Shown here piece by piece: positions 1 to 64,000 of a DNA stretch of 64,000 nucleotides (its first letter is position 1; the number at the start of each line of letters is the position of its first letter). Location: assembly GCA_963843455.1 (NCBI GenBank), contig CAWJKE010000016.1, positions 159,506 to 223,505 of the forward strand. The letters are read 5' to 3'. The stretch is from an uncultured Actinomycetota bacterium. GTDB lineage: Bacteria; Actinomycetota; Thermoleophilia; RBG-16-64-13. Made by a program: the position numbers and the translations under genes. Under the pieces are notes generated by a model. It did not search any database. It was not told the origin of the DNA and saw only the letters and a program-made list of their open reading frames with translations.

Positions 1-23
1 TACGTTTGACGTCGGAGCTTCGA

Positions 24-269
24 CTAGTACGACGGCCGCAGAGGCGCCGGTATGTGCGGAATCACGTCGATCACCTGCTCTGTGCACACGCTTTCACACG
101 CCAGGCACCAGACGCAGTCTTCCGGATACGCGACCACCGGCCTTTTGGCCTGCTCGTCCCAGCGGATCACGTCGGCGAAGCAGGCGTTCATGCAGGCCTT
201 GCAGCCGCTGCAGCCGGCGAGATCGATCTTGATCTCCTTGATCCACTGTTCGGGTGCTTGATCCGTCAT
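24..269 (-). CDS. 4Fe-4S ferredoxin
   Basis: Part of ORF 24..368(-). Two Cys clusters (CSGCKACMNAC and CVWCLACESVC). ATG at 269 giving MTDQAPEQ. Lies 8 nt downstream of the 278..934 gene, so probably an operon. Confidence 0.7.
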   Translation of the reverse strand: MTDQAPEQWIKEIKIDLAGCSGCKACMNACFADVIRWDEQAKRPVVAYPEDCVWCLACESVCTEQVIDVIPHIPAPLRPSY

Positions 270-277
270 TGGTCGGC

Positions 278-934
278 CTACTCCTCGACGTAGACGATGC
301 GCGAGCCTTCCTTCTTGATCTTGAACGACGACCGGCGGTTGATCGCCGGGTCGGAGACCGCCTGCCACATGCCCCAGAGTGCAGGGAGAAAGCCCGTGAA
401 CGTGTTGATCTCCGCAACGTTATGCGCAGGCCAGCCCCCGCCCGTGGGCGTCTTGCCGCTCGGATGCGGCGGGAGAGCGTCCTGCGGAGTCGCCGGATCA
501 GGTCCGAGCAACATGCCCGGAGGCACGTGCATGCAGGAACGGAGTTTGCAGCCGCCGGGGATGGCCTCATACTGATGAGACAGCATCACCCACGGAGGCA
601 TGTCCGGCTGATCCCCGGTGGAGCCGGCGGTGAGCAGATGGTCATACGTCCAGAAGTCCACGTGGGCCGGAGTGCCGAGATTGGGATCGACCCACTCGAT
701 GCGGAGGTCCATCACCGGACCGTAGTCGATGCTCTCGCTGGCGATCTGGACGGCGCCGATGTGTCCGCCCAGCGGTGGCTTGACTTCCCAGCAGAACCCT
801 TTGTGCTCGTCGGGGCACCAGAGTTCGTAGCCCTTCTCCATGTTGACCCACCACCAGTCCAGCATCTCGACGGTCACTCCGGGAATGGTGTGGTCGACCA
901 CGAGCCAGCCCGCCGGGTACGTCCCTTCCTCCAC
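278..934 (-). CDS. conserved hypothetical protein, Trp-rich (possibly DAPG-hydrolase-like family)
   Basis: 218-aa ORF with a GTG start at 934 and a GGAAGGAGG ribosome-binding site 6 nt upstream. Co-oriented and adjacent to the ferredoxin gene. Confidence 0.55.
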   Translation of the reverse strand: MEEGTYPAGWLVVDHTIPGVTVEMLDWWWVNMEKGYELWCPDEHKGFCWEVKPPLGGHIGAVQIASESIDYGPVMDLRIEWVDPNLGTPAHVDFWTYDHLLTAGSTGDQPDMPPWVMLSHQYEAIPGGCKLRSCMHVPPGMLLGPDPATPQDALPPHPSGKTPTGGGWPAHNVAEINTFTGFLPALWGMWQAVSDPAINRRSSFKIKKEGSRIVYVEE

Positions 935-1283
935 TGCGTGCCTCCTTCCAGCTGGGAGATCCTGGGCCCACCCATACTACACGGATGAACAGGCCACGAT
1001 GCGCGTGAGTTTGTCTATCGGGGCCGTCGGTTCACGCCGGGCGCTGGGACCTTTCGTAGGGAATACATTGACCTTCATTCGTTATCTGGATGACTTCGCG
1101 TACAAGCCCTCTTCCTGCTAGGCGTTTGCCAGACAGCGGGTCGTCAGAGGCAGTCAGAGCGCGGCAGGTCAGGTTCCCTCCGAATCGGAACATTGCCTGC
1201 ATATGCGCACTGTATGACATCTGCCGACAGTCCGCATCAAGGTCTTGACTGGTCTCGAAAACCGTTGTGCCGTGCAAACGGTA

Positions 1284-1311
1284 CCGGGGTTCGAATCCCC
1301 CCCTCTCCGCT
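1284..1311 (+). other. tRNA 3' fragment (T-arm CCGGGGTTCGAATCCCC plus partial acceptor), not a complete tRNA
   Basis: The canonical GGTTCGAATCC T-loop motif with flanking stem is present, but no matching 5' acceptor, D-arm or anticodon arm is found upstream. Confidence 0.35.
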
Positions 1312-1336
1312 TGGGAAAGCCAAGAACAGCTCGTCA

Positions 1337-1403
1337 GAACCCGGCCCCAGCGGTCGGCTTTTCGCGTCTTTCGGACGAGTTCGGTGGCAATTCGGGGGCA
1401 AAC
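1337..1403. repeat. dispersed intergenic repeat copy A (core TTTCGCGTCTTTCGGRCGAGTTCGG...GGGGCAAAC)
   Basis: Aligns with copies at 2147, 2325 and 5296; about 80% identity over about 60 nt by eye. Confidence 0.6.
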
Positions 1404-1479
1404 ACGACAACTGCCAGCTAGTAGAACGAGACGGGCCCGCGCAGGCGCGAGCCGGCCGAAGGCGACTCGTCTCGCTCCT

Positions 1480-1980
1480 TTAGAGCCTCATTACCATTTG
1501 GATCTCGCGGAGGTGGTCCCGCGGCGGTGGCAGTGCACCTATTTCCCCGGTGGGAACGAAACCCTTTCGGGTGTACAGCGCGAGGGCGGGCGTGTTCTTC
1601 TCCCCCACGTCTAGGAGCAGGCGATCCCACCCCTGAGTCCCGGCCCACTCCGCCAGGACGTCGATCAAGGCCGAGCCCACGCCCTGACGCCGTGCCTCTC
1701 GTGCCACCCACATGGAGATCAGGTAGCCGGCGTCCCGACACCGCTCGTGGGACATGCCGCGAACCAGGCCCGCGTCGAACCCGTTGGTCGTCGCCACAAA
1801 GGTAGCCAGCTGCTCCAGCTGGAGTTCCCAGCTCTCCGGAGGTTGGGCTGCGGCCTCCCCGAAAGTCGTCCCGAAGGCATCTGGGGAGTCACTAAGGGCG
1901 CGAAGCCGGATAGCGCGTAGCCGCTCTCCGGATCCGGCGGCTAGACGCTCGATGGTAGCGAACTGCGGTTTTCGAATCAG
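1480..1980 (-). CDS. GNAT family N-acetyltransferase
   Basis: ORF 1480..1797 gives the GNAT C-terminal half (motif RRQGVGSALI). The in-frame upstream extension to about 1980 encodes a typical GNAT N-terminus (IRKPQFATIERLAAG...LRLRALSDSPDAFG) but has no ATG, GTG or TTG, so the start is unresolved (CTG/ATT, or a hidden frameshift). Confidence 0.55.
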   Translation of the reverse strand: MIRKPQFATIERLAAGSGERLRAIRLRALSDSPDAFGTTFGEAAAQPPESWELQLEQLATFVATTNGFDAGLVRGMSHERCRDAGYLISMWVAREARRQGVGSALIDVLAEWAGTQGWDRLLLDVGEKNTPALALYTRKGFVPTGEIGALPPPRDHLREIQMVMRL

Positions 1981-2146
1981 TGTCCGATCTTTCTGGTTCC
2001 GCGAAGAAGGCCACTCCCGTGTGGACCATTGCCGGTCGTGCCCCGAATGTATACGCCGCCAGTCCTACTGTCCAGGGGGTCCGCCGCTCCTGCCGTTGAA
2101 GCTAGCGACAGTACTTGCCATGGCCGTCGCATGCGGTGCTGCGAGT

Positions 2147-2209
2147 GGACCCGGTCCCAGTGGCCGGGTTTTCGCGTCTTTCGGGCGAGTTCGGGGCAGG
2201 TCGGGGCTC
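2147..2209. repeat. dispersed intergenic repeat copy B
   Basis: GGACCCGGTCCCAGTGGCCGGGTTTTCGCGTCTTTCGGGCGAGTTCGGGGCAGGTCGGGG, closely matching copy A. Confidence 0.6.
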
Positions 2210-2324
2210 TCACCGTCGGCCACGGGCTCCCTTGCCCGAAGTGCCTTTTGTGAGCCTCGAGTCTCTAGCTCATGATAGTCCAGCGCGGCGTCGCCGCGCC
2301 GACCGTGTCGCTGAGGCCAGGTTT

Positions 2325-2376
2325 CGCGTCTGTCGGGCGAGTTCGGGGACAAGTCGGGGCAATTCCGGGGCAAACT
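2325..2376. repeat. dispersed intergenic repeat copy C
   Basis: GGTTTCGCGTCTGTCGGGCGAGTTCGGGGACAAGTCGGGGCAATTCCGGGGCAAAC. Confidence 0.6.
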
Positions 2377-2465
2377 CGCCACCACGGAACACGTGTCGTC
2401 CTCATCTCGGCCTGGGTACATACTCAAGACACCGGCCGCTGTTAACGAGATAGAAGGGGAGTGAG

Positions 2466-2912
2466 ATGGCCGCTTCATTGGACCCAGTGACCAAAGTGAG
2501 TGACGAGTTGAAGTCACTGCTGAACAGTGCGATTGCCAGGGAGATCCAGGTAAGCGTCCAGTACATGTGGCAGCATGTCCAGGTCGTGGGCGTGAAGGGC
2601 GTGGCCGTCAGGGATGTGTTCCAAGAGACCGCCATCGCGGAGATGAAGCATGCTGAGAAAATCGCTGAGAGGCTCTGGTACCTCGGCGGCACGCCCACGA
2701 CCAAGCCGGCGCCGATCGAGGTTGGGAATACGCTGAAGGAGTTCCTCGAACTCGATGCAAAGGCAGAGGTGGAAGCCGTTGAGATGTATCGCCAAATCAT
2801 CGAGCTGGCGACGAAGGAGCATGACGTAACGACGGCCTTCATGTTCAAAGAGATTCTCGAAGACGAGGAAGAACATCACGATCTGTTCACCACCATGCTC
2901 GAAGAGGTGTGA
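2466..2912 (+). CDS. bfr: bacterioferritin-like (ferritin-like diiron) protein
   Basis: 148 aa. Motif AEMKHAEKIAERLWYLGG resembles the Bfr motif DEMKHADKYIERILFLEG. Ribosome-binding site GAAGGGGAG upstream. Confidence 0.7.
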   Translation: MAASLDPVTKVSDELKSLLNSAIAREIQVSVQYMWQHVQVVGVKGVAVRDVFQETAIAEMKHAEKIAERLWYLGGTPTTKPAPIEVGNTLKEFLELDAKAEVEAVEMYRQIIELATKEHDVTTAFMFKEILEDEEEHHDLFTTMLEEV

Positions 2913-2920
2913 CCCTCGGT

Positions 2921-2936
2921 CCACCGCGCACGGTGG
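2921..2936 (+). terminator. GC hairpin 9 nt after the bfr stop (CCACCG-CGCA-CGGTGG), no U-tract
   Basis: Perfect 6-bp inverted repeat seen directly in the sequence. Confidence 0.3.
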
Positions 2937-3065
2937 CGACGCGCATCACTTCCTCACCGCTTCGGCGACGCTTGGCCCATCGACGGGCATGGTCGGCCTA
3001 TACTCGATGTACGCGGGAGCGAACGAATAGTCCCGTGACCTGCTCCAAGAGGAAGGAGACGAACC

Positions 3066-3497
3066 GTGTCAGAACAAGACAACGTTCGCATCGCCGACGA
3101 GTACCTTGAGGCACTGAACTCTCACGACTATGACCAAGTGAAGGCTTACCACGCCGACTCGTTCCGGTCTCTGCTGCCCGGGCTCCCCGGCCCGGTCGAC
3201 GAGGCGGGGCACCGGGCCTTCCTCCAAGGAAACTGGAGTGCTTTCCCCGACCTGTCCTTCCAGGTCACCCAGAGGATCGCCAGCGGTGATCATGTAGTGG
3301 ACACCTGGGTGGGGACAGGCACACATAGCGGCCCGATGATCACGCCCACGGGTGCCAGCGTGCCCCCGACGGGGCGTAAAGGGAGCATCCCGGGCGTCGA
3401 CATAATCGAGATCAAGAACGGGAAGATCGTCCGCGCCGACGTGTACTTCGACACGATGACACTCTTGGCGCAACTTGGCCTTGTGCCGGGGATGTAG
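3066..3497 (+). CDS. SnoaL-like / ester cyclase (NTF2-like superfamily) protein
   Basis: GTG start with an AGGAAGGAG ribosome-binding site. 143 aa with an NTF2-like sequence pattern. Confidence 0.65.
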   Translation: MSEQDNVRIADEYLEALNSHDYDQVKAYHADSFRSLLPGLPGPVDEAGHRAFLQGNWSAFPDLSFQVTQRIASGDHVVDTWVGTGTHSGPMITPTGASVPPTGRKGSIPGVDIIEIKNGKIVRADVYFDTMTLLAQLGLVPGM

Positions 3498-3771
3498 GCG
3501 CCGGCACCTGCAGCGAATCTGGCGGTGCGTGGGGAGCAGGAGCGGAGGTCCTTCGGGACGTTCGCTGCTCTTCACCTCTGGAAAGCCCGGACGAGAGTGC
3601 GCTGGGCTGATCGTGCGCCCCTGAATTGCCTGGGAAGCGGCGCGCCCTGGAACTCTGTCAACGTGGTCAGGCGGCGGACATGACAGGCTCTTGCCGCGGT
3701 CAACGGGAACGAGTTTCATATGGCGCTCCGCGGGTACAGAGCAAAGAATATCCTAGGATAGGGGAGTCGAA

Positions 3772-4140
3772 ATGCCGCGCTATATACACTTCGAGCACTA
3801 TATGGATGACGCCCAGAAGGGAATCGACTTCTACGAGAAGGTTTTCGGCTGGAAGGCCGAGAAATTCGGCGATATGGCCTATTGGACCATCGTTAGCGGC
3901 GAGGAAAACACGCCGGGCATCAACGGCGGGTTTAGCCAAGCCGCGGCCCCGGGGGGCCAGCGGGTGGTGAACACCATGGGAGTGGAGGACATCGACGGTG
4001 CGATCAAACGCGCCGAGGAGGCAGGCGCCAGCGTCCTCTTGCCGAAGCAGGCGATTCCGGGCATGGCTTGGATCGCCTACCTCACAGATCCCACGGGCGT
4101 TGTTTTCGGCCTATTCATGGAGGACCAGACGGCCGCGTAG
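3772..4140 (+). CDS. VOC (glyoxalase/bleomycin-resistance) family protein
   Basis: 122 aa. RBS AGGGGAG. Motifs typical of VOC/GloA-like folds. Confidence 0.65.
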   Translation: MPRYIHFEHYMDDAQKGIDFYEKVFGWKAEKFGDMAYWTIVSGEENTPGINGGFSQAAAPGGQRVVNTMGVEDIDGAIKRAEEAGASVLLPKQAIPGMAWIAYLTDPTGVVFGLFMEDQTAA

Positions 4141-4257
4141 CCTTTGGGCCGGCGGGGAATGAGCCGTTGAGGCTATTGATACGAACGGCTAGTACGAAGA
4201 CATGCGCCGGCCGCCGAGTGCTACCTAGAAGCTGAAGGCCGGACATGAGGGGGGACG

Positions 4258-4761
4258 ATGCAGCAGTTCCTCATCGGGATTTCTGGTGCCCTCCTGGGGG
4301 TCATCGGCTGGCTCCTCGTGGGGATGTACATCCAGCGGCGGCTCCACGACCGCCAGGCCCGCGATGCCGCTCGCGCCGTGTATTTCGAGGTGGGGGCGAA
4401 CCACCTCACCGTCTTTACCGCACTGGAATATCGCGCGTTCGGGCCGCTAGGCCGCTCGACGTTCGACCGCCTACTCCCGGAGCTTGCCACCTGGCTGCCG
4501 GCCGCGGAGCTCCAAGCTCTCGCCCTGGCGTACCTGGGACACGCCGGCTACGACCAGATGTCCCAGGATTCCAGCCTACCCGACGAAACGCGCCGCTCGG
4601 CGCTCAGCGCCCTCCTCGAGACGCACCGGGTTGCGGTGGACCTCCTTCGCCGGCGCGCGTTCAGCCAGCGGGAGATCGAGTCGCTAGGTAAGTATGTGAG
4701 CGCCGAGAGTGCTGAACTGATGCTGGCGGCGGAATCGCCCATGCCGGGTCCTGATCGATAG
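4258..4761 (+). CDS. hypothetical membrane-anchored protein
   Basis: 167 aa with an N-terminal transmembrane helix. RBS GAGGGGGG upstream. Confidence 0.5.
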   Translation: MQQFLIGISGALLGVIGWLLVGMYIQRRLHDRQARDAARAVYFEVGANHLTVFTALEYRAFGPLGRSTFDRLLPELATWLPAAELQALALAYLGHAGYDQMSQDSSLPDETRRSALSALLETHRVAVDLLRRRAFSQREIESLGKYVSAESAELMLAAESPMPGPDR

Positions 4762-4779
4762 GAGGCAGTATGTTCGAGA

Positions 4780-5274
4780 ATGGACGTAGGGACGCGGGCG
4801 CCGGGCAAACCGGGACCACCACGGGACAGAGCGGCCGGAACTCGAGGATCCTGGCCGGATTCGTCGCGCCTCCTCGACGCTGAGGATCTCGGGAGACTCA
4901 ATGAGTACCTGACAGACGACGTGGTCATGGATTGGCCCCAATCCGGCGAGCGTGTGCGCGGCATCGACAACTTCCGAGAGATCATCTCGGGATACCCGGG
5001 ACGGGATGGGACCGGCTTCAAGTCCGAGCCCATTCTGGTTGCCGGCGAGGAGCCCCATTACGTCATGACCCCCACGTTCAATCTGGTGCGCGTCCAGGGC
5101 TCGGGCGACAACCCGGTCTTCGTGGCCAAGCTGCACTACCCCGACGGATCGACCTGGTACATGATCGGCTTCTGCTCGATACGCGAGGACAAGATCGCCC
5201 GACAGACGGCCTATTTCGCCCCGGAATACCCGGCACCCGACTGGCGTACCCCGTGGGTCGAGCCGCTGGCGTAG
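4780..5274 (+). CDS. NTF2-like (SnoaL/ketosteroid-isomerase-like) protein, start uncertain
   Basis: The domain body is in the 4780 frame, but the only strong RBS+ATG (AGGAGG...ATG at 4770) is in a different frame that terminates near 4881, so a frameshift in the 5' end is possible. Confidence 0.5.
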   Translation: MDVGTRAPGKPGPPRDRAAGTRGSWPDSSRLLDAEDLGRLNEYLTDDVVMDWPQSGERVRGIDNFREIISGYPGRDGTGFKSEPILVAGEEPHYVMTPTFNLVRVQGSGDNPVFVAKLHYPDGSTWYMIGFCSIREDKIARQTAYFAPEYPAPDWRTPWVEPLA

Positions 5275-5295
5275 GACCAGAGCTGGGAGTGTCGG

Positions 5296-5348
5296 GATCC
5301 GGCCCAGTTGATCGGGTTCTCGCGCCTTTGAGGCGAGTTCGGTCACGG
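5296..5348. repeat. dispersed intergenic repeat copy D (more diverged)
   Basis: GATCCGGCCCAGTTGATCGGGTTCTCGCGCCTTTGAGGCGAGTTCGGTCACGG. Confidence 0.5.
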
Positions 5349-5456
5349 TCCCCGCATCCAGGGCCCCTCCTCGTCGCCCAGCGCCAGGGCGGCGTTTGTG
5401 GCCAGCGATAGTGGGGTAAGCCAGTCGCGACAGTCAACTCTCTCAGGGGGACCCAA

Positions 5457-5849
5457 GTGAACATCGTTGTATGGGCCGACATACCGGTGACCGACCTCAA
5501 CCGAGCGTCGAAGTTCTACTCCCATGTCCTCGGCATGCCGGTCAACGAGATGCCCGGCGCCGAAGGAGTCGCGATACCCGGATCCCCGCCGCCCGAGGGC
5601 CAGCCGGCTCCAGAGACTATGACGGTAGCCTTCGACCTCTACCTGGGTGGCAAGCCAAGCACCGACGGGGTGACGGTGTATCTGTCGGCGATGGGGGACC
5701 TTCCGGGCGTGATGGCACGCATCCGGGAGGCGGGCGGCGAGATCCTTCAGGAGCCTCAGGACATGGGGCCGATGATCGGCACGCTGGCTTTCTTCAAAGA
5801 TACCGAGGGCAACCGCATAGGCATACACCATGCGCCCGCCGGGATGTGA
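5457..5849 (+). CDS. VOC/glyoxalase family protein
   Basis: GTG start, 130 aa. Its stop overlaps the msrB start (ATGTGATG). Confidence 0.65.
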   Translation: MNIVVWADIPVTDLNRASKFYSHVLGMPVNEMPGAEGVAIPGSPPPEGQPAPETMTVAFDLYLGGKPSTDGVTVYLSAMGDLPGVMARIREAGGEILQEPQDMGPMIGTLAFFKDTEGNRIGIHHAPAGM

Positions 5850-6259
5850 TGCCGGAGGCCAAGATGGTCCAGAAACTGGTCCGTAGCAGGGAGGAGTGGC
5901 GGCGCATCCTACCGTCCGACCACTATCGGGTGTTGTTCGAGGACGGGACGGAGCCCGCCTTCAACAACGAGTACGACGACTTTTGGGAACAAGGCACGTA
6001 CGCCTGCTACGCGTGTGACCTGCCCTTGTTCAGTTCGGAAGCGAAGTTTCATTCCGGCACGGGATGGCCCAGTTTTTGGCGACCGATCTCGCCTGATGCG
6101 GTGGAGGAGCACGTGGATCGTTCCCTTTGGATGAGACGAACAGCAGTAAGCTGCGCCCGCTGCGAGGGCCACTTGGGCCACGTGTTCGATGACGGACCGC
6201 CGCCCACGGGTCTGCGATACTGCATGAACTCCGCCTCGCTCAAGTTCGTACCGGAGTAG
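5849..6259 (+). CDS. msrB: peptide-methionine (R)-S-oxide reductase MsrB
   Basis: SelR motifs GTGWPSF and CxxC...RCEGHLGHVFDDGPPPTGLRYCMNS. The ATG at 5849 overlaps the previous stop. The longer ORF 5471..6259 has a spurious N-terminal extension. Confidence 0.85.
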   Translation: MPEAKMVQKLVRSREEWRRILPSDHYRVLFEDGTEPAFNNEYDDFWEQGTYACYACDLPLFSSEAKFHSGTGWPSFWRPISPDAVEEHVDRSLWMRRTAVSCARCEGHLGHVFDDGPPPTGLRYCMNSASLKFVPE

Positions 6260-6372
6260 CACGCCAGTAACCTCGACGGCCTCGGCGGCGAGCGTTTGCA
6301 GTTCTGAAGTAGGGGTAGCTTCAGCTGTGATTCAGCTCGTATCCGATCGGCATCCCGCGGAAGGAGTTCCCG

Positions 6373-6810
6373 ATGAGCGTCGAACAAGTCGCCGGTGATT
6401 TCGTGAAGAATATGAATGATCCCGAAAAGCTGAAGCAACTCGTCACCCCGGATGCCATGGCGAGTGGTGGAGTCCTGCCTCAGGCCATCCCGGTGATGCA
6501 AGCCATGGGAATGGTGAGCGCGCTGGTCACTGCTATGCCCGATCTGAGCTTTGCCATAGAGCAGACCACGGTGAGCGGGGACCAGGCAACCGTGAGAGTG
6601 CATTGGAGCGGCACCCAGTCTGGTCCATTGAATCTGCCGGTGGAGGGAATACCGACCCTTCCGCCGACCGGGAAGAAGGTATCGGTAAAGGATGCCTATG
6701 TCGTTACTGTCCAAGGCGACAAGGTCTCTCACATGCACGTCGAGTCGCCTTCCGATGGCGGCATCCCTGCGGCACTCAAACAGCTGGGAGTCGATGTCCC
6801 GGTCATGTAG
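6373..6810 (+). CDS. SnoaL-like / ester cyclase family protein
   Basis: 145 aa. RBS GGAAGGAG. Confidence 0.6.
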   Translation: MSVEQVAGDFVKNMNDPEKLKQLVTPDAMASGGVLPQAIPVMQAMGMVSALVTAMPDLSFAIEQTTVSGDQATVRVHWSGTQSGPLNLPVEGIPTLPPTGKKVSVKDAYVVTVQGDKVSHMHVESPSDGGIPAALKQLGVDVPVM

Positions 6811-7279
6811 CGCCATCTTGCCATCCTTGTCGCCCGAGCTGACTCCGGCCGTGGCGCCGGTGGGATTGGCCTCACCGGGGGGCATGCCCATCTCCTCCGC
6901 GAGCACCGCTTAGCCGAGAGTTCGCCGGGCGGTCTTCGCGTCCCCACCACCGCCGGCACAGAGACACCGGCTGTTGGGGAGGAGGTTGCGGTAGAGGAGG
7001 TACCCACATCTCCGCATGACGGGGACTGGGGCGCGTACATCTCGGGGCTCAGGGAACAGGGAGACCATACTCCGGCGGCCGTTCTCATGGGAAAGACCGT
7101 CCCGGGTTGGGAGAAGAAGCAGCCGCCCACCACTGAGACGCCCACAACCGAGGAGCCCGCCACCGAGGAGGCCACCAGCGTGGCGACCATCGGTCACGGA
7201 CACGGACACGGCAAGAAGTAACGCCGGCGGGTGAAGAAGCGAGAGTAAACACGAGGCTGAGAGCCTACCGTGGAAACGG

Positions 7280-7307
7280 CAAGGGGCCGCCCGACAGCGG
7301 CCCCTTG
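7280..7307 (+). terminator. strong GC hairpin (11-bp perfect stem CAAGGGGCCGC/GCGGCCCCTTG)
   Basis: Seen in the sequence. Lies in a gap between a possible small acidic/His-rich ORF ending near 7220 and the ADH gene. Confidence 0.35.
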
Positions 7308-7614
7308 CCAGCGTTCCCCATGGACCCTTCGCGCTAGCGCATGCGTTCGAACTTCAGTTGACCTTGACGAGCGCCGCCGGGATGAGCTTCACGGGGCCGA
7401 TCAGGCCGGACGCCGCCGCAACCAGAGGCTGGTTGGGGAATCCGGGCGATGGACCGGGGATGGCGACACTTGCCGTGGAGACGCCTGCGCGATGCCGCAG
7501 TGGTGTCGCAGTGCGCGGCAACCCCATTCCCAGTCGCCGCAGTCGGGACTATCATCCTCACATGAACACGATCATCAGTCGCCTACTTCATCCACTCAAA
7601 GGAGAGTGCCCCAG

Positions 7615-8619
7615 ATGAGAGCAGCGTTTGTGGTGGCCCCCCGCAAGTACGAGATACGCGAGATCCCCACCCCGCAGATCACCGACAGCGAGATGCTGGT
7701 CAAGATAGAGGCCTGCGGCGTCTGCTCCAGCGACATGTCCGGGTACAAGGACTCGTGGGGCGCGGAGATGAAGCAGGCCAATCCCTTCCCGAGGCGCGCC
7801 GGGCACGAACCGGCGGGAACGGTGGTGGAAGTCGGCAATCTGGTGAAGGGCTTCAACGTGGGTGACCGGATAACCGGCTACTTCGCCGACGACGCTTATT
7901 GCGAGTACGTGGCCGTCGATCCCGCCAGATTCGCCGCCCATCGCGCCCACGGCATGATCATCGAGAAGATCCCGGACGGCGTCCCTTTCGAATATGCTCT
8001 CGGCGAGCCCCTCATGAGCTGCATGTCCATCGCACGCACGACGACACCCGAGTTCGGGGATTTCGTCTTCCAGATAGGCGCCGGCTTCATGGGCCTGGGG
8101 ATCGTCGCCGGGGTCTCCTCTCCCAAGCTGCGCGAATACATCGTCGCGGACCTGGACGACAGCCGCCTCGAGTTGGCCAAGGAACTGGGGGCCACCATCA
8201 CCCTCAACCCCTCAAGAGTGGATGTGGTCAAGGAGGTCATGAGGATAACCGGGGGCCGGGGCGTCGATGTGGCCATCGAGGTGGTCGGCCACCCGATAGG
8301 CATCAAGATGACCGGGGACGTGATCAAGACCAACCGGGCCAAGGTGATCCTCGTGGGCTGGCACCAAGCGCCCGACACCTACGAGCTGTTCAACTGGATC
8401 AAGTGCCCCATCATCTACAGCCCGCAGGGCATCGGCATGTCCACCAACTACCAGAGTGAGTTGGAACGAGCCATGTGGGCGCTGGAGAAGGGCGTCTATC
8501 CCATGGAGAAGCTCGTCACCCACAAGTACAGGCTGGAGGACATAGGCCAGGCCTTCGAGGACAACCTGGGCATGAAGCCCGGGTACATCAAGGGCGTGGT
8601 CATGCCGTTCATGGCCTAG
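7615..8619 (+). CDS. Zn-dependent alcohol dehydrogenase (MDR superfamily, threonine/sorbitol dehydrogenase-like)
   Basis: ATG at 7615 with RBS AAAGGAGAG. Contains GHEPAG and GxGxxG motifs. The ORF listed as 7270.. is a spurious 5' extension. Confidence 0.8.
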   Translation: MRAAFVVAPRKYEIREIPTPQITDSEMLVKIEACGVCSSDMSGYKDSWGAEMKQANPFPRRAGHEPAGTVVEVGNLVKGFNVGDRITGYFADDAYCEYVAVDPARFAAHRAHGMIIEKIPDGVPFEYALGEPLMSCMSIARTTTPEFGDFVFQIGAGFMGLGIVAGVSSPKLREYIVADLDDSRLELAKELGATITLNPSRVDVVKEVMRITGGRGVDVAIEVVGHPIGIKMTGDVIKTNRAKVILVGWHQAPDTYELFNWIKCPIIYSPQGIGMSTNYQSELERAMWALEKGVYPMEKLVTHKYRLEDIGQAFEDNLGMKPGYIKGVVMPFMA

Positions 8620-9305
8620 GAGCCCACCTGGATGCGGCTCGCCGTCAGGCTCTTGTCCGCGCCCCTCGTGGCGAGGATCACCACGTTCTTGCCGGCCGCC
8701 AGGTCGGCGGCGGAGCCGTCGGTGGTGACCGCGATTTTGGTGGAGCCGGTGAGCGGGATGGTCTGTGTGCCGCCGTTCGCGACCTGAATCGTCAGGCTGG
8801 TGGCGTCGCTGGCGGTGATGGTGCCATAGACCACGCGGCCGCGGCGGTTACCGAGATCCTGCGGCAGGGTGACGCCCACGTGCACCTGGCTCGCGCTCCG
8901 GCTCTTGTTCGGGTTCTTGGTCACCAAGACCGCAGCGGTCTTGCCGGGCACAAGATCGGCAGCGGTGCCGTCGCGGGTCACCGAGATCTTGGTGGAGTCA
9001 GCGAGCGTAATGGTCTGCGTGCCGCCCTTCGCGGTCTTGACGGTCACGCTGGACGCGTCGCTCGCGATGATGGTCCCCGCGATCATTCTGCCGCTCGACA
9101 CACCGGGTTTCTGTCCCTTGCCGGCCTGGCCCTGCTCCGGGGCCGCGCTGGGCGGCGTGGTGGCGTTCTGGTTCTGAGTCGATGTTTGCGTGCTGGTCTG
9201 CGTCGTAGCCGAGGATGCAAGAATGCCGCCACAGCCGGCTACCAGCGCCCCCAGACCCACGGTCACTATCGTGGCCGACACCAGCGCAATGTACCTGTTC
9301 TTCAT
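8616..9305 (-). CDS. lipoprotein with two tandem ~75-aa internal repeats
   Basis: MKNRYIALVSATIVTVGLGALVAGCGG signal peptide and lipobox. RBS AAGGGGAG. Repeats run TIxASDAxSxTxxxAxGGTQTIxLxxSTKIxVTxDGxAADL. Its stop is convergent with the ADH stop. Confidence 0.65.
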   Translation of the reverse strand: MKNRYIALVSATIVTVGLGALVAGCGGILASSATTQTSTQTSTQNQNATTPPSAAPEQGQAGKGQKPGVSSGRMIAGTIIASDASSVTVKTAKGGTQTITLADSTKISVTRDGTAADLVPGKTAAVLVTKNPNKSRSASQVHVGVTLPQDLGNRRGRVVYGTITASDATSLTIQVANGGTQTIPLTGSTKIAVTTDGSAADLAAGKNVVILATRGADKSLTASRIQVGS

Positions 9306-9570
9306 CAGAAACTCCCCTTGCTTCTTCGTATCTGCTCTGCCATCCCACGAAGGGGAGAAGATGTTACCAGCAGGGTGATAAAGCGCTCGTCGAGGGGCCG
9401 CGCTGCGCAATGAAACCACCGGGCGTAGATCGACAGGCGCTGTGGGCCCCCGAGCCGGGCGATATCGCGGAGGCGGCCCTTGGGCATGAATGCGGGCCTC
9501 CGTCTCCGGAGGCCCGCATTCAGTCGATCGGGGAGCCGTAGCCGCCACCCGCCGCGGCGGAATCCTGAGT

Positions 9571-10518
9571 CTACTTCTTGTCCGTGGCGTCCCCTTTGCC
9601 CTCGGGCGGGGGAGCCGGCTGGTCCAGGCTGTTCTGGTAGTCCTCCGAACTGGTGTTGAGTGTCGCCCCCGGATGCTGGGCGGCCAGGTCGAGCAACGCC
9701 AAGTTCTGATCATTGACCGGCAGTTGCTCGTACACATCGAATCGGATGTTCACGACCTTGCCGCCGTCCCGCGTCATCAGCCACTCTACGGGGTTCTTCG
9801 TGTCGGCGTCGACCACATACCAGGTGCCGTACTTCGTCCCATCGGAAGCCGTCCCATAGTCCTTCGTCGCCGCGATGCGGATGCAGTCCCGCCCCTCGAC
9901 GGTCTCGTTGCCTTCCACCACCGCATCACCCGAGCGGAGCATCTCGAGAATCATGTCTCGGTACGGGTCGGACTGCCCCGACTCCACCCGGAACATGTCG
10001 TTCTGGGCGGGCTGGTAGATAGTGTTCGTCGCCGCGTCGTATGTCTGGCCCAGGCCGGTGCCGTCCTGGAGTGTTTCCAGGACCGGCGAACCTTCGAAAG
10101 CCTGTATCGCGCGAATGGTGTATGGCACCGATGTGCGCGACCAGTTCTCCTCGGTCCACGTGCTCGAGTAACCGTCTTTGCCGGATTCGTGCCCGGTGAT
10201 CTTCACATGGATGATCGCGTTGTCGCTCGGATCGAGTGCTGCCACGGCCTTCTCCACGATCGTCGGCCCGCCGGAGCCAAATACGTTCACGACGCTGAGC
10301 ACGGCTAGGACTATGACCGCCGCGCCCACCACGATCGCGCCTTGCCATACCAGCCGGCGCCTACGAGATCTGCCCGCTCTGAGAGATGAACCCATCGTCG
10401 TTACCTCCTCGTAAAGGGCCTGAGCGCCCGGAGTGCTCGATAAGGAGGCGAGGCTCTCGTCGTCGATCCGCTGCAGCGCCTCGACGTACTGGTCGACGCG
10501 TTCTTCTCTGTTCGCCAT
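9571..10518 (-). CDS. anti-sigma factor (single transmembrane helix, extracytoplasmic domain)
   Basis: Start MANREERVDQYVEAL overlaps the sigma-factor stop (ATGA). Cytoplasmic N-terminal domain, then transmembrane helix, then a ~250-aa extracellular domain. Confidence 0.65.
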   Translation of the reverse strand: MANREERVDQYVEALQRIDDESLASLSSTPGAQALYEEVTTMGSSLRAGRSRRRRLVWQGAIVVGAAVIVLAVLSVVNVFGSGGPTIVEKAVAALDPSDNAIIHVKITGHESGKDGYSSTWTEENWSRTSVPYTIRAIQAFEGSPVLETLQDGTGLGQTYDAATNTIYQPAQNDMFRVESGQSDPYRDMILEMLRSGDAVVEGNETVEGRDCIRIAATKDYGTASDGTKYGTWYVVDADTKNPVEWLMTRDGGKVVNIRFDVYEQLPVNDQNLALLDLAAQHPGATLNTSSEDYQNSLDQPAPPPEGKGDATDKK

Positions 10519-11138
10519 CACACCACCTCCGTATCGGGGAGGACGTCTGCCCGCCCAGCCTGTACATGTTCTGAGCGGGTCGACGGTTTCACCGGTCCGG
10601 TTCCTCTCACAAGCGCTCCTCGTCGTTCGAGCTCGTGCGCGAACCGCCTGCGCGCCCGGTGGATTCGGACCTTGACCGCGGCCCTCGGGCAGCCGACCAC
10701 CGCGGCGATCTGCTGGGTGGTCAAGGTCTCCCACAGGAGCAGCCCCAGCAGGTCACGGTCGGCCGGCTTGAGCGCTATCCATGCCTCGATGACCGGGCGA
10801 CTGACCACGGAAGGCCGGGGATCGGCGTCCGTCCAAACCGCTTCCTCGTATTCGCGAGCGAGCAGATCGATGACCGCGCTGCGGCTCTGCTCTTTTCGGT
10901 GCTGGTTCCAGAGAACGCGGCGGGCGACGCCGTATAGCCAGAGGGTGGCCTCCTCCCCGGAGGGGATGTCGGCGTACTTTCGCCAGGCGATCGCGAACGT
11001 CTCGGCGACCACGTCGGCTGCGTTGTCCGCGGATGCCGTCCGCCTGAGCGCATAGCCCAGAATACGCCCATAGTTCGCCTGATAAAGGATGCGGAACCGC
11101 TCTTGTTGCGGTGTTTCGTGCATGATCACAGAGTACAT
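10518..11138 (-). CDS. ECF (sigma-70 family) RNA polymerase sigma factor
   Basis: Sigma-70 region 2 and region 4 features (LTTQQIAAVVGCPRAAVKVRIHRAR). ATG at 11138 or 11123. The longer ORF continuing to 11276 is unlikely. Confidence 0.75.
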   Translation of the reverse strand: MYSVIMHETPQQERFRILYQANYGRILGYALRRTASADNAADVVAETFAIAWRKYADIPSGEEATLWLYGVARRVLWNQHRKEQSRSAVIDLLAREYEEAVWTDADPRPSVVSRPVIEAWIALKPADRDLLGLLLWETLTTQQIAAVVGCPRAAVKVRIHRARRRFAHELERRGALVRGTGPVKPSTRSEHVQAGRADVLPDTEVV

Positions 11139-11426
11139 GTCCGGAGATCGGGAAGGGTTACAGCCCGAGCGCAGCGGTGGTAGATGCGCAGGGGCAGCCT
11201 CCTGCCCTGGAGTGTCTTGCTGCGCAACAACGTGTATTGACTCACTGACGCCGCATGATAGGCTGCAGCAAGGCAATCCGCGTTGGGGTATCCGGGCACG
11301 AAGGCGAAGTGTGCTGAAAGGGACTGCAATGTCCCAGGCGACTTCGCTCGGAAAGGGGTGCGGATGGGGTGAATCTTTGACGCCTTCCTCGAACTCTTCC
11401 TCGGTGTGACTTCAAGACTGTAGCTA

Positions 11427-12767
11427 TTGGGGGTGGCTATGAGTACGAGATCGGATACACCTATCCGCACGGGTAGGATGCGGATTCTATTGTTGGTGCT
11501 CGTGTTCGCTTTGGTGTCCGTAGCCGCGTTCGCCGCGGCGTGCGGGAGCGAGGAGACTACTACCACTGCGGCGGGACCGGCTACCACGGCCGGACCCACC
11601 ACGACGGCGGTAGCCAGCACTGATACAACCGGTACGACCCAGCCCCTTCCCGCCGCGATCAAGGTAGGCGCGGTCATCCCGCTCACCGGCAAATATGCAG
11701 GCCTGGGCGCCCAGGTCAAGGGCGGTTATGAACTGGCGGTCGCCGACATAAACGGCGCGGGCGGGGTCGACGTGGGCGGCACCAAGATCCCCATCGAACT
11801 CTCCATCCTCGACGACGAGTCGGACCCGACCAAGACGGTGCAGCAACTCGAGACTCACGCCTCGAACGGAGTGGTAGCCTACCTCGGCGGCGCGGGCAGT
11901 GACCTGCACGCCGCGGCAGCCGGCATCGCCGAGAAGAACAAGATCGCGTATCTAGGCATCGCGTTCGCCCTGCAGAAAGTGCACGAGCAGGGCTTCAAGT
12001 ACCTCTTCTCGCCGTTCCCGAAATCGCGTGATCACGCGAAGGCCACCTTTGACCTGCTCGATTCCTTCTCTCCCAAGCCGACAAAGGTCGCCATCTTCGC
12101 CGAGAAGACCGACTGGGGCGCAGAGATGGTCAAGTACTGGCAGCAGGAGGCCGACGCTCGCGGTGGCTACACATTGACGGTGTCCGAGTACGCACCCGGC
12201 ACCACCGACTACACCTCGATGATCCTCCCCGCCAAGGACGCCGGGGCCGAGGTCTTGCTGGCTCTCCCGAACTCTCCTGACGGGATAGCCATGATGAAAC
12301 AGGTCAAAGAACTGGGTTGGAACGCGAAAGTCTACTTCTTGATCCGCGCCCCCGACCCGCCGACCTTCGGGGAGGCCCTGGGGGCCGACAGCGATGGTGT
12401 CTGCTTGCTGCCCGGCTGGAACGCAGGTCTGCCGTACCCAGGTGTTAAGGAGATGACCGAGCGCTACACGACCATGACCGGCAAGCCGGCCGTGGCGTTG
12501 ACCGGCCCGGCCTACTCATGCGTCCAGATCCTCGCCGATTCCATCACCCGCGCCAAGAGCGTGGACCGTGATGCGATCCGCGACGCGATGGCAGCGACCG
12601 ATCTGGATACCATGGTCGGTCACGTCACGTTCGACGAAGCCGGCATGTGGGTGAACGCTCTGGATCCAGTCAACCAGTGGCAGAGCCTCAAGCAGGCGCT
12701 TGTCTTCCCCGCGGATGTCGCGCTCGTCCCGCCCATCTACCCGGCACTGCCTTGGGACCAGCGGTAG
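11427..12767 (+). CDS. ABC transporter substrate-binding lipoprotein (branched-chain amino acid / LivK family)
   Basis: Lipobox AAACGSEE followed by a periplasmic binding protein type I fold. The start is either 11439 (ATG) or 11478. Confidence 0.8.
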   Translation: MGVAMSTRSDTPIRTGRMRILLLVLVFALVSVAAFAAACGSEETTTTAAGPATTAGPTTTAVASTDTTGTTQPLPAAIKVGAVIPLTGKYAGLGAQVKGGYELAVADINGAGGVDVGGTKIPIELSILDDESDPTKTVQQLETHASNGVVAYLGGAGSDLHAAAAGIAEKNKIAYLGIAFALQKVHEQGFKYLFSPFPKSRDHAKATFDLLDSFSPKPTKVAIFAEKTDWGAEMVKYWQQEADARGGYTLTVSEYAPGTTDYTSMILPAKDAGAEVLLALPNSPDGIAMMKQVKELGWNAKVYFLIRAPDPPTFGEALGADSDGVCLLPGWNAGLPYPGVKEMTERYTTMTGKPAVALTGPAYSCVQILADSITRAKSVDRDAIRDAMAATDLDTMVGHVTFDEAGMWVNALDPVNQWQSLKQALVFPADVALVPPIYPALPWDQR

Positions 12768-12812
12768 CTAGAGAGACGAGCTACTCGTCCCGGCAGCGCC
12801 ATACGGCCTGTC

Positions 12813-13607
12813 ATGGTGCCGGAGGTCACGCCCTCGGGCGTGACCTCCGGCCCTCACCTCCGAGCAGACGGAGATCGGTTGCTGCTTGATCTAGAACAGG
12901 TCTCAAAAGCGTTCAAGGGCCTGATGGCCGTCCACACTGTCTCCATGAAGCTCGAGGAGGGTCAGATCCTCGGTCTGATCGGCCCCAACGGCGCCGGCAA
13001 GACCACTCTCTTCAACCTCATCACGGGAGTCTGTCCTCCCACGGAGGGCAGGATCTTCTTCGAGGGCAAAGACATCACCTCCACGGCGCCGCACAGCCGC
13101 TGCCGCATGGGCATCGCACGAACGTTCCAACTCGTGCGGCCCTTCCCGCAACTATCGGTGCTGGACAACGCGGCGATCGGCAGGATATACGGGCGGGACT
13201 GGGTGAAGAGCCGGTCCCGAGCAGAGAAAGAGTCGATCGAGGTCCTTGAGATCGTCGGGCTGGCCGAGCGCGCACGCGAGAAGGCCAAGAGCCTGACCCT
13301 CGTGGACCGCAAACGCCTTGAACTGGCACGTGCGCTGGCCGCAAAGCCGAAGTTGCTCCTGCTGGACGAACTCCTTGCCGGGTTGAACCCATCCGAGGTA
13401 CTCACCTCGATGGCACTGATCCAGAGCATCCGCGACATGGGTGTCACGATCATCATGGTCGAGCATGTGGTGAAGGCAGTCTTTGGGATTGCCGATCGGA
13501 TCGTCGTCCTCAACGCCGGCGATCTGATCGCGGAGGGTACCCCGGCAGAGATCTCCTGCAACGAGGAAGTCATCGATGCCTACCTAGGGAAGTCCCTACG
13601 TGGGTGA
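12813..13607 (+). CDS. livG: ABC transporter ATP-binding protein (LivG-like)
   Basis: Walker A GPNGAGKTT and signature LSGGQ-like motif. The probable true start is the TTG at 12879 (GGAGA RBS). Confidence 0.8.
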   Translation: MVPEVTPSGVTSGPHLRADGDRLLLDLEQVSKAFKGLMAVHTVSMKLEEGQILGLIGPNGAGKTTLFNLITGVCPPTEGRIFFEGKDITSTAPHSRCRMGIARTFQLVRPFPQLSVLDNAAIGRIYGRDWVKSRSRAEKESIEVLEIVGLAERAREKAKSLTLVDRKRLELARALAAKPKLLLLDELLAGLNPSEVLTSMALIQSIRDMGVTIIMVEHVVKAVFGIADRIVVLNAGDLIAEGTPAEISCNEEVIDAYLGKSLRG

Positions 13608-14331
13608 CTTCCTCACAGTCACCGGTGTCGACGTCGCCTACGGGGACATCCAGGCGCTTTGGGATGTGTCGCTGGAGGTCAACGAGGGCGAGATCGTCGC
13701 GCTGATCGGGCCGAACGGGGCAGGGAAGACCACCTTGATGCGGGTCATCGCTGGACTGCACCCGGTGCGATCGGGCACCATCCGTCTGGGTGATGCGGAC
13801 CTTCACACCTCGCGGGCTCACCGGATCGTCGAGCACGGCGTGATCCTGGTCCCCGAAGGGCGCCGGCTCTTCGGCGGGCTGACCGTGATGGACAATCTGG
13901 ACCTAGGAGCCTATTCGAGACGGGCGAGAGAAGTGCGCGCGAGCACACTGAAGCTTGTGTTCGAGCTCTTCCCGCTCCTCGCGGATCGGAGGTTCCAGCG
14001 GGCGAATACGATGAGCGGCGGACAACAGCAGATGCTCGCCGTCGGACGCGCGCTCATGGGCGTGCCGAAACTCCTCATGCTCGATGAGCCGTCGCTCGGC
14101 CTAGCGCCGATCGTCGTCGAGAACATCTTCGAGACGCTGCAGCGCCTCAACCAGCAAGGAGTCACCATCTTCCTCGTGGAACAGAACGCCCGGCAGGCAC
14201 TCGAACTCGCCGACCGTGCCTACATTCTCGAACAGGGACGGATCGCCGGTACGGGTCGCGGTGAGGAACTCCTGCACGACGACCGGGTACAGGAAGCCTA
14301 TCTGGGCATCTGCCCGGCACCGGAGAACTGA
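13600..14331 (+). CDS. livF: ABC transporter ATP-binding protein (LivF-like)
   Basis: GPNGAGKTT and LSGGQQQ motifs. GTG start overlapping the livG end. Confidence 0.8.
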   Translation: MGDFLTVTGVDVAYGDIQALWDVSLEVNEGEIVALIGPNGAGKTTLMRVIAGLHPVRSGTIRLGDADLHTSRAHRIVEHGVILVPEGRRLFGGLTVMDNLDLGAYSRRAREVRASTLKLVFELFPLLADRRFQRANTMSGGQQQMLAVGRALMGVPKLLMLDEPSLGLAPIVVENIFETLQRLNQQGVTIFLVEQNARQALELADRAYILEQGRIAGTGRGEELLHDDRVQEAYLGICPAPEN

Positions 14332-14335
14332 CCTG

Positions 14336-15215
14336 ATGGGCTTCGGATCATTCATCCAAACAGTCCTCTTCGGTATCTTCGCCGGTTCGATCTACGGCGT
14401 CGCCGCCATGGGGCTGGCCCTGGTCTTCGGGGTGATGAAGATCCTCAACATCGCTCACGGCGAACTCGTCATGATCGGCGGGTACGTAGGTTTCTGGGCA
14501 TTCACCACGATGGGCCTAGATCCCTTTGCCGCCCTGGTCATAGTCATCGTCGCCCTGTTCGCGCTCGGCACTACTTCTCGACCGGATCGTCTATCGGCAC
14601 ATTGTCCGCCTCGAGGGAGAGGAGAAGGTCAAGAATTCACTTCTGGTGAGTTTTGGCCTGGGCCTTGTCCTTCAGAACTTGGCGCAGTGGGTCTTCACCG
14701 GCGACGAGCGTTCCGTGCAGGTCTCCTACGCCGGAGAGGGCCTCGATATCTTCGGGGTGCTTCTGCCGTGGACACGGCTGGGGACTCTGGCGATCGCCCT
14801 GATCATCACGCTCGCTCTCCACTTCTTCCTTCGCAAGACCTATCCGGGCAAGGCCATCCTCGCCACTGCCGAGGACTATGAGTCGGCCGGTCTGGCCGGG
14901 ATCAACATCGACCGCGTCTACATGCTCACCTTTGCCCTGGGAGCCGCGCTCGCCGGGGTCGCGGGACAGTTCGTCACCGTCACCTACGCTCTGGCTCCCA
15001 GCATCGGCATGTTCTGGACTCTCAAGGCGATGATCGTGATCGTCTTGGCGGGCACCGGCAGCATCCTGGGCGCCCTGCCGGCGGGAATCCTCCTGGGCGT
15101 CGTCGAAGCCTTGAGCGGAGCCTACCTCGCCCAGACCTACAAGGAAGTAGTCGGGCTGATCATCTTCCTGCTCGTTCTCACCCTACGCCCGCAAGGGCTG
15201 TTCGTGAGGAAATGA
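14336..15215 (+). pseudogene. livH: branched-chain amino acid ABC permease (LivH-like) with a +1 frame disruption near 14572
   Basis: N-terminal 80 aa sit in the 14336 frame (ORF 14216..), and the remainder (RIVYRHIVRLEGEEKVKNSLLVSFGLGLVLQNL...) sits in the +1 frame (ORF 14646..). The switch is at GCGCTCGGCACT|ACTTCTCGAC. Confidence 0.7.
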
Positions 15216-16216
15216 TGGAGCAGCCGGGCGCCGGACGATCGGCATCACCCCGCTCGCCGCGGCGATGGCTCGGCCCCGTGGGGCTCGTCCTCCTGCTTGC
15301 CTTCGCACTTCTCTTCCCCCAGCAGATGGCCAAGGACAACATCTGGAACCTCTTCTTCCTCATCTGTCTCGGCATCAGCATCGGGCAGAGTTGGAACATG
15401 TTGGGAGGCTTCGCCGGGCAGACGAGTCTGGGCCATGCCGCGTTCTTCGGCATCGGGGCGCTCCTCACGCGCCTTCTGTGGTTCGGCGGTGTCCCATTTG
15501 TGCTGGCCTTGCTCGTGGGAGGAGTGACGGCGGTCGCCTTCGCCATGGTGATCGGCGCGCCCACCTTCCGGCTCCGCGGCGCGTACTTTGCCATCGGTAC
15601 CCTCGCCGTGGCGGAGGTGCTCAGGATCACGGTCGCTCAGAATCAGCCCTTCATCTCCACTATGTCCGGCACCATGATCGCGTCCTACAACCTGCCCATC
15701 CGTTACTATGTCGCGCTGGCACTGGCCATAGCCACCACCGCGGCAGCCTACTTCCTCCTACGTTCCCGGTGGAGCCTGGGCATCCTGGGAGTGCGCGAGG
15801 ACGAAGACGCCGCGCAGGCGACGGGGGTCCACATCCTGCATCACAAGTTGCTGGCCTTCGCCCTCAGCAGCTTCTTCATGGGCCTGGCGGGAGGCGTGTT
15901 CGCGTTCAAGCAGATCAGCTACTATCCAGAGGCCCCCTTCTTCCCCACCTGGACGTTCGATGCCCTGATGATCGCCTATATCGGCGGACTAGGCACCGTT
16001 GCGGGCCCCGTCGTCGGAGCCGTCTTCTACGTCGTGTTGCGCGAACGCTTGGCGGCGAACTTGACCGACGTTCATCAAGTCATCTTTGGAGTTCTGTTCA
16101 TCCTGATCGTCCTCTTGTTCCCCGGGGGGTTGCTGGACATCTGGAACCGCCTGACGAAGCGGGTGATGAAACGATGGAGACGAGCACCCGCAGGTGAGCG
16201 CGCAGGCCCCGAATGA
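15212..16216 (+). CDS. livM: branched-chain amino acid ABC permease (LivM-like)
   Basis: 334 aa with multiple transmembrane segments. The ATG overlaps the livH stop. Confidence 0.8.
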   Translation: MMEQPGAGRSASPRSPRRWLGPVGLVLLLAFALLFPQQMAKDNIWNLFFLICLGISIGQSWNMLGGFAGQTSLGHAAFFGIGALLTRLLWFGGVPFVLALLVGGVTAVAFAMVIGAPTFRLRGAYFAIGTLAVAEVLRITVAQNQPFISTMSGTMIASYNLPIRYYVALALAIATTAAAYFLLRSRWSLGILGVREDEDAAQATGVHILHHKLLAFALSSFFMGLAGGVFAFKQISYYPEAPFFPTWTFDALMIAYIGGLGTVAGPVVGAVFYVVLRERLAANLTDVHQVIFGVLFILIVLLFPGGLLDIWNRLTKRVMKRWRRAPAGERAGPE

Positions 16217-16246
16217 TTCTGATCCGGCGACTCGCCGGGGGGGCTG

Positions 16247-16606
16247 ATGGCAATGGAACTGACGAGTGCCGTACTGGGAGACATTCCCCTGCTTGTGGCA
16301 GTAGGCGCAGTGGACCGTGAGGTTTGCGGTTCTCTGCAGGCGGCATTGGGCAGGCTGACCGAGGCTCGCCATAACATCGTCTTCTTGGATCTGAGCGACG
16401 TCACCTACCTGGACAGCGCCGGGCTTTCGGTTCTCCTGACCTGGGTGCAAGCCCTGCGCGGGAAAGGCTGGCTGGGAGTTATCGGACCGAACGTCACCAT
16501 CCGCCGCCTCTTGGAGGGCGAGGGGCTCCTCCCCCATCCGAACGTGCGCGTCTTCGAGACCAGGCACGCGGCTCGCATTGCCACAGGCGAGCGGCAAAGC
16601 ACGTGA
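16247..16606 (+). CDS. STAS-domain anti-sigma-factor antagonist (SpoIIAA-like)
   Basis: 119 aa. Motif DLSDVTYLDSAGLSVLL typical of the STAS domain. Confidence 0.7.
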   Translation: MAMELTSAVLGDIPLLVAVGAVDREVCGSLQAALGRLTEARHNIVFLDLSDVTYLDSAGLSVLLTWVQALRGKGWLGVIGPNVTIRRLLEGEGLLPHPNVRVFETRHAARIATGERQST

Positions 16607-16627
16607 CCCACAGCGCTGGGTGATCTG

Positions 16628-17626
16628 TCATTCAGGCGCGGGCCCCTGCGGGCTTTCGGCCGGCTGAGTCGCTTGAGGCGGTGACGAGCGGCGGCGGACA
16701 AGGAGCAGCACCACCAACACCACCAAGGCAACGATGACGATGCCGCCTATGATGACGCCGATGATGGCCGCCCAGTGGTAAGCGGTGCTCTCTGCAAACA
16801 TCTGCCGGGCCTCGGTGAACCCGATGTTCCAGGCAAGTGTGTTGCCGCTCACCTCGTCGGCGTTGTTGTCGCCGATGGTGCCGGGCAGCGTGACACGGTT
16901 CTCGATGATCAGCACCTCACCCGGAAGGTCTACCCCCAGTCCGAGCGCGGCACCACTGAGCTTGGAGATCGCTCCGGCGGCATCGGCCGTGGCGGAGAAT
17001 CGGGTCTTGGTGCTGAACAGCCCATCGTCCTGGGTAAGGGTGACTCCGCCCACGCCCACCGCCGAAGCGAGATTGCTCGAGGCGAGTATCTCCTGCAGTT
17101 CCTGCGGGTTGGCGAAGGGCTGCGTCAGCGCCACCCATTTAGTGCCATCAGCGTCGGTGCCGCGCTCCACCTGCCATTCCCCCGGGATCTTGCTCAGGAT
17201 GGTGTCAAAGAGCTCGTCCACGCTCCCCGGGATCAGCCCGGACGCTTGGCCCAAGTCTCCCAGGCCTCCGCCCAGATCGCCGAGACCCTCCAGAGCTCCG
17301 CCCAGATCGCTAAGACCCCCCAGGCCTCCGCCTATCTTGCCCAAGCCTTGCAGCACCTTGCCCACGCCTCCCAAGGCTTTGCCTACGTCATCCAGCCCAA
17401 GGGCTTTTCGCAGACCGTCGAATAACGAACCCGAGTCCTTGGGTTTTTCGGGAATGGCCGCGAGCGCATCGTTCAAGGCCTTGTCGGCGGCAATACGTAC
17501 AGACACGGTCCCCGAGCCATCGGTTTCGACCTTAGTATCGAGCCCGACGCCGACAGTGCATCCGGTGAGGACGACCAGGCTCGTGAGCAGAAGGATGAGC
17601 AGCACCACGGGCAGCGCGTAGGACAT
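16628..17626 (-). CDS. lipoprotein with Gly/Leu-rich GLGxLG repeats, C-terminal transmembrane helix and Pro-rich tail
   Basis: Start MSYALPVVLLILLLTSLVVLTGC with a GAGGAG RBS. The internal repeats are encoded by near-tandem DNA repeats around 17220-17400. Confidence 0.6.
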   Translation of the reverse strand: MSYALPVVLLILLLTSLVVLTGCTVGVGLDTKVETDGSGTVSVRIAADKALNDALAAIPEKPKDSGSLFDGLRKALGLDDVGKALGGVGKVLQGLGKIGGGLGGLSDLGGALEGLGDLGGGLGDLGQASGLIPGSVDELFDTILSKIPGEWQVERGTDADGTKWVALTQPFANPQELQEILASSNLASAVGVGGVTLTQDDGLFSTKTRFSATADAAGAISKLSGAALGLGVDLPGEVLIIENRVTLPGTIGDNNADEVSGNTLAWNIGFTEARQMFAESTAYHWAAIIGVIIGGIVIVALVVLVVLLLVRRRSSPPQATQPAESPQGPAPE

Positions 17627-17792
17627 ACTTCTCCTCGCCCTTCTCGTGCCCGGATCGGTCTTGCTTCCCCTCACAACGATTCCCCCTCTGACGACGGGTC
17701 TGTCTACGACGACGCACGCCCTATACCCCGGATGGGCCGCTGCCGGGCCTTGCCGGCCGGGGCGCTTACTCTACTCGATGACTCCGGCCGTC

Positions 17793-18032
17793 CTACTTCA
17801 GGGCGTTTTCGCCGCCTACCTTCTGCGCCGCTCGGCCGAGAAGAACAAGTACCACAATGGCGATGACGGTAGCGATGATGGCGTAGGTGAACAGCCCGGC
17901 CAGGCTGTCGTCGACGCCGGTGATCTTGATGATGGCTGCCTTGATGGCCTCGTTCCAGGCCAGGGCGCACACGAAGCCCAGCGCCGCCGACGCCAAGGTG
18001 ATCATGGTCTGAATGAACACCCGTCCGTGCAT
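17793..18032 (-). CDS. small integral membrane protein (79 aa, two transmembrane helices)
   Basis: Strong AAGGAGG ribosome-binding site 6 nt upstream of the ATG. Confidence 0.6.
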   Translation of the reverse strand: MHGRVFIQTMITLASAALGFVCALAWNEAIKAAIIKITGVDDSLAGLFTYAIIATVIAIVVLVLLGRAAQKVGGENALK

Positions 18033-18139
18033 AGCTCCTCCTTGTTACGGGTTAGACGACCGTCTACTTGGGACCATATTCGTGGACGGCGGGTCTTGTC
18101 CTGTCGGAGCCGGTGACGCTCGGCGAGAGGTCGACAGGG

Positions 18140-18625
18140 CTACCACATCTGGTAGAGCGTGCAGAAGTAGGCGTATCCGCCGTAACTCCCGGACTCGATC
18201 ATCTTCCCCGTGTTCTTGACCCACATCGAGATCGAGAAGCTGGTCCCAAAACCGGCGGTCATGGCCCCCAGGCCGCCGAGCAGGACGTAGCGCACCTGCC
18301 TGGTGTCGACCATATGCCGGAACTCGTCCAGGGTGGGAAATGGGTACGAGCTGTCAAAACCACCTATCGAGAGAACAGGCTTGCCGGCGGCCAGTATGAA
18401 CGGCGCGGCGACCAGCGCTCCTTGCGTCGCAACCAGGAATGGCGCGGCGCCCTGGTTCCTCAGCAGGAAGTCCACGAGCCTCTCGCTGACGATCGGGGAT
18501 ATAGTGGGCGGCGCGGAAGACTCGCCCCCTGAGGCGCCGCTGGCCACGTGAACAGCACAAGGGACAGCACGGTGATGCCGCCCAGACCGGCCCAGGACCA
18601 CCAGGGACGAGACTCGGGCCGCCAA
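18140..18625 (-). CDS. hypothetical protein (possible C-terminal remnant of a membrane glycosyltransferase)
   Basis: 161-aa ORF with no clear RBS. Similarity is guessed from the PTLDEFRHMVDTRQVRYVLLGG region. Low confidence. Confidence 0.3.
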   Translation of the reverse strand: MAARVSSLVVLGRSGRHHRAVPCAVHVASGASGGESSAPPTISPIVSERLVDFLLRNQGAAPFLVATQGALVAAPFILAAGKPVLSIGGFDSSYPFPTLDEFRHMVDTRQVRYVLLGGLGAMTAGFGTSFSISMWVKNTGKMIESGSYGGYAYFCTLYQMW

Positions 18626-18737
18626 CCCCTCAGGCGTGACCAGGTCCCCGTTTGTGCACTATCGGTGCTCATCGTGGCGAGATTCTATCGGATGCATAAA
18701 GGCCGTTCTGTCGCTGGGCCTCTGCTATCGTGGGCAG

Positions 18738-19076
18738 ATGAACAACGTACTGGCCGTAGTGCTCATGCTCGGGGCGCTGGCAATCGTGATGATCTATGTT
18801 CCGCGCCTCCTATTGAGGAAGGCCACGCGGGACGTCGTATCTCTGTTCCGCGGACGGGGCGCCACCAGCCCCTCGACCGCAACGACCCTGGAGCAGCTTG
18901 GGATCGTCCAGAGGAGTCGGCTTGAAAGGCTGACCAGGCTCCGCGACTACCGACCCTATGCTGTGCGTCTGCTCACCAACACGAACGTCGTTAGAACGAC
19001 CGAAGAGGGCACGATGTACCTCTCGGAGGAGACGCTCGAACACTCGCCGGTGAAGAAGTTCGCCAGAATAGAGTAG
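18738..19076 (+). CDS. hypothetical membrane protein
   Basis: Transmembrane-like start MNNVLAVVLMLGALAIVMIYV. The ORF from 18636 probably includes a spurious extension. Confidence 0.45.
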   Translation: MNNVLAVVLMLGALAIVMIYVPRLLLRKATRDVVSLFRGRGATSPSTATTLEQLGIVQRSRLERLTRLRDYRPYAVRLLTNTNVVRTTEEGTMYLSEETLEHSPVKKFARIE

Positions 19077-19176
19077 ATGCGCTTTCGCAGGGCTTCGATG
19101 CTTGTCCTAGGCCCTGTGGGAGGAAACCAGTAAACTACGCCAACGTGCGGACCGCATCCTAGACCGGGAGGAAGAC

Positions 19177-19560
19177 ATGGCACTGCTCGATGGCACCTGC
19201 CGCGAGGTCCTTGAAGCAACCGAGTTCGTAGCGATGGTCACCGCCGGCCCCGAAGGGCCGCACATTACGGCGACGTGGGGCGACTATGTCCGCCAGTTGG
19301 GGCTCGAAGGCAATCGCTTGATCATCCCCGCGGGCTACTATCGCCAGATGGAGGCAAACCTGGAGCTTGATCCCGAGATCCAGCTTCTAGTAGCATCGCG
19401 CCGGGTTGAGGGGAAGCTCGGACCGGGCCAGGGGTTCACCTTGAAGGGGACCGGCAAGATCGTTGACTCAGGCGAAGAGATGGATCGGGTGAAGGCTCAT
19501 TTCCCCTGGGCCCGCGGAGCTCTGGTCGTGCAAGTCTCGGAGGCTATCCCGCATCTGTGA
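19177..19560 (+). CDS. pyridoxamine 5'-phosphate oxidase-like FMN-binding split-barrel protein
   Basis: GGAGGAAGAC ribosome-binding site. 127 aa. Confidence 0.6.
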   Translation: MALLDGTCREVLEATEFVAMVTAGPEGPHITATWGDYVRQLGLEGNRLIIPAGYYRQMEANLELDPEIQLLVASRRVEGKLGPGQGFTLKGTGKIVDSGEEMDRVKAHFPWARGALVVQVSEAIPHL

Positions 19561-19590
19561 AGCCCCAGATAGACCGCTATCCCGGTCCGC

Positions 19591-20241
19591 TCACCGTGCC
19601 TTCTTCGCCACCACGAAATACTCTGAGGTGCTGTGGACCAACTCCTCGGTCTCGATAGTGACTAGACCCGCGGCGTCCATAGTCTCCCGCAGTTCCCCGA
19701 TCGTGCAGCGCCACACGTGGGGGATCACTCGCAGCCTATCGGCCAACCTCACCAGAAGCATCACGCCCCTGACCGACAGTGTCCCCTTCTCCCCCAAGCA
19801 GGGCGTCACGGAAATGAGCAGACCTTCCGGTTTCAACAGTTCCTCTATCCTTCGCAAGGCCTGTGGTGCGTCGTCCAGCAGGTGGAATATGTTGAAGGCC
19901 AGGACTGCGTCGAACGACGCACGCTCGAGGCCTTCGTCGAATATCGTGGCTTTCGAGAAGGACACGTTGTCGACCTTGCGCGCCTCTGCCGCTTCGCCTG
20001 CGGCGGCGATCATCCTGGACGAGATGTCGATACCGTGGATCGCCTTCACGCCGGCGGCCAGCTTCAGATCTACGCTGCCCATCGCACAGCCGTAGTCCAG
20101 CACGGTATCGGTGGCTTTGAGGTACGGCCTGGTCTTGGCAAGGACCTTGGTGTCGGTCTGGTCGGAGTCCTCGGTCGGTTTGTCCCAGTTGCGGGCGAGT
20201 CTGTCCCAGAACTTCTCCGCCTTGCTCCGTCTAGGCGTCAT
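19591..20241 (-). CDS. class I SAM-dependent methyltransferase
   Basis: Motif I VLDYGCAMG and a FNIFHL post-I region. Start at MTPRRSKAEKF. Confidence 0.7.
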   Translation of the reverse strand: MTPRRSKAEKFWDRLARNWDKPTEDSDQTDTKVLAKTRPYLKATDTVLDYGCAMGSVDLKLAAGVKAIHGIDISSRMIAAAGEAAEARKVDNVSFSKATIFDEGLERASFDAVLAFNIFHLLDDAPQALRRIEELLKPEGLLISVTPCLGEKGTLSVRGVMLLVRLADRLRVIPHVWRCTIGELRETMDAAGLVTIETEELVHSTSEYFVVAKKAR

Positions 20242-20956
20242 GATAATCCTCGGTGAGGAAGACCTCCCGCGCACGTACAGCCGGCTGATTGAATCCTTTG
20301 ACTATCAACCACACGGCCAGGACCATCTCCTGGACGCCTATCGGGATATTGAGAACATTGTTGACCGTCGTGAAGCCGAACTCCTGGGTGAAGCCGGCGT
20401 ACACGGTCGCTACCAAAGACAAGACGACCGCGACGAGACCCCAGCCCGACAGCCATCGGGGGATCAGCCGTGATCTGTACAGCAGGTAGTAGTACAGGAG
20501 AGCACCCAGGAGAAACGAGAGGGACATGAGGAACCCGTGCACCCACTCGCGTACGGCGAGCAACGTGTCTGTCGAGGCCGGCCAAGAGGATGAAGGGGGA
20601 GATCCGGCCGCCACATAGTCCTGGCTCAATGTCAGTAGCACCAGCAGGCTGAGAGTGCCGACAAGAACGAGTACGCCCTCCACCGTCCTGGCGGCGACCG
20701 ATCCAAGGGCCAACGCTCGGTTCTGCCTTCTTACGACGGGATACAGCGCGATCGCAATGCCCGCGGCGGTAGCGGCCCAGACGAACTCGATGAGCGCCGT
20801 CAATACCACCCGGTTGTCGTTCGCCGCCAGCCTGGCTAGATCGACCGGGGAGTCCAGCATCGAGCCAAGCGGAACAATACTCAGAATGCTCGCAGCCGAG
20901 CAGGCGATGAACAGGACTCCCACCGCGATCGCGTTGCCTCTGTATGGAGACTTCAT
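20231..20956 (-). CDS. DUF4386-like multi-transmembrane membrane protein
   Basis: 241 aa, about 6 transmembrane segments. Overlaps the methyltransferase start by about 10 nt. Confidence 0.6.
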   Translation of the reverse strand: MKSPYRGNAIAVGVLFIACSAASILSIVPLGSMLDSPVDLARLAANDNRVVLTALIEFVWAATAAGIAIALYPVVRRQNRALALGSVAARTVEGVLVLVGTLSLLVLLTLSQDYVAAGSPPSSSWPASTDTLLAVREWVHGFLMSLSFLLGALLYYYLLYRSRLIPRWLSGWGLVAVVLSLVATVYAGFTQEFGFTTVNNVLNIPIGVQEMVLAVWLIVKGFNQPAVRAREVFLTEDYHDA

Positions 20957-20971
20957 GTTTCTCTCCTTACG

Positions 20972-21620
20972 CTATTCGGAGAGGCCGAAGGGCGGGTACT
21001 GGTCGGTGACGAGCAGGATGGCGTATGCCTCGACCCGCAGCGACCAGCGCTGCACACCGACCACGTAGTCGAAGAGAGCCCGCGGGTACTTGCCGGTGAA
21101 AAGGATGGCGAACCAGGCGATGATGATGCAGACCGCGGCTCCTATCCACAGGAAGAAGAGCACGATCCAGTGGGGGATAGCCAGGAACCATTTGACCAGC
21201 GGAAGTCCGCGGCTGAGTTGCCCGGCGTCGGGGTAGACGAGATCGAGATGGACCGCCTGCTCCTCGTCGGTGGAGGGGTATTCGTCCCGAAGTAGCGTGG
21301 CGTAGACCCACACGCGCGCCAGGAACCGGGTGAGCTCAAGGTTCCAGTCGAACCACCAACGCGGGTACTTCTTGCGGAACAGGATCATGAGAAGTAGGGG
21401 GGCGAATAGTATGCCCACCGTCGTCCACGACCAGGTGTAGTCGGTTCCCTCGATGCTGATGCTTCCCGAAGTGAGCAGGGTCGCGATGAGCGAGGATCGG
21501 GATGATCCACAGGAAGCGGAAGAAGGAAGTGAGCCGGTTGAGAGGCTTGTCCGGGTAGTCGACGCGGAAGGTCAGGGGATACCTGGTCGCGGTTGGATTA
21601 GGCAGCATCGGTGTCTGCAT
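20972..21620 (-). pseudogene. DUF4389 family membrane protein, frame-disrupted near 21495
   Basis: The N-terminal repeat (MQTPMLPNPTATRYPLTFRVDYPDKPLNRLTSFFRFLWIIPILA) is in the ORF 21336..21701 frame. The continuation (IATLLTSGSISIEGTDYTWSWTTVGILFAPLLLMILFRKKYPRWWFDWNLEL..., second repeat LVYPDAGQLSRGLPLVKWFLAIPHWIV) is in the +1 frame. Confidence 0.65.
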
Positions 21621-21734
21621 GTCCCCTCCTGTTCGGGTGCGGACGGGCGGGCGCCCCTTCTCTTGGTGTGGCCCTTCCAGAGTACCGACCGCCAGGAGCA
21701 AGAGAACCGGGCGAATGCAGGGAATGAGGGCCCG

Positions 21735-23984
21735 CTATATGGCGAGTCTTTCGCTGGCCGATTGGGGGGGGCCGGAACAACGGACCCGCGTGGCAGCCGC
21801 GCAGAACGTCACCCGTCGACCTCCCCTTCGAGCCGCGCCCGAATTGTTGCCGGCCGCCTGCCGTCCACGGCGAGCGAGCCTGGAGGGCCACCACACCGGG
21901 TCGCCGACGTCGTACACCAACGCCGGCACGAGCAAGGCGCGGACGACCAGCGCGTCGAGCAATACGCCGAAGGCGACGATGATGGCGAGCTGAACCAGAA
22001 ACAGAATCGGGATCACGGCCAAGGCGGCAAAGGTCGCAGCCAGCACGATACCTGCCGAGGTGATCACGCCACCGGTGACCACGAGTCCGCGCAGCACGCC
22101 CTCCCTCGTCCCGCGCACCAGTGATTCCTCCCTTACGCGGGTCATGAGGAAGATGTTGTAGTCGACGCCGAGGGCGACCAGGAACACGAACGCATACAGC
22201 GGGACCGAGGGGTCGGAGCCGGGGAAGCCGAGCAGATGGTTGAAGATCAGGCTCGAAATGCCCAAGGCCGCGCCGAAGCTCACCAATGTGGTGACCGTCA
22301 GAAGCAGTGGCGCCACGATGCTGCGCAGCAACAGCATCAGGATCAAAGTGATCACGAGAAGGACCACCGGGATAATGAGGTTACGGTCGCGCGTGCTGGT
22401 CAGGTTCGTGTCGAGGGCGGTGGCCGTCGATCCGCCCACGATGATCGAGGAGTCGACCGACCGGAGCGCGGTGCGCAGGTCGGTGACCGTCTGTTCGGCC
22501 TCCAGAGAGTCGGCCTTGGCGGCGAGGGTGAGCTGCAGCATCACGGTACCGTCGACCACGGTGGGAGCAGCCTGCGCGAATGGTCCGCCCGTGGGAGTGG
22601 GGATAGGGATGGAACCGCTCGGCGAATCCGCGGAGACGACCGAGGCGCCGCTCACCCCGGTGTTCTCGAGAGCGACCGCGGCAGCCTCGCTGAGCTTCGC
22701 CTGGGGGACGATCACCTGTACGGGCTGACCTGAGCCCCCGGGGAAGTGGGCCGCGAGGACGTTCTGGCCATCACGCGCCGACGACTCGCCTATCAGCAGG
22801 TCGCTGGCCGGCACCCCGCTCGCGTTCAGGCCGACGAGACCGATGCAGGCGAGCGCCAGAACGATCCCGACGGCAACCCACGTCGGTCGGGCCCGGGTAC
22901 GGATCATGCCGGCTATTCGCGCCCAGATGCTCTTCGGGTTCTGCTCGGTGTGCGGGCTGCCGTAGTCCACGTGCCGCGGCCAAAACGCGGCTCGTCCGGC
23001 CAGCAGGAGCATCGCCGGCAGGAACGTAAGGGCGGCCAGGACCGCGAAGACGATGCCAACCGCAGCCACAGGGCCCAACGCCTTGTTCGAGGCCAGATCG
23101 GAGAGGAGCAGGCACAGCAACCCGGCAATGACCGTGCCGCCGGAGGCAAGGATCGCCCCGACCGATCCCTTCCAGGCGGCCTTGGTCGCACTCCAGACCG
23201 ACTCGTTGTCGCGTAGCGCCTCCCGGAAGCGCGAGACGTACAGTAGCGAGTAGTCCGTCGTCGCCCCGATGACCAGGATCAAGAGGATCCCCTGTACCTG
23301 GGCGTTGATCTTGAAGACTCCTGCCTTGGCCAGGTAGAAGTTCACCATGACGGCGACGCATAGTGCGGCCATCGAGACGAGCAGTACCATGATCGGCAGC
23401 AGCGGAGATCGGTAGACGATGACCAGGATGATCAGCACCGTGAGCACCGCGACCACCAGCAGCAAACCGTCCACGCCTGCGAATCCATTGCCCAGGTCGG
23501 CACTCAGCCCCGCAGCACCGGTGACGTACACCGCGAGACCCTCGGGAGCCCCCTCGAGGGCCGTGCGCAGTTCGCCGACGGCGACTGTGACCTCGGCATC
23601 GGTAGACAAGGGCACGAACATCTGCGCCGCCATCCCGTCCTGGGACGGAATGGCCGGCGACACGGCGCCGGGGATGGCATCGACCTTCTCGGGCAGCTGG
23701 GTGAATTGTGCAGCGAGCCAGGCTTGGTCCTCAGCAGTGAGGCCGCCGGCGCGCTCGGCTACCACGATAGCGGGGATGGTGTCGTCGCCGTAGAAGTCGG
23801 TGAACCGCTTCTGCACCTGGGTGGACTCGGCGCTGCTCGGCAGATATGAGGACTGGTCGTTTGTCGCAACTTCATCGATCCGGCCGAAGTATTGCCCACC
23901 GAGTCCGGTAAGGGCAACCCACGCGAGGATCAGCAGCAGCCCGATCAGGGGGCGTACCCAGCGTCGCGAAGGTTGTGAGGCCAT
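21735..23984 (-). CDS. MMPL family (RND superfamily) transporter
   Basis: 749 aa with about 12 transmembrane segments and two large loops. MMPL-type N-terminus. Confidence 0.8.
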   Translation of the reverse strand: MASQPSRRWVRPLIGLLLILAWVALTGLGGQYFGRIDEVATNDQSSYLPSSAESTQVQKRFTDFYGDDTIPAIVVAERAGGLTAEDQAWLAAQFTQLPEKVDAIPGAVSPAIPSQDGMAAQMFVPLSTDAEVTVAVGELRTALEGAPEGLAVYVTGAAGLSADLGNGFAGVDGLLLVVAVLTVLIILVIVYRSPLLPIMVLLVSMAALCVAVMVNFYLAKAGVFKINAQVQGILLILVIGATTDYSLLYVSRFREALRDNESVWSATKAAWKGSVGAILASGGTVIAGLLCLLLSDLASNKALGPVAAVGIVFAVLAALTFLPAMLLLAGRAAFWPRHVDYGSPHTEQNPKSIWARIAGMIRTRARPTWVAVGIVLALACIGLVGLNASGVPASDLLIGESSARDGQNVLAAHFPGGSGQPVQVIVPQAKLSEAAAVALENTGVSGASVVSADSPSGSIPIPTPTGGPFAQAAPTVVDGTVMLQLTLAAKADSLEAEQTVTDLRTALRSVDSSIIVGGSTATALDTNLTSTRDRNLIIPVVLLVITLILMLLLRSIVAPLLLTVTTLVSFGAALGISSLIFNHLLGFPGSDPSVPLYAFVFLVALGVDYNIFLMTRVREESLVRGTREGVLRGLVVTGGVITSAGIVLAATFAALAVIPILFLVQLAIIVAFGVLLDALVVRALLVPALVYDVGDPVWWPSRLARRGRQAAGNNSGAARRGGRRVTFCAAATRVRCSGPPQSASERLAI

Positions 23985-24362
23985 TGAGATCTCCTTTTAT
24001 TCAGACCCGGCGAACCCGGCGGATCTGCTGGGTTCAGGGGCGTGCGACTCCTGATGATACACGCGGCCCCACGGACGGACGCAGCGCCTTCCTTCGACCA
24101 CGTTAACGTTCTCTGCGCGAGGCGCCGACGACTAAGAAAGACTTATTCGGGAAGGAGTCGTCACGTGCGTGAACGTCGAGGTCAACTCCGTCAGAGGCAG
24201 CGTGATGCGCATATGGAAGTGGCGATGGCTGGGATGGCGCGACAGCACTCCGGGCTTCAAGGGAAGCATGATCCTCTTGGGAGTCGTCGCCGCCTACATC
24301 GCCGTGCGTGCGTTCACCGTTTGGTAGCCTCACGGGCGCGGACCACGCAAAGGCTGATCCGA

Positions 24363-24821
24363 TCAGCCCTTGTTTGGGTCGAAGCTGGTGGTTGACGCGA
24401 ATCCCGGAGCAAACATGATGTGCCCGAACATGATGGGCCGGTCTACCCTTTTGAAGTTGAGCGGGGCGTGCGGCAGATCCTTGGGGACGTACACCCAGGT
24501 GGTGCTGGTGATGGTATGGGTCTCGGCGTCGTCGCCCTCGCCCATGATGAATTCGACCTCCGCCCCGAAATCCCCGAAATCCATGGGGTTGCCGCCGATA
24601 AAGTAGAGGAACTCAGCACAGTTGTGGCTGTGCGGTTTGGGGATCATGAGGTACGGCCGGTAGATCGGGCGCAGTACCTGGGTAAAGGGCTCGTCCCATC
24701 CCTCTGCAGGGCCTTCCTGATTGATGCCGATATAGACGGGCTGATCAGGGTCCTTATTACCCGGGGTAGGGATCCCCCAGGGTTCTTTCAAGAAGTTCTT
24801 GCTGTACTTGCTGTCGGCCAC
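24363..24821 (-). CDS. cupin-like domain protein
   Basis: GTG start with a GGAGG ribosome-binding site. Shares the KRVDRP...IMF motif with both halves of the bicupin at 37151. Confidence 0.6.
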   Translation of the reverse strand: MADSKYSKNFLKEPWGIPTPGNKDPDQPVYIGINQEGPAEGWDEPFTQVLRPIYRPYLMIPKPHSHNCAEFLYFIGGNPMDFGDFGAEVEFIMGEGDDAETHTITSTTWVYVPKDLPHAPLNFKRVDRPIMFGHIMFAPGFASTTSFDPNKG

Positions 24822-24850
24822 TTGTCGCCTCCATCGGTTAGAACATTGAC

Positions 24851-25663
24851 TCAGCTAAGGCCTACGAGCGCCTGCCTCATCTCCTCGACCGAACGGTACC
24901 GGGCGGCCGGGTCCTTCTGCAGCGCCCGCAGGACCACCTTGTCGATCGACCCGGGCACGCCGGGCCTTTGCTGACTTGGAGGGGTGGGCGGCGTGGTCAG
25001 GTGCTTATGGGTCACCACGTCGGCCGAGATGCCATCGAACGGGACCTTACCGGTCACCAGCTCGTACAGGATCACTCCCAGCGCGTAGACGTCGGTCTGA
25101 GGGATCACTCGGTCGCTCTGGATCTGCTCCGGGCTGAGATAGTAGGCTGTCGCCGCCGCCCGGCTCTCTCCCTCGGGCAGGAGATTGGCGATCGCCATGC
25201 CCCACCCCGTCACCTTCACCTGGTCGGACTCGGCCGACACCAGCAGGTTGGAGGTCTTCAGATTGCCGTGGGACACGCCCTGGGACTCGATGGCAGCCAC
25301 GGCCGAGGCGGCCTGCGCGACGTAGCGGACTGCGAGATCGGGCTCCAAAGGTCCCCCCGCCTGGATCATGCTCTCAAGGTCGATGCCCGGGATGTAGTCG
25401 CGCACCACGTAGTAGTCGTCTCCTTCGCGGCCCCACGCGCTCGGGACGATCAGGCTGGGGTGTCCGGCCACCGCCTCGAGGCGCGCGGACATGTCGGCAG
25501 CAAGCTCCGGCGACACGTCCCGCAGGACCTTGAGCACCACGACCTCCCCCCCGGGTCCCGTCGCCTGGTACGTCTCCGCCGACCCGGCCGCATCCAGCCG
25601 TCGTTCCAGCCGGTAGCCACCAATCACCACCGGCTCCCTTGCACCGCCCATATCGACCCCCAT
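24851..25663 (-). CDS. Ser/Thr protein kinase-like protein (probable pseudokinase)
   Basis: Has a kinase fold with the VAIK-type Lys (VVVLKVL). The catalytic loop is HGNLKTSN rather than HRDLKxxN, and GWG replaces DFG. Confidence 0.65.
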   Translation of the reverse strand: MGVDMGGAREPVVIGGYRLERRLDAAGSAETYQATGPGGEVVVLKVLRDVSPELAADMSARLEAVAGHPSLIVPSAWGREGDDYYVVRDYIPGIDLESMIQAGGPLEPDLAVRYVAQAASAVAAIESQGVSHGNLKTSNLLVSAESDQVKVTGWGMAIANLLPEGESRAAATAYYLSPEQIQSDRVIPQTDVYALGVILYELVTGKVPFDGISADVVTHKHLTTPPTPPSQQRPGVPGSIDKVVLRALQKDPAARYRSVEEMRQALVGLS

Positions 25664-25718
25664 CTTCCGACGTTGACCTGCACGGCGTCGCGAGCGACGC
25701 CGACACCTTCGCTTCTCG

Positions 25719-26606
25719 TCAGTGTAGCTTCTTGCGTCCGAGGAATGGCACCAGGACCGGTGTCCGCCGCTTGTATGCCTGGTACGTTTCCTGGCCGCCC
25801 CACGTCGCTTCGGCCTTCTTCTCGAGGAGCGGCACGCCGCTCACGCGGGTGATGAGCAGGTAGACGAAGATCGGCGAGATCAGGGTCACGAACTGCCAGC
25901 CCCGAAGCACCGGCAGGGCGATGATCGCGATGCCCGTCCACAGCGTGATCTCGCCGAAGTAGTTCGGGTGCCGTGAGATCGCCCACAGGCCCGAGGTGAT
26001 GAACGAGCCCTTGTTGGCGGGGTCCGCTCGAAAACGGCTCTTCTGCAGGTCGGCGATGGCTTCGAGCGCGAAGCCGATGACCCACACTGCCAGGCCTACG
26101 AACGCGAACGGGTCGAGCCCCTTGGGCTCGGTCGACGTCACGGCCGCCAGCGCGGCGGCAAGCGTCAGGCTCACCCACAGCCCTTGCAGCGTCCACGTCA
26201 GGAGGAGGCGGGGAAACGAGCGCTTGATCTCGTCGAAGCGGTCGTCCTTGCCCGCTCGGCGCACACGGCGGAAGAGGAACGGTCCCAAACGTCCCGCCCA
26301 CACGAGCACGAGCACGAGCAACAGGATCGAGCGGGCGTCGGTGGCCCCGCTCAGTATCACCGCGAGCACGATGGCCGCGATGTAGGTGAAGCTGCCCGTG
26401 AGATCGTAGAAGCGCTCGGTGTGCAGCAGGTAGGACGGCACGAAGGCCAGCCACTGCACGACGAAGGCGAGGCCGACGATGAGCGCGAACACCGGGATGC
26501 TCCCCACAGCGACCCCACCCTGTGAGCCCGCCCATGCCACCAGGGCGGCGACGAGAACGACCACGAGCGACGCTCCGATCGAAGAGGCTCCCTGCTTGCG
26601 GGCCAT
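25719..26606 (-). CDS. DUF1295 / steroid-5-alpha-reductase-like (ICMT-like) integral membrane protein
   Basis: C-terminal motif ISRHPNYFGEITLWTGIAI. ATG at 26606 (MARKQG). Confidence 0.65.
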   Translation of the reverse strand: MARKQGASSIGASLVVVLVAALVAWAGSQGGVAVGSIPVFALIVGLAFVVQWLAFVPSYLLHTERFYDLTGSFTYIAAIVLAVILSGATDARSILLLVLVLVWAGRLGPFLFRRVRRAGKDDRFDEIKRSFPRLLLTWTLQGLWVSLTLAAALAAVTSTEPKGLDPFAFVGLAVWVIGFALEAIADLQKSRFRADPANKGSFITSGLWAISRHPNYFGEITLWTGIAIIALPVLRGWQFVTLISPIFVYLLITRVSGVPLLEKKAEATWGGQETYQAYKRRTPVLVPFLGRKKLH

Positions 26607-26981
26607 GTGATGCTCCTGTCGCACGGTTTCGGCTCACGCGAACTCGATAGCAATGGTAGCAGGACGTGTTCGGGGCCTCACTCCCGCGGCAGCACACCGG
26701 GTGGACAAGTCCTGAAGGTCGACTAGCCCTTTCTCTGACGGTACCAAGCGAGGGCATCTCTGTTTGCGCCTGACCTGCTATGCGAATCGAGCTCTCGGCA
26801 AAGGCGGCCTCCATCTGCGGAATACCAGTTGAGGATAGGGGTTCTGGAGTAGCCGGAAAGTCTCGGAACCAGCCACGGCCACCGTCTGGCCATGTTGAAC
26901 GCCCCTCGATCGCCAAAGTTGCAGCGACGGCGTACTTCCAAGATGATAGGTGAGCAAACACGCGCAACAGGAGAGGTTCAC

Positions 26982-27515
26982 ATGGGGAAGCAGAAGCTGA
27001 TACTCCTGCTCATCAACGTCCTCGGGGGAGCGGCCGTCATCGGCAGCTACGTCCTGGGACTCCGGGGAGGGTCGAGCGCGGCCGTCCTCTGGGGAGGAGT
27101 GCCCGAGAGTATCCGACCGGTCTACATGGTGTCCATGGTTATCTGCGCCCTGGGCTACTTCGCCTTCCTGTACTTCCTCCTCGTGAGGACCGTCCCGGGT
27201 GAAGTGGTCATAAGCGGCCGGTTCGGCTACAGCTTGTTCTACTCGATCTTCCTGCTGATCCTGGTCCCCTCCGCCTTCTGGATGCCGCTCACGAACCTCT
27301 ACGTCGACGATCCCCAGACAGGCACGTGGATAGCCGTGCGAGTGGTGCTGGCCATCGTGGGGCTTGCCTCGATCGCGCTGGCCTGGGCGTTGCTCACGCT
27401 ACGGCCCAACAATCGCGGCGCGGCATACTGGTCGGCGGTGGCGGGGGCCTGCTACTTCGCGCTCCACACGGCCGTCCTGGACGCCATCATCTGGGCTGCG
27501 TTGTTCAGGACGTGA
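26982..27515 (+). CDS. hypothetical multi-transmembrane membrane protein
   Basis: GGAGAGG ribosome-binding site and ATG at 26982. About 5 transmembrane segments. Confidence 0.55.
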   Translation: MGKQKLILLLINVLGGAAVIGSYVLGLRGGSSAAVLWGGVPESIRPVYMVSMVICALGYFAFLYFLLVRTVPGEVVISGRFGYSLFYSIFLLILVPSAFWMPLTNLYVDDPQTGTWIAVRVVLAIVGLASIALAWALLTLRPNNRGAAYWSAVAGACYFALHTAVLDAIIWAALFRT

Positions 27516-27766
27516 GGAAGGGCACGGCATGACACGCGAGGCGTGGGCCCCCCGGCCGATAACCGGGCACCCTCCTGAATCCCGTCTGGCAGTCGACCGG
27601 GAAGGCCCGATAGAGAGCCGGTACCTCAGGCTGCAGTACTGGCGGCCTCCGCGGCGCGTTGGTGACGTATTCCGGGTATGCTGGGTTTGGTACGTGCCCC
27701 GGCATCAGGACTTGGCCCCGGCGGGACCAGTCAGAGCGACCAGACCAAGGAATGAGGCATTGGCAG

Positions 27767-28102
27767 ATGGAAGAACTCGAGAAGCAGGTGCCGGTCATCG
27801 CAGATGAGACGGTGGAGACCGCGCAAGTGATTGCGGAACCGGTCGAAGACGAGGTCCGCGAGGAACCCGCGGAGGTCGAAGACGCCCCCGCTAAACCCGC
27901 AAAGATCGAGGCCGAGATAGAGGAGACCCTGACCCGGACGAAGGTGATCTCCCGCCTCAAGGCGATCGTGTTTGAGCTTGAAGGTGGAAGCCTGGTCGTT
28001 GAGGGCGTACCGGTGGGAGAACTCACCGATCCGGTGGACTTCGAGCTCGAGTATTCGGAGAAGCACGGCAAGCACAAGCTCGAGATCGAGCTGAAGTGGT
28101 AG
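27767..28102 (+). CDS. amphi-Trp domain protein (acidic, C-terminal ...LEIELKW)
   Basis: AGGAATGAGG ribosome-binding site. Acidic N-terminal region followed by a conserved C-terminal ~60 aa ending in W. Confidence 0.55.
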   Translation: MEELEKQVPVIADETVETAQVIAEPVEDEVREEPAEVEDAPAKPAKIEAEIEETLTRTKVISRLKAIVFELEGGSLVVEGVPVGELTDPVDFELEYSEKHGKHKLEIELKW

Positions 28103-28136
28103 TACCGAAGCCGTCCGGAGGGCAGGCGAGGTTGAA

Positions 28137-28358
28137 ATGAAAGATCCCGAAGAGATGACAGTCGACGAACTGAACGAGTACCTGTCCAGGCTGAAGGTCG
28201 ACCTCGAGGACCTCGAAGAGGAGAGGATATTCGTCCTCGGTCAGACTGGTCTTCACGTGTCTGCGGGCGCAGTCGCAAAGTACGAAGCCGAGTCCGCCTC
28301 GCTGAGGGGTCGAATCGACAGCGCCGAGCAACTCGCCCGCGCCAAACAGAAAGAATAG
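28137..28358 (+). CDS. small hypothetical protein (73 aa, charged, coiled-coil-like)
   Basis: Starts 32 nt after the amphi-Trp gene stop. Weak ribosome-binding site. Confidence 0.4.
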   Translation: MKDPEEMTVDELNEYLSRLKVDLEDLEEERIFVLGQTGLHVSAGAVAKYEAESASLRGRIDSAEQLARAKQKE

Positions 28359-28394
28359 CCTCCCCGTAGGAGAGCCCAGCGCTGCCAGGCCCGT

Positions 28395-28427
28395 CCTACC
28401 CGGCCGCGAAGCCCTACCCGGCCGCGA
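28395..28427. repeat. tandem duplication (2 x CCTACCCGGCCGCGA) spanning the stop codon of the 28414..29058 gene, plus an overlapping hairpin CCCGGC-CGCGA-GCCGGG
   Basis: Seen directly. The duplicate copies the GCGGCCGGGTAG (AAG-stop) C-terminus. Confidence 0.5.
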
Positions 28428-29058
28428 GCCGGGCACCCATCTCAAACGCCCTTTGGCAGTCGATCGGAAACTGTTCGTCTCGCCTCTTGGTCCTGGCCTC
28501 TACGTCGAACATGGCCGCGTTCACGGCCGAGTAGTCCGCGAACTGGTAGTTCTCGTGCGAGGTGAGGACTTCTGTCGTGCCCTTGAGGATCCCCATGACG
28601 AGGGCGTGAAATTCGAATAGCACGTCGTACTTGACGGTCTTGACGAACTCCTCGGGACAGTTCATGGTGAAGATGAGGCCGCACGACACCTTCCCCGCGA
28701 AGGTCGAGACGCCGTACTCGTCGTAGGAAGCGCTGGGAAACAGCAGACGCTCTTGAAACGAGCGCATCTCTCCGGTCACATCGCCGAAGTAGATGGGTGA
28801 GCCCAGAAGGAGCACGTCGCTCTCAAGAACCCGCTCGAGCACCTCCCGCAGATCGTCGCGCATGGCGCAGAGCGAGCCGCAGGTGTTGCCTTTCCGCTTG
28901 CACGAGAAGCAACTGGTGCACCCCTGGTAGGTCAGGTCGTAGAGATGGACCAGTCTTGTCTGCGCCCCCACGCTTTCTGCACCCTCCAGGGCGTTCTTCA
29001 GCAGAGTGCCGGTGCTCCAGTCCTTTCGCGGACTGCCGTTCACTGCGATCACGTTCAT
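28414..29058 (-). CDS. iron-sulfur flavoprotein / NADPH-dependent FMN reductase-like (flavodoxin fold)
   Basis: N-terminus MNVIAVNGSPRK and a CTSCFSCK Cys cluster. 214 aa. Confidence 0.7.
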   Translation of the reverse strand: MNVIAVNGSPRKDWSTGTLLKNALEGAESVGAQTRLVHLYDLTYQGCTSCFSCKRKGNTCGSLCAMRDDLREVLERVLESDVLLLGSPIYFGDVTGEMRSFQERLLFPSASYDEYGVSTFAGKVSCGLIFTMNCPEEFVKTVKYDVLFEFHALVMGILKGTTEVLTSHENYQFADYSAVNAAMFDVEARTKRRDEQFPIDCQRAFEMGARLAAG

Positions 29059-29152
29059 GTTCGCTCCACTTGTCGGTCGTCGCTATGCACCCATGCTATC
29101 GCGCCGGATTCGATTCAGCCCGGAGTGGAGCGGTCCCGCATGCGGCAGGCGG

Positions 29153-29456
29153 CTATTCCCGCGTGACCTCGGCGGCCAGATCGTAAGCCCGGACACTGAC
29201 CCCATCCAGGAGTTCGCCGATCTTGGCTAGACGCTGCTTGAACCCCTCGCTCGCGCGCCACTCCTCGATGACCTGCGGCGTTGGGCCATTCGCCAAGGCT
29301 TATGAAATGCGTCGGGTCTTCTGTATCCCGGAACAGCCTGCCCCACCCTGGGGTGAAATCAGTGGTGCTCCAGCGGGCAAGCTCCCGCCAGGCATCCACG
29401 AACTCCTGCTCGTGACCCGGCTTCGCGTGCCAATCTCCGGACGAATAGACGGCCAT
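29153..29456 (-). pseudogene. antibiotic-biosynthesis-monooxygenase (ABM)-like small protein, +1 frame disruption near 29277
   Basis: MAVYSSGDWHAKPGHEQEFVDAWREL...FISLGEW sits in one frame with a GGAGGAGG ribosome-binding site. The C-terminus (PTPQVIEEWRASEGFKQRLAKIGELLDGVSV...) is in the +1 frame after CCC in GAATGGCCCAACGCC. Confidence 0.6.
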
Positions 29457-29591
29457 GATGTGCCTCCTCCAGCAGGTTGCTCGTTTCTCCTCCCTTACTT
29501 CCCGTAGAGGGGGCCGGATAACCGTCCGTCGGGCATCAAGATCGAACATGGTGTAGCATTATAACCGTACAAGCGATTATATGAGGCAGGC

Positions 29592-30731
29592 ATGAAGCGC
29601 CTTTCATTTCTTGACAGATACCTAACCCTCTGGATCTTCCTGGCCATGGCCATTGGGGTGGCGGCTGGTTACGTCTGGCCCCAGATCGGCAAAGCCATCC
29701 AGAGCGCCTCTATCGGCACTACTTCGATCCCCATAGCGATCGGCCTCATCGTCATGATGTACCCGCCGCTCGCTAAGGTGCACTACGAAGAACTGGGAGA
29801 CGTTTTCCGCAACACGAAGATCCTGGGGCTCTCTTTGGTACAGAACTGGGTCATCGGTCCCATCCTCATGTTCTTCCTCGCCGTCCTGCTCTTGTCCGAC
29901 AAGCCCGGGCTCATGCAGGGCGTGATCATGATCGGACTGGCCCGCTGTATCGCCATGGTCATCGTCTGGAACGAACTGGCCAAGGGCGACAGCGAGTACG
30001 CCGCTGGACTGGTGGCCTTCAACTCGGTGTTCCAGGTGCTCTTCTACTCGGTCTACGCCTACTTCTTCCTCACGGTTCTTCCCGGATGGCTCGGCCTGGA
30101 ACAGGCGACCGTGCACGTGAGCATGGCCCAGATCGCCCAGAGTGTGGCGATCTATCTAGGCATTCCGTTCGTCGCCGGGATCATCACCCGGTTCACCCTG
30201 CTGCGTTTCAAGAGCCGGGAGTGGTACGACCACGAGTTCATCCCCCGCATCAGCCCCATCACCCTGATCGCGCTCTTGTTCACCATCTTGGTGATGTTCT
30301 CGCTCAAGGGAAAGATCATCGTACAACTGCCGCTCGATGTGGTCCGGGTGGCTATTCCACTGCTCATCTACTTCGTCATCATGTTCTTCGTCAGCTTCTA
30401 CATGGGCAAGAGGGTGGGCGCCGATTACCGCAAAAGCACGACCCTGGCCTTCACCGCCGCGTCCAACAACTTCGAGCTGGCCATTGCAGTGGCCATATCC
30501 GTGTTTGGCCTTGCCTCGGCGCAGGCTTTCGCCGCGGTCATCGGTCCGTTGGTGGAAGTGCCGGTGATGATCGGGTTGGTTAATGTCGCCTTCTGGCTCC
30601 AGCGTCGCTATTGGCCGGCCAACGAGACTGATGCAGCGTCAGCCCTGGCAACAGTGGAGGGTCAGGATCTGGGCTGCCCGACCGTGATCGGCCGCCCGTT
30701 TCAAGGAGAGACCAAGGCGGGAGATACGTAG
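29592..30731 (+). CDS. acr3: arsenite efflux transporter ACR3
   Basis: 379 aa with ACR3/ArsB-family topology and conserved motifs ([30 protein letters not shown]). Confidence 0.9.
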
Positions 30732-30751
30732 GACCGAAGGAGGTGTTGGCG

Positions 30752-31474
30752 ATGGAGACCCTGGCGCTCTTCTCTGACGTGCACGGCAACCGCTTGGCCC
30801 TTGAGGCGGTTCTCGATGATCTCGAGGCCCGAGAGATCCCGACGGCCTACTGTCTGGGCGATCTGGTGGGCTATGGTCCCGATCCCAATGGAGTGATCGA
30901 CCTGCTGCGCAGCCGTGGGATCGAGAGCCTGCTCGGCAACTACGACGAAGGCGTCGGCTGGGAGACGGGCGATTGCGGCTGCTTCTTCCCGGACGCCGAG
31001 GCCCAACGGATCGGCGAGGCGTCTTACGCCTTCACGGTGGCCACAGTGACCGCCGAGAACAAGGCGCATTTGCGCACTCTCCCGCGGGAATTACACATCG
31101 AACTGGCTGGTAAGAAGGTCCACTTGGTGCACGGCAGTCCACGTCGCATCAACGAGTATCTGCTCCGCGATCGGGATGAACGAACCTATGTGCGGCTGGC
31201 GGAGGCCGAGTCGGATGATGTCCTCGCGTTTGGCCACACCCATGACCCGTGGTTCCGCTGGTACAAGGGCAGACTGTTCGTGAATGTGGGCTCGGTGGGG
31301 CGGCCAAAGGACGGCGATCCCCGAGCCATGTACGTCGTTCTCACGTCATCCGTAGGCGAGCCGGTGGATGTGGAGATCAGGAGGGTCGCGTACGACGTGG
31401 GCGCGGTCGCCGCGGCCATTTTGGGCGTCGGCCTGCCGGCGACGCTCGCCGAGGCGTTGAGGGGCGGCCACTGA
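30752..31474 (+). CDS. metallophosphoesterase (YfcE/MJ0936-like)
   Basis: Motifs DVHGN, GDLVGYGP and GHTH. AAGGAGG ribosome-binding site 9 nt upstream of the ATG at 30752. Confidence 0.75.
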   Translation: METLALFSDVHGNRLALEAVLDDLEAREIPTAYCLGDLVGYGPDPNGVIDLLRSRGIESLLGNYDEGVGWETGDCGCFFPDAEAQRIGEASYAFTVATVTAENKAHLRTLPRELHIELAGKKVHLVHGSPRRINEYLLRDRDERTYVRLAEAESDDVLAFGHTHDPWFRWYKGRLFVNVGSVGRPKDGDPRAMYVVLTSSVGEPVDVEIRRVAYDVGAVAAAILGVGLPATLAEALRGGH

Positions 31475-31491
31475 TCGGCCGGAAGTCGAAC

Positions 31492-32253
31492 ATGTCCATC
31501 CGTCTCGCAATCATCGCCGACTACGGGCCGGAGGACCCGTCGCGCCGGTCGGCGGAAAGGGCTCTCGCTCACGCGGCCGATGCCCTCAGTCTCGAGCTTG
31601 AGGTAGAGTGGTTACCTACCACCACGCTGGACAGAGACTCAAGCCGCGCCTCCTTGTCGGGATTCGACGGCATCTTCGCCCCCGGAGGCGACTACGAGAA
31701 CAAGGACGGCGGGTTGGCGGCGATCCGCTTCGCCCGAGAGGCGGGCTGGCCTTTCTTTGGCACCTGAGGAGGCTTTCAACATGCTCTGGTAGAGCATGCA
31801 CGCAATGTTCTGGGAGTACGCGACGCCGATCACGAAGAGACCGCGCCGCACGCGTCGACGCTCGTTATCACCCGGCTGGTATGCTCTCTTGGAGGCACGG
31901 AAGGGGTAACCTACGTGCTTCCGGGCACGCTCGCCTTCAAGGCGTATGGGGCTGACCGTTCTGTTGAGAAGTTCCTGTGCAACTACGGCCTGAACGAACG
32001 CTATCGCGATCTGATGTTCGCGGGCGACCTCAGGATCGCGGGCGAGGACGGCGAGGGCAACGTGAGGATCATCGAGCTTCAGTCGCACCCCTTCTTCGTG
32101 GCCACCCTGTTCGTCCCCCAGTTGTCCTCGGGACCCGGCAGGCCGCACCCGCTCGTCGTGGCCTTCCTGCGGGCCGCCAAGGCGTTCCGCGGCTCCCGAG
32201 GATCTGGCGGCGTCCTCACCACCGAGAGGACAGGCGATGGCCAAGCAAACTGA
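31492..32253 (+). CDS. CTP-synthase-like class I glutamine amidotransferase domain protein with in-frame TGA (31765..31767) at the catalytic-Cys position; candidate selenoprotein or nonsense-inactivated pseudo-enzyme
   Basis: A single reading frame 31492..32253 is interrupted only by TGA. PGGDYENKDGGLAAIRFAREAGWPFFGT*GGFQHALVEHARNV aligns to E. coli PyrG [44 protein letters not shown]. The C-terminus HPFFVA...HPLVVAFLRAA is conserved, but the catalytic His and Glu are replaced (FVPQL versus FHPEF). Confidence 0.55.
31780..31798 (+). promoter_or_regulatory. candidate bacterial SECIS-like stem-loop (CATGCTC-TGGTA-GAGCATG) starting 12 nt after the in-frame TGA
   Basis: Perfect 7-bp stem built from rare AT-ending codons (CAT GCT CTG GTA GAG CAT) in a high-GC gene. 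The loop contains GU. Confidence 0.4.
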
Positions 32254-32620
32254 CAGTCAGAACCCCTGGATCGGGCGGGAGCTATTCGACGCGCGCGGCC
32301 TGAAGATCGGCACGGTCAGTGGCCTTAGCCTTCCGCGCAGGAAGTTCGGCACCATTTGGCTGCTGGTGGAGACCGAGGCCGGTGATAAGGTGCCCGTGCC
32401 TCTCATCGGGATCCGCTCCTCGGGGGATCGTCTAGTGCTGCCGTACCCCAAGTCCTACGTAGAGAGCGGACCCACTGTGGCGCATGACGGGCCGCTCTCG
32501 CAGGCGGAGCTACGCCGGTTGGCCCTGCACTACGGCTTCGACGACCAACTGCCGGGCGCCGCCGGCTGCCACGGCTGCGGTCTCTGCCGGGCCGGGAGGC
32601 GAGCGGGGCGGCCTCGGTGA
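32237..32620 (+). CDS. PRC-barrel-like domain protein
   Basis: The ATG overlaps the preceding stop. N-terminal 90 aa look PRC-barrel-like, and the C-terminus is low-complexity. Confidence 0.45.
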   Translation: MAKQTDSQNPWIGRELFDARGLKIGTVSGLSLPRRKFGTIWLLVETEAGDKVPVPLIGIRSSGDRLVLPYPKSYVESGPTVAHDGPLSQAELRRLALHYGFDDQLPGAAGCHGCGLCRAGRRAGRPR

Positions 32621-32644
32621 CTCGCGCGAATCGGGGCTAGCTCG

Positions 32645-33985
32645 ATGGAACGCATCGACGTCATCGTTGTAGGCGCCGGACAGGCTGGCCTAGCCCTGAG
32701 TCACGAACTGAGCGCCGGCGGGGTGGAACACGTCGTGCTCGAGCGCGGCCGTGTGGGCGAGTCGTGGCGCCATCGCTATGACAGTTTCTGCTTGGTCACT
32801 CCTAACTGGACCGTGCGGTTGCCCGGCCACCCGTACCGCGGGCCGGACCCTGATGGCTTCATGGTGCGCGACGAGATCGTCGCCGACTTGGAAGAGTATG
32901 CCAGCGGTTTAGAGGCGCCGCTGCGTGAGGGGATCTTCGTGACCCGGGTGGAACCGCTACCCGAGGGCGGCTTTCTCGTTCGCACCCGGGCGGGGGATCT
33001 CAGCAGTCGCGCCGTGGTGCTGGCTACCGGTACCTTCCAGCGGCCCCATCGACCGGCGGTCGCCGAGACCTTGCCCCCCGGCCTGCCCCGGATCAACGTC
33101 GACGCATACCGCAACGAAGGCGCCCTCCCCCCTGGGAAGGTGCTTGTCGTCGGGAGCGGCCAGTCCGGAGCGCAGATCTGCGAAGAGCTGTGCCAGGCGG
33201 GGCGCGAAGTCGTCCTGGCCTGTGGCAAGGCGGCCTGGGTCCCGCGTCGTCTCGGGGGCCGGGACATCTTCTGGTGGCTTGACAAGGTGGGTTTCTTCGA
33301 CCAGACGCTGGAGAGCCTCCCCACCCCGGCCGCGCGCCTGATCCCCAATCCCATGGCAACCGGTCACGATGGCGGTCACGATCTGCACCTGCGTACGCTC
33401 AAGGCCATGGGGGTGACTCTTGCCGGGCACTTCCTGGGGACGGAGAACGGTCGGGCCCACTTCGCGCCGGACCTGCCGGAGAGCGCCGCCTGGGGAGATC
33501 AGCGCTACCGTGACCTCATGGGTCTGATGAAGCGCTTCGCCGCGGAGCAGGGAATCGATCCGCCGCCGATGTACGAGCCGGAACCCCTTGTCGACCGAGG
33601 GCCCGAATGGCTGGATCTCTCCGGCGTCGGCATCGTCATTTTCGCCGGCGGTTTCCGCCCGGGATACCTCTCCTGGCTGCCGCAGCCCCAGGCGTTCGAC
33701 GATCTCGGCTTTCCACACCAGCAAGACGGGGTCAGCACGGTCGTCCCCGGGCTATTCTTTGTGGGCGTCCATTTCATGCGCACGCGCAAGTCCTCGCTCC
33801 TCTTCGGGGTGGGCGACGACGCCGGTCTCGTCTCCGGTCGAATCGGCGACTTCCTCAGGAGCGGACCCCCGTCACAGGATGCACAAAGCTGTAGGGCAGC
33901 CGATACCCCGATGGATAGGGATGAAAATGCGGCGCCGGAGCGTCGGCGTCCGGCCGGTTCAGCATGCCCAGAAGGGGCACCTTGA
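32645..33985 (+). CDS. flavin-containing monooxygenase / FAD-NAD(P)-binding oxidoreductase (CzcO-like)
   Basis: Two dinucleotide-binding motifs (GAGQAG and GSGQSG). The C-terminal ~40 aa are low-complexity and overlap the convergent gene by 130 nt, so the true end may be earlier or frame-shifted. Confidence 0.7.
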   Translation: MERIDVIVVGAGQAGLALSHELSAGGVEHVVLERGRVGESWRHRYDSFCLVTPNWTVRLPGHPYRGPDPDGFMVRDEIVADLEEYASGLEAPLREGIFVTRVEPLPEGGFLVRTRAGDLSSRAVVLATGTFQRPHRPAVAETLPPGLPRINVDAYRNEGALPPGKVLVVGSGQSGAQICEELCQAGREVVLACGKAAWVPRRLGGRDIFWWLDKVGFFDQTLESLPTPAARLIPNPMATGHDGGHDLHLRTLKAMGVTLAGHFLGTENGRAHFAPDLPESAAWGDQRYRDLMGLMKRFAAEQGIDPPPMYEPEPLVDRGPEWLDLSGVGIVIFAGGFRPGYLSWLPQPQAFDDLGFPHQQDGVSTVVPGLFFVGVHFMRTRKSSLLFGVGDDAGLVSGRIGDFLRSGPPSQDAQSCRAADTPMDRDENAAPERRRPAGSACPEGAP

Positions 33986-34469
33986 GCCAACCCCTCTCGA
34001 ACGAGGTGAAGAAGGTCACGTTCCAGTGGAGCTTCTTGAAGAGCCACTTGCCGTCTTCCTTCACATACTCGTTCTCGTAGTAGCCGTGGACCCACTGCTG
34101 CCGGGGGATGCCGCCCACGATCATGGCCTCGGCCAGCCAGGTGGTCCATCTCCCCTTGGCTGTGACGCCCGACGGGTCGATGTCGATGACGGCGCCATCC
34201 ATGAGAATGAGGATGTTGATCCATCCCGGTGTCTCTGTCTGGCCGGGCTGGAGTAGATCGTTGTCCAGAAAGAACTTCTTCACCCCGGCTTTGCCAAGAA
34301 AGAGGCCGGTGCTCTCGATCTCGATGGATTCGGTGTCCTCCGAGAAGAGGCTCGCCACTTCCTCACGATGGTGGGCGTCCATGTAGAAGCCGTACTTGCG
34401 CTGCATATCCTCGATGGCCTGGATATCCTCCAGGCGGATCACTTCGCGTTCGAGCTCATCCAGGTTCAT
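33855..34469 (-). CDS. NTF2-like (SnoaL-like) domain protein, paralog 1
   Basis: 204 aa. A paralog of the 34484..35113 gene, with conserved WxHGxYENxYVKExGxWxxKKLH. Confidence 0.65.
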   Translation of the reverse strand: MNLDELEREVIRLEDIQAIEDMQRKYGFYMDAHHREEVASLFSEDTESIEIESTGLFLGKAGVKKFFLDNDLLQPGQTETPGWINILILMDGAVIDIDPSGVTAKGRWTTWLAEAMIVGGIPRQQWVHGYYENEYVKEDGKWLFKKLHWNVTFFTSFERGWLKVPLLGMLNRPDADAPAPHFHPYPSGYRLPYSFVHPVTGVRS

Positions 34470-34483
34470 GATCCGCCGCCCCG

Positions 34484-35113
34484 TCAGTCGCCGGTAATGG
34501 GGTGCTCGAAGGAGAACGGCACTTGGTAGCCCGAGGGATAGGGCGAGTAGATCGTCGGCTCCGCGTCCGGCGGGATCACCTTATCCGGCCCGTGCTGTCC
34601 CACCACGGGCACGTTGAGCCACCCATCCTCGAAGGGCGTGCGGAAGACAAGGTTGAAGTGGAGCTTCTTGAGCTTCCAGATGCCCCCTTCTTTCACATAT
34701 GAGTTCTCATATATCCCGTGGATCCAGGTCTGCCGCAACTCGCCCTCGTGCAACGAGACAGTCGGTTTGGCCTCCATGCCCATGCCGTACCACCGCCCAG
34801 TGGCGGTAGCGCCGCCGGGTTCGACGGTGACGACGCCCTGCAACTGGAACATTATCGACAGCCACCCGGGCCTCTGCGCACGGCCGGGGCCTCCGCCCAG
34901 AAGGTCGACGAAATAGCGCTTCACGCTGTCCTTGCCCTGGTATACGCCCCGGTCGGCCTCCTCGACGCTCGGATCGTCGTCGGTGAAGAGGTCAACTACC
35001 TTCTGCCAATCGCCGTAGTCCTGGTAGTAGCCGAATATCTTCTGGAGGTTCTCGATCTTCTTGATGTCGTCCAGCCGAGTCAATCGCGCCTGGAGTTCTT
35101 CTAGCGTCGCCAT
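34484..35113 (-). CDS. NTF2-like (SnoaL-like) domain protein, paralog 2
   Basis: 209 aa, tandem with paralog 1. Confidence 0.65.
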   Translation of the reverse strand: MATLEELQARLTRLDDIKKIENLQKIFGYYQDYGDWQKVVDLFTDDDPSVEEADRGVYQGKDSVKRYFVDLLGGGPGRAQRPGWLSIMFQLQGVVTVEPGGATATGRWYGMGMEAKPTVSLHEGELRQTWIHGIYENSYVKEGGIWKLKKLHFNLVFRTPFEDGWLNVPVVGQHGPDKVIPPDAEPTIYSPYPSGYQVPFSFEHPITGD

Positions 35114-35116
35114 GGC

Positions 35117-36294
35117 CTACCCCTTACCGATCGTCGTCGCCGTCTTGCCCGGGGTGCTCAGAGCCTCCATCGCCGCCTCGTTCAGTTCCACTCCGAGCCC
35201 CACGCCCGTGGGCGGGTAGAGATACCCACCTTCGTAGCGGGGCACGTTCACGGCCAGGTCATCGGTGATGGGCTCGCTGACCGTATCGAACACATCGTGG
35301 ATATGAAGAGGGCCGATGTTTTCATGCACGAGTTTGGACATCCACTCGTCGGCCACGAGCAGATGGGTGTAGGCGGCCGCCTCGAGACCCGAACCCATCA
35401 TGCACCCGCAGACGACCGGCAGTCCCGCGGCCTTGGCCACCGTGACCCACTTCTGGGCGCGCAGCAGCCCGCCCGCCTTGGGGATCTTGATGAAGAACCC
35501 GTCGGCAGCGTTCTTCTGGACTATCTCCATGAGGTGCTTCAGCTCAATGGCCGCCTCGTCGGCGAACACGGGTATGCCTGTCTTCTGGCGCAGGCGTGCC
35601 ATGCCGTCCACGTCCCACCAGGGAACAGGCTGCTCCACCATGGCAAGGTCGTACTTCTCCAACTTCTTGAGGATCATGAGCGCCTGATAATAGTTCCAGG
35701 CTCCGTTGGCATCGATGAAGATCTCGATGTCGTCCCCCACCTCTTCCCTCAGGGTCCTCAGGTTCTCCACGTCTTCGTCGCCCGACCCGGCGCCGGTCTT
35801 GAGTTTGAGAACCCGGAAACCGGCCGCGACCGCCCCGGTGCCGATGCGGATGATCTCCTCCAGAGGTCCGGCGGGCAGGACGAATCCCAGGGGGACTCTT
35901 TCGGTGGTAAGCCCGCCGAGCAGTTTGTACACGGGCACGCCCAGCGCTTTGCCCATGATGTCGTGGAGGGCGTAGTCGATGACCGCCTTTGCCTGGTTGT
36001 TGTCGCGGGCGGCGACATCCATGCGGGCCACGATCTTCTCGATGTTGAAGGGGTCCTCGCCCAGGAGGATGGAGGGGGCGAAGATGTTGTTGATGACGCT
36101 CATTATCGAGTCCTGGCTCTCGCCCCGGTACCAGGCCGACGTGCCTCCTGTGTCGCCCAAGCCGATGATGCCGTCATCGGTGTGGATCTTCACCACCACG
36201 CCCGCTGATCCCAGTTCCACCCCGCCGCCCATGGGAAAGGGCTTCTTGAACTTGGCCGTTACCGGAAAGCATTCGATCTTCGTGATGCGCACTA
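35117..36294 (-). CDS. mandelate racemase / muconate lactonizing enzyme family protein (enolase superfamily)
   Basis: GTG start (VRITKIE) with a GGGAGG ribosome-binding site. MR/MLE N-terminal and TIM-barrel motifs (KLKTG, DANGAW, FADE). Confidence 0.75.
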
Positions 36295-36306
36295 GAACCT
36301 CCCGAA

Positions 36307-36969
36307 CTAGCGGACAAGCGGGCGCAGGATCGCACGGCAGGGACCGGCATCGCCCTTGAGCAGAAGAAGTGGCAGACAAAGCAGTTCGTACTCGCCGGGC
36401 GGCACATTGGCAAGAGCACAGCCTTCCAGAATGTACACTCCCGCCGTGAGAAGCGACATGTGCGTTCGCACGATGCTGTCGTTGTCGTTGAAGTAGCCTA
36501 CCGTGATGCAGTCCATGCCGAAGAGAAGTATCTCCTTCTCGGCAAGGTAGACGGCCGCTTCCTCACCAAGGTACACGTAGTCCTCGAGCCAGGTCGGTGA
36601 TTCGTATACCCTGGGCGAGTTGGCCGTCTTGCAGAGGATCCGCTCGCCCTTCCTGATGTTGTGCTTTTCCAGTTCCTGCACCTTGATCGTTTGCGGGTCC
36701 TCGATCTCGATAACCCGCGCCGGGCCTATGGTCGCGTCGAGTGCCATGTCGGTCACCGTGGAGCCGTCGGGGATGAAGTGACGAGGACAGTCGATGTGCG
36801 TACCGGTGTGCGAGAGCATCTCCAACATGGTGATGGTCACCGGTGACCCGAGTTCCGCCTCGTGGAGGCGGTAGATCTTCGGCTTCACAGGATCCAGGAT
36901 CAGGTTGTGCATTCCCTGCTTCAGGGGCAGCGAGATGTCGTACCAACCCGGGGGGGCTGTTCCAGCCAT
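36307..36969 (-). CDS. cyclase family protein (kynurenine-formamidase-like)
   Basis: ATG at 36969 (MAGTAPPGW) with an AAGGAGG ribosome-binding site. HTGTHIDCPRHF motif. Confidence 0.75.
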   Translation of the reverse strand: MAGTAPPGWYDISLPLKQGMHNLILDPVKPKIYRLHEAELGSPVTITMLEMLSHTGTHIDCPRHFIPDGSTVTDMALDATIGPARVIEIEDPQTIKVQELEKHNIRKGERILCKTANSPRVYESPTWLEDYVYLGEEAAVYLAEKEILLFGMDCITVGYFNDNDSIVRTHMSLLTAGVYILEGCALANVPPGEYELLCLPLLLLKGDAGPCRAILRPLVR

Positions 36970-37150
36970 GAGAGCCTCCTTCATGCGCGATCGACAGCGC
37001 CGGCCAGAGCGCACCCCACCATACTTGCGGCCCATCCGGCAGTCAAGAACTCCACCAAGATGAGCTATTCTTGGCCATCGGGCAGGTTTGGGCCACCCGA
37101 GCGCTGTGGAGCCGGCCGTCCGCAAGTGCCCAGAAGGGAAGGACTGATCG

Positions 37151-38242
37151 ATGCCAAACAACCAATACGCCAAGCTCGTCCAGCCCCTGCGGCTCAGGAC
37201 CGAGCTGATTCATCCCTCCTTTCGCGGCAAGATCGCCGACTTCTCACTGGTCTATGACGAGAAGGCCATGCCTGAGTCCCCCATTTGGACGGAGACTTAC
37301 CACGCCTACGCACCCGGAACAGGTGTCATGGCTCCGAGCCACCTGGCTCCCGTCGTCGACGGCAGGCCGGTGGAGGCACTCAGGAGTGTGGGGCAGCACG
37401 CCCACAATGATTTCGACGAGGTCTACTTCTTCTACGGGACCGACCCCATAGATAACACCCGCCTGGGCGGGCAAGTCGAGATGTGGCTGGGGCACGGAGA
37501 AGACGCCCAGAAGTTCGTCATGAAAGACCCGACCGCCGTGTACGTGCCCAAGGGGCTGGCTCACAACCCCTGGATCGTCACCAAGGTCACCGACGCCAAG
37601 CATCCCATCATGATAACCACCGTCGCCTTGACCAAGAACTACAGCCTGGGCCCCGACGCGGTCACGAATTATCCGTACCCCCCGACGTTCTCCCCGGACC
37701 TGATCGGGGCGCCGCAGCCCGGGAACGGGAAGTACGCCCACTTGGTCAACCGACTCACCTTGTCGCAGGACATCTACATCTCCTTCCTTATCGGTAGAGT
37801 CTGCACGCCGAATCTGATGTTCGACGACAAGGTCTGCCGGGCGCCGTTGTGGGCGGAATTCTTCCTGGTCTATGCCGGCGGGACCGGAGTGGGAGTCCCC
37901 ACCTTGGCCGACATCGCCAAGAACGACGCCATGTCCTACTGGGATTGGACCAAGGGGATGCAGCACTATCAGAGCTATGACGAGGTGTTCCTCTACCTCC
38001 CCACCGACCCCTATGAGACTCTGGATCTCGGAGGAGAAGCAGTGGCCTACCTCGGGGACGAGAGCTACAGCATCACCGAGCCATCGGCCGTCTACGTCCC
38101 AGGGAAAGTGCTCCACAATCCCAATTACTACAAGCGGGTGGATCGGCCCTACTACATGATCGTGCTGGCTATGACCGACAACGCCAAGTTTCACGAAGGC
38201 GAGTTCACGCCGGTCCCTGCGCCGGACACCTTCAGGTTCTAG
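37151..38242 (+). CDS. bicupin protein (two cupin-like domains)
   Basis: 363 aa. Internal duplication (VYVPKGLAHNPWIV...HPIMITTVAL versus VYVPGKVLHNPNYYKRVDRPYYMIVLAMT). Confidence 0.65.
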   Translation: MPNNQYAKLVQPLRLRTELIHPSFRGKIADFSLVYDEKAMPESPIWTETYHAYAPGTGVMAPSHLAPVVDGRPVEALRSVGQHAHNDFDEVYFFYGTDPIDNTRLGGQVEMWLGHGEDAQKFVMKDPTAVYVPKGLAHNPWIVTKVTDAKHPIMITTVALTKNYSLGPDAVTNYPYPPTFSPDLIGAPQPGNGKYAHLVNRLTLSQDIYISFLIGRVCTPNLMFDDKVCRAPLWAEFFLVYAGGTGVGVPTLADIAKNDAMSYWDWTKGMQHYQSYDEVFLYLPTDPYETLDLGGEAVAYLGDESYSITEPSAVYVPGKVLHNPNYYKRVDRPYYMIVLAMTDNAKFHEGEFTPVPAPDTFRF

Positions 38243-38255
38243 GAGCCGACTCAAG

Positions 38256-39515
38256 ATGGCCATCGCGATCGTCGGCATGCTCGACGAGAGGGAAGAAGCG
38301 CTCACCGTTATCCGGGATCGCATCGGGCAGAGGGGGCATGATACCTGCCTGATAGATATCAGCGTGGGAAGCGGAGCGATTGTCCCGACGCTCCAGCCCG
38401 ACGTGAGCTGGCAGGAGTTGGCGGAGTTGGCCGAAGTCGGCGCGGGGCTCACGCTCGAGCGAGGCGACGCTCCTACCTCCATCATGGCCGAAGGACTCAA
38501 AGCGAAGATACGCGACCTGTACGGACCGCGGCGTCCTCGAGGGAATGATCGCCATCACGGGGATGACCGGCGCTCTCATCTCGCTGCCCGCTATGCAGGA
38601 ACTGCCGTTCGGGGTCCCCAAGCTCCTCATATCGGGTGCCACCGGCCAACCTGTGCACGCGGCGAAGTTCGGAGACTACTTCGCGCGCACAGACATCACC
38701 GTGATGCACACCGTGGTAGACACCGTGGGCATGAACCCCCTGGTCAGGGCGCTCGCCCTCAACGGCGCCGATGCCATCTCCGGGATGGTGGAGGGGGGCC
38801 CGGTCTCGCTGGGGGGGGACAAACCTTCCATCGCCGTGACGGAGTTTGGCTACTGCGACAAGGGTGCGTACTACATACGGCAGAACTTGGAAAGTGACTA
38901 CGAGATCGTCTCCATCCACGCCATGGGGGTGGGCGACAAAGCCGCCCTGGAACTTGCCCCGCAAGGAGTCTTCAAGGCGTTCGTCGACCTCGTCCCTGGG
39001 GCCTTCAGCGAGCATCTGCTGGGCGGCAACAGGGATGCGGGGCCGGACCGCCTGGATGTGGCGTGGAATCTGCCCATCCCCTACATCTTCTGTCCCGGCG
39101 GCTTTGACATGATCAGTTGCGGTCCCCTCGAGAGAAGAGACCGAGACGACCCGCTGTGGGGACCGCGAAGACTGGCCGAAAGGAAGCTGTTCATACAAGC
39201 GCCGCGAGTCCAGGCCAGGACGAGCGCGGAGGAGATGGAGTACGTCGCCCTTGCTGCCGCGGACAGACTGAACCGATACCAGGGCAAGGCAAGGGTCAAG
39301 GTCGTCATCCCCCTGAGAGGCTTCTCCTCGCTCAGCGTGGAAGGCGGCCCGCTTCACGATCCCGAGTCGGATGAGGCGTTCTCTCTGGCTCTTGAAGTCG
39401 CGCCTGGACCCGGAGATAGACGTCGATCGAGGTGGATTCCGACATCAACAGCCCCACTTTCGCGAGAGCCGTCACCGATGCCCTGTCACGCGCGTTCGGG
39501 GAGGTCGATTCCTAG
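38256..39515 (+). pseudogene. UPF0261 (Tm-1-like) family protein, three +1 frame disruptions (about 38530, 39396, 39428)
   Basis: The segments MAIAIVGMLDE..., DRGVLEGMIAITGMTGALISLPAMQELPFGVPKLLISG..., SRLDPEIDV and IEVDSDINSPTFARAVTDALSRAFGEVDS* lie in successive +1 frames. Colinear with the intact paralog at 42764. Confidence 0.65.
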
Positions 39516-41300
39516 TGGACAAGGTTCATTTCGTCGATCAGACCATCCGGGACGCCCAGCAGAGCCTCTGGGGCCTGATGATGAGGACCGACCACATAGT
39601 CCCCATCGCGGAGATGATGGACAGGGTCGGATATCTCGCCATCGCCACGGTGGGTTCCCAGGCGTTCACCATCCAGGTGCGCAACCACGGTGAAGACCCC
39701 TGGGAGAGGATCAGACTTCTTTCGGCACTGGCGCCTGCGACCTGCCTGCGCGGCTCGTACCAGACGGCGAGCCTGTCCTCCTTCGATCTGAGCACGCCCC
39801 GAGACGTCATCTCGCTGTGGATCAAGCGTTCGGTCGCCAACGGGATACGAAGCTTCTGGATCTGCGATTACCAGGAGAACATGGAACGGTTCCGCTACTT
39901 CGCGCAGATAGCCAAGGCCGAAGGGGCGGAGGTCGTCACTTCGTTGATGTATACCAGCAGCCCTCTCCACACCGACGACCACTGGGTGGAGAAGACGCGG
40001 CTGATAGCCGACGCCAAGGACTGCATCGATCGCATCATGATCGAGGACGCTTCGGGCGTCATGACCCCCGAGGGCACCCGCGAGACTGGTCTCGATCGTC
40101 CAGAAGAATTGCGAGGGGATACCGCTCGAGTTCCATTGCCACTGCAATTCGGGCCTGGCTCCGCTCTGCTATCTGGAGGCCATCCAAGCCGGCGTCACCA
40201 CCGTCCATACGGCGGTGGCCCCTCTGGCCAACGGCACGTCCCTACCGGCCGCCGAGAGCGTGCTCAAGAACATCCGCCGTTTGGGTTACGAGTCGGACCT
40301 GGATGAGGACGCTCTGGCGGTGGTCTCGGCTCATTTCAGGGAGATCGCCGAGAGAGAGGGGCTGCCCATCGGAAGGCCGATGGAGTACGACCTCTTTCAC
40401 TTCGAGCATCAGGTCCCAGGCGGCATGGTGACGAACCTGACGCGGCAGCTTCGGGAGATAGGGATGGAGCATCGCCTGGACGAGATCCTGGAGGAAGTGA
40501 TCGAGGTGCGCCGGGAGTTCGGATATCCCGTGATGGCGACTCCCTATTCGCAGATCGTGGGCGCCCAGGCGTTCGAGAACGTGGTGTCGGGAGAGCGATA
40601 CGGCACGGTCACGGACGAGACGATCAAGTACGTCTTGGAGTACTACGGCAAGCCGGCGTTCCCCATCGACCAGGGTGTCATGGACAGGGTGATGAGCCTG
40701 CCGAGGACACAGGAATTCCTCGATTGGAGGCCGGAAAGATACCTGAAGTCCGTCGACGAATTGCGCCAGGAGATCGGCCCCGACCTTTCCGACGACGACC
40801 TCCTGCTCAAGATCTTGATCCCGGGCGGCGGCGCGAAGCGCCGCGGGCCGACCGGGCCCGCTTCGGCGGCGCCCGAGGGGGCACCCGCTGCGAGGGCGGC
40901 GGCGCCGGCCACCCGAGGGGCGCCCGCCGGCGCCTCACCCGATCTCACCCATTTCCCCAGGCAGTTCAGTGTGGACGTGGACGGAGAGGTGTTCAACGTC
41001 AAGGTGAGCCCCGTGTGGGACGAAGGCGAAGGCGCCGCCGGCGTGGTGAAGGAACCGCGCGCACCCTCCGGGCCGCGGGAACTACCCGAGGGCGCCGTCG
41101 TGTGCGGCGCGGCGGGATTGGTGCTCTCCATCCAGCTCAAGGTGGGAGATTCCGTGGCCGACGGTGATGAGGTCGCGACGATCGAGTCGATGAAGATGAG
41201 GCGATGCATCGTCTCGTCCAAGCAGGGAGTCGTACAGGAGATCCGGGCGCAAGAGGGTCAGATGGTCCAGGCCGAAGATGTCCTGATAGTGCTGGCGTAG
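39515..41300 (+). pseudogene. pyruvate/oxaloacetate carboxyltransferase (5S subunit-like) plus C-terminal biotinyl (BCCP) domain, PycB/OadA-like; +1 frame disruption near 40080
   Basis: GTG start at 39515. Has VHFVDQTIRDAQQSL, and the HCHCNSGLAPL...TAVAPLANGTSLPAAE region continues in the +1 frame (ORF 40215..). Biotinylation motif IESMKM near the C-terminus. Confidence 0.7.
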
Positions 41301-41301
41301 C

Positions 41302-42771
41302 ATGATCAAGAAGATCCTCATCGCCAATCGGGGCGAGATAGCCGTTCGCGTCATGAGGGCGTGCCGCGAGATGGGGATCCCTTCGGTGGCCGTGTACTCC
41401 GAGGCGGACAGGGAAGCGCTGTTCGTCAAGTATGCCGACGAGGCGTTCCCGATCGGGCCGGCGCCGGCTTCCCTGAGCTACCTCAATATCCAAAAGATCA
41501 TCGACACCGCCAGAGAGAGTGGCGCCGACGCGATCCATCCGGGCTACGGTTTTCTGGCCGAGAATCCAGGATTTGCCGCTGCCTGCGAACACGCGGGGCT
41601 CAAGTTCATAGGGCCCTCGAGCCGGGTGATCGAACTCCTGGGTGACAAGGCGGCCGCCCGGAGAGAGATGACGGCGGCGGGCGTTCCGGTAGTGCCGGGC
41701 ACGAACGAATGCGTTGCGGCCGCCGAGCAGGCCCTAGCCATCGCGGGTGAGATCGGTTATCCCGTCATCATCAAGCCCTCCGGAGGCGGAGGCGGGATCG
41801 GGATGACTGTCGCGGCGGATGAAGGGGAGTTGCCTAAGGCGCTCGAATCCGCGCGGGAGACCGCCCTCAACGCTTTCGGCATCGGCGATGTCTACATCGA
41901 GAAGTACCTTGCCGATCCCCGTCACATCGAGTTTCAGATCCTCGCCGACTCGCACGGGAACGTCGTCCACTTGGCCGAACGGGAGTGCTCCATCCAGCGG
42001 AGGCATCAAAAACTCATCGAGGAATCTCCATCCCCGGCCATCGATGCCGAGACCCGAAGAGTGATGGGCGAGGTGGCCGTCAACGCGGCCCGCTGGGTGG
42101 GGTATGAAGGAGCGGGAACGGTCGAGTTCCTCTGGTCCAACGGAGAGTTCTACTTCATGGAAGTGAACGCGCGCGTCCAAGTGGAGCACCCGGTGACCGA
42201 GATGGTGACCGGCATCGACATCGTCAAAGAGCAGATACGGATCGCGGCCGGTCTTCCCCTCAGCTTCGCTCAAGACGACGTCAGGGTGAACGGCAGCGCC
42301 ATAGAATGCCGCATCAATGCCGAGGATCCTCTGAACGGCTTCGCTCCCACGCCCGGCAGGATCCAGGCCTACCATCCTCCCGGGGGGGCCGGCATCCGGG
42401 TGGACAGCGGAGTCTATAGCTCGTACACCATACCGCCCTTCTACGATCCCCTCCTGTCGAAGCTGATCGTGTGGGGCCGGGACCGGAGCGAGGCTATCGC
42501 CAGAATGCAGCGGGCGCTGTTCGAGTACACCATCATGGGCGTCATGACCAATATCCCTTTCCATCGGGCGGTCATGAGTAACGAGCGGTTTGTGCGAGGA
42601 GAGCTGGGGACGCACTTCGTGGACCGGGAGGTCGCGCTGATAGACGATATGAAGAGGATCGCCGAACTGGAGGGCGGCCTTGGGGAAAGGCTGCCGCTGC
42701 TCTCTGGGGACCGTAAGAGAATCGCCGCCATAGCGGCGGTAACAGCCATGATCGGGGGGACACATGGGTGA
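41302..42771 (+). CDS. biotin carboxylase (AccC/PycA-like)
   Basis: 489 aa, intact. ATP-grasp with a biotin carboxylase C-terminus. Confidence 0.9.
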   Translation: MIKKILIANRGEIAVRVMRACREMGIPSVAVYSEADREALFVKYADEAFPIGPAPASLSYLNIQKIIDTARESGADAIHPGYGFLAENPGFAAACEHAGLKFIGPSSRVIELLGDKAAARREMTAAGVPVVPGTNECVAAAEQALAIAGEIGYPVIIKPSGGGGGIGMTVAADEGELPKALESARETALNAFGIGDVYIEKYLADPRHIEFQILADSHGNVVHLAERECSIQRRHQKLIEESPSPAIDAETRRVMGEVAVNAARWVGYEGAGTVEFLWSNGEFYFMEVNARVQVEHPVTEMVTGIDIVKEQIRIAAGLPLSFAQDDVRVNGSAIECRINAEDPLNGFAPTPGRIQAYHPPGGAGIRVDSGVYSSYTIPPFYDPLLSKLIVWGRDRSEAIARMQRALFEYTIMGVMTNIPFHRAVMSNERFVRGELGTHFVDREVALIDDMKRIAELEGGLGERLPLLSGDRKRIAAIAAVTAMIGGTHG

Positions 42772-44002
42772 GAAGCCGAGAGTATTGCTGGTTGCCACGC
42801 TGGATTCCAAGGAGGTCGAGACCCGGTTCCTCCGGGACCGTCTCGAAGAGGCCGGGCTAGAGGTGTACCTGCTGGACGCCAGCATCCGCCGCACCGTCGA
42901 GGGGGGCGCCGCCATCACCCCGGACCAGATCGCCGCGGCGGTGGGCACGACGATGCCCGAGATCCGTGCCCTCAACCACGAGGGCAAGTGCATGGCGCTC
43001 ATGATCCAGGGCGCCATCGTCCGCGCCCACGAGTTGCACGAGCGAGTGGGCCTGAGCGGCATCATCGCGGCAGGTGGGTCCGGGGGGACCACTCTGGGCA
43101 CGGCGGTCATGCGAACCTTCCCCTTCGGCCTGCCCAAGGTCATGATCTCGACCATGGCTTCGGGCATGACCCGGCCGTTCGTGGGCACCAAAGACATCGT
43201 CATGCTCAACTCAGTGTGCGATGTGGCGGGTCTGAACACCGTCACGCGGCGCGTCTTTGAGAACGGCGCCCTGGCGCTTGCCGGCATGGCCCACGGATAC
43301 AAGCCTCCGGTGGCTTCGGGCAGACCGCTGGTGGCCATGTCGACCCTCAGCACTACCGACAAATGCAGTGTGAGGGTCCGCGGCGCTCTCGAGCAGAGGG
43401 GATATGAGGTCATGGTCTTCCACTCCCAGGGGACCGGCGGAGTGGCCATGGACGAGACCATCCGGGAGCAGGACGTCTCCCTGGTCGTGGACCTCTCGTT
43501 GATCGAGGTGGGCGACCACCTGGCCCAGGGTCTGTACGACGGGGGACCCGACAGGTGCAAGGCGGCCCTGGAAAAGGGCGTTCCGACCATCTTCGCGCCC
43601 GGCAACATCGATTTTCTGGTCGACGGACCCGTCGAGGGATCCCGGGTGCGCTTTCCGGGAAGGCGCTATCACATCCACAACGCCTCGGTGACCGCCGTGC
43701 GGGCGAACGCGGACGACTTCAGGCGTCTGGCCGAGCATATGGCGGGGCTCATCAAGGAGGCGAAGGGCCCGGTCGCCTTCTTTGTGCCGCTACTCGGCTT
43801 CTCCTCTCACGACAGCGAGCAGGGCCATCTGCACGACCCGTCGTTGCCGCCGGTCTTCGCCGAGCACCTGCAGAAGGTGATGCCGGAGGGCGTGCCGGTG
43901 ATCGTCCTCGACTGTCACATCAACGACGAGCTGTTCGCCGACAAGATCATCGAGCAGGCACTATCGTTCCGGGAAACGGTCCCACCCTCGGCGAATCTGT
44001 AG
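42764..44002 (+). CDS. UPF0261 (Tm-1-like) family protein, intact paralog
   Basis: 412 aa with GIIAAGGSGGTTLGTAVMRTFPFGLPKVMISTMASG. The ATG overlaps the biotin carboxylase stop. Confidence 0.75.
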   Translation: MGEKPRVLLVATLDSKEVETRFLRDRLEEAGLEVYLLDASIRRTVEGGAAITPDQIAAAVGTTMPEIRALNHEGKCMALMIQGAIVRAHELHERVGLSGIIAAGGSGGTTLGTAVMRTFPFGLPKVMISTMASGMTRPFVGTKDIVMLNSVCDVAGLNTVTRRVFENGALALAGMAHGYKPPVASGRPLVAMSTLSTTDKCSVRVRGALEQRGYEVMVFHSQGTGGVAMDETIREQDVSLVVDLSLIEVGDHLAQGLYDGGPDRCKAALEKGVPTIFAPGNIDFLVDGPVEGSRVRFPGRRYHIHNASVTAVRANADDFRRLAEHMAGLIKEAKGPVAFFVPLLGFSSHDSEQGHLHDPSLPPVFAEHLQKVMPEGVPVIVLDCHINDELFADKIIEQALSFRETVPPSANL

Positions 44003-44806
44003 CGCGAGGACTCGCACCCTGCGCGGGACTTCGCGGCCGGTCATCGGGATCCCGTGCCCTGGGGCAAGCACCAGCGGCTCAAGGTCCGCCATGGAGGCAA
44101 CCGATTCTTTGGCCGCCCGCCAATTCCAGGTGGTGTACCAGGGCGGTCCGGACACCCTGTGCTCCTTTCGCAGAAGACTCCACATGGAGTTGAGGTTGAT
44201 GGTCACCAGAGCGTCGCCGGTGATCAAGACCCGGTCGGCCCTGCGGAAGAAGGCGACGTGTCCGGGCGTATGGCCCGGTGTGGGAACCGCCTCCCAGTCC
44301 GGGAGACCCGGGAGTTCGGCGACCAGATCGAGCGGGCGCGCCACGTCCTTGAAGCTGGCCTGCGACACCATGGCCTCGGTCCGCTTCGACCCCAGGAGCC
44401 GCAGCAGAGGCAGGATGACCCAGCGGTCGAGCGGGTTGGCGTACTCGTGGAAAGTCGAGACGTCTCCCAGAACCAGCGGCAACTCGGCGGGATGCACCCA
44501 GACGGAGCATTTCCACAGATGCGCCAGTTCGCGAGCCGCACCGGCATGATCCGGGTGATCGTGCGTGAGAAGGATCGAAGCGGGAGACGAGTCCTCCCCG
44601 AATAGGGACTCCGCGGCCCTTTGGATCAGTGCACCACACTTTGCCGATGCGGCGTCGATGAGCACCCACGATGGACCCGACCGCACGAAGTAGATGTTGG
44701 ACCTAAGAAGCCCCTTGCCCACCGCCATCCAGTGGACTCCCGGGGCGATCTCCTGGGGCGTCGCGGCGTCGGTCTTACCCAGCTGCCGAGCCGTCGCCCG
44801 GCTCAT
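43961..44806 (-). CDS. MBL-fold metallo-hydrolase
   Basis: THDHPDHAG motif. Start MSRATARQ at 44806 is uncertain. Confidence 0.65.
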   Translation of the reverse strand: MSRATARQLGKTDAATPQEIAPGVHWMAVGKGLLRSNIYFVRSGPSWVLIDAASAKCGALIQRAAESLFGEDSSPASILLTHDHPDHAGAARELAHLWKCSVWVHPAELPLVLGDVSTFHEYANPLDRWVILPLLRLLGSKRTEAMVSQASFKDVARPLDLVAELPGLPDWEAVPTPGHTPGHVAFFRRADRVLITGDALVTINLNSMWSLLRKEHRVSGPPWYTTWNWRAAKESVASMADLEPLVLAPGHGIPMTGREVPRRVRVLALQIRRGWDRFPER

Positions 44807-45273
44807 TGGTTCTGGAGCAGTGGGTAGCCGGCGGCCTCCCAGGCGCGGAAGCCGCCATCGAGGTTGTAGACGTTCGTGTAGCCCGCCTTGACCAGCGCGC
44901 GGGCGGCGGTGGCGCTCATGCTCCCGCTCCGGCAATAGACCACGATCTTGGCGTCGTGGGCTTGGGGGTATTCGCCGAGACGCGCCTCGGTCTGGTCGAA
45001 CGGGATGAAGGCATCCGTCTTTTCGATCTCACCTTCGTAGGGGATATGCACATTGACGAAGAAGAAGTCCTTGTTCTGCAGCATGGTGTCAAGTTCCTGC
45101 GGAAGGATATCGGTGTATTGGCCGCCACCCTCCACCGGGACGGCCTGTCCCACCGCCTGACCGGGGGCGGTCGATGAACTGGCGGTCGATGAGCTGGGGA
45201 CCGGGGCGCTGGAACAGGCGCCCACCGCAAGTGCGACTACCACCAGCAAGGCCACGAGCAGAAGAGATCTCAC
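44803..45273 (-). CDS. rhodanese-domain lipoprotein (sulfurtransferase-like)
   Basis: Signal peptide plus lipobox LAVGAC. Active-site loop CRSGSMS. Confidence 0.7.
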   Translation of the reverse strand: MRSLLLVALLVVVALAVGACSSAPVPSSSTASSSTAPGQAVGQAVPVEGGGQYTDILPQELDTMLQNKDFFFVNVHIPYEGEIEKTDAFIPFDQTEARLGEYPQAHDAKIVVYCRSGSMSATAARALVKAGYTNVYNLDGGFRAWEAAGYPLLQNQ

Positions 45274-45283
45274 TTGGTCTACC

Positions 45284-45658
45284 TCAAGCAGTCGGACGGG
45301 GCTTTCTTGGTTTTGGCTCTTTCGGCGGCAAGGCTCCCACGAATTCGATCGACCGGAGAAGCCAGTGCTCGAAAGCGTCGGGATCGCTCCATACCGGCTC
45401 GAGCATGACCACGTATTCCTTCATGATCCTGCCGGGCATGGGCTCGAACGGCATAGCGCCGACCCTAGCCTGGGCGTCGGCCCGATCCGCCTCCGACAAT
45501 CGCAGTACGATCTTCTTTCCGTGTACGCCCGCGAACATGTTCCCGTTCAGGAAGAGACACAGGCCGCCGAACATCTTGCGGCGTTCGACCAGCGGAAACG
45601 AATCGGCCGCCTCTGCCAAAAGGTCGCTGAGCTCGCTTGAAGCCTTTTCCCAGTCCAT
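45284..45658 (-). CDS. TfoX N-terminal domain protein
   Basis: 124 aa with a TfoX_N-like pattern (MFGGLCLFLNGNMFAGV). Confidence 0.55.
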   Translation of the reverse strand: MDWEKASSELSDLLAEAADSFPLVERRKMFGGLCLFLNGNMFAGVHGKKIVLRLSEADRADAQARVGAMPFEPMPGRIMKEYVVMLEPVWSDPDAFEHWLLRSIEFVGALPPKEPKPRKPRPTA

Positions 45659-45671
45659 GGCTCCGCCTCCC

Positions 45672-46100
45672 CTACCGATCCTCTAGGACGGTCTTCAGCT
45701 TGACCAACTGACCTATCTCGTCCACCATCGTGCGCTTGACCGAGCCTGACAGGAACCTGGCTAGGCCTCTGGGTTCCCACCATAGCGCGAAGGTGAGGCG
45801 GACCCCGCCATCAGCCGGCTCCAAAACGTACAGCCCTCTGGGCCGGGCCGGACCCGCGATCGCGCGAAAGCCCAGCCGCATCGGACGCTCGTACTCGGTG
45901 ATCTCATAGTCCGCCGCAATCCGGTGACCGCCCGGGCCGCGGACCCCCTGACGCCAGACGGCGCCCGCGCCCTGACCGGAGACGTGCTCGATGTCGAGGA
46001 CGCCGGGCCGCCAGAGCAGGTTGTTCTCGCCTGCGGCCAGAAAGTCGAACACGTATTCTGGACTACGGTGTATCTCGATGGTGGCCTCTGCACGTGGCAT
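45672..46100 (-). CDS. SRPBCC (polyketide cyclase/dehydrase START-like) family protein
   Basis: About 143 aa from MPRAEATIEIHRSPEYVFDFL. Confidence 0.6.
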   Translation of the reverse strand: MPRAEATIEIHRSPEYVFDFLAAGENNLLWRPGVLDIEHVSGQGAGAVWRQGVRGPGGHRIAADYEITEYERPMRLGFRAIAGPARPRGLYVLEPADGGVRLTFALWWEPRGLARFLSGSVKRTMVDEIGQLVKLKTVLEDR

Positions 46101-46253
46101 GCGGCGCTTCCCCCAGGACCCCTCAACTATGCTTGCAGCACCTGCACAGCGCATGCTACCGCTTGAACGGGGTTCTCGCTTCCTGCTCGCGGCGTTCGCA
46201 GATGAAGGATAGAATCAAGGACGCTGTGACACCCTCGAGCGGATGAGCAAGAT

Positions 46254-47156
46254 GTGGTTCTCGCGTCGACCGGCAGAGAGGCAACGGCCATGAAGATGGG
46301 ACTCTACCGCCTCCTCATACCTGTTGCGCAAAAGGCGGTTCGAAAGCCGAAGGAGCCTTGCGGCAGAGAGCTCTTTCTGGCCACCGAGGCGGGCCGGGTC
46401 CGCGTGCTCGGCTACAACCTGGATACGCCAGAGACGCTCCCTCTCTTCGTGGACATGCATGGTGGCGGCTTCATCCTGGGGCACGCCGAAATGGACGACC
46501 CCTTCATGCCCAAGGTCGCCCAGACGGCTCGGGTGAAGATCCTCAGCATCGATTACAGCCTTGCTCCCCAGCACCCCTTCCCCCAGGCCCTCAATGAGTG
46601 CTATGCGGTGGTCAGGTACGCAAAGCAGCACCCGCAAGAGTTCGGGATCGACCCCAGGAGCATCGCGGTGGGCGGTCACAGCGCCGGTGGCAATCTGAGT
46701 GCCGGCATCTGCCTGCTCGACGCGGAACGCGGGGAACTGGGGCTCAAGGCACTGATACTGGACTATCCTCCGCTCGATCTCTGCACCGACCCCTATCTCA
46801 AGCCGCGGCCCGAGAAGGCCATTCCTCCCCGGATCGCTCGCATCTTCGATGCCTGCTACACCGGCAGCAGGGAGGCGGCCAAAAACCCGCTCATCTCCCC
46901 CCGGTACGCCAGCACGGATCAGATAAGGTCGTTCCCGCCGACCTTGGTCATCACCGCCGGCCAGGACTCGTTGGCCCCCGAGGCGGAGGCTTTCAAGGAC
47001 AGGCTGATCGAAGCCGGAGTGCCGGTGACCTTCAAACGCTTTCAGGACGCGCCACACGGCTTCACCCTCTCGGGCGATCCGGGAGCGGAGGAGGCCTGGC
47101 AGATGATGATAGATCATCTCATCCGGTACTTGGGACGGGCCGGGGCGTCCGCGTGA
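46254..47156 (+). CDS. alpha/beta hydrolase (HSL-like esterase/lipase)
   Basis: HGGGF oxyanion motif and GHSAGG nucleophile elbow. Confidence 0.8.
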   Translation: MVLASTGREATAMKMGLYRLLIPVAQKAVRKPKEPCGRELFLATEAGRVRVLGYNLDTPETLPLFVDMHGGGFILGHAEMDDPFMPKVAQTARVKILSIDYSLAPQHPFPQALNECYAVVRYAKQHPQEFGIDPRSIAVGGHSAGGNLSAGICLLDAERGELGLKALILDYPPLDLCTDPYLKPRPEKAIPPRIARIFDACYTGSREAAKNPLISPRYASTDQIRSFPPTLVITAGQDSLAPEAEAFKDRLIEAGVPVTFKRFQDAPHGFTLSGDPGAEEAWQMMIDHLIRYLGRAGASA

Positions 47157-48019
47157 TGGCCGGATTCGCCGAAGCCGATCTGACGCAGGGTCTGCGCGAG
47201 CTCGCACTCGAGCGGCTGGAGGTCGACCTGCTAGGTGTGGCCCCGGCCGAACGGCTTCAAGGGGCACCCGAAGGTGCGCGCGCCACGGACTACCTGCCCG
47301 GAGCCCGGTCTGTCGTGGTTCTGGCGGCGAAGATACCGGATGCCGTCATCGAGGTCGCTGGGCGTTACGACGATCCCGGCAAGACCCTCGGCCCCTACAT
47401 GTGGTACGGCTACCCGGTCATGAACTGGGACCTGTCGTCGGTGGCGAGCCGCGTGACCAAGTTCCTGGAGATCCATGGTTTCAAAGGATTGCCCTTCCCG
47501 CCCACCGGCCTCCTCTACAAGTTCGGGAACAGGGCCGACTTCTCCCATCGGCACGCGGCGGTGGCGGCCGGCCTCGGTGAGTTCGGGTGGAATGGCCTGC
47601 TGCTGACCCCCCAGTTCGGGGCGAGACAGCGGCTGGTCTCCATCGTCACCGACGCCCCTCTGGAGCCCTCCCCCATGTACGAGGGGCCTCCCCTGTGCCG
47701 CCCCGCTTCCTGCGGACGAGCGTGCGCCGACGCCTGCCCAACCGGGGCGATGACCGGAAGCGTTTCGGTCGAGATCGGCGGCAAGACGTTCGAGTACGCA
47801 TCGCTGCATCCGGTCAGATGCAAGTGGCCGTTTGCTGAGGAGGGCTTCCGACGGACCAGGGTGGCCATGCCGGAAGACCCGACGGAAGAGGACCTGCGGA
47901 CCGTGATGAGCTCGACGACCCCTCATCCGTTCGACGCTGCTCTGACTCAGTTCACCTTCGTCCCGCAGTGCGGAGCCTGCATCTTCTCGTGTCCGTCACC
48001 GCGCTTCGGTGAGGCCTAG
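47156..48019 (+). CDS. 4Fe-4S cluster-binding protein (QueG/RdhA-like Fe-S domain)
   Basis: ATG overlaps the hydrolase stop (GTGATGG). Cys motifs CRPASCGRACADACP and CGACIFSCP. The long ORF from 46598 is a spurious extension. Confidence 0.55.
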   Translation: MAGFAEADLTQGLRELALERLEVDLLGVAPAERLQGAPEGARATDYLPGARSVVVLAAKIPDAVIEVAGRYDDPGKTLGPYMWYGYPVMNWDLSSVASRVTKFLEIHGFKGLPFPPTGLLYKFGNRADFSHRHAAVAAGLGEFGWNGLLLTPQFGARQRLVSIVTDAPLEPSPMYEGPPLCRPASCGRACADACPTGAMTGSVSVEIGGKTFEYASLHPVRCKWPFAEEGFRRTRVAMPEDPTEEDLRTVMSSTTPHPFDAALTQFTFVPQCGACIFSCPSPRFGEA

Positions 48020-49128
48020 GCGAGCATCGCCTTCCAGGCTTGGAGCTTCTCGCGCCCCCAGCGGGCGCACACGGCCGGTTTGTTCGCTGCGACGAGCTTA
48101 TTGCATGCATCCTGGCAATCGCAGTGGACTATCTCGTCCTCCCGCCCCTCCAGTACCTTCGAGGGCCACTCCGGATCCGCCCAAAGCACGCGGGCCAATC
48201 CGATCAGATCGGCCTTGCCCTCGGCGATGATCTCCTCGGCCAGCCGCCCGGAGTCGATGTGCCCGGCGGTGATCACGGGAACGCCGACCGCGCTCTTCAC
48301 GGCCGCCGCCAGATCGACCATGTAGCCCGGCTGGGCGCTTCGCTCGGCCACCTGCGGCAGGCCGAAGGATTCGTACGTCCCGCCCATGACCGAAAGGTAC
48401 GCCACCCCGGCGGCTTCGAGCACCTGGGCGGCCCGGCACGACTCCTCGATCCCGAGTCCGCCGGGAAGCCATTCGTCGGCAAGAAAGCGGTAGCCGACGG
48501 GAAAACCCTTGACGGCCGCCTTGACCCCACTGATGACCTCCAACGGAAACCGGCAGCGATTCTCGAGAGAGCCTCCGTAGGCATCCTCCCGCCGGTTCGT
48601 CCAGGGCGAGATGAACTCGGCCAGAAGGTAGCCGGTGCCTCCGTGCAGTTCGACCATGTCGAAGCCCGCTCGCTTGACCCGCAGGGCACACTCGGCGAAC
48701 TGCTCGGCGATGTGCCGCATCTCGTCGGTGGTGAGCGCCCGAGGCGTGCGACCAAAGACCTCCACCGCCGAAGGCGCGACCGGCTGGGACGCCGCCCGGG
48801 CGAAGCGCCCCGCGTGATTGAGCTGGATGCCGGCGAGAGCCCCCTGCTGCTTGATGGTCTGAGCCAGACGCGCCAAGCCGTCCAGACATTCGTCGGTGTC
48901 GGCGCGGAGTTCTCTGACGGACCCACTCGCCCCCGGGTGATCGATGCTGGCGTTCTCGACGACCACCAGCGCGACCCCGCTTCGAGCCATGAGACGATAG
49001 TGGTCCAAGAGCGGCGCGTTCACCATGCCCTCTTCACCCGCGTAGCCCAGGAACAAGGCCGTCATGGTGAGCCTGTTCTTGAGCTTCAGCCCGCCGACCT
49101 CATAGGGGGAGAACAGATGATCGAACAT
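48016..49128 (-). CDS. NADH:flavin oxidoreductase (Old Yellow Enzyme family)
   Basis: 370 aa, intact, OYE TIM-barrel pattern. Confidence 0.85.
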   Translation of the reverse strand: MFDHLFSPYEVGGLKLKNRLTMTALFLGYAGEEGMVNAPLLDHYRLMARSGVALVVVENASIDHPGASGSVRELRADTDECLDGLARLAQTIKQQGALAGIQLNHAGRFARAASQPVAPSAVEVFGRTPRALTTDEMRHIAEQFAECALRVKRAGFDMVELHGGTGYLLAEFISPWTNRREDAYGGSLENRCRFPLEVISGVKAAVKGFPVGYRFLADEWLPGGLGIEESCRAAQVLEAAGVAYLSVMGGTYESFGLPQVAERSAQPGYMVDLAAAVKSAVGVPVITAGHIDSGRLAEEIIAEGKADLIGLARVLWADPEWPSKVLEGREDEIVHCDCQDACNKLVAANKPAVCARWGREKLQAWKAMLA

Positions 49129-49155
49129 GCCGGCTCCTTTCGTCTTGGCTGAGCC

Positions 49156-49930
49156 TCAGATTATGTGGCTGTCGGCGCAGATCCCGCCGTCTACCGCCAT
49201 TTTCTGCCCGGTGATGAAAGCCGACTCGTCGGAGGCCAGAAAGACGTAGAGCCCCACGCAGTCTTCCGGAGAGCCCTTTCGGTGGCCGAGTGGGGTCTCG
49301 CGCAGGATGCGATCGATCTGCTCCTGAGTCTCCGTCAGGCCGGCCGCGGCGACTATCTCGGTCTGGGTCACTCCCGGTTGCACCGCGTTCACCCGGATAT
49401 TGAGCTCGCCCAGCTCGGCCGCCGCCGTCCTAGTCATGGAGAGGATGGCGCCCTTGGTGGCGCCGTAGACGAAGCCCCCGTGCTGTCCGTGGTCGGCTGC
49501 GATCGAAGCAGTGTTGATGATCGACCCTCCCCCGGCAGCGACCATCGCCGGGATGGCGTGCTTGGTCCCGAAGAACGTCCCCTTCTGGTTCACCGAGGTG
49601 ACGAAGTCGAAATCCGCCTCCGTCAGCTCCTGGAGCGGCTTGGCGACCATGACGCCGGCATTGTTCACCATCACGTCCAAGCGGCCGAACGTGTCGACCG
49701 CGGTCGCAACAAGCCTCTTGACATCGTCTTCGCGGGAAACGTCGGCGGCCACATAGATCGCCTCCCCGCCGGCGGTCGTTATCGCTCGGGCAGTGGCTTC
49801 GCCCTGGCCGTCCGTTCGGCGATCGTTGACCACGACCCGGGCCCCTTCGGCGGCGAACGCTATCGCCACCGCCCGGCCGATGCCCGATCCGGCTCCCGTC
49901 ACGATCGCTACTTTTCCCTGTAATCTGGCC
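49156..49930 (-). CDS. SDR family oxidoreductase
   Basis: GTG start with a GGGAGGAAAG ribosome-binding site. TGAGSGIG cofactor motif and YxxxK. Confidence 0.8.
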
Positions 49931-50308
49931 ACTACTTTCCTCCCCCGCTCCGGCATACCTTGGCGGCACCAGCGCCCGCAGTCCCGCCGGCTCACGCATG
50001 TCCTACTGCATCATCGAGAGCCGCGCGTACCGTGTAACCGTGAGTGTCAAGTCCCGCCACCCATCTGTCAAGTCCGAACGTCCGGGGCACCACGGCGAGA
50101 CCTCCGATACCACCGTCGCGGACTCCAACCATCGACCATCGGATTAGGTGGATCCACACTTGAGGCCGGGGTCTCAGGCAGGGGACTGCCGGTTGGTCGC
50201 GAATAACGGGTCTAGCCACCGTGGCGGTCGATTTAGCCAAGGCCTTCTGCGGGCGTTTCTGCACGATTGCGAACAACGCTGACTGCGACAGAACGTGCTG
50301 ACGTTAGG

Positions 50309-51535
50309 ATGGATCTCGTGACAAACATGCCTCAGCCGACCACATCTGACACGGGAGAGTCGGAAGCCGCGACTTCTCAAGTCGAGCTCTTTCATTGTTC
50401 CCATGAGATGCCCGATCTGGCTCCCATGATCGTCAGGCGACGACTGGTGATCGAAGGCACCTGCCAGTGGCCAATCGTCGAAGACCAGATAATGAGGTAT
50501 CTCACAAGACTGTCGGACGTTTGCGGTATGCAGCTGCTTACGGAACCCGTCACCCATCAATCCGAACGCTACGGCTGGGCGGGTTGGGTCCATTGGGAGA
50601 GCTCAGGCGCCCATTTCTACGCCTGGGACACGCCCGGACTGTTCTTCAGTGTGGACATCTACACGTGCAGCGAATTCGATCTCGAGCGGCGCGTGCGAGT
50701 TCACAAGGACATTCTTTCAGGCTCCCCAGGCTGTGGCGATGGTCGTTCTAGGACGGTGGACGACCGGGAACTCCGAGGACTGGCAGCCGAGGTTTCGGCG
50801 CCAGGTGCGGCTGAGCCGTTCGGCGCGTACATCTTCGGAACCGACGAGCCAGGAGCCGAACTGGGCCGCGATCTTGAGCGCGTGGTCTTTCTCGAGGCAT
50901 TCGGCAACACGAACGACGACCTTGCCCGCGAGTACGGACCTTACGAGGCAAGCAGCTTGTTCATCGTGGTCATGGACCACGCTACGTCAACTTGCCCGCG
51001 GGAGTCATCCGGGTGGTGCAGCCGTCTCCCGTCGGGCTCAAGAGTCTCAACGATCTGGAATCGGTATGGGACGAGAACGCCGAGGCCGCGATGCACCGCA
51101 CGGGGCTGGAGTTTGGCCCCGAGAAGATCTGGGACGTCGCAACGCTGGCAGTCCTCTCCGAATACCGCGGAGAAGGCGACCAGAGGGCTTGTCACCATGG
51201 GCCTCTACCAGACATTGACTCTCGCGGCTCGAGCTTCTGGGATCGATCTTCTGGTGACGATCCTGGACATGCCGGTGTTCAGGATGCTGCGCTGGAAGAT
51301 GCACATGATCTTCGCAGGGTACCGGGGTATAGATCCAAAGCCCTATCTGGGATCTCCCGCAAGCATCCCCTCGTGGTGTGATCTTCTTTACTCGGACAGG
51401 CATCTCGCGGCCGTCGATCCCGACCTGCACGGGATACTCTATAAGGGCATTGGACTGGAGCCGGCCCTGCGACGCGCAGACCTCAGCCGCATCACACGCA
51501 CGGCGGCACGAGACGCTCTGGGCGCGGCCGGCTAG
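50309..51535 (+). pseudogene. S-adenosylmethionine decarboxylase-related (AdoMetDC/SpeH-like, pyruvoyl ES site) domain in frame with an N-acyl amino acid synthase (FeeM/LuxI-like GNAT) domain; two frame disruptions (about 50985 and about 51200)
   Basis: AdoMetDC motifs (HWESSGAHFYAWDTPGLFFSVDIYTC). NAS body spans three frames: ...SLFIVVMDHATS, then AGVIRVVQPSPVGLKSLNDLESVWDENAEAAMHRTGLEFGPEKIWDVATLAVLSEYRGEGDQRA, then VTMGLYQTLTLAARASGIDLLVTILDMPVFRMLRWKMHMIFAGYRGIDPKPY. Confidence 0.55.
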
Positions 51536-53040
51536 CGCGGCGAGGTACTTACCAGCTTCAGCCTTCGCTCGCTCAGGGAGGCGGTCACCTCCAGGAGCTT
51601 GTCCGCGGTCACCGGACGCGAGAACAGGAAACCCTGCACTGCGTCGACGCCCAGCCGCAGCAGGCGCTGGGCCTGAGCGGAGGTCTCGACTCCCTCGGCC
51701 ACCGTGGTGATCCCAAGAGACCTGGCCATGGCCACCACCGCCGCTATCAACGAAGCGTCCGCGGTGTCCTCGTCCACAAGACTGTCGACAAAGCTCTTGT
51801 CGATCTTCAGCATGGTCACCGGCAACCGCTTAAGGTAGGCCAGCGACGAGTACTCGGCGCCAAAGTCGTCAAGAGCCACGCCGACCCCCAGGCGCCTGAG
51901 TCTTCCCAGGATCGCGGCCGACGCAATGGGGTCCTGCATGGCCATGGACTCGGTCAGTTCGAGACACAGCGAAGACCCGGGAAGTCCGTGGATGGCCAGG
52001 AGATCCGCGACGCGATCCACGATACCGTCATCCCGCAGTTGCGCGCTGGAAAGGTTGACGGAAACGTAGATGTCCTCCATCTCGGGCGCATATCGACACC
52101 ACGCCGCGAGCTGACTCACGGCTTCTCCCATGACCCAGTTGCCGATCTCCGCGATCATCCCGCTGTCTTCGGCGAGAGGTATGAACTGGGCCGGGGGGAG
52201 CACGCCCCGAGTGGGGTGCGCCCAGCGTACGAGCGCTTCCATGCCTACGCTCGGCCCACGGGGCAGGCCGACGATCGGTTGGTACACGAGATGGAGTTGG
52301 CCCAGCGAGACGGCATTCCGCAGATCACGCTCCAGCTCGACCCGCTCCGAGATCTCATCGCGCATCGACTCGTCGAACACGGCGACCTTGTCGCGACCGG
52401 CTTCCTTGGCCTGGTACATGGCGGTGTCCGCGTCGCGGACGAGCGCTTCCGCGGTGGCATGGGGATCGTCGCCCGACGCGAAGGCGAGTCCGACACTCCC
52501 CGAGATGTAGAACTCGATCCCATTCAGGACGAAGGGATCCTTGAGACAGAGGCGGAGCCGGTTCGCCAGATCCATCGCTTCCGAAGTCGCCACCACATGG
52601 TCCAGGAGGATCATGAACTCGTCACCGCCGATGCGGATCACGAGGTCGTCGGGCCTGACGTGAGACTGCAGACGCCTAGCTACCTCGATGAGGAGCTCGT
52701 CACCACGACCGTGGCCGAGCGTGTCGTTGACCAGCTTGAACCGGTCGAGATCCAAGAAGAGAAGGGCGACGTGGGTACCGTCTACGCGACCGCGCTCAAG
52801 CAGTCTCGAGAGGTGCTGTTCCATCATGCGGCGGTTGGGGAGGCCGGTCAACTCGTCGTGGTTAGCCTGGAACACGAGACGCGCCTCGGACTGGGCTGCG
52901 ATGCGCAGTGCCTGGACTATTCGAAGAACGACGGCGGTGGTCAGCGCGAAGAACAGGACGAACATGACGATGCGGTCCGACGCCGTGAACAGGCGGTATT
53001 GAAGGGTGAGCAAGGCCGTGACCATCAGGGCTCCGGCCAC
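51532..53040 (-). CDS. GGDEF-EAL (diguanylate cyclase/phosphodiesterase) domain protein, intact catalytic portion
   Basis: GGDEF appears as RIGGDEF, and EAL domain motifs are present. 502 aa from the ATG at 53040. Confidence 0.8.
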   Translation of the reverse strand: MAGALMVTALLTLQYRLFTASDRIVMFVLFFALTTAVVLRIVQALRIAAQSEARLVFQANHDELTGLPNRRMMEQHLSRLLERGRVDGTHVALLFLDLDRFKLVNDTLGHGRGDELLIEVARRLQSHVRPDDLVIRIGGDEFMILLDHVVATSEAMDLANRLRLCLKDPFVLNGIEFYISGSVGLAFASGDDPHATAEALVRDADTAMYQAKEAGRDKVAVFDESMRDEISERVELERDLRNAVSLGQLHLVYQPIVGLPRGPSVGMEALVRWAHPTRGVLPPAQFIPLAEDSGMIAEIGNWVMGEAVSQLAAWCRYAPEMEDIYVSVNLSSAQLRDDGIVDRVADLLAIHGLPGSSLCLELTESMAMQDPIASAAILGRLRRLGVGVALDDFGAEYSSLAYLKRLPVTMLKIDKSFVDSLVDEDTADASLIAAVVAMARSLGITTVAEGVETSAQAQRLLRLGVDAVQGFLFSRPVTADKLLEVTASLSERRLKLVSTSPR

Positions 53041-53899
53041 CAGGGCGGCCCTGCCCGTCGAGCCGGTCCCGATGTGTCGAAGGACCGGGTTCCGTCAGTT
53101 TTCGCATCGAAGGATGGATGGCCATCGCCCCCGCGACCCAAGAAGGCGGCTGCATAGGGCAGGTCAAGCAGCCGCGTGGGAACATGCAGCAGGTTTATGT
53201 CGGCGAACATGTAGAGGCCATCGCCCACGAACATGAAGCTCATGGCGCCCACGCAGAGCCAGAACGCCGGGACACGCTTCCCGTCTGCGTTGAACACGAT
53301 CCGGAGCGTCACCACCACCAGGAAGATGGACATCGAAGGGTAGGCGGTGAGAACGATCTTGACCAGGTTCGGCGCCTGCTGCTGCAAGAAGGACGGGCTC
53401 GACCACGAACGCCCAGGCAAGAGACGCGAGAGCGAGCGCGGCGATGAAGCCGTCCAGCACCACGCTCGTTTGGGCCGCCCCTCGCGCTCTGCTTCGTGAG
53501 AAGCCCAGGAGGCCTATCGCGAGGAGCGCGTAGGCCGGCAGGGCGAGGATGTCCGGAAGAAGAGACCGGGTCGCGGTGACATTCCCAAGGGTTTGGAGGG
53601 AGCCTCTCGCGGCCCCGTCGACGATGAAGAGCACGAACGCCATGGCCATGCACACCCACGGCCAGACCAGCGACGGCCGCCGGACGCTGACCGACACTAT
53701 GAGCGCCGCTGTCGTGGCAATACCCAGCAACAGAAAGACCATCGACTCCAACTGAGGAAACAGCAGGCCGACGCGCGATAGCCAGCGTTCCGAACAACAG
53801 GTAAACCGCCGTGGCGCGGTCCCCGGCGGAAGCCATCCACTTCTTGGGCGGCCCTGTTACCTTGGCGATGGAACTCTCAATTGTCCTGATAGTCTGCAT
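53041..53899 (-). other. probable N-terminal multi-transmembrane sensor region of the GGDEF-EAL protein, split over at least 3 frames
   Basis: Hydrophobic segments (MQTIRTIESSIAKV...AVYLLFGTLA, then LESMVFLLLGIATTAALIVSVSV..., then LVKIVLTAYPSMSIFLVVVTLRIV...) occur in successive frames on the minus strand upstream of 53040. Confidence 0.4.
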
Positions 53900-54247
53900 G
53901 CCTCATGTCTCGGCAAGGAACCCGCTCGCGCTGGAGCCTGCCCCCTCAAAGTGGTGCACGTTTCTAGAATCGGTCAAAAGACAACAACGGTTGAGCAAAG
54001 GGTGAAGCGAGTGCCGGACGGAGGGCGTCTATCAGGCTGCCGGAGAGTGACGCTGCGCCGCTGGGATGCGCCGGTCGCGTGAGAGAAGGGCGCAGACAGC
54101 GTGAATAGCAGCGCGATCTGCGCGGCCGAGGGCACCAGGGGCCATCCAGGGCTTCCAGGCATCCAACCCCTTCCTCATTGGCAGCGCTGTCTGATTCCCG
54201 CGAGCTACTGGTAGGATGTGGGTTGGCTGGAACAGGTAGGGGCACAA

Positions 54248-54595
54248 ATGAAGGTTGAGCAGAACGGAGTGGAGACCTGCGAACTCGCGAGCAACGGCGG
54301 GTTCGTTCTCGTACGCCTACCGGTCCGAGCCATGGGAGACTTGGAGAGGGCCAGGACCATCGTGCGCTATCAGGTCGGTGGCTTCCTCGGCCGGGAGACC
54401 GTCTGGCCTCTGGGCAGCGCGTATGAGGGAACCCTGAGCTTCCGCATTCCCCGTGAACTCTTTCGAGACCGGGAGCGCCTCATCCTAGAAGTGCTGCGCG
54501 CCGACGACCCCGCCCATCCTGAGACTCTGTGGGCCAGGCGCTACGAACTCCACTGGACCAACAGCACCCCGCGGATGGAGCCGGTTCCGGACTGA
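54248..54595 (+). CDS. hypothetical protein
   Basis: AGGTAGGGG ribosome-binding site. 115 aa. Confidence 0.4.
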   Translation: MKVEQNGVETCELASNGGFVLVRLPVRAMGDLERARTIVRYQVGGFLGRETVWPLGSAYEGTLSFRIPRELFRDRERLILEVLRADDPAHPETLWARRYELHWTNSTPRMEPVPD

Positions 54596-54633
54596 AAGCG
54601 CGAAAGAGGCCGTCGCGAAAGACGGGGTAGATA

Positions 54634-54705
<72 letters not shown>

Positions 54706-54780
54706 GTGCCGGTCATCTTACACCACTGCCCGCGCGCAAAAAAGCGATGAGCGCCGCGGCGACGCGAAGTGGACTGCAGG

Positions 54781-54853
54781 TGACCCGTACCGGATTCGAA
54801 CCGGTGATCTCCGCCGTGAGAGGGCGACGTCCTAACCGCTAGACGAACGGGCC
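54781..54853 (-). tRNA. tRNA-Glu (anticodon CTC)
   Basis: Manual fold: GGCCCGT acceptor, GTCTAGCGGTTAGGAC D-arm, anticodon loop CTCTCAC, T-arm ACCGGTTCGAATCCGGT. Confidence 0.8.
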
Positions 54854-54913
54854 GGGTGCCGGGTGCGAGTGCGTACTCTACTGAAGGCGCCCAGTAGTGT
54901 CAACCTTTGGCCA

Positions 54914-56383
54914 TCAGGGTTTGGCGATCGACTTGGCCGCTCTCAGGCGGGCCAAAGCGACTTCGCGGCCGAGCAGCGCGATCGATTCGAACAGGGGCAG
55001 AGAGACCGTGGCTCCGGCAACCGCCACCCGAGCCGCCTGAAACAATGCTTTGGGCTTCATACTCAGGGCCTCGGGAATCGCCCGGAGTGCCCCCTCGATC
55101 GCCTCAGGAATCCACTCATCAAGCGAGGCAAGCGCGGCGTAGATGGTGTTCAGCGCGAGTCCCGCCCCTTCCTTCGCCAGGATGCTCTCGGCTGCGGCCG
55201 GATCGATGACGATGTCCTTGACGAACAGGAACCGCACCATCGGCACGATCTCGGTCATGCGCTTGATGCGCTCCGAGACGAGTGGAGCGAGCACCAGAAG
55301 CCACTCGTAGCGGGCCTCGAGGTCGCTCGCGGAGGCGAGTCCCGCCTCTTGGAGCCAGGGGAACATTCGCGCCACGAACGCATCCGGCCCCATTTCCCGG
55401 ATGTAGACGCCGTTGATCCATTCGAGTTTTTCAAAGTCGAAGATGGCCGGGCTCTTCGAGATCCGATCGAGCGAGAAGTGCGTCTTCATGACCTCGGAAG
55501 AAAAGACCGTGGTCTCCCCGTCGAGGGACCAGCCAAGCAAGGCCAGATAGTTGAGCAGGGCCTCGGGTAGGAACCCGTCGTCATGAAACGCTTCCACGGA
55601 CGTCGCCCCGTGGCGCTTGGAAAGCTTCCTGCCGTCGGCCCCCCAGATCATCGAAAGATGGGCGAAGACCGGCGCGGGGTGGCCCAGGGCCTCGTAGACG
55701 AGGATCTGAAGCGGTGTGTTGGTGAGGTGATCGTCGCCCCGAATGACGTGGGTTATGCGCATCTGGGCGTCGTCGACCACGGTCGCGAAGTTGTAGGTGG
55801 GAGTTCCGTCGCCGCGTGCGAGCACGAAATCATCCATGGCGCTGGCCGGGAAGACCGTTTCGCCGCGAACCTGGTCGTCGACGACGATGTCACCCCTATC
55901 TGCCGGCACCGCCAGCCGCCAAACATGGGGCTCCCCAGCGGCAAGATGCGCGGCAACGGTAGCGGCGTCCAGTCGTCGACAACTCCTGTCGTAACCAAGC
56001 ACACCTTCGGCGGCGCGAGCGGCCACCCGCTTGGCCTCGAGTTCCTCGGCGGAGCAGAAGCACGGATAGGCGCTGCCCGTGGTCTTCATGTGCTCCAGGG
56101 CTGCCGTGTAGTTCTGAGACCTCTGCGTTTGGAAGTAGGGACCCACCGGCCCGCCGACCTCGGGGCCTTCGTCCCAGTCTATCCCCAACCATTCCAGGGA
56201 GCGGAGTATCTGGGCGGTGTTCTGCGCGGTCGAGCGTTCGGGGTCGGTGTCGTCGATGCGCAGGATGAATGTACCGCCGTTGCGGCGGGCGAACGCCCAG
56301 TTGTATATGGCCGTCCGGGCGCCGCCGACGTGCAGGGCGCCGGTAGGACTGGGGGCGAACCGAACCCGCACGGGGTTGGGCAT
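54914..56383 (-). CDS. gltX: glutamate--tRNA ligase
   Basis: HVGG (PTGALHVGGARTA) and KLSKR (KLSKRHG) class I motifs. 489 aa. Confidence 0.9.
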   Translation of the reverse strand: MPNPVRVRFAPSPTGALHVGGARTAIYNWAFARRNGGTFILRIDDTDPERSTAQNTAQILRSLEWLGIDWDEGPEVGGPVGPYFQTQRSQNYTAALEHMKTTGSAYPCFCSAEELEAKRVAARAAEGVLGYDRSCRRLDAATVAAHLAAGEPHVWRLAVPADRGDIVVDDQVRGETVFPASAMDDFVLARGDGTPTYNFATVVDDAQMRITHVIRGDDHLTNTPLQILVYEALGHPAPVFAHLSMIWGADGRKLSKRHGATSVEAFHDDGFLPEALLNYLALLGWSLDGETTVFSSEVMKTHFSLDRISKSPAIFDFEKLEWINGVYIREMGPDAFVARMFPWLQEAGLASASDLEARYEWLLVLAPLVSERIKRMTEIVPMVRFLFVKDIVIDPAAAESILAKEGAGLALNTIYAALASLDEWIPEAIEGALRAIPEALSMKPKALFQAARVAVAGATVSLPLFESIALLGREVALARLRAAKSIAKP

Positions 56384-56583
56384 GGGATCCTTCCTTGTTC
56401 TCTGGCAAGACTCCTCAGCAAGTGTCGCACAGGTGCCGGAGCCCCGTCCCGGAGTGTCAAGTACCTACCGGTGCTCAAGTCCCAACGTGCACAGAGAGCG
56501 CGTGGACGGGAGCGTGCCGGCAAGAACAAGGGGGGGTTCCCGTGGGAACCCCCCCTTTATAGATCTTTATCTTCCAGGAACCG

Positions 56584-57954
56584 CTATTTCTTCGCAGCCG
56601 GTAGGATGTTCTGCAGCGGGAACGAACCGATCTCAACGATCGCCGCGTTCTGAACCTGCTGGATCCGCACCGCATCTACGCCTTGAACGTCACCTTCGCC
56701 GTAGGTCAACGGGGAAATGGTGATGCCGCCGGTGCTCATATCTTTGATCTGCTTATAACCTGCCAGTACATCGGCGGACGTCAGTTTGGCAGGATCGACC
56801 GCCATGCTGGCCAGTCGCAGAGCCTCCACTTGGGTCATGGCCTCGATCACGCCGTCCAGGTACATGACGTTCCCGTTCTTCTTGTCCTTCCTGTACGTCT
56901 CCTGCAGCAGGTTGGCGAAGGCAATACCGTCGTTCTGGGCATCCAGAGCGCAGAAGTCGCCGGCGACTACTACCCCGTTGCCGGTCGCACCCATGTCGGG
57001 CAGGAAGATCTGGAGGTGGGCCGGATTGCCGAAGGCGAACGTGATGTTGTACGCAAGACCGGGACCCATTCCCAGACGGACGGCTTCCCCGATCGTCGGT
57101 TGAGTGCCTGCATTGATCATGACGCCGAGCGTAAGATCGACCTTGTTATCCTTCAGCCAGGCCAGCTGGGTGGTCGGAGGAGCGGTGGGAACCATCGGCA
57201 CGAACTGGGCGCCTACGAATTCGTAGCCGATTTTTTCCAGATACGCCTTCATTTCAGGAATATCTATGTTCCGACCTAGGGTGCTGTCGGCGGTCAAATA
57301 GGCGACTCTCGGCTTGCGGCTCGTGTCGGTCCAGCTCTTCATGAACCATTCCGCCACGGCGGCCATTTGATCGGTGTATATGGGAGCGTTTGTGAATATG
57401 TTACCGACCGGACTGAGGTACGCAGGCGACGTGGACTGGCTGGTCGCGCCGATACCGTCTTGAACCAGCTTGTCCTTCAGCGCCATGCCTTCCGGGGACC
57501 CGCTGACCCTCTCCACTAGCAGACCTTTGGACTTCAAGTCATCGTAAATGGTAAGGGCCTTCTCGGGTGCGAGGGCATCGTCGGCCCATAGCAGTTCGAA
57601 TGTGATATTTGCCGGGACGACCTTGTCGGTAGACCAAGGCGCGAGAATCTTATTGTCGTTCACATACTTGACATAGTCCTCGAAGCCGGCCAGCACAGCC
57701 GCGGTGTCTTCGGCATAGGCCCCAGTCAGCGCGAAGGTGCCACCGACGTACAAGGTGACCGGTTGGCCGACCGTCGTGGCGGTAGTGGCCGCAGTCGTGG
57801 CGCTGCCCCCGGCCGTCGTCGCTGTGCCGGCAGCGGTCGTCGTGGGAGCCACGGCAGCGGTGGTAGTGGTCGCCTCAGTTCCGCCGCACGCCACCAACAA
57901 GGGAAGCGCCAGGAGTACGATCACCACCATACTCAGAATCAGGATTCTCTTCAT
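56584..57954 (-). CDS. ABC transporter substrate-binding lipoprotein (LivK-like family)
   Basis: Signal peptide and lipobox LLVACGG, Thr/Ala-rich linker, then type I periplasmic binding protein fold. Confidence 0.8.
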   Translation of the reverse strand: MKRILILSMVVIVLLALPLLVACGGTEATTTTAAVAPTTTAAGTATTAGGSATTAATTATTVGQPVTLYVGGTFALTGAYAEDTAAVLAGFEDYVKYVNDNKILAPWSTDKVVPANITFELLWADDALAPEKALTIYDDLKSKGLLVERVSGSPEGMALKDKLVQDGIGATSQSTSPAYLSPVGNIFTNAPIYTDQMAAVAEWFMKSWTDTSRKPRVAYLTADSTLGRNIDIPEMKAYLEKIGYEFVGAQFVPMVPTAPPTTQLAWLKDNKVDLTLGVMINAGTQPTIGEAVRLGMGPGLAYNITFAFGNPAHLQIFLPDMGATGNGVVVAGDFCALDAQNDGIAFANLLQETYRKDKKNGNVMYLDGVIEAMTQVEALRLASMAVDPAKLTSADVLAGYKQIKDMSTGGITISPLTYGEGDVQGVDAVRIQQVQNAAIVEIGSFPLQNILPAAKK

Positions 57955-58068
57955 CTCTCAACCCCTCTCAAGTGTTGTCCACATCTGTTGCTCGAAGCAT
58001 ATGCCCGTATCGAATTTCCGCACCTCCTCGCAGAGACCGTTTCCCCATCCGTCACCGTTTAGCCAGTG

Positions 58069-59106
58069 CTAGAACGGCCAGAGTTGGTAGTAGTTCTTGA
58101 GGCGTTCGACTATGTGACTGATGCCGCGGGGAGCGAATATCAGGAAAAGGATGATCGCCAAACTGGGGAGGATAAGGCCCAACGCGACAGCGGCTTGGGG
58201 GTTCAGGACACCCTCCAGCATAGGCCCCAGCTTGATGGACAGTTGCTGCAGCAGCTTTATAGCCACCACTCCGTAGATGACCCCGGAGACACTGCCCATG
58301 CCGCCGATGATCAACATCCCCAGGAACCAGACTGAATCGAAGAACGGGAATTGCTCCACATTGGCGAAGGAGAAGAACTCCACGGACAACGCGCCGCCGA
58401 TTCCCGCAAATACGCACCCGATGAAGAACGCCTGAAGCTTATAGGTCCAGAGGTTTACCCCCATCACCTCGGCCGCCAGATCGTTGTCGCGAATAGCGAC
58501 AAAGGCCCGCCCGGACCGGGTACGCAAGATATTCTTGGCAACGACCGTGGCGAGCACGGCCAGCACGATGACCAGGTAGAAGAAGGTGGCCTTCCCCTCG
58601 AGCGAGAGCCCAAACAGCTCGGCCGGTGGCAACGCCAAGCCCTCGGTGCCTCCGGTCAAGCCTCGAAACTGCAGTATCAGCCAGTGAATTATGAAATAGG
58701 CTGCCACCGTGGACATGATCAGGTAGAAGCCCTTGATCCTCAGGGAAGGCAGACCGAAGATGATGCCTACCATGCCCGCGATCAACCCGGAGATCGGAAG
58801 AGCGGCCGCGAACGGCAGCCCTACTTTGGAGCACAGGATGGCCATGGCATAGCCACCCACCATCATGAAGGCTGAATGTCCCAGCGATACAAGACCGCAA
58901 TTGCCGGTCAGGATATTGAGGCCATGGACGCTGATAATGGTGATCCCCATGAGAGTCGCGAGAGTCAGGGTGGAGTTCGAGGCCCATTGGGGGATGGTGA
59001 AGAGAAAGACCATGAGTATCGCCATGAAGAGCCATTGCGCTTTGGTGCGAACGAGGGCCATGTCCTGGTCGTAGCTTTGCGCGAAGGTGCCGCTCGGTAG
59101 TCTCAT
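58069..59106 (-). CDS. branched-chain amino acid ABC permease (LivM-like)
   Basis: 345 aa, multi-transmembrane. Confidence 0.8.
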   Translation of the reverse strand: MRLPSGTFAQSYDQDMALVRTKAQWLFMAILMVFLFTIPQWASNSTLTLATLMGITIISVHGLNILTGNCGLVSLGHSAFMMVGGYAMAILCSKVGLPFAAALPISGLIAGMVGIIFGLPSLRIKGFYLIMSTVAAYFIIHWLILQFRGLTGGTEGLALPPAELFGLSLEGKATFFYLVIVLAVLATVVAKNILRTRSGRAFVAIRDNDLAAEVMGVNLWTYKLQAFFIGCVFAGIGGALSVEFFSFANVEQFPFFDSVWFLGMLIIGGMGSVSGVIYGVVAIKLLQQLSIKLGPMLEGVLNPQAAVALGLILPSLAIILFLIFAPRGISHIVERLKNYYQLWPF

Positions 59107-59109
59107 GCG

Positions 59110-60000
59110 CTACACCCTCTCGATTCTCTTCAACCCGAAAAGTCCGTGCGGCTTGAAGATAAGCACGGCCATGATGACCAAGAACGGGAAGACAGTGGCC
59201 AGCCCTCCTCCGGAAGGCATCAACGGGTCCAGATAGCCCGCCGCCAGATTCTCCGAGACTCCCAGGATGATGCCGGCGATGATGGCGCCGCCGATGGAAT
59301 CAAGCCCGCCCAGGATGACTACCGCGAGCGCCTTCAGACCCACATCGGCCAGCGGTGGCGAAACTCCGGAGACGCCGCCGAGCAAGACGCCCGCGACTAC
59401 TCCCACCACACAGGCGATGACCCAGACAAGGGCATACACCATGGTGGCTCGGATGCCGAGACTGCGGGTGACCTGCTCATCCTCTGCGGTGGCCCGCATG
59501 GCCAGCCCCATCTTCGTAAAGCGGAATATGGCAAGGAGGATGACCACCACAATGCCCGAAACGATCAGTCCCAGCAGGGACGAAGGTGGAATGGAGATAT
59601 TACCAATTTGCAGGCTGATCTCCGGCAACACGTCGTGGTACGTCACATACGCACCCCCCCAGCCCAACATGGCGATCCCCTCCATGATGCCGGCCAGGGC
59701 GATGGTCATCATGACGATGGCGAGAGCGGGCTGGCCCAGCAGCGGACGCAGAGCCAAGCGCTCGATGACCAGACCCATCACTACCGCCACCGCGACGGAG
59801 GCGATGATGGCCGCCCAGACGGGCATATGGAGAGTCACCAGGAAGGTGTAGCCCAGGTACCCACCCAGCATGACTATCTGCCCCTGAGCAATGTTAAACG
59901 CGCCCGAGCACTTGAAGATAACCACAAATCCAAGGGCTATGAGGGCGTACATCATGCCCAAAGAGAATCCGGTGACGACCAGCTGAAGGAAGAAAGTCAT
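59110..60000 (-). CDS. branched-chain amino acid ABC permease (LivH-like)
   Basis: 296 aa, intact. Confidence 0.8.
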   Translation of the reverse strand: MTFFLQLVVTGFSLGMMYALIALGFVVIFKCSGAFNIAQGQIVMLGGYLGYTFLVTLHMPVWAAIIASVAVAVVMGLVIERLALRPLLGQPALAIVMMTIALAGIMEGIAMLGWGGAYVTYHDVLPEISLQIGNISIPPSSLLGLIVSGIVVVILLAIFRFTKMGLAMRATAEDEQVTRSLGIRATMVYALVWVIACVVGVVAGVLLGGVSGVSPPLADVGLKALAVVILGGLDSIGGAIIAGIILGVSENLAAGYLDPLMPSGGGLATVFPFLVIMAVLIFKPHGLFGLKRIERV

Positions 60001-61946
60001 TGGTCACCCCGCCCGACCGTCGCGATTTGTAGAGCGGTCTTGATCTTGCCGGTACGACCGTCCTGGTAGGCAAACTCTGCCTCGACTTCGACGCTCGTCC
60101 GTTCGCCGCTGAGGGCCTGGGTGAGATCGGAGTATCTCTGCCTCAGGACGGCCCTGCGAAGCTTGCGATTACGAGTCAATTCGTACTCGTCTGGGTCGAA
60201 CTCCTTGTGCAGGTTGACGTACTTCTCGATTCGCCGGGTATCCGGCAAGTCCTGATTGACGAGGGCTATCTCCTCGCGGATCAATCGATAAATCTCCGGC
60301 TTCTGCGATAGGTCGCCGAAGGTCGTGTACGGAATCTTGTTCTTGTCGGCCCAGTGCCCCGTGTTCTCCGCGTCGAGAATGATCACGGCGGTGACAAAGT
60401 CACAGTCCTGTCCCGAATGCACCCACGCATCCTTGATGTATGGACTGTGTTTGAGCCGACTTTCGATATCCTGAGGAGCCAGGACATCCCCGCAGGGCAA
60501 AGTGATGAGGTCTTCGACCCGGTCGACGAAGACCAGTTCCTGATCGGCGTTCATGTGGCCCTGGTCTCCGGTGCGGATCCAGCCCTCGTGCATCACTTCA
60601 GCTGTCATTTCCGGGTCGTTGTGGTAGCCGACGAACACCCCAGGGTGGCGGACGACGATCTCACTCTGTCCGCCGAACATGACCTCCACACCAGGGTTGA
60701 TCTTGCCCACCGAGCCGAAGGATTGGACCCCGCCGGCCGCACCGGTGACGGCTCCCGCCTCGGTGGACCCATAGATGCTCTTCAGAGGCACCCTGAGGCC
60801 ACGAAAGAAGCGGAATGTCTCGGGAGAAACCGCAGAGCCGTAGGTGTAGCAGACACGGGCGCGAGGCAGACCCAGGCTGTCGCGCACCTGACGGTAGACG
60901 ACCAGATCGGCAAACGCATCGAGCAGCCGCAAGTGCAGGCCGGGTGTACGCTTCTCATCCCTGATATCGGCCGTTTTCTGGCCTATCGGCATGAGCAAAC
61001 GCGAGGTCGACCGCTTCAAACGGCTGGCGCCTCGCAGCTTGGCCTGGACCTGTCCAGCCTGACTCTCCCACAGCCGCGAGCTGTACAGCGCCACCCTGGG
61101 TGCGATCTCCCGCATGTCTTTCTGCTGAGTCTCGGAGCTTTCCGCATAGTTGACGGTGCCCCCAGAAAGGAGATGACAGCCGAACGCCAACCACTGTTCG
61201 GTTATCCAGGCGGGAGGCAGCGAGCAGGCGAGATCGTCCTTGTGGCTGAGTCCGTCCGCTTCGACGTAGTACTGGGAGTTCGACATCAATGACCGGTGGC
61301 TCTGCAGGGTACCTTTGGGGGCGTCTTGCGTCGCGCCGGAGGTGTACACGATGGCGCAGACATCATCAGCTCTGCCGGCCGCGATGTTCTTTTCAAACGC
61401 GCCCGGGTGATCCGTTTCGTACCGGCGCCCCTTCTCCAGGACATCCCGCAGTCCGGTGAACGTACCCTGGTCGTGCTTGCTGAGACCCTTGTGGCGCCAG
61501 TAGACCACGCTCCTCATGTTGGGCAGCCGGTCGCGGATCTGAACCAGCTTGTCCGCCTGTTCCTCGTCCTCCACCATGGCGAAGTCGGCTGCGCAGTCGC
61601 GCGCGACGTGCTCGATCTCAGCTGCTGAGAGATCGGAATAGAGCCCTACGCTGATGCCGCGGTTGCACTGGGCGGCCATCTCGGCGAAATACCACTCAGG
61701 AGAGTTGTCTCCTACGATCAGAAGTCTGCTCCCCGGCTCGAAGCCCAGGGATTGCAGGCCTAGGGCCAGGTACTTGACGTTTTCGAAATAGTCCTGCCAG
61801 CTATGCGACTGCCAGATGCCAGAGTGCTTGTAACGCATGGCCTTGCCGCCGGCGCCGAAGCGGGTGCAGTTGTGCTCCAGCCATTTTGGCCAGGTATCCA
61901 GCTTGACTGTGTCCACTCCCGCCGCCGGCGTCTTCACGACAGCCAC
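59997..61946 (-). CDS. AMP-dependent synthetase/ligase (long-chain fatty acid--CoA ligase-like) embedded in the ABC transporter operon
   Basis: AMP-binding motif YTSGATQDAPKG. 649 aa. Confidence 0.8.
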   Translation of the reverse strand: MAVVKTPAAGVDTVKLDTWPKWLEHNCTRFGAGGKAMRYKHSGIWQSHSWQDYFENVKYLALGLQSLGFEPGSRLLIVGDNSPEWYFAEMAAQCNRGISVGLYSDLSAAEIEHVARDCAADFAMVEDEEQADKLVQIRDRLPNMRSVVYWRHKGLSKHDQGTFTGLRDVLEKGRRYETDHPGAFEKNIAAGRADDVCAIVYTSGATQDAPKGTLQSHRSLMSNSQYYVEADGLSHKDDLACSLPPAWITEQWLAFGCHLLSGGTVNYAESSETQQKDMREIAPRVALYSSRLWESQAGQVQAKLRGASRLKRSTSRLLMPIGQKTADIRDEKRTPGLHLRLLDAFADLVVYRQVRDSLGLPRARVCYTYGSAVSPETFRFFRGLRVPLKSIYGSTEAGAVTGAAGGVQSFGSVGKINPGVEVMFGGQSEIVVRHPGVFVGYHNDPEMTAEVMHEGWIRTGDQGHMNADQELVFVDRVEDLITLPCGDVLAPQDIESRLKHSPYIKDAWVHSGQDCDFVTAVIILDAENTGHWADKNKIPYTTFGDLSQKPEIYRLIREEIALVNQDLPDTRRIEKYVNLHKEFDPDEYELTRNRKLRRAVLRQRYSDLTQALSGERTSVEVEAEFAYQDGRTGKIKTALQIATVGRGDQ

Positions 61947-62728
61947 CGCTTCCGCCGGCGGTAGTGCTTGACATCGCGATAGTTCTTTCGCGCCCCGCTG
62001 GAAGATATCCCCATGTAGAATTCCTTGACGTCCTCGTTATCCCTGAGCTGGTCGGCCGAACCGGTCAGGACGATCCTTCCATTCTCCAGTACGTAGCCGT
62101 TGTCAGCGATTCCCAGGGCTGCTTTGACGTTCTGTTCGACCACCAGCATGGAGACGCCGCGCTCTTCATTGATCCTCTTGATGATCTGGTAGATCTCCTG
62201 GACCGCCAGCGGTGCCAGACCGAGCGACGGCTCGTCTAGCAACATCAAGCGAGGGTTGGCCATCAAGGCCCGCCCGATCACCAACATCTGCTGTTCGCCA
62301 CCCGAGAGATAGCCGCTGACCCGTTTGCGATACTCACGGATCCTCGGGAAGTACTCGAACACCATCTCCAGGTCCTTCTTGACACCAGACCGATCCTTAC
62401 GCCGGTATGCTCCCACCTGCAGGTTCTCCTCCACGGTGAGGTGCTCAAGTACCCGGCGGCCCTCCATCACCTGGATGATGCCCATGCCGGCGGCGTCCTC
62501 GGGACCGAGGCGGTCGATCCGTTTCTCGTCGAAGTAGATATCTCCGCTGCGGATGTCTCCCTCTTCAGTCCTCAGCAACCCAGAGATGGCCTTCAGCGTA
62601 GTAGTCTTGCCGCCGCCATTGGCCCCTATCAAGGCTACGATCTTGCCATCTCCCACTTCCAGCGAGATGCCGTACAGGACCCGTATCACTCCCTGGTAGA
62701 ACACTTCGATGTTGTTGACCTTCAGCAT
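61934..62728 (-). CDS. ABC transporter ATP-binding protein (LivF-like)
   Basis: GANGGGKTT and LSGGEQQ motifs. Confidence 0.8.
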   Translation of the reverse strand: MLKVNNIEVFYQGVIRVLYGISLEVGDGKIVALIGANGGGKTTTLKAISGLLRTEEGDIRSGDIYFDEKRIDRLGPEDAAGMGIIQVMEGRRVLEHLTVEENLQVGAYRRKDRSGVKKDLEMVFEYFPRIREYRKRVSGYLSGGEQQMLVIGRALMANPRLMLLDEPSLGLAPLAVQEIYQIIKRINEERGVSMLVVEQNVKAALGIADNGYVLENGRIVLTGSADQLRDNEDVKEFYMGISSSGARKNYRDVKHYRRRKRWLS

Positions 62729-62730
62729 CG

Positions 62731-63582
62731 CTATGCTTGGGTCCCTTCTCCAAGGTAGGCCTTCATTACTGCGGGGTCGGACTGGATGTCGGCAGGCTTA
62801 CCTTCAGCGATCTTGCGCCCGAAGTTGAGTACGGCGATCCTATCGGCTATATCCATGACCACACCCATGTCGTGCTCGACCATGACGATGCTACGAATGC
62901 CGTCCCTGAGGACCGGCGTATCGGGATAGGAATCACCCTGACCTTCGTAGACATCGATGACGAAGCGAGCGATGTCTTCCTTCTCTTCCAGGTTCATGCC
63001 GGCCATGGGCTCGTCCAGCAGGAGGACCTTGGGTTCCAAAGCCAACGCCCTTCCCAACTCCACTCTCTTGCGGAGGCCGTACGGCAATGCTCCCACCACT
63101 TGTTTGCGGATAGACTGGATCTCGAGAAAGTCGATTATCTCTTCGACGGTCTGACGGTGCTTGATCTCCTCGCGGCGAGACCAGCCAAAGTAGAGGGCCC
63201 CGGTCACGAAGTTCTGCTTCATGAACACGTGCCGGGCGGCCATGATGTTGTCCTGGGTGCTGAGTCCCGTATACAGCTCAATGTTCTGAAAACTTCGGGC
63301 GATACCCATCCGGGCCAGTCTGTCCGGCCTCTGACGGGTGATCTTGTCTTGCTGAAAATAGATCTCGCCCTTCTGGGGCTTGTAGAAGCCGCTGATACAG
63401 TTCAGAAGGGCGGTCTTCCCGGCGCCGTTGGGCCCGATGATGGCCAGAATCTCATCAGTGCGAATATCGAGGCTGACGTCCGAAAGCGCATTGACACCGC
63501 CGAACGACAGAGAGACATCTTCAATCCGGATGACGGTGCTCTTCTCGCTCTTGGTCAGGCTCGGTTCAGCCGCGATCGCCAT
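62731..63582 (-). CDS. ABC transporter ATP-binding protein (LivG-like)
   Basis: GPNGAGKTA and LPYGLRKRVEL motifs. The AT-rich putative promoter region 63640-63720 lies upstream. Confidence 0.8.
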   Translation of the reverse strand: MAIAAEPSLTKSEKSTVIRIEDVSLSFGGVNALSDVSLDIRTDEILAIIGPNGAGKTALLNCISGFYKPQKGEIYFQQDKITRQRPDRLARMGIARSFQNIELYTGLSTQDNIMAARHVFMKQNFVTGALYFGWSRREEIKHRQTVEEIIDFLEIQSIRKQVVGALPYGLRKRVELGRALALEPKVLLLDEPMAGMNLEEKEDIARFVIDVYEGQGDSYPDTPVLRDGIRSIVMVEHDMGVVMDIADRIAVLNFGRKIAEGKPADIQSDPAVMKAYLGEGTQA

Positions 63583-64000
63583 CGGTCCCCCCTCTGCAGC
63601 AGCGCAAAATACGCCGCACCCCAGACGTGAGTCTAGAGAGATTTCGACACCAATGCAATAGCTATGCGTAATGTGTATGGTTCAATAGTTCTATGCATTG
63701 AAAGGTCCTTGGCACCCTTATTCTCTGCCATGTCGTCCCCCTTTCTCAGTCGGATGGCTCAAGCATGGCGGGGCGTAGCAGACGGCGCTAGACGCTGCCC
63801 CGAGTCGACCGAGCGCCCCCCGGCGCCGATCCGCGAGCAGGCAGGGCTAAACGAGCCTCACGAGGTCGCCAGCAGGTCTCAGGCGCTGTCGGGGACGGGC
63901 CGTGAAGGCGGCGGGTCCAGGCGGCCCGCTCGGTCAGGCTCCGTCGGCACCACGCCCTGCCTCTTGAGCTCGGTCATGAGCTTGTCGCCTTCCACATCCA

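Follow-up and report, generated by a model that had tools for sequence, protein, structure and literature searches.

Results

A frame with one internal TGA in a row of same-strand genes

The stretch of DNA that we analyzed (hereafter the window) is 64 kb long, with a GC content of 63% and a GC3 of about 0.78. Between positions 29592 and 33985 it carries a row of five frames, all on the forward strand: a gene for an ACR3 arsenite efflux protein (29592-30731), a gene for a Metallophos_2 phosphoesterase (30743-31474), the 253-codon frame that is our subject (31492-32253), a 127-aa ORF that matches no family (32237-32620), and a gene for a Pyr_redox_3 flavoprotein (32645-33985). The gaps along this row are 11, 17, -17, and 24 nt, so that the phosphoesterase gene stops 17 nt before the ATG of the 253-codon frame. 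An FMN reductase gene and an ORF with a weak ABM-domain match lie divergently upstream (28414-33985 region), and the flavoprotein shows sub-threshold matches to the MSMEG_0569 and ArsO families.

The 253-codon frame starts with ATG, ends with TGA (32251-32253), and contains a single internal stop codon, the TGA at 31765-31767, in the translated context FFGT*GGFQH. Alignment with cysteine-containing homologs and with TGA-bearing relatives places this codon in a nucleophile elbow, G-T-U-G-G-F-Q-H (residues 90-97), where it is predicted to encode selenocysteine (U92). The coding sequence that follows (31768-32250, residues 93-253) needs read-through to be translated.

The encoded protein is a standalone relative of the CTP synthase glutaminase domain

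For profile searches, we entered U92 as cysteine. The window protein scores 293.4 bits against NF004836, whose curated cut-off is 260 bits, with residues 3-229 aligned to positions 1-227 of the 228-position model, and it also matches the Pfam GATase family PF00117. Residues 3-228 align to positions 291-526 of TIGR00337, which is the glutaminase part of PyrG from end to end, and residues 2-230 align to positions 293-533 of PDB 3nva (E = 1.5e-31). These alignments bear out two claims of an earlier, sequence-only reading of this DNA: that the frame corresponds end to end to the PyrG glutaminase (GATase) domain, and that its sole interruption falls at the nucleophilic cysteine. The TGA aligns with Cys379, the nucleophile of E. 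coli CTP synthase (CTPS). The synthetase domain, which forms the N-terminal half of PyrG, is absent from the 253-codon gene, so the domain stands alone. AlphaFold models a cysteine-containing homolog that is 54% identical to the window protein (P0001) with a pLDDT of 94.8. This model closely resembles the CTPS glutaminase fold, and on that basis the family is predicted to have a class I glutamine amidotransferase fold, with the CTPS glutaminase domain as its closest match.

The TGA codon is conserved at the nucleophile position in about ten phyla

In 118 of 120 database homologs, the residue at the position of U92 is cysteine. The nearest relative found by protein search, P0041, is 79% identical over the half of the query that it covers. 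In the contig that encodes it (L001), the homologous codon is likewise TGA, and the hairpin after it is base-for-base identical to the one in the window, with flanks that differ synonymously. We scanned one genome per species with a degenerate pattern for G-T-TGA-G-G-F-Q-H, which matched at least 119 loci. At least 115 of these are true family members in which the homologous codon is TGA and the frame stays open for a further 137-165 codons; L001 and another locus, L244, also have TGA there. By record titles, the TGA forms among the matches listed come from Rokubacteria, Methylomirabilota, Chloroflexota, Acidimicrobiia, Thermoleophilia, Gaiellales, Acidobacteriota, Desulfobacterales and other "delta proteobacteria", Anaeromyxobacter, Dormibacterota, Bacillota, Planctomycetota, and Candidatus Entotheonella, in all about ten phyla. 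A crude neighbor-joining tree of the family requires at least 12 switches between selenocysteine (Sec) and cysteine (Cys) forms; Sec/Cys interchange is usual in selenoprotein families.

A predicted SECIS hairpin follows the TGA codon

Twelve nucleotides past the TGA lies the sequence CATGCTC TGGTA GAGCATG (31780-31798, forward strand), a predicted bacterial SECIS element. As the sequence-only reading had described, it forms a perfect 7-bp stem (31780-31786 paired with 31792-31798) around a 5-nt apical loop, UGGUA (31787-31791); if an optional eighth pair, U-A, formed, the loop would shrink to GGU. The 19-mer has a folding energy of -9.4 kcal/mol. The bacterial SECIS consensus, cited from a 2026 review of prokaryotic selenoproteomes, calls for a loop of 3-9 nt, a stem of 4-16 bp, a G among the first two loop nucleotides with G or U after it, a distance of 16-37 nt between UGA and loop, and an energy of -7.5 kcal/mol or lower. 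The window hairpin agrees with the four published criteria (loop UGGUA of 5 nt, stem of 7-8 bp, distance of 19 nt, -9.4 kcal/mol), and its spacing and shape are thus SECIS-like, as first proposed.

Taken alone, the hairpin is weak to modest evidence, and the decisive evidence comes from related genomes. In the window, 7 of 927 forward-strand TGA trinucleotides are followed by a perfect 7-bp hairpin with an early loop G at SECIS spacing, and there are 47 7-bp hairpins in the window overall. Folding the region past the TGA, which had been suggested as a check, gave no support: in single-sequence folding, a 71-nt region was not more stable than shuffled sequence (z = +0.67).

As a control set, we collected 120 loci from metagenomes that carry TGC or TGT within the same motif, and kept the 83 that were clean family members. 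The segment from +12 to +42 after the codon has a mean folding energy of -9.6 kcal/mol in 111 distinct Sec forms, compared with -5.4 kcal/mol in 82 Cys forms (Mann-Whitney p = 4e-21), with GC3 alike in both sets. Sec forms also fold more stably over this segment than do resampled synonymous versions of themselves. The proposed comparison of orthologs thus separated the two forms clearly: a stem of at least 6 contiguous base pairs is found at the same place in 82 of the 111 Sec forms listed and in 4 of the 82 Cys forms.

We aligned 54 sequences with the window type of hairpin. Of the cells in this alignment, 99.2% pair, and compensatory double changes occur at four of the seven base pairs of the stem; at the fourth pair, for example, G-C, G-U, and A-U are all seen. 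None of 500 shuffles reached these values of pairing and covariation, and RNAalifold independently yielded the identical helix. Third codon positions are almost invariant within the hairpin and free to vary outside it. The same peptide, QHALVEYA or QHALLEYA, is encoded as CAC-GCG-CTG-CTC/GTC-GAG-TAC in Cys forms and as CAT-GCT-CTG-GTA/TTA-GAG-TAT in Sec forms. The window hairpin is identical base for base not only in L001 but also in L118, despite diverged synonymous flanks. In other clades, a hairpin occupies the same location in a shifted register; in one of them, the loop is GUC or GGUCG, and there is again a GC/AU compensatory pair. The family hairpin comes in at least three registers: i+j = 48 (UGGUA/UGUUA), i+j = 50 (GUC/GGUCG), and a Rokubacteria type (GCGCGAUCGUCGAGUUCGCGC). 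Selection on RNA structure, which had been suspected from the window alone, is borne out by a hairpin that is kept and covaries in Sec forms and is missing from Cys forms.

The same reading had described the stem codons as rare in this genome. Among 24 window genes, GCT makes up 10% of its synonymous set, GTA 7%, GCA 7%, and CAT 30%. The description thus holds for GCT and GTA, and CAT is better called uncommon. The TGA-containing gene has only two CAT codons, both within the stem.

At the protein level, residue 100 (codon GTA, 31789-31791) lies in the apical loop of the hairpin. Of 104 Sec forms, 71 have Val (GUN) here and 28 have Leu, which in the window-type hairpin class is encoded by the rare codon UUA; of 191 Cys forms, 176 have Leu or Ile. 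Covariation between residues 98 and 102 (T with Y; A or V with H or Y) keeps the fourth base pair. From these patterns in the alignments, the protein sequence at residues 98, 100, and 102 appears to be shaped by the need for a SECIS element.

Compared with the consensus model of bSECISearch, the window element is similar in that its loop starts 20 nt past the UGA, is small, and has G then G/U at positions 2-3; a closable U-A pair flanks the loop, and the energy is below -7.5 kcal/mol. Like the E. coli fdhF/fdnG-type elements, it is a stem-loop inside the coding sequence directly 3' of the UGA. Its sequence is unrelated to that of the fdhF hairpin.

Selenocysteine decoding and its alternatives

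Together, these data make it very probable that 31492-32253 is a real selenoprotein gene of a CTPS-glutaminase-like family, with its UGA read as Sec92 by means of a SECIS hairpin. By analogy with established bacterial Sec decoding, the UGA at 31765-31767 would not be read as a stop during translation. The hairpin at 31780-31798 would act as a bacterial SECIS element that brings SelB-GTP and Sec-tRNA(Sec) to the ribosome, and selenocysteine would be inserted as residue 92.

We searched for the machinery that such decoding uses. Neither ARAGORN nor Rfam found a tRNA-Sec in the 64-kb window, where the only tRNAs are tRNA-Lys and tRNA-Glu, and there is none in the loci L001-L120. Likewise, tblastn with E. 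coli SelA, SelB, and SelD gave no match, either in the window or in the other loci that we retrieved. The lack of sel genes in the window is uninformative, because 64 kb samples a multi-megabase genome.

One alternative is that the gene is stranded: an ancestor was decoded with Sec, the machinery was then lost from this genome, and the TGA now stops translation after 91 residues of a newly dead gene. This account would fit the lack of visible Sec machinery in the window and the unusual G-D in place of a near-invariant S-P at residues 66-67 (see below). It could also accommodate dN/dS values of 0.3-0.5, which are not very low. The downstream frame of the window gene, however, is wholly intact over 161 codons and retains the family-invariant residues, and its hairpin matches those of L001 and L118 base for base while the synonymous sites around it have diverged. 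Since sel genes are not expected to turn up within 64 kb of a multi-megabase genome, their absence does not favor this account, and we give it only a slim chance.

Slimmer still is the chance that the gene is an ordinary pseudogene, in which TGC or TGT mutated to TGA by accident and the hairpin is a coincidental product of the conserved peptide H-A-L-V-E-H-A. A single base change is enough to turn either cysteine codon into TGA, 7-bp hairpins are not rare in the window, and the fold z-score is not significant. Against this, at least 115 species of many phyla share the TGA, and in every one the frame beyond it stays open; Cys forms encode the same peptide without the hairpin; and the stem shows compensatory changes. 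Selection past the TGA is purifying: dN/dS there is 0.40 against L118 and 0.28 against L001, and constraint is no weaker than before the TGA, a pattern unlike that of a gene silenced by a nonsense mutation. The conservation of the TGA, the absence of the hairpin from Cys forms, and the compensatory stem changes effectively refute a chance origin. With the TGA present in at least 115 genomes, an intact frame, and purifying selection, the suggestion that this might be a pseudo-enzyme gene silenced by a nonsense mutation is not supported.

A sequencing or assembly error, or UGA acting as a sense codon for Trp or Gly under an alternative code, is the least probable account and can be set aside: one public gene call (P0004) does render the homologous TGA as Trp, but independent assemblies have the same TGA and the same hairpin, about half of the well-supported window genes end in TGA as a normal stop, and homologs carry Cys at the site, not Trp or Gly.

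The family lacks the catalytic triad of CTP synthase

Aligned to 3nva and to E. coli PyrG, residues 206-210 of the predicted selenoprotein (L-F-V-P-Q; 32107-32121) replace the F-H-P-E triad motif of CTP synthase, with V208 and Q210 at the positions of E. coli CTPS His515 and Glu517. The replacement of the catalytic His and Glu had been noticed from the window sequence, and it is correct as described; it is not specific to this gene. None of the roughly 295 Sec and Cys members that we examined has His at position 208, where V, L, Q, or I is found instead, and position 210 holds Q in all but a minority of Cys forms, which have E. As judged from this alignment, the absence of the triad His and Glu characterizes the whole family and does not reflect decay of the window gene. 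In one Cys-form sub-branch (L122, L126, L128, L132, L134, L140, L147, L195, and others), T-L-F-Q-H-E-R replaces T-L-F-V-P-Q, which places a His one position past the canonical triad His site; these sequences come from metagenomes, some of them from human gut and food samples.

Other features of the CTP synthase active site are kept. The P-G-G/S turn (E. coli CTPS 350-352), which we take to be the oxyanion hole, is present, as are the elbow residue Gln96 (Gln383 in CTPS) and Glu116 (Glu403). Arg470 of CTPS, which presumably contacts the bound glutamine, is replaced by Asn164 in the window protein, and the whole family lacks that Arg. Four residues, His97, His114, Cys131, and Cys163, are invariant or nearly so in the family and unmatched in the aligned E. 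coli CTPS; Cys163 aligns adjacent to the Arg470 equivalent. Compared with the CTPS glutaminase domain (E. coli 287-545; PDB 3nva, 2vkt, 5n29), the window protein thus differs in having no synthetase domain, in pairing a Sec/Cys nucleophile with neither His515 nor Glu517, in having Asn164 for Arg470, and in the four added conserved residues of its family.

The window protein and L001 read A-P-G-G-D-Y where the family has A-P-G-S-P-Y, a change at G66-D67 (31687-31692) that adjoins the presumed oxyanion-hole turn. Pro67 is present in 100 of 104 Sec forms and in 190 of 191 Cys forms. By this sequence signature, the window protein belongs to a divergent sub-branch marked by G66-D67.

Because the triad residues are replaced, canonical triad glutaminase function is not expected. 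The Cys-His-Glu triad of class I glutamine amidotransferases is represented here by its nucleophile only, as Sec, and we found neither a fused domain nor a conserved neighboring synthase that could accept ammonia. With the triad His and Glu and the Arg470 equivalent missing, the protein is probably not a classical ammonia-channeling glutaminase. The alignments make it more likely that the family is a Cys/Sec-nucleophile or redox enzyme that works without the classical triad. In such an enzyme, the low pKa of the selenol, or His97, His114, Cys131, or Cys163, would stand in for the missing general base.

A bolder version of this idea, to which we give a little less than an even chance, is that glutaminase activity is absent from the family altogether and that the CTP synthase glutaminase fold has been reused for other chemistry, with residue 92 acting together with Cys163, Cys131, His97, and His114 in place of a His-Glu pair. 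A selenenylsulfide redox cycle and covalent catalysis on a non-glutamine substrate are possible candidate chemistries.

Gene neighborhoods and annotation of the family

We clustered the ORFs that lie within 5 kb of the family gene at 115 Sec and 83 Cys loci. At most 13 of the Sec loci, and 17 of the 198 loci overall, had any one neighbor cluster in common. As far as gene order can tell, the row around the window gene is not common to its relatives and gives no reliable functional hint. We considered an arsenic island, prompted by the ACR3 gene and the weak ArsO match of the flavoprotein, and dropped it: no ArsR was found, the flavoprotein falls far short of the ArsO cut-off, and the FMN reductase has only weak matches of the MsuE/SsuE type.

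Several related loci illustrate how such genes are handled by gene callers. On L001, the part past the TGA is called as a separate 142-aa gene, P0041. Within L001 9018-10429, the frame before the TGA is open for just 68 codons, and an upstream Acetyltransf_1 gene is called across that region in another frame. The N-terminal part of this locus probably contains an indel or an assembly error, or else that copy is decaying. At L244 758-800 (JGI contig Ga0589500_07555592), the gene call P0004 reads GTWGGFQH where the DNA has TGA. The hairpin there, CATGCTC TGGTA GAGTATG, is of the same class as that in the window, and going by its DNA, P0004 represents a Sec form to which the wrong code was applied in translation.

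Elsewhere in the window, two reverse-strand ORFs at 48016-50010 share one frame and are parted by a single TGA (49156-49158); from their translations, we take them to be a short-chain dehydrogenase-like and an Old-Yellow-Enzyme-like protein. We rejected a second selenoprotein at this site, since an ATG nine codons past the stop gives the second ORF a start of its own and the pair looks like adjacent genes. This was the only other long TGA-joined frame in the window, and no other selenoprotein gene was found there. We also noted a 30-nt tandem repeat at 17259-17332 (2.5 copies, 81% matches) inside a reverse-strand ORF (16628-17770).

Discussion

The sequence-only reading had raised the possibility of a Sec-dependent enzyme not described before. 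Sec decoding is strongly supported by our analysis, and a claim of novelty does not stand, since the family already appears in the catalogs of 2025 and 2026. Xiao and Zhang (2025) predicted a "glutamine amidotransferase (COG0504, PyrG)" selenoprotein in Desulfosediminicola ganghwensis and reported that TGA- and Cys-containing homologs exist elsewhere. The 2026 review tabulates NF004836 as a selenoprotein with the motif GxUxG, and credits deep-Sep (Xiao and Zhang, 2025) for the prediction. The window motif, G-T-U-G-G, fits this pattern, and two homologs (P0079 and P0086) already bear the NF004836 (seleno)protein name in public sources. Our literature search on PRK06186/NF004836 returned no paper beyond the 2026 review, and no experimental report of selenium incorporation for any family member.

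The window gene is therefore a further member of a selenoprotein family catalogued in 2025, and not a genetic element of a new kind. It shares with the NF004836/deep-Sep COG0504 selenoprotein a full-length match above the model cut-off, GxUxG with U at the nucleophile position, a standalone domain some 230-250 aa long, LF[VLQ]PQ where CTP synthase has FHPE, and a family that comprises both Sec and Cys forms. It differs from that selenoprotein in that it is likely actinobacterial (its closest relative, L118, is labeled uncultured Actinomycetes), has G66-D67 for the near-invariant S-P, and sits in an ACR3/phosphoesterase/flavoprotein row of its own.

For annotation, the locus is best recorded as a single selenoprotein of 253 residues; with standard gene callers, it ends up as two fragments or is left out. 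The Sec form is widespread in soil and sediment lineages, including Rokubacteria, Acidobacteriota, Chloroflexota, Actinomycetota, and Desulfobacterales, and a widespread Sec/Cys family that lacks the triad is a reasonable target for enzymology.

Follow-up and report, generated by a model that had tools for sequence, protein, structure and literature searches.

The 64-kb stretch of DNA analysed here (the window) carries four consecutive genes encoding two UPF0261 paralogs, UPF0261-1 and UPF0261-2, which enclose a PycB-like carboxyltransferase and a biotin carboxylase (Table 1). The stop codon TAG of UPF0261-1 and the start codon GTG of the carboxyltransferase gene have one nucleotide in common, a gap of 1 nt precedes the biotin carboxylase gene, and this gene and UPF0261-2 overlap by 8 nt; as the four core genes (38256-44002, plus strand) abut or overlap, they are considered one operon. 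The bicupin gene, on the same strand and 13 nt upstream of UPF0261-1, is probably co-transcribed with the module at this locus. The minus-strand block at 33855-37173 (two SnoaL genes, MR/MLE and cyclase) diverges from the plus-strand genes, and the gene for the metallo-beta-lactamase-fold hydrolase is convergent with UPF0261-2 and overlaps its 3' end. Every gene named in the original prediction was found (Pfam, NCBIfam), and one SnoaL paralog lies just ahead of position 34484, from which that prediction started.

Table 1. Genes at the locus, with positions in the window.
Feature	Position	Strand	Basis
Second SnoaL-like gene	33855-34469	-	Pfam, NCBIfam; 43%-identical paralog of 34484-35113
SnoaL_4/NTF2-like gene	34484-35113	-	Pfam, NCBIfam
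MR/MLE cycloisomerase-like gene	35117-36379	-	Pfam, NCBIfam
PF04199 cyclase	within 36307-37173	-	Pfam, NCBIfam
Bicupin, 363 aa	37151-38242	+	Internal repeat, AF2 model, Foldseek
UPF0261-1 (UPF1)	38256-39515	+	PF06792 + PF23189, split over frames
PycB-like carboxyltransferase with C-terminal BCCP	39515-41300	+	Pfam PYC_OADA + Biotin_lipoyl
Biotin carboxylase subunit, PycA/AccC type, intact	41302-42771	+	Biotin_carb_N / CPSase_L_D2 / Biotin_carb_C
UPF0261-2 (UPF2), intact	42764-44002	+	Full-length match to MarK (9MPY)
Metallo-beta-lactamase-fold hydrolase	43961-44935	-	Pfam Lactamase_B

Four single-base insertions interrupt the operon, three in UPF0261-1 (at about 38526, 39394 and 39425) and one in the carboxyltransferase gene (at about 40082). 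A tblastn search with the intact ortholog of locus L002 gives a match to UPF0261-1 that is spread over three frames; after removal of the insertions a protein of about 418 amino acids is obtained, which is 96% identical to the intact 418-residue protein P0121 over 100% of the length. The insertions are probably long-read assembly errors. That they are real mutations in a decaying operon, with UPF0261-1 and the carboxyltransferase gene as pseudogenes, is improbable: the four frameshifts do fall within 1.6 kb between intact genes for bicupin, biotin carboxylase and UPF0261-2, none in a long homopolymer, and the insertion at 39425 recurs in the related locus L052, but, indels aside, the frames contain neither stops nor decay and the products remain 96% identical to intact proteins. 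Moreover, three of the insertions are absent from L052 (96% DNA identity), which shows 27 private indels of its own, also in the biotin carboxylase gene; in many relatives among the MFD MAGs these genes are broken by frameshifts that are different and not shared, and livH (at about 14560), elsewhere in the window, is likewise split by a frameshift. Intact orthologs of the frameshifted genes are known at 92-96% identity. The insertions, as well as the abutting and overlapping gene ends, had escaped the original prediction. The contig names of the MFD MAGs are styled like the output of a long-read assembler.

The view that UPF0261 proteins have no assigned function is outdated, as the family includes MarK, an ATP-dependent kinase that acts on acetovanillone and 4-hydroxyacetophenone and yields ADP (PMC12624787). 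MarK, with a structure available since 2025 (PDB 9MPY), is encoded by the first gene of the Novosphingobium aromaticivorans marK-acvCDEF operon (Saro_1862-1858), which includes a PycB-like biotin carboxylase (PMC12624787). The alignment of UPF0261-2 with MarK spans the full length (E 2.6e-139, residues 1-399 against 1-398), and UPF0261-2 retains D14-S15-K16, H219, H304, H348, T196, F283 and V285 (MarK numbering), positions that are conserved as D14/[TS]15/K16, H219, H304, H348, T196, F283 and [VI]285 in at least 29 clade members. All acetovanillone-contacting residues of MarK are kept, and so are the residues of the ATP site. UPF0261-2 thus looks like a MarK ortholog and is predicted from its sequence to be a MarK-type ATP-dependent phenolic-ketone kinase. 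Its orthologs (55-73% identity) lead BCCP-BC-CT-HAD loci (BC, biotin carboxylase; CT, carboxyltransferase) in Sphingomonas, Thauera aromatica, Aromatoleum and Geobacter, with 67-73% identity to the Geobacter proteins from marK-acvCDEF-like loci. The Aromatoleum locus (sigma54 regulator / acsA ... SDR ... thiolase) is laid out like the p-ethylphenol / p-hydroxyacetophenone cluster described in PMC4630880.

The linkage between UPF0261 and carboxylase genes, on which the original prediction had hinged, is conserved in related genomes and far exceeds chance. Of 49 loci retrieved with UPF0261-2, 38, which come from uncultured Actinomycetota and Acidobacteriota, have the order UPF0261-1 / carboxyltransferase with BCCP / biotin carboxylase / UPF0261-2, and this order is invariant across both phyla; two further loci, L001 and L002, carry it as well. 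The genes flanking the module differ between loci. The SnoaL genes, MR/MLE, cyclase, bicupin and metallo-beta-lactamase-fold genes accompany the module only in L052, the 96%-identical relative, so that the 'tailoring enzymes' (two NTF2-like proteins, MR/MLE, cyclase and bicupin) previously counted among the pathway neighbours find no wider support. Traces of the SnoaL/MR/MLE/cyclase block in 51 related loci amount to one MR/MLE match (L011) and a weak SnoaL match (L003), and a tblastn search of these loci with the metallo-beta-lactamase-fold hydrolase, although it is present in L052, gave no match. The SnoaL/MR/MLE/cyclase block is a lineage-specific neighbour outside the conserved module, and the bicupin and the hydrolase are non-conserved neighbours. 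The bicupin protein has no match in Pfam, is internally duplicated (30% identity, E 4e-24) and has an AF2 model (pLDDT 93) for which Foldseek matches oxalate decarboxylase (OxdC), MncA and quercetinase. Its family, which lacks a Pfam model, comprises 112 proteins, whose genes elsewhere adjoin Mo-oxidoreductase, AFOR, SDR or cyclase genes.

The carboxyltransferase consists of an HMGL-like TIM barrel and a PYC_OADA domain with a fused C-terminal biotin carboxyl carrier domain (ESMKM), and the biotin carboxylase scores 782.8 bits with NCBIfam NF006406, for which the cut-off is 739. With this architecture, as in PycAB, with PycB (5KS8, E 1.3e-80) followed by OadA (2NX9) as the best PDB matches and with the domain-level NCBIfam PycB model narrowly passed (410.9 against 402 bits), one might think of a housekeeping enzyme (PycAB, oxaloacetate decarboxylase or 2-oxoglutarate carboxylase) whose genes just happen to be flanked by two unrelated UPF0261 genes. 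Such an identity is hardly credible, as the enzyme falls far short of every NCBIfam equivalog model (PycB, OadA, 5S subunit), the lysine carbamylated in OadA (K178) is a Glu, another sequence stands in place of the pyruvate loop, and the substrate motifs LLRGQNLLGY and FDAMND are replaced in the carboxyltransferases of all four-gene loci, while the metal ligands D and HxH are kept. The four-gene order, with a UPF0261 gene at either end, does not vary across the two phyla, and one locus (L018) has a canonical PycB-like gene adjoining the module. The housekeeping pyruvate carboxylase, the case the original prediction had set against itself, is contradicted by these equivalog failures, replaced motifs and invariant order, and also by the grouping of the enzyme with AcvE/Xcc-like carboxyltransferases. 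The carboxyltransferase is 37-43% identical to AcvE-like enzymes versus 32-36% to PycB/OadA, is sister to the AcvE-like group in a neighbour-joining tree and has SLWG, LE[FV]HxHC and TR(R)Q in common with it. Compared with marK-acvCDEF-type loci, the identity is 39% for the carboxyltransferase and 46-49% for the biotin carboxylase. Because the metal site differs, with Glu for the carbamylated lysine, the carboxylated substrate could differ from that of the marK-acvCDEF type.

UPF0261-1 is an obligatory and conserved partner in the module, yet it shows only about 28% identity with either MarK or UPF0261-2 and retains no more than 28 of 59 family-invariant positions. G195 and H219, which hold the phenolic oxygen, are kept, while the distal pocket and N-domain motifs are altered, with D-E-R instead of D-T-K in the predicted ATP site, H304 replaced by Q and H348 by L. 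The protein may serve as the second subunit in a heteromeric kinase, or it may handle the phosphorylated product in place of the missing HAD phosphatase.

Cumulatively, we consider with moderate confidence that the four-gene operon encodes a module for the activation and carboxylation of a phenolic (4-hydroxyaryl) alkyl ketone, a variant of MarK-AcvCDEF / HpeHI-HpeCBA-HpeD / Xcc, with the lignin-type phenolic ketones 4-hydroxyacetophenone and acetovanillone as candidate substrates, which are suggested by the 49-57% identity to MarK and by the pocket residues. [quoted passage not shown] The product, as homology to AcvE/Xcc-type carboxyltransferases and the context suggest, would be a beta-keto acid, which would then be converted to a CoA ester and cleaved, as indicated by the genes for CoA-transferase, thiolase and acyl-CoA synthetase that adjoin the module at related loci. 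Among the 38 four-gene loci, 3-oxoacid CoA-transferase A/B genes are found in nine, thiolase in four and acyl-CoA synthetase in two, and the adjoining CoA-transferase and thiolase genes fit a beta-keto-acid product; none of the three kinds of gene is found within the 64-kb window. None of the 38 loci has an HAD phosphatase within 10 kb, and the whole window is free of one, which leaves one step of the known pathway unaccounted for.

In several actinobacterial relatives, the module adjoins Mo-oxidoreductase and Fer4 or AFOR genes, which may point to other substrates. Both UPF0261 proteins could then form an enol or hydroxyl phosphate instead of a 4-hydroxyphenyl ketone phosphate, with carboxylation of a non-aromatic or polyphenol-derived ketone or enol, such as a cyclic dione or an aliphatic methyl ketone in anaerobic polyphenol breakdown. 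The separate clade of the module-type carboxyltransferases with their own substrate loop and Glu, the different pocket of UPF0261-1 and the bicupin, cyclase, MR/MLE and SnoaL genes adjoining the module in this genome agree with such a substrate, which is nevertheless unlikely given the complete set of acetovanillone contacts in UPF0261-2, its close Geobacter relatives in marK-acvCDEF-like loci and the variable flanking genes. With respect to the phenolic ketone module, carboxylation-linked catabolism, as originally proposed, remains the best reading; with UPF0261-2 matching MarK, the pathway is largely covered by the Acv/Hpe/Xcc hydroxyphenylethanone pathway (PMC9618137; bioRxiv 10.1101/2022.04.28.489975). 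New here are the invariant second paralog with its diverged ATP site and pocket, the fusion of BCCP and carboxyltransferase and the absence of an HAD phosphatase.

Among the known systems, MarK-AcvCDEF equally unites a UPF0261 kinase, a biotin carboxylase and a PycB-like carboxyltransferase in one operon, in the order marK-BCCP-BC-CT-HAD as opposed to UPF1-CT/BCCP-BC-UPF2. It possesses a separate BCCP (AcvC) and an AcvF-type HAD phosphatase and AcvE-like enzymes keep the metal-bridging Lys, whereas the module has the fused BCCP, no phosphatase, Glu at the metal site and a strongly diverged second UPF0261 paralog at the opposite end of the operon. The same chemical logic, ATP-dependent phenol phosphorylation, biotin-dependent acetyl carboxylation and CoA-dependent cleavage of the beta-keto acid, is followed by HpeHI-HpeCBA-HpeD of Rhodococcus rhodochrous GD02, AcvABCDEF of Sphingobium sp. 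SYK-6 and XccBCA of the Aromatoleum p-ethylphenol cluster. The carboxylase HpeCBA takes only 4-phospho ketones (PMC9618137), and AcvE is PycB-like (bioRxiv 10.1101/2022.04.28.489975). Biotin carboxylase and PycB-like carboxyltransferase of these systems are homologous to those of the module, but their kinases are two-subunit, AMP-producing, phenylphosphate-synthase-like dikinases unrelated to UPF0261, and their carboxylases are built from three separate subunits, with a NagD-like phosphatase coming next. PycAB, OadA and CfiAB (2-oxoglutarate carboxylase) resemble the module in the biotin carboxylase and the TIM-barrel carboxyltransferase with C-terminal BCCP, including the Asp and His-x-His metal ligands and the Thr of PGGMxTN; the module has other residues in place of the carbamylated lysine and of the motifs that bind the 2-oxoacid, and, unlike in these systems, its carboxylase genes always lie between two UPF0261 genes. 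Tomato Tm-1 and the wider UPF0261 family have the same two-subdomain fold as both paralogs. D-T-K and GGSGGT are common to Tm-1, MarK and UPF0261-2 and lost in UPF0261-1, whose pocket is Tm-1-like at some positions (M283, L348), but Tm-1 has a C-terminal TIM-barrel domain and binds a viral replicase, with neither the domain nor the partner at this locus.

The four core genes, encoding the two paralogs UPF0261-1 and UPF0261-2 and, between them, a PycB-like carboxyltransferase with a fused biotinyl domain (CT-BCCP) and a biotin carboxylase subunit (BC), abut or overlap each other, and 13 nt separate the stop codon of the upstream bicupin gene from the start of UPF0261-1. Pfam and NCBIfam searches, and in the case of the bicupin an AlphaFold model, recovered all genes named in the original prediction. 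The G+C content of the window is approximately 63%, and a promoter and terminator scan of 36800-44400 retrieved nothing exceeding the shuffle expectation.

Genes of the operon and its immediate surroundings (window positions)
Feature	Position	Strand	Basis or remark
SnoaL/NTF2-like paralog	33855-34469	-	Pfam
SnoaL/NTF2-like paralog	34484-35113	-	Pfam
MR/MLE enzyme	35117-36379	-	top NCBIfam match muconate cycloisomerase, under cut-off
PF04199 cyclase	within 36307-37173	-
363-aa bicupin-like protein	37151-38242	+	no Pfam/NCBIfam match
UPF0261-1	38256-39515	+
Carboxyltransferase with C-terminal biotinyl domain	39515-41300	+
Biotin carboxylase	41302-42771	+
UPF0261-2	42764-44002	+	PF06792 + PF23189
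Metallo-beta-lactamase-fold gene			convergent on operon 3' end

Scanning one genome per GTDB species with an alignment of UPF0261-2 delivered 49 loci, which together with two metagenome contigs were compared by tblastn and clustering of flanking open reading frames. Two architectures were seen among the compared loci. In type A, to which the window belongs, the order UPF0261-1, CT-BCCP, BC and UPF0261-2 is invariant in 38 loci from Actinomycetota and Acidobacteriota at 62-91% protein identity, so that the linkage of UPF0261 and carboxylase genes originally proposed is indeed conserved across related genomes of two phyla. Type B, found in Sphingomonas, Thauera aromatica, Aromatoleum, Geobacter and others, consists of a UPF0261-2 ortholog, BCCP, BC, carboxyltransferase and a NagD-like HAD phosphatase. 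While the BCCP is free-standing in type B (ETMKL), it is fused to the carboxyltransferase C-terminus in every type A locus. The flanks of type A loci are variable, with 3-oxoacid CoA-transferase A/B (nine loci), an SCP-x-type thiolase (four loci), acyl-CoA synthetase (two loci), SDRs, sigma54 regulators and Fer4 proteins with AFOR or Mo-oxidoreductase as recurrent neighbours.

The view that UPF0261 proteins have no assigned function has been overtaken by the literature of 2022-2025, as the kinase MarK of Novosphingobium aromaticivorans (Saro_1862) provided in 2025 the first catalytic function for the family (PMC12624787); a literature search for 'Tm-1-like' together with carboxylase and kinase retrieved nothing. 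Encoded by the first gene of marK-acvCDEF, MarK phosphorylates acetovanillone, 4-hydroxyacetophenone and related phenols with conversion of ATP to ADP (PMC12624787). In the structure 9MPY, acetovanillone is held by G195, H219, H304 and H348, with G195 contacting the ligand via its backbone N, while D14-T15-K16, more than 90% conserved among MarK homologs and with K16 essential for activity, is located at the putative ATP site; the dimer forms via the N-domains and 25 angstroms separate the ATP and substrate sites (PMC12624787).

UPF0261-2 aligns with MarK over its entire length (phmmer E 2.6e-139, residues 1-399 against 1-398; both UPF0261 subdomains present), and in BLASTP comparisons type A orthologs share 49-56% identity with MarK. 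In MarK numbering, the ATP-site motif of the window protein reads D14-S15-K16, with D and K invariant and T or S at position 15 throughout the clade. The window protein likewise retains the pocket residues H219, H304, H348, T196 and F283, all of which the clade shares, with V at position 285 in place of I (V or I in the clade) and S at position 195 in place of G (G or S in the clade). By the criteria of the MarK authors, UPF0261-2 is, at the sequence level, a MarK homolog.

With respect to the carboxylase, BC is of the ordinary type and the two-subunit layout of BC and CT-BCCP is that of PycB/OadA-type enzymes. The top PDB matches of the carboxyltransferase are PycB 5KS8 and OadA 2NX9, and the Asp and His-x-His metal ligands and the catalytic Thr are retained (RDAQQS, FHCHC and PGGMVTN, the latter within a PGGMxTN motif). 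A domain-level PycB model is narrowly passed, but all equivalog-level NCBIfam models are failed (NF010644, 302 bits versus a cut-off of 734; oadA TIGR01108, 383 versus 756; NF008984, 229 versus 827). The 2-oxoacid-binding motifs are replaced, LLRGQNLLGY by LRGSYQTASLSSF and FDAMND by WICDYQEN. Replaced is also the lysine of the KDM motif (OadA K178), which we take to be the carbamylated, metal-bridging ligand in 2NX9: the window and most type A proteins possess Glu at this position (IEDASG), while a subset has Ser with a Glu two residues later (ISDESG). The carboxylate introduced in this way may naturally take the place of the carbamate. AcvE-like type B carboxyltransferases retain the Lys, which is replaced in all type A proteins (the window and the type A loci among L002-L051).

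The carboxyltransferase is 37-43% identical to the AcvE-like type B proteins versus 32-36% to 5KS8 and 2NX9, a modest margin, belongs to a sister group of type B in a neighbour-joining tree and shares with the AcvE-like proteins the motifs SLWG, LE[FV]HxHC and TR(R)Q. In L018, a locus of an Acidobacteriaceae MAG (2585-11230), no biotin carboxylase match is found between the type A CT-BCCP and UPF0261-2; a canonical PycB-like carboxyltransferase and a thiolase occupy the gap instead, the former retaining both LLRGQNLLGY and KDM and sharing 55% identity with 5KS8. A housekeeping PycAB, OadA or CfiAB is ruled out by active-site motifs, HMM cut-offs and synteny, in agreement with the original prediction, and the identities, the tree and the coexisting canonical PycB-like gene in L018 equally argue against a housekeeping pyruvate carboxylase. 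All in all, a housekeeping PycAB is extremely improbable.

In the window, UPF0261-1 is spread over three reading frames and the carboxyltransferase over two, with four single-base insertions located by alignment with relatives at ~38526, ~39394, ~39425 and ~40082. Once repaired, UPF0261-1 matches an intact metagenomic protein of 418 aa from end to end at 96% identity. The close relative L052, which possesses the same synteny and 96% DNA identity over 17 kb, is without three of the four insertions and has 27 private indels that break its own biotin carboxylase gene, and many related MFD MAG contigs (with long-read-assembler-style names) harbour their own, unshared frameshifts in these same genes. 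Outside of the operon, a livH-type permease gene (BPD_transp_2, 14300-15215, + strand) is split by a single frameshift, with the N-terminus in frame 2 to ~14560 and the remainder in frame 0 (ORF 14544-15215, covering Pfam profile positions 83-269 only), an indication that assembly errors occur throughout the window. Based on the intact match, L052, the unshared MAG frameshifts and the split livH, we think that the four operon insertions are assembly errors. The window shares the insertion at 39425 (GTC-G-ATCGAGG, a GATC site) with L052, an independent assembly; this insertion could stem from basecalling that errs systematically at a methylation motif, or it could be a genuine change specific to the lineage. 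That all insertions are real and UPF0261-1 and the carboxyltransferase true pseudogenes is, against the evidence for assembly errors, very unlikely.

UPF0261-1 shows about 28% identity to both MarK and UPF0261-2. The D-T-K motif reads D-E-R with an invariant R, TGMTGA is found where GGSGGT is expected, and the pocket is altered by H304 to Q, H348 to L/I, T196 to F/Y and I285 to S, while the two residues by which the phenolic oxygen is held, G195 and H219, are retained. Of 59 positions that do not vary among MarK, Tm-1 and the members of the UPF0261-2 clade, only 28 are kept; the ATP-binding residues were judged through this family-wide conservation only. At the same time, the UPF0261-1 clade is 62-84% identical between phyla, with derived residues common to the Geobacter copies. 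A well conserved clade in which MarK residues are replaced argues for UPF0261-1 being in all probability a functional protein, yet one outside of MarK membership.

Using three HAD queries in tblastn, a NagD-like HAD phosphatase of the AcvF/HpeD type was found in none of the 38 type A loci nor in the 64-kb window, while the same queries gave matches in nine type B loci. As substitute phosphatases, the metallo-beta-lactamase-fold gene of the window and the Geobacter MBL-like 'fam18' were rejected, being neither homologous to each other nor conserved, as was the Metallophos gene at 30743-31474, which is 7 kb off and recurs only in L052. The roles that we favour for UPF0261-1 are a heteromeric kinase partner or a product-specific phosphotransferase/phosphatase. 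In the more daring version, which we regard as quite unlikely, it would be a product-specific phosphotransferase instead of a redundant kinase, or would pair obligatorily with the MarK-like subunit as a heterodimer. As a phosphotransferase, it would strip the phosphoryl group from the carboxylated phospho-aryl beta-keto acid, the group being returned to ADP or hydrolysed. If so, UPF0261-1 would stand in for the HAD phosphatase missing from all 38 type A loci and phenol activation could come at no net energy cost to these bacteria of soil and sediment, most of them anaerobic, while a heterodimer would resolve the unexplained gap between ATP and substrate in MarK.

In five marK-acvCDEF-like loci of Geobacter and relatives (L012, L013, L016, L023 and L029), a UPF0261-1-like gene is located directly after the carboxyltransferase gene. 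The encoded proteins share 35-38% identity with UPF0261-1 as well as its R16, Q304, S285 and [LI]348 signature, and the HAD phosphatase is also present further downstream, which shows that second paralog and phosphatase do not strictly replace one another.

The tailoring enzymes, on the other hand, which had been considered part of the pathway cluster, turned out to be lineage-specific neighbours. Among 51 loci searched by tblastn, the SnoaL/NTF2 (two paralogs with 43% mutual identity), MR/MLE, cyclase, bicupin and metallo-beta-lactamase-fold genes are essentially never conserved partners and recur as a set only in L052, which is 96% identical. Further out, at 29592-33985 and 44803-47156, the window encodes an SBF-family transporter, the Metallophos phosphoesterase, a Pyr_redox_3 flavin monooxygenase-like protein, a rhodanese, Polyketide_cyc2/SRPBCC and an Abhydrolase_3 esterase, with the gene order from Metallophos through Polyketide_cyc2 kept in L052 only, followed by an OYE-family flavin oxidoreductase (48016-49155), an SDR (49156-49995) and a GGDEF-EAL protein (51532-53094).

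The bicupin-like protein is an internal duplication whose AlphaFold model, built from 40 homologs (pLDDT 93), matches oxalate decarboxylase, MncA and quercetinase; the family comprises approximately 112 clusters and is without a Pfam model. Homologs in other MAGs (L053, L054 and L055) have no UPF0261 gene in the vicinity and neighbour a Mo-oxidoreductase (Pfam AhtL-like_1st and Molybdopterin) with Fer4_11, tandem AFOR, an SDR, a cyclase and a small cupin. This context may hint at anaerobic polyphenol metabolism, unconnected with the UPF0261 module.

Cumulatively, homology and gene context suggest that the module probably performs phosphorylation and carboxylation of a phenolic ketone, with subsequent CoA activation and cleavage. 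UPF0261-2 would phosphorylate the phenolic hydroxyl group of a 4-hydroxyaryl ketone and BC and CT-BCCP would carboxylate the carbon adjoining the ketone, whereupon the beta-keto acid would be activated by a CoA-transferase or ligase and cleaved by a thiolase. Genes for CoA-transferase, thiolase and acyl-CoA synthetase are absent from the 64-kb window, and a different substrate, non-aromatic or polyphenol-derived, is conceivable, but unlikely given the pocket residues that UPF0261-2 shares with MarK.

Phenol phosphorylation followed by biotin-dependent carboxylation, a target chemistry for lignin valorisation, became known only in 2022-2025, from a few cultured Proteobacteria and from Rhodococcus. 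The conservation of type A in uncultured members of the Actinomycetota and Acidobacteriota from soil and sediment suggests that this chemistry is more widespread and architecturally more varied than found by the published surveys, which demanded homologs of AcvC and AcvF, both of which the type A variant is without. The function of the second conserved UPF0261 subfamily could clarify phosphoryl transfer by this fold, and a PycB-type carboxyltransferase with the carbamylated Lys swapped for Glu is a concrete test case.

In comparison with known systems, the genes of type B loci are laid out exactly as in marK-acvCDEF, and the Aromatoleum locus possesses a sigma54 regulator, acsA, an SDR and a thiolase as in the EtpR-controlled p-ethylphenol/p-hydroxyacetophenone cluster (PMC4630880). 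AcvE, the carboxyltransferase of acetovanillone carboxylase, is PycB-like (bioRxiv 10.1101/2022.04.28.489975), and HpeCBA accepts 4-phospho ketones only, with the HAD enzyme HpeD subsequently dephosphorylating the carboxylated product (PMC9618137). While AcvCDE, HpeCBA and XccBCA are composed of three separate subunits (free BCCP, BC and carboxyltransferase) and AcvF and HpeD are adjacent NagD-like HAD phosphatases, the module of the window has the BCCP fused to the carboxyltransferase and, as all of type A, is without such a phosphatase. The window operon is most likely a version of the system of phenolic-ketone kinase and carboxylase in which the BCCP is fused, the HAD phosphatase is missing and UPF0261 is present as two paralogs.
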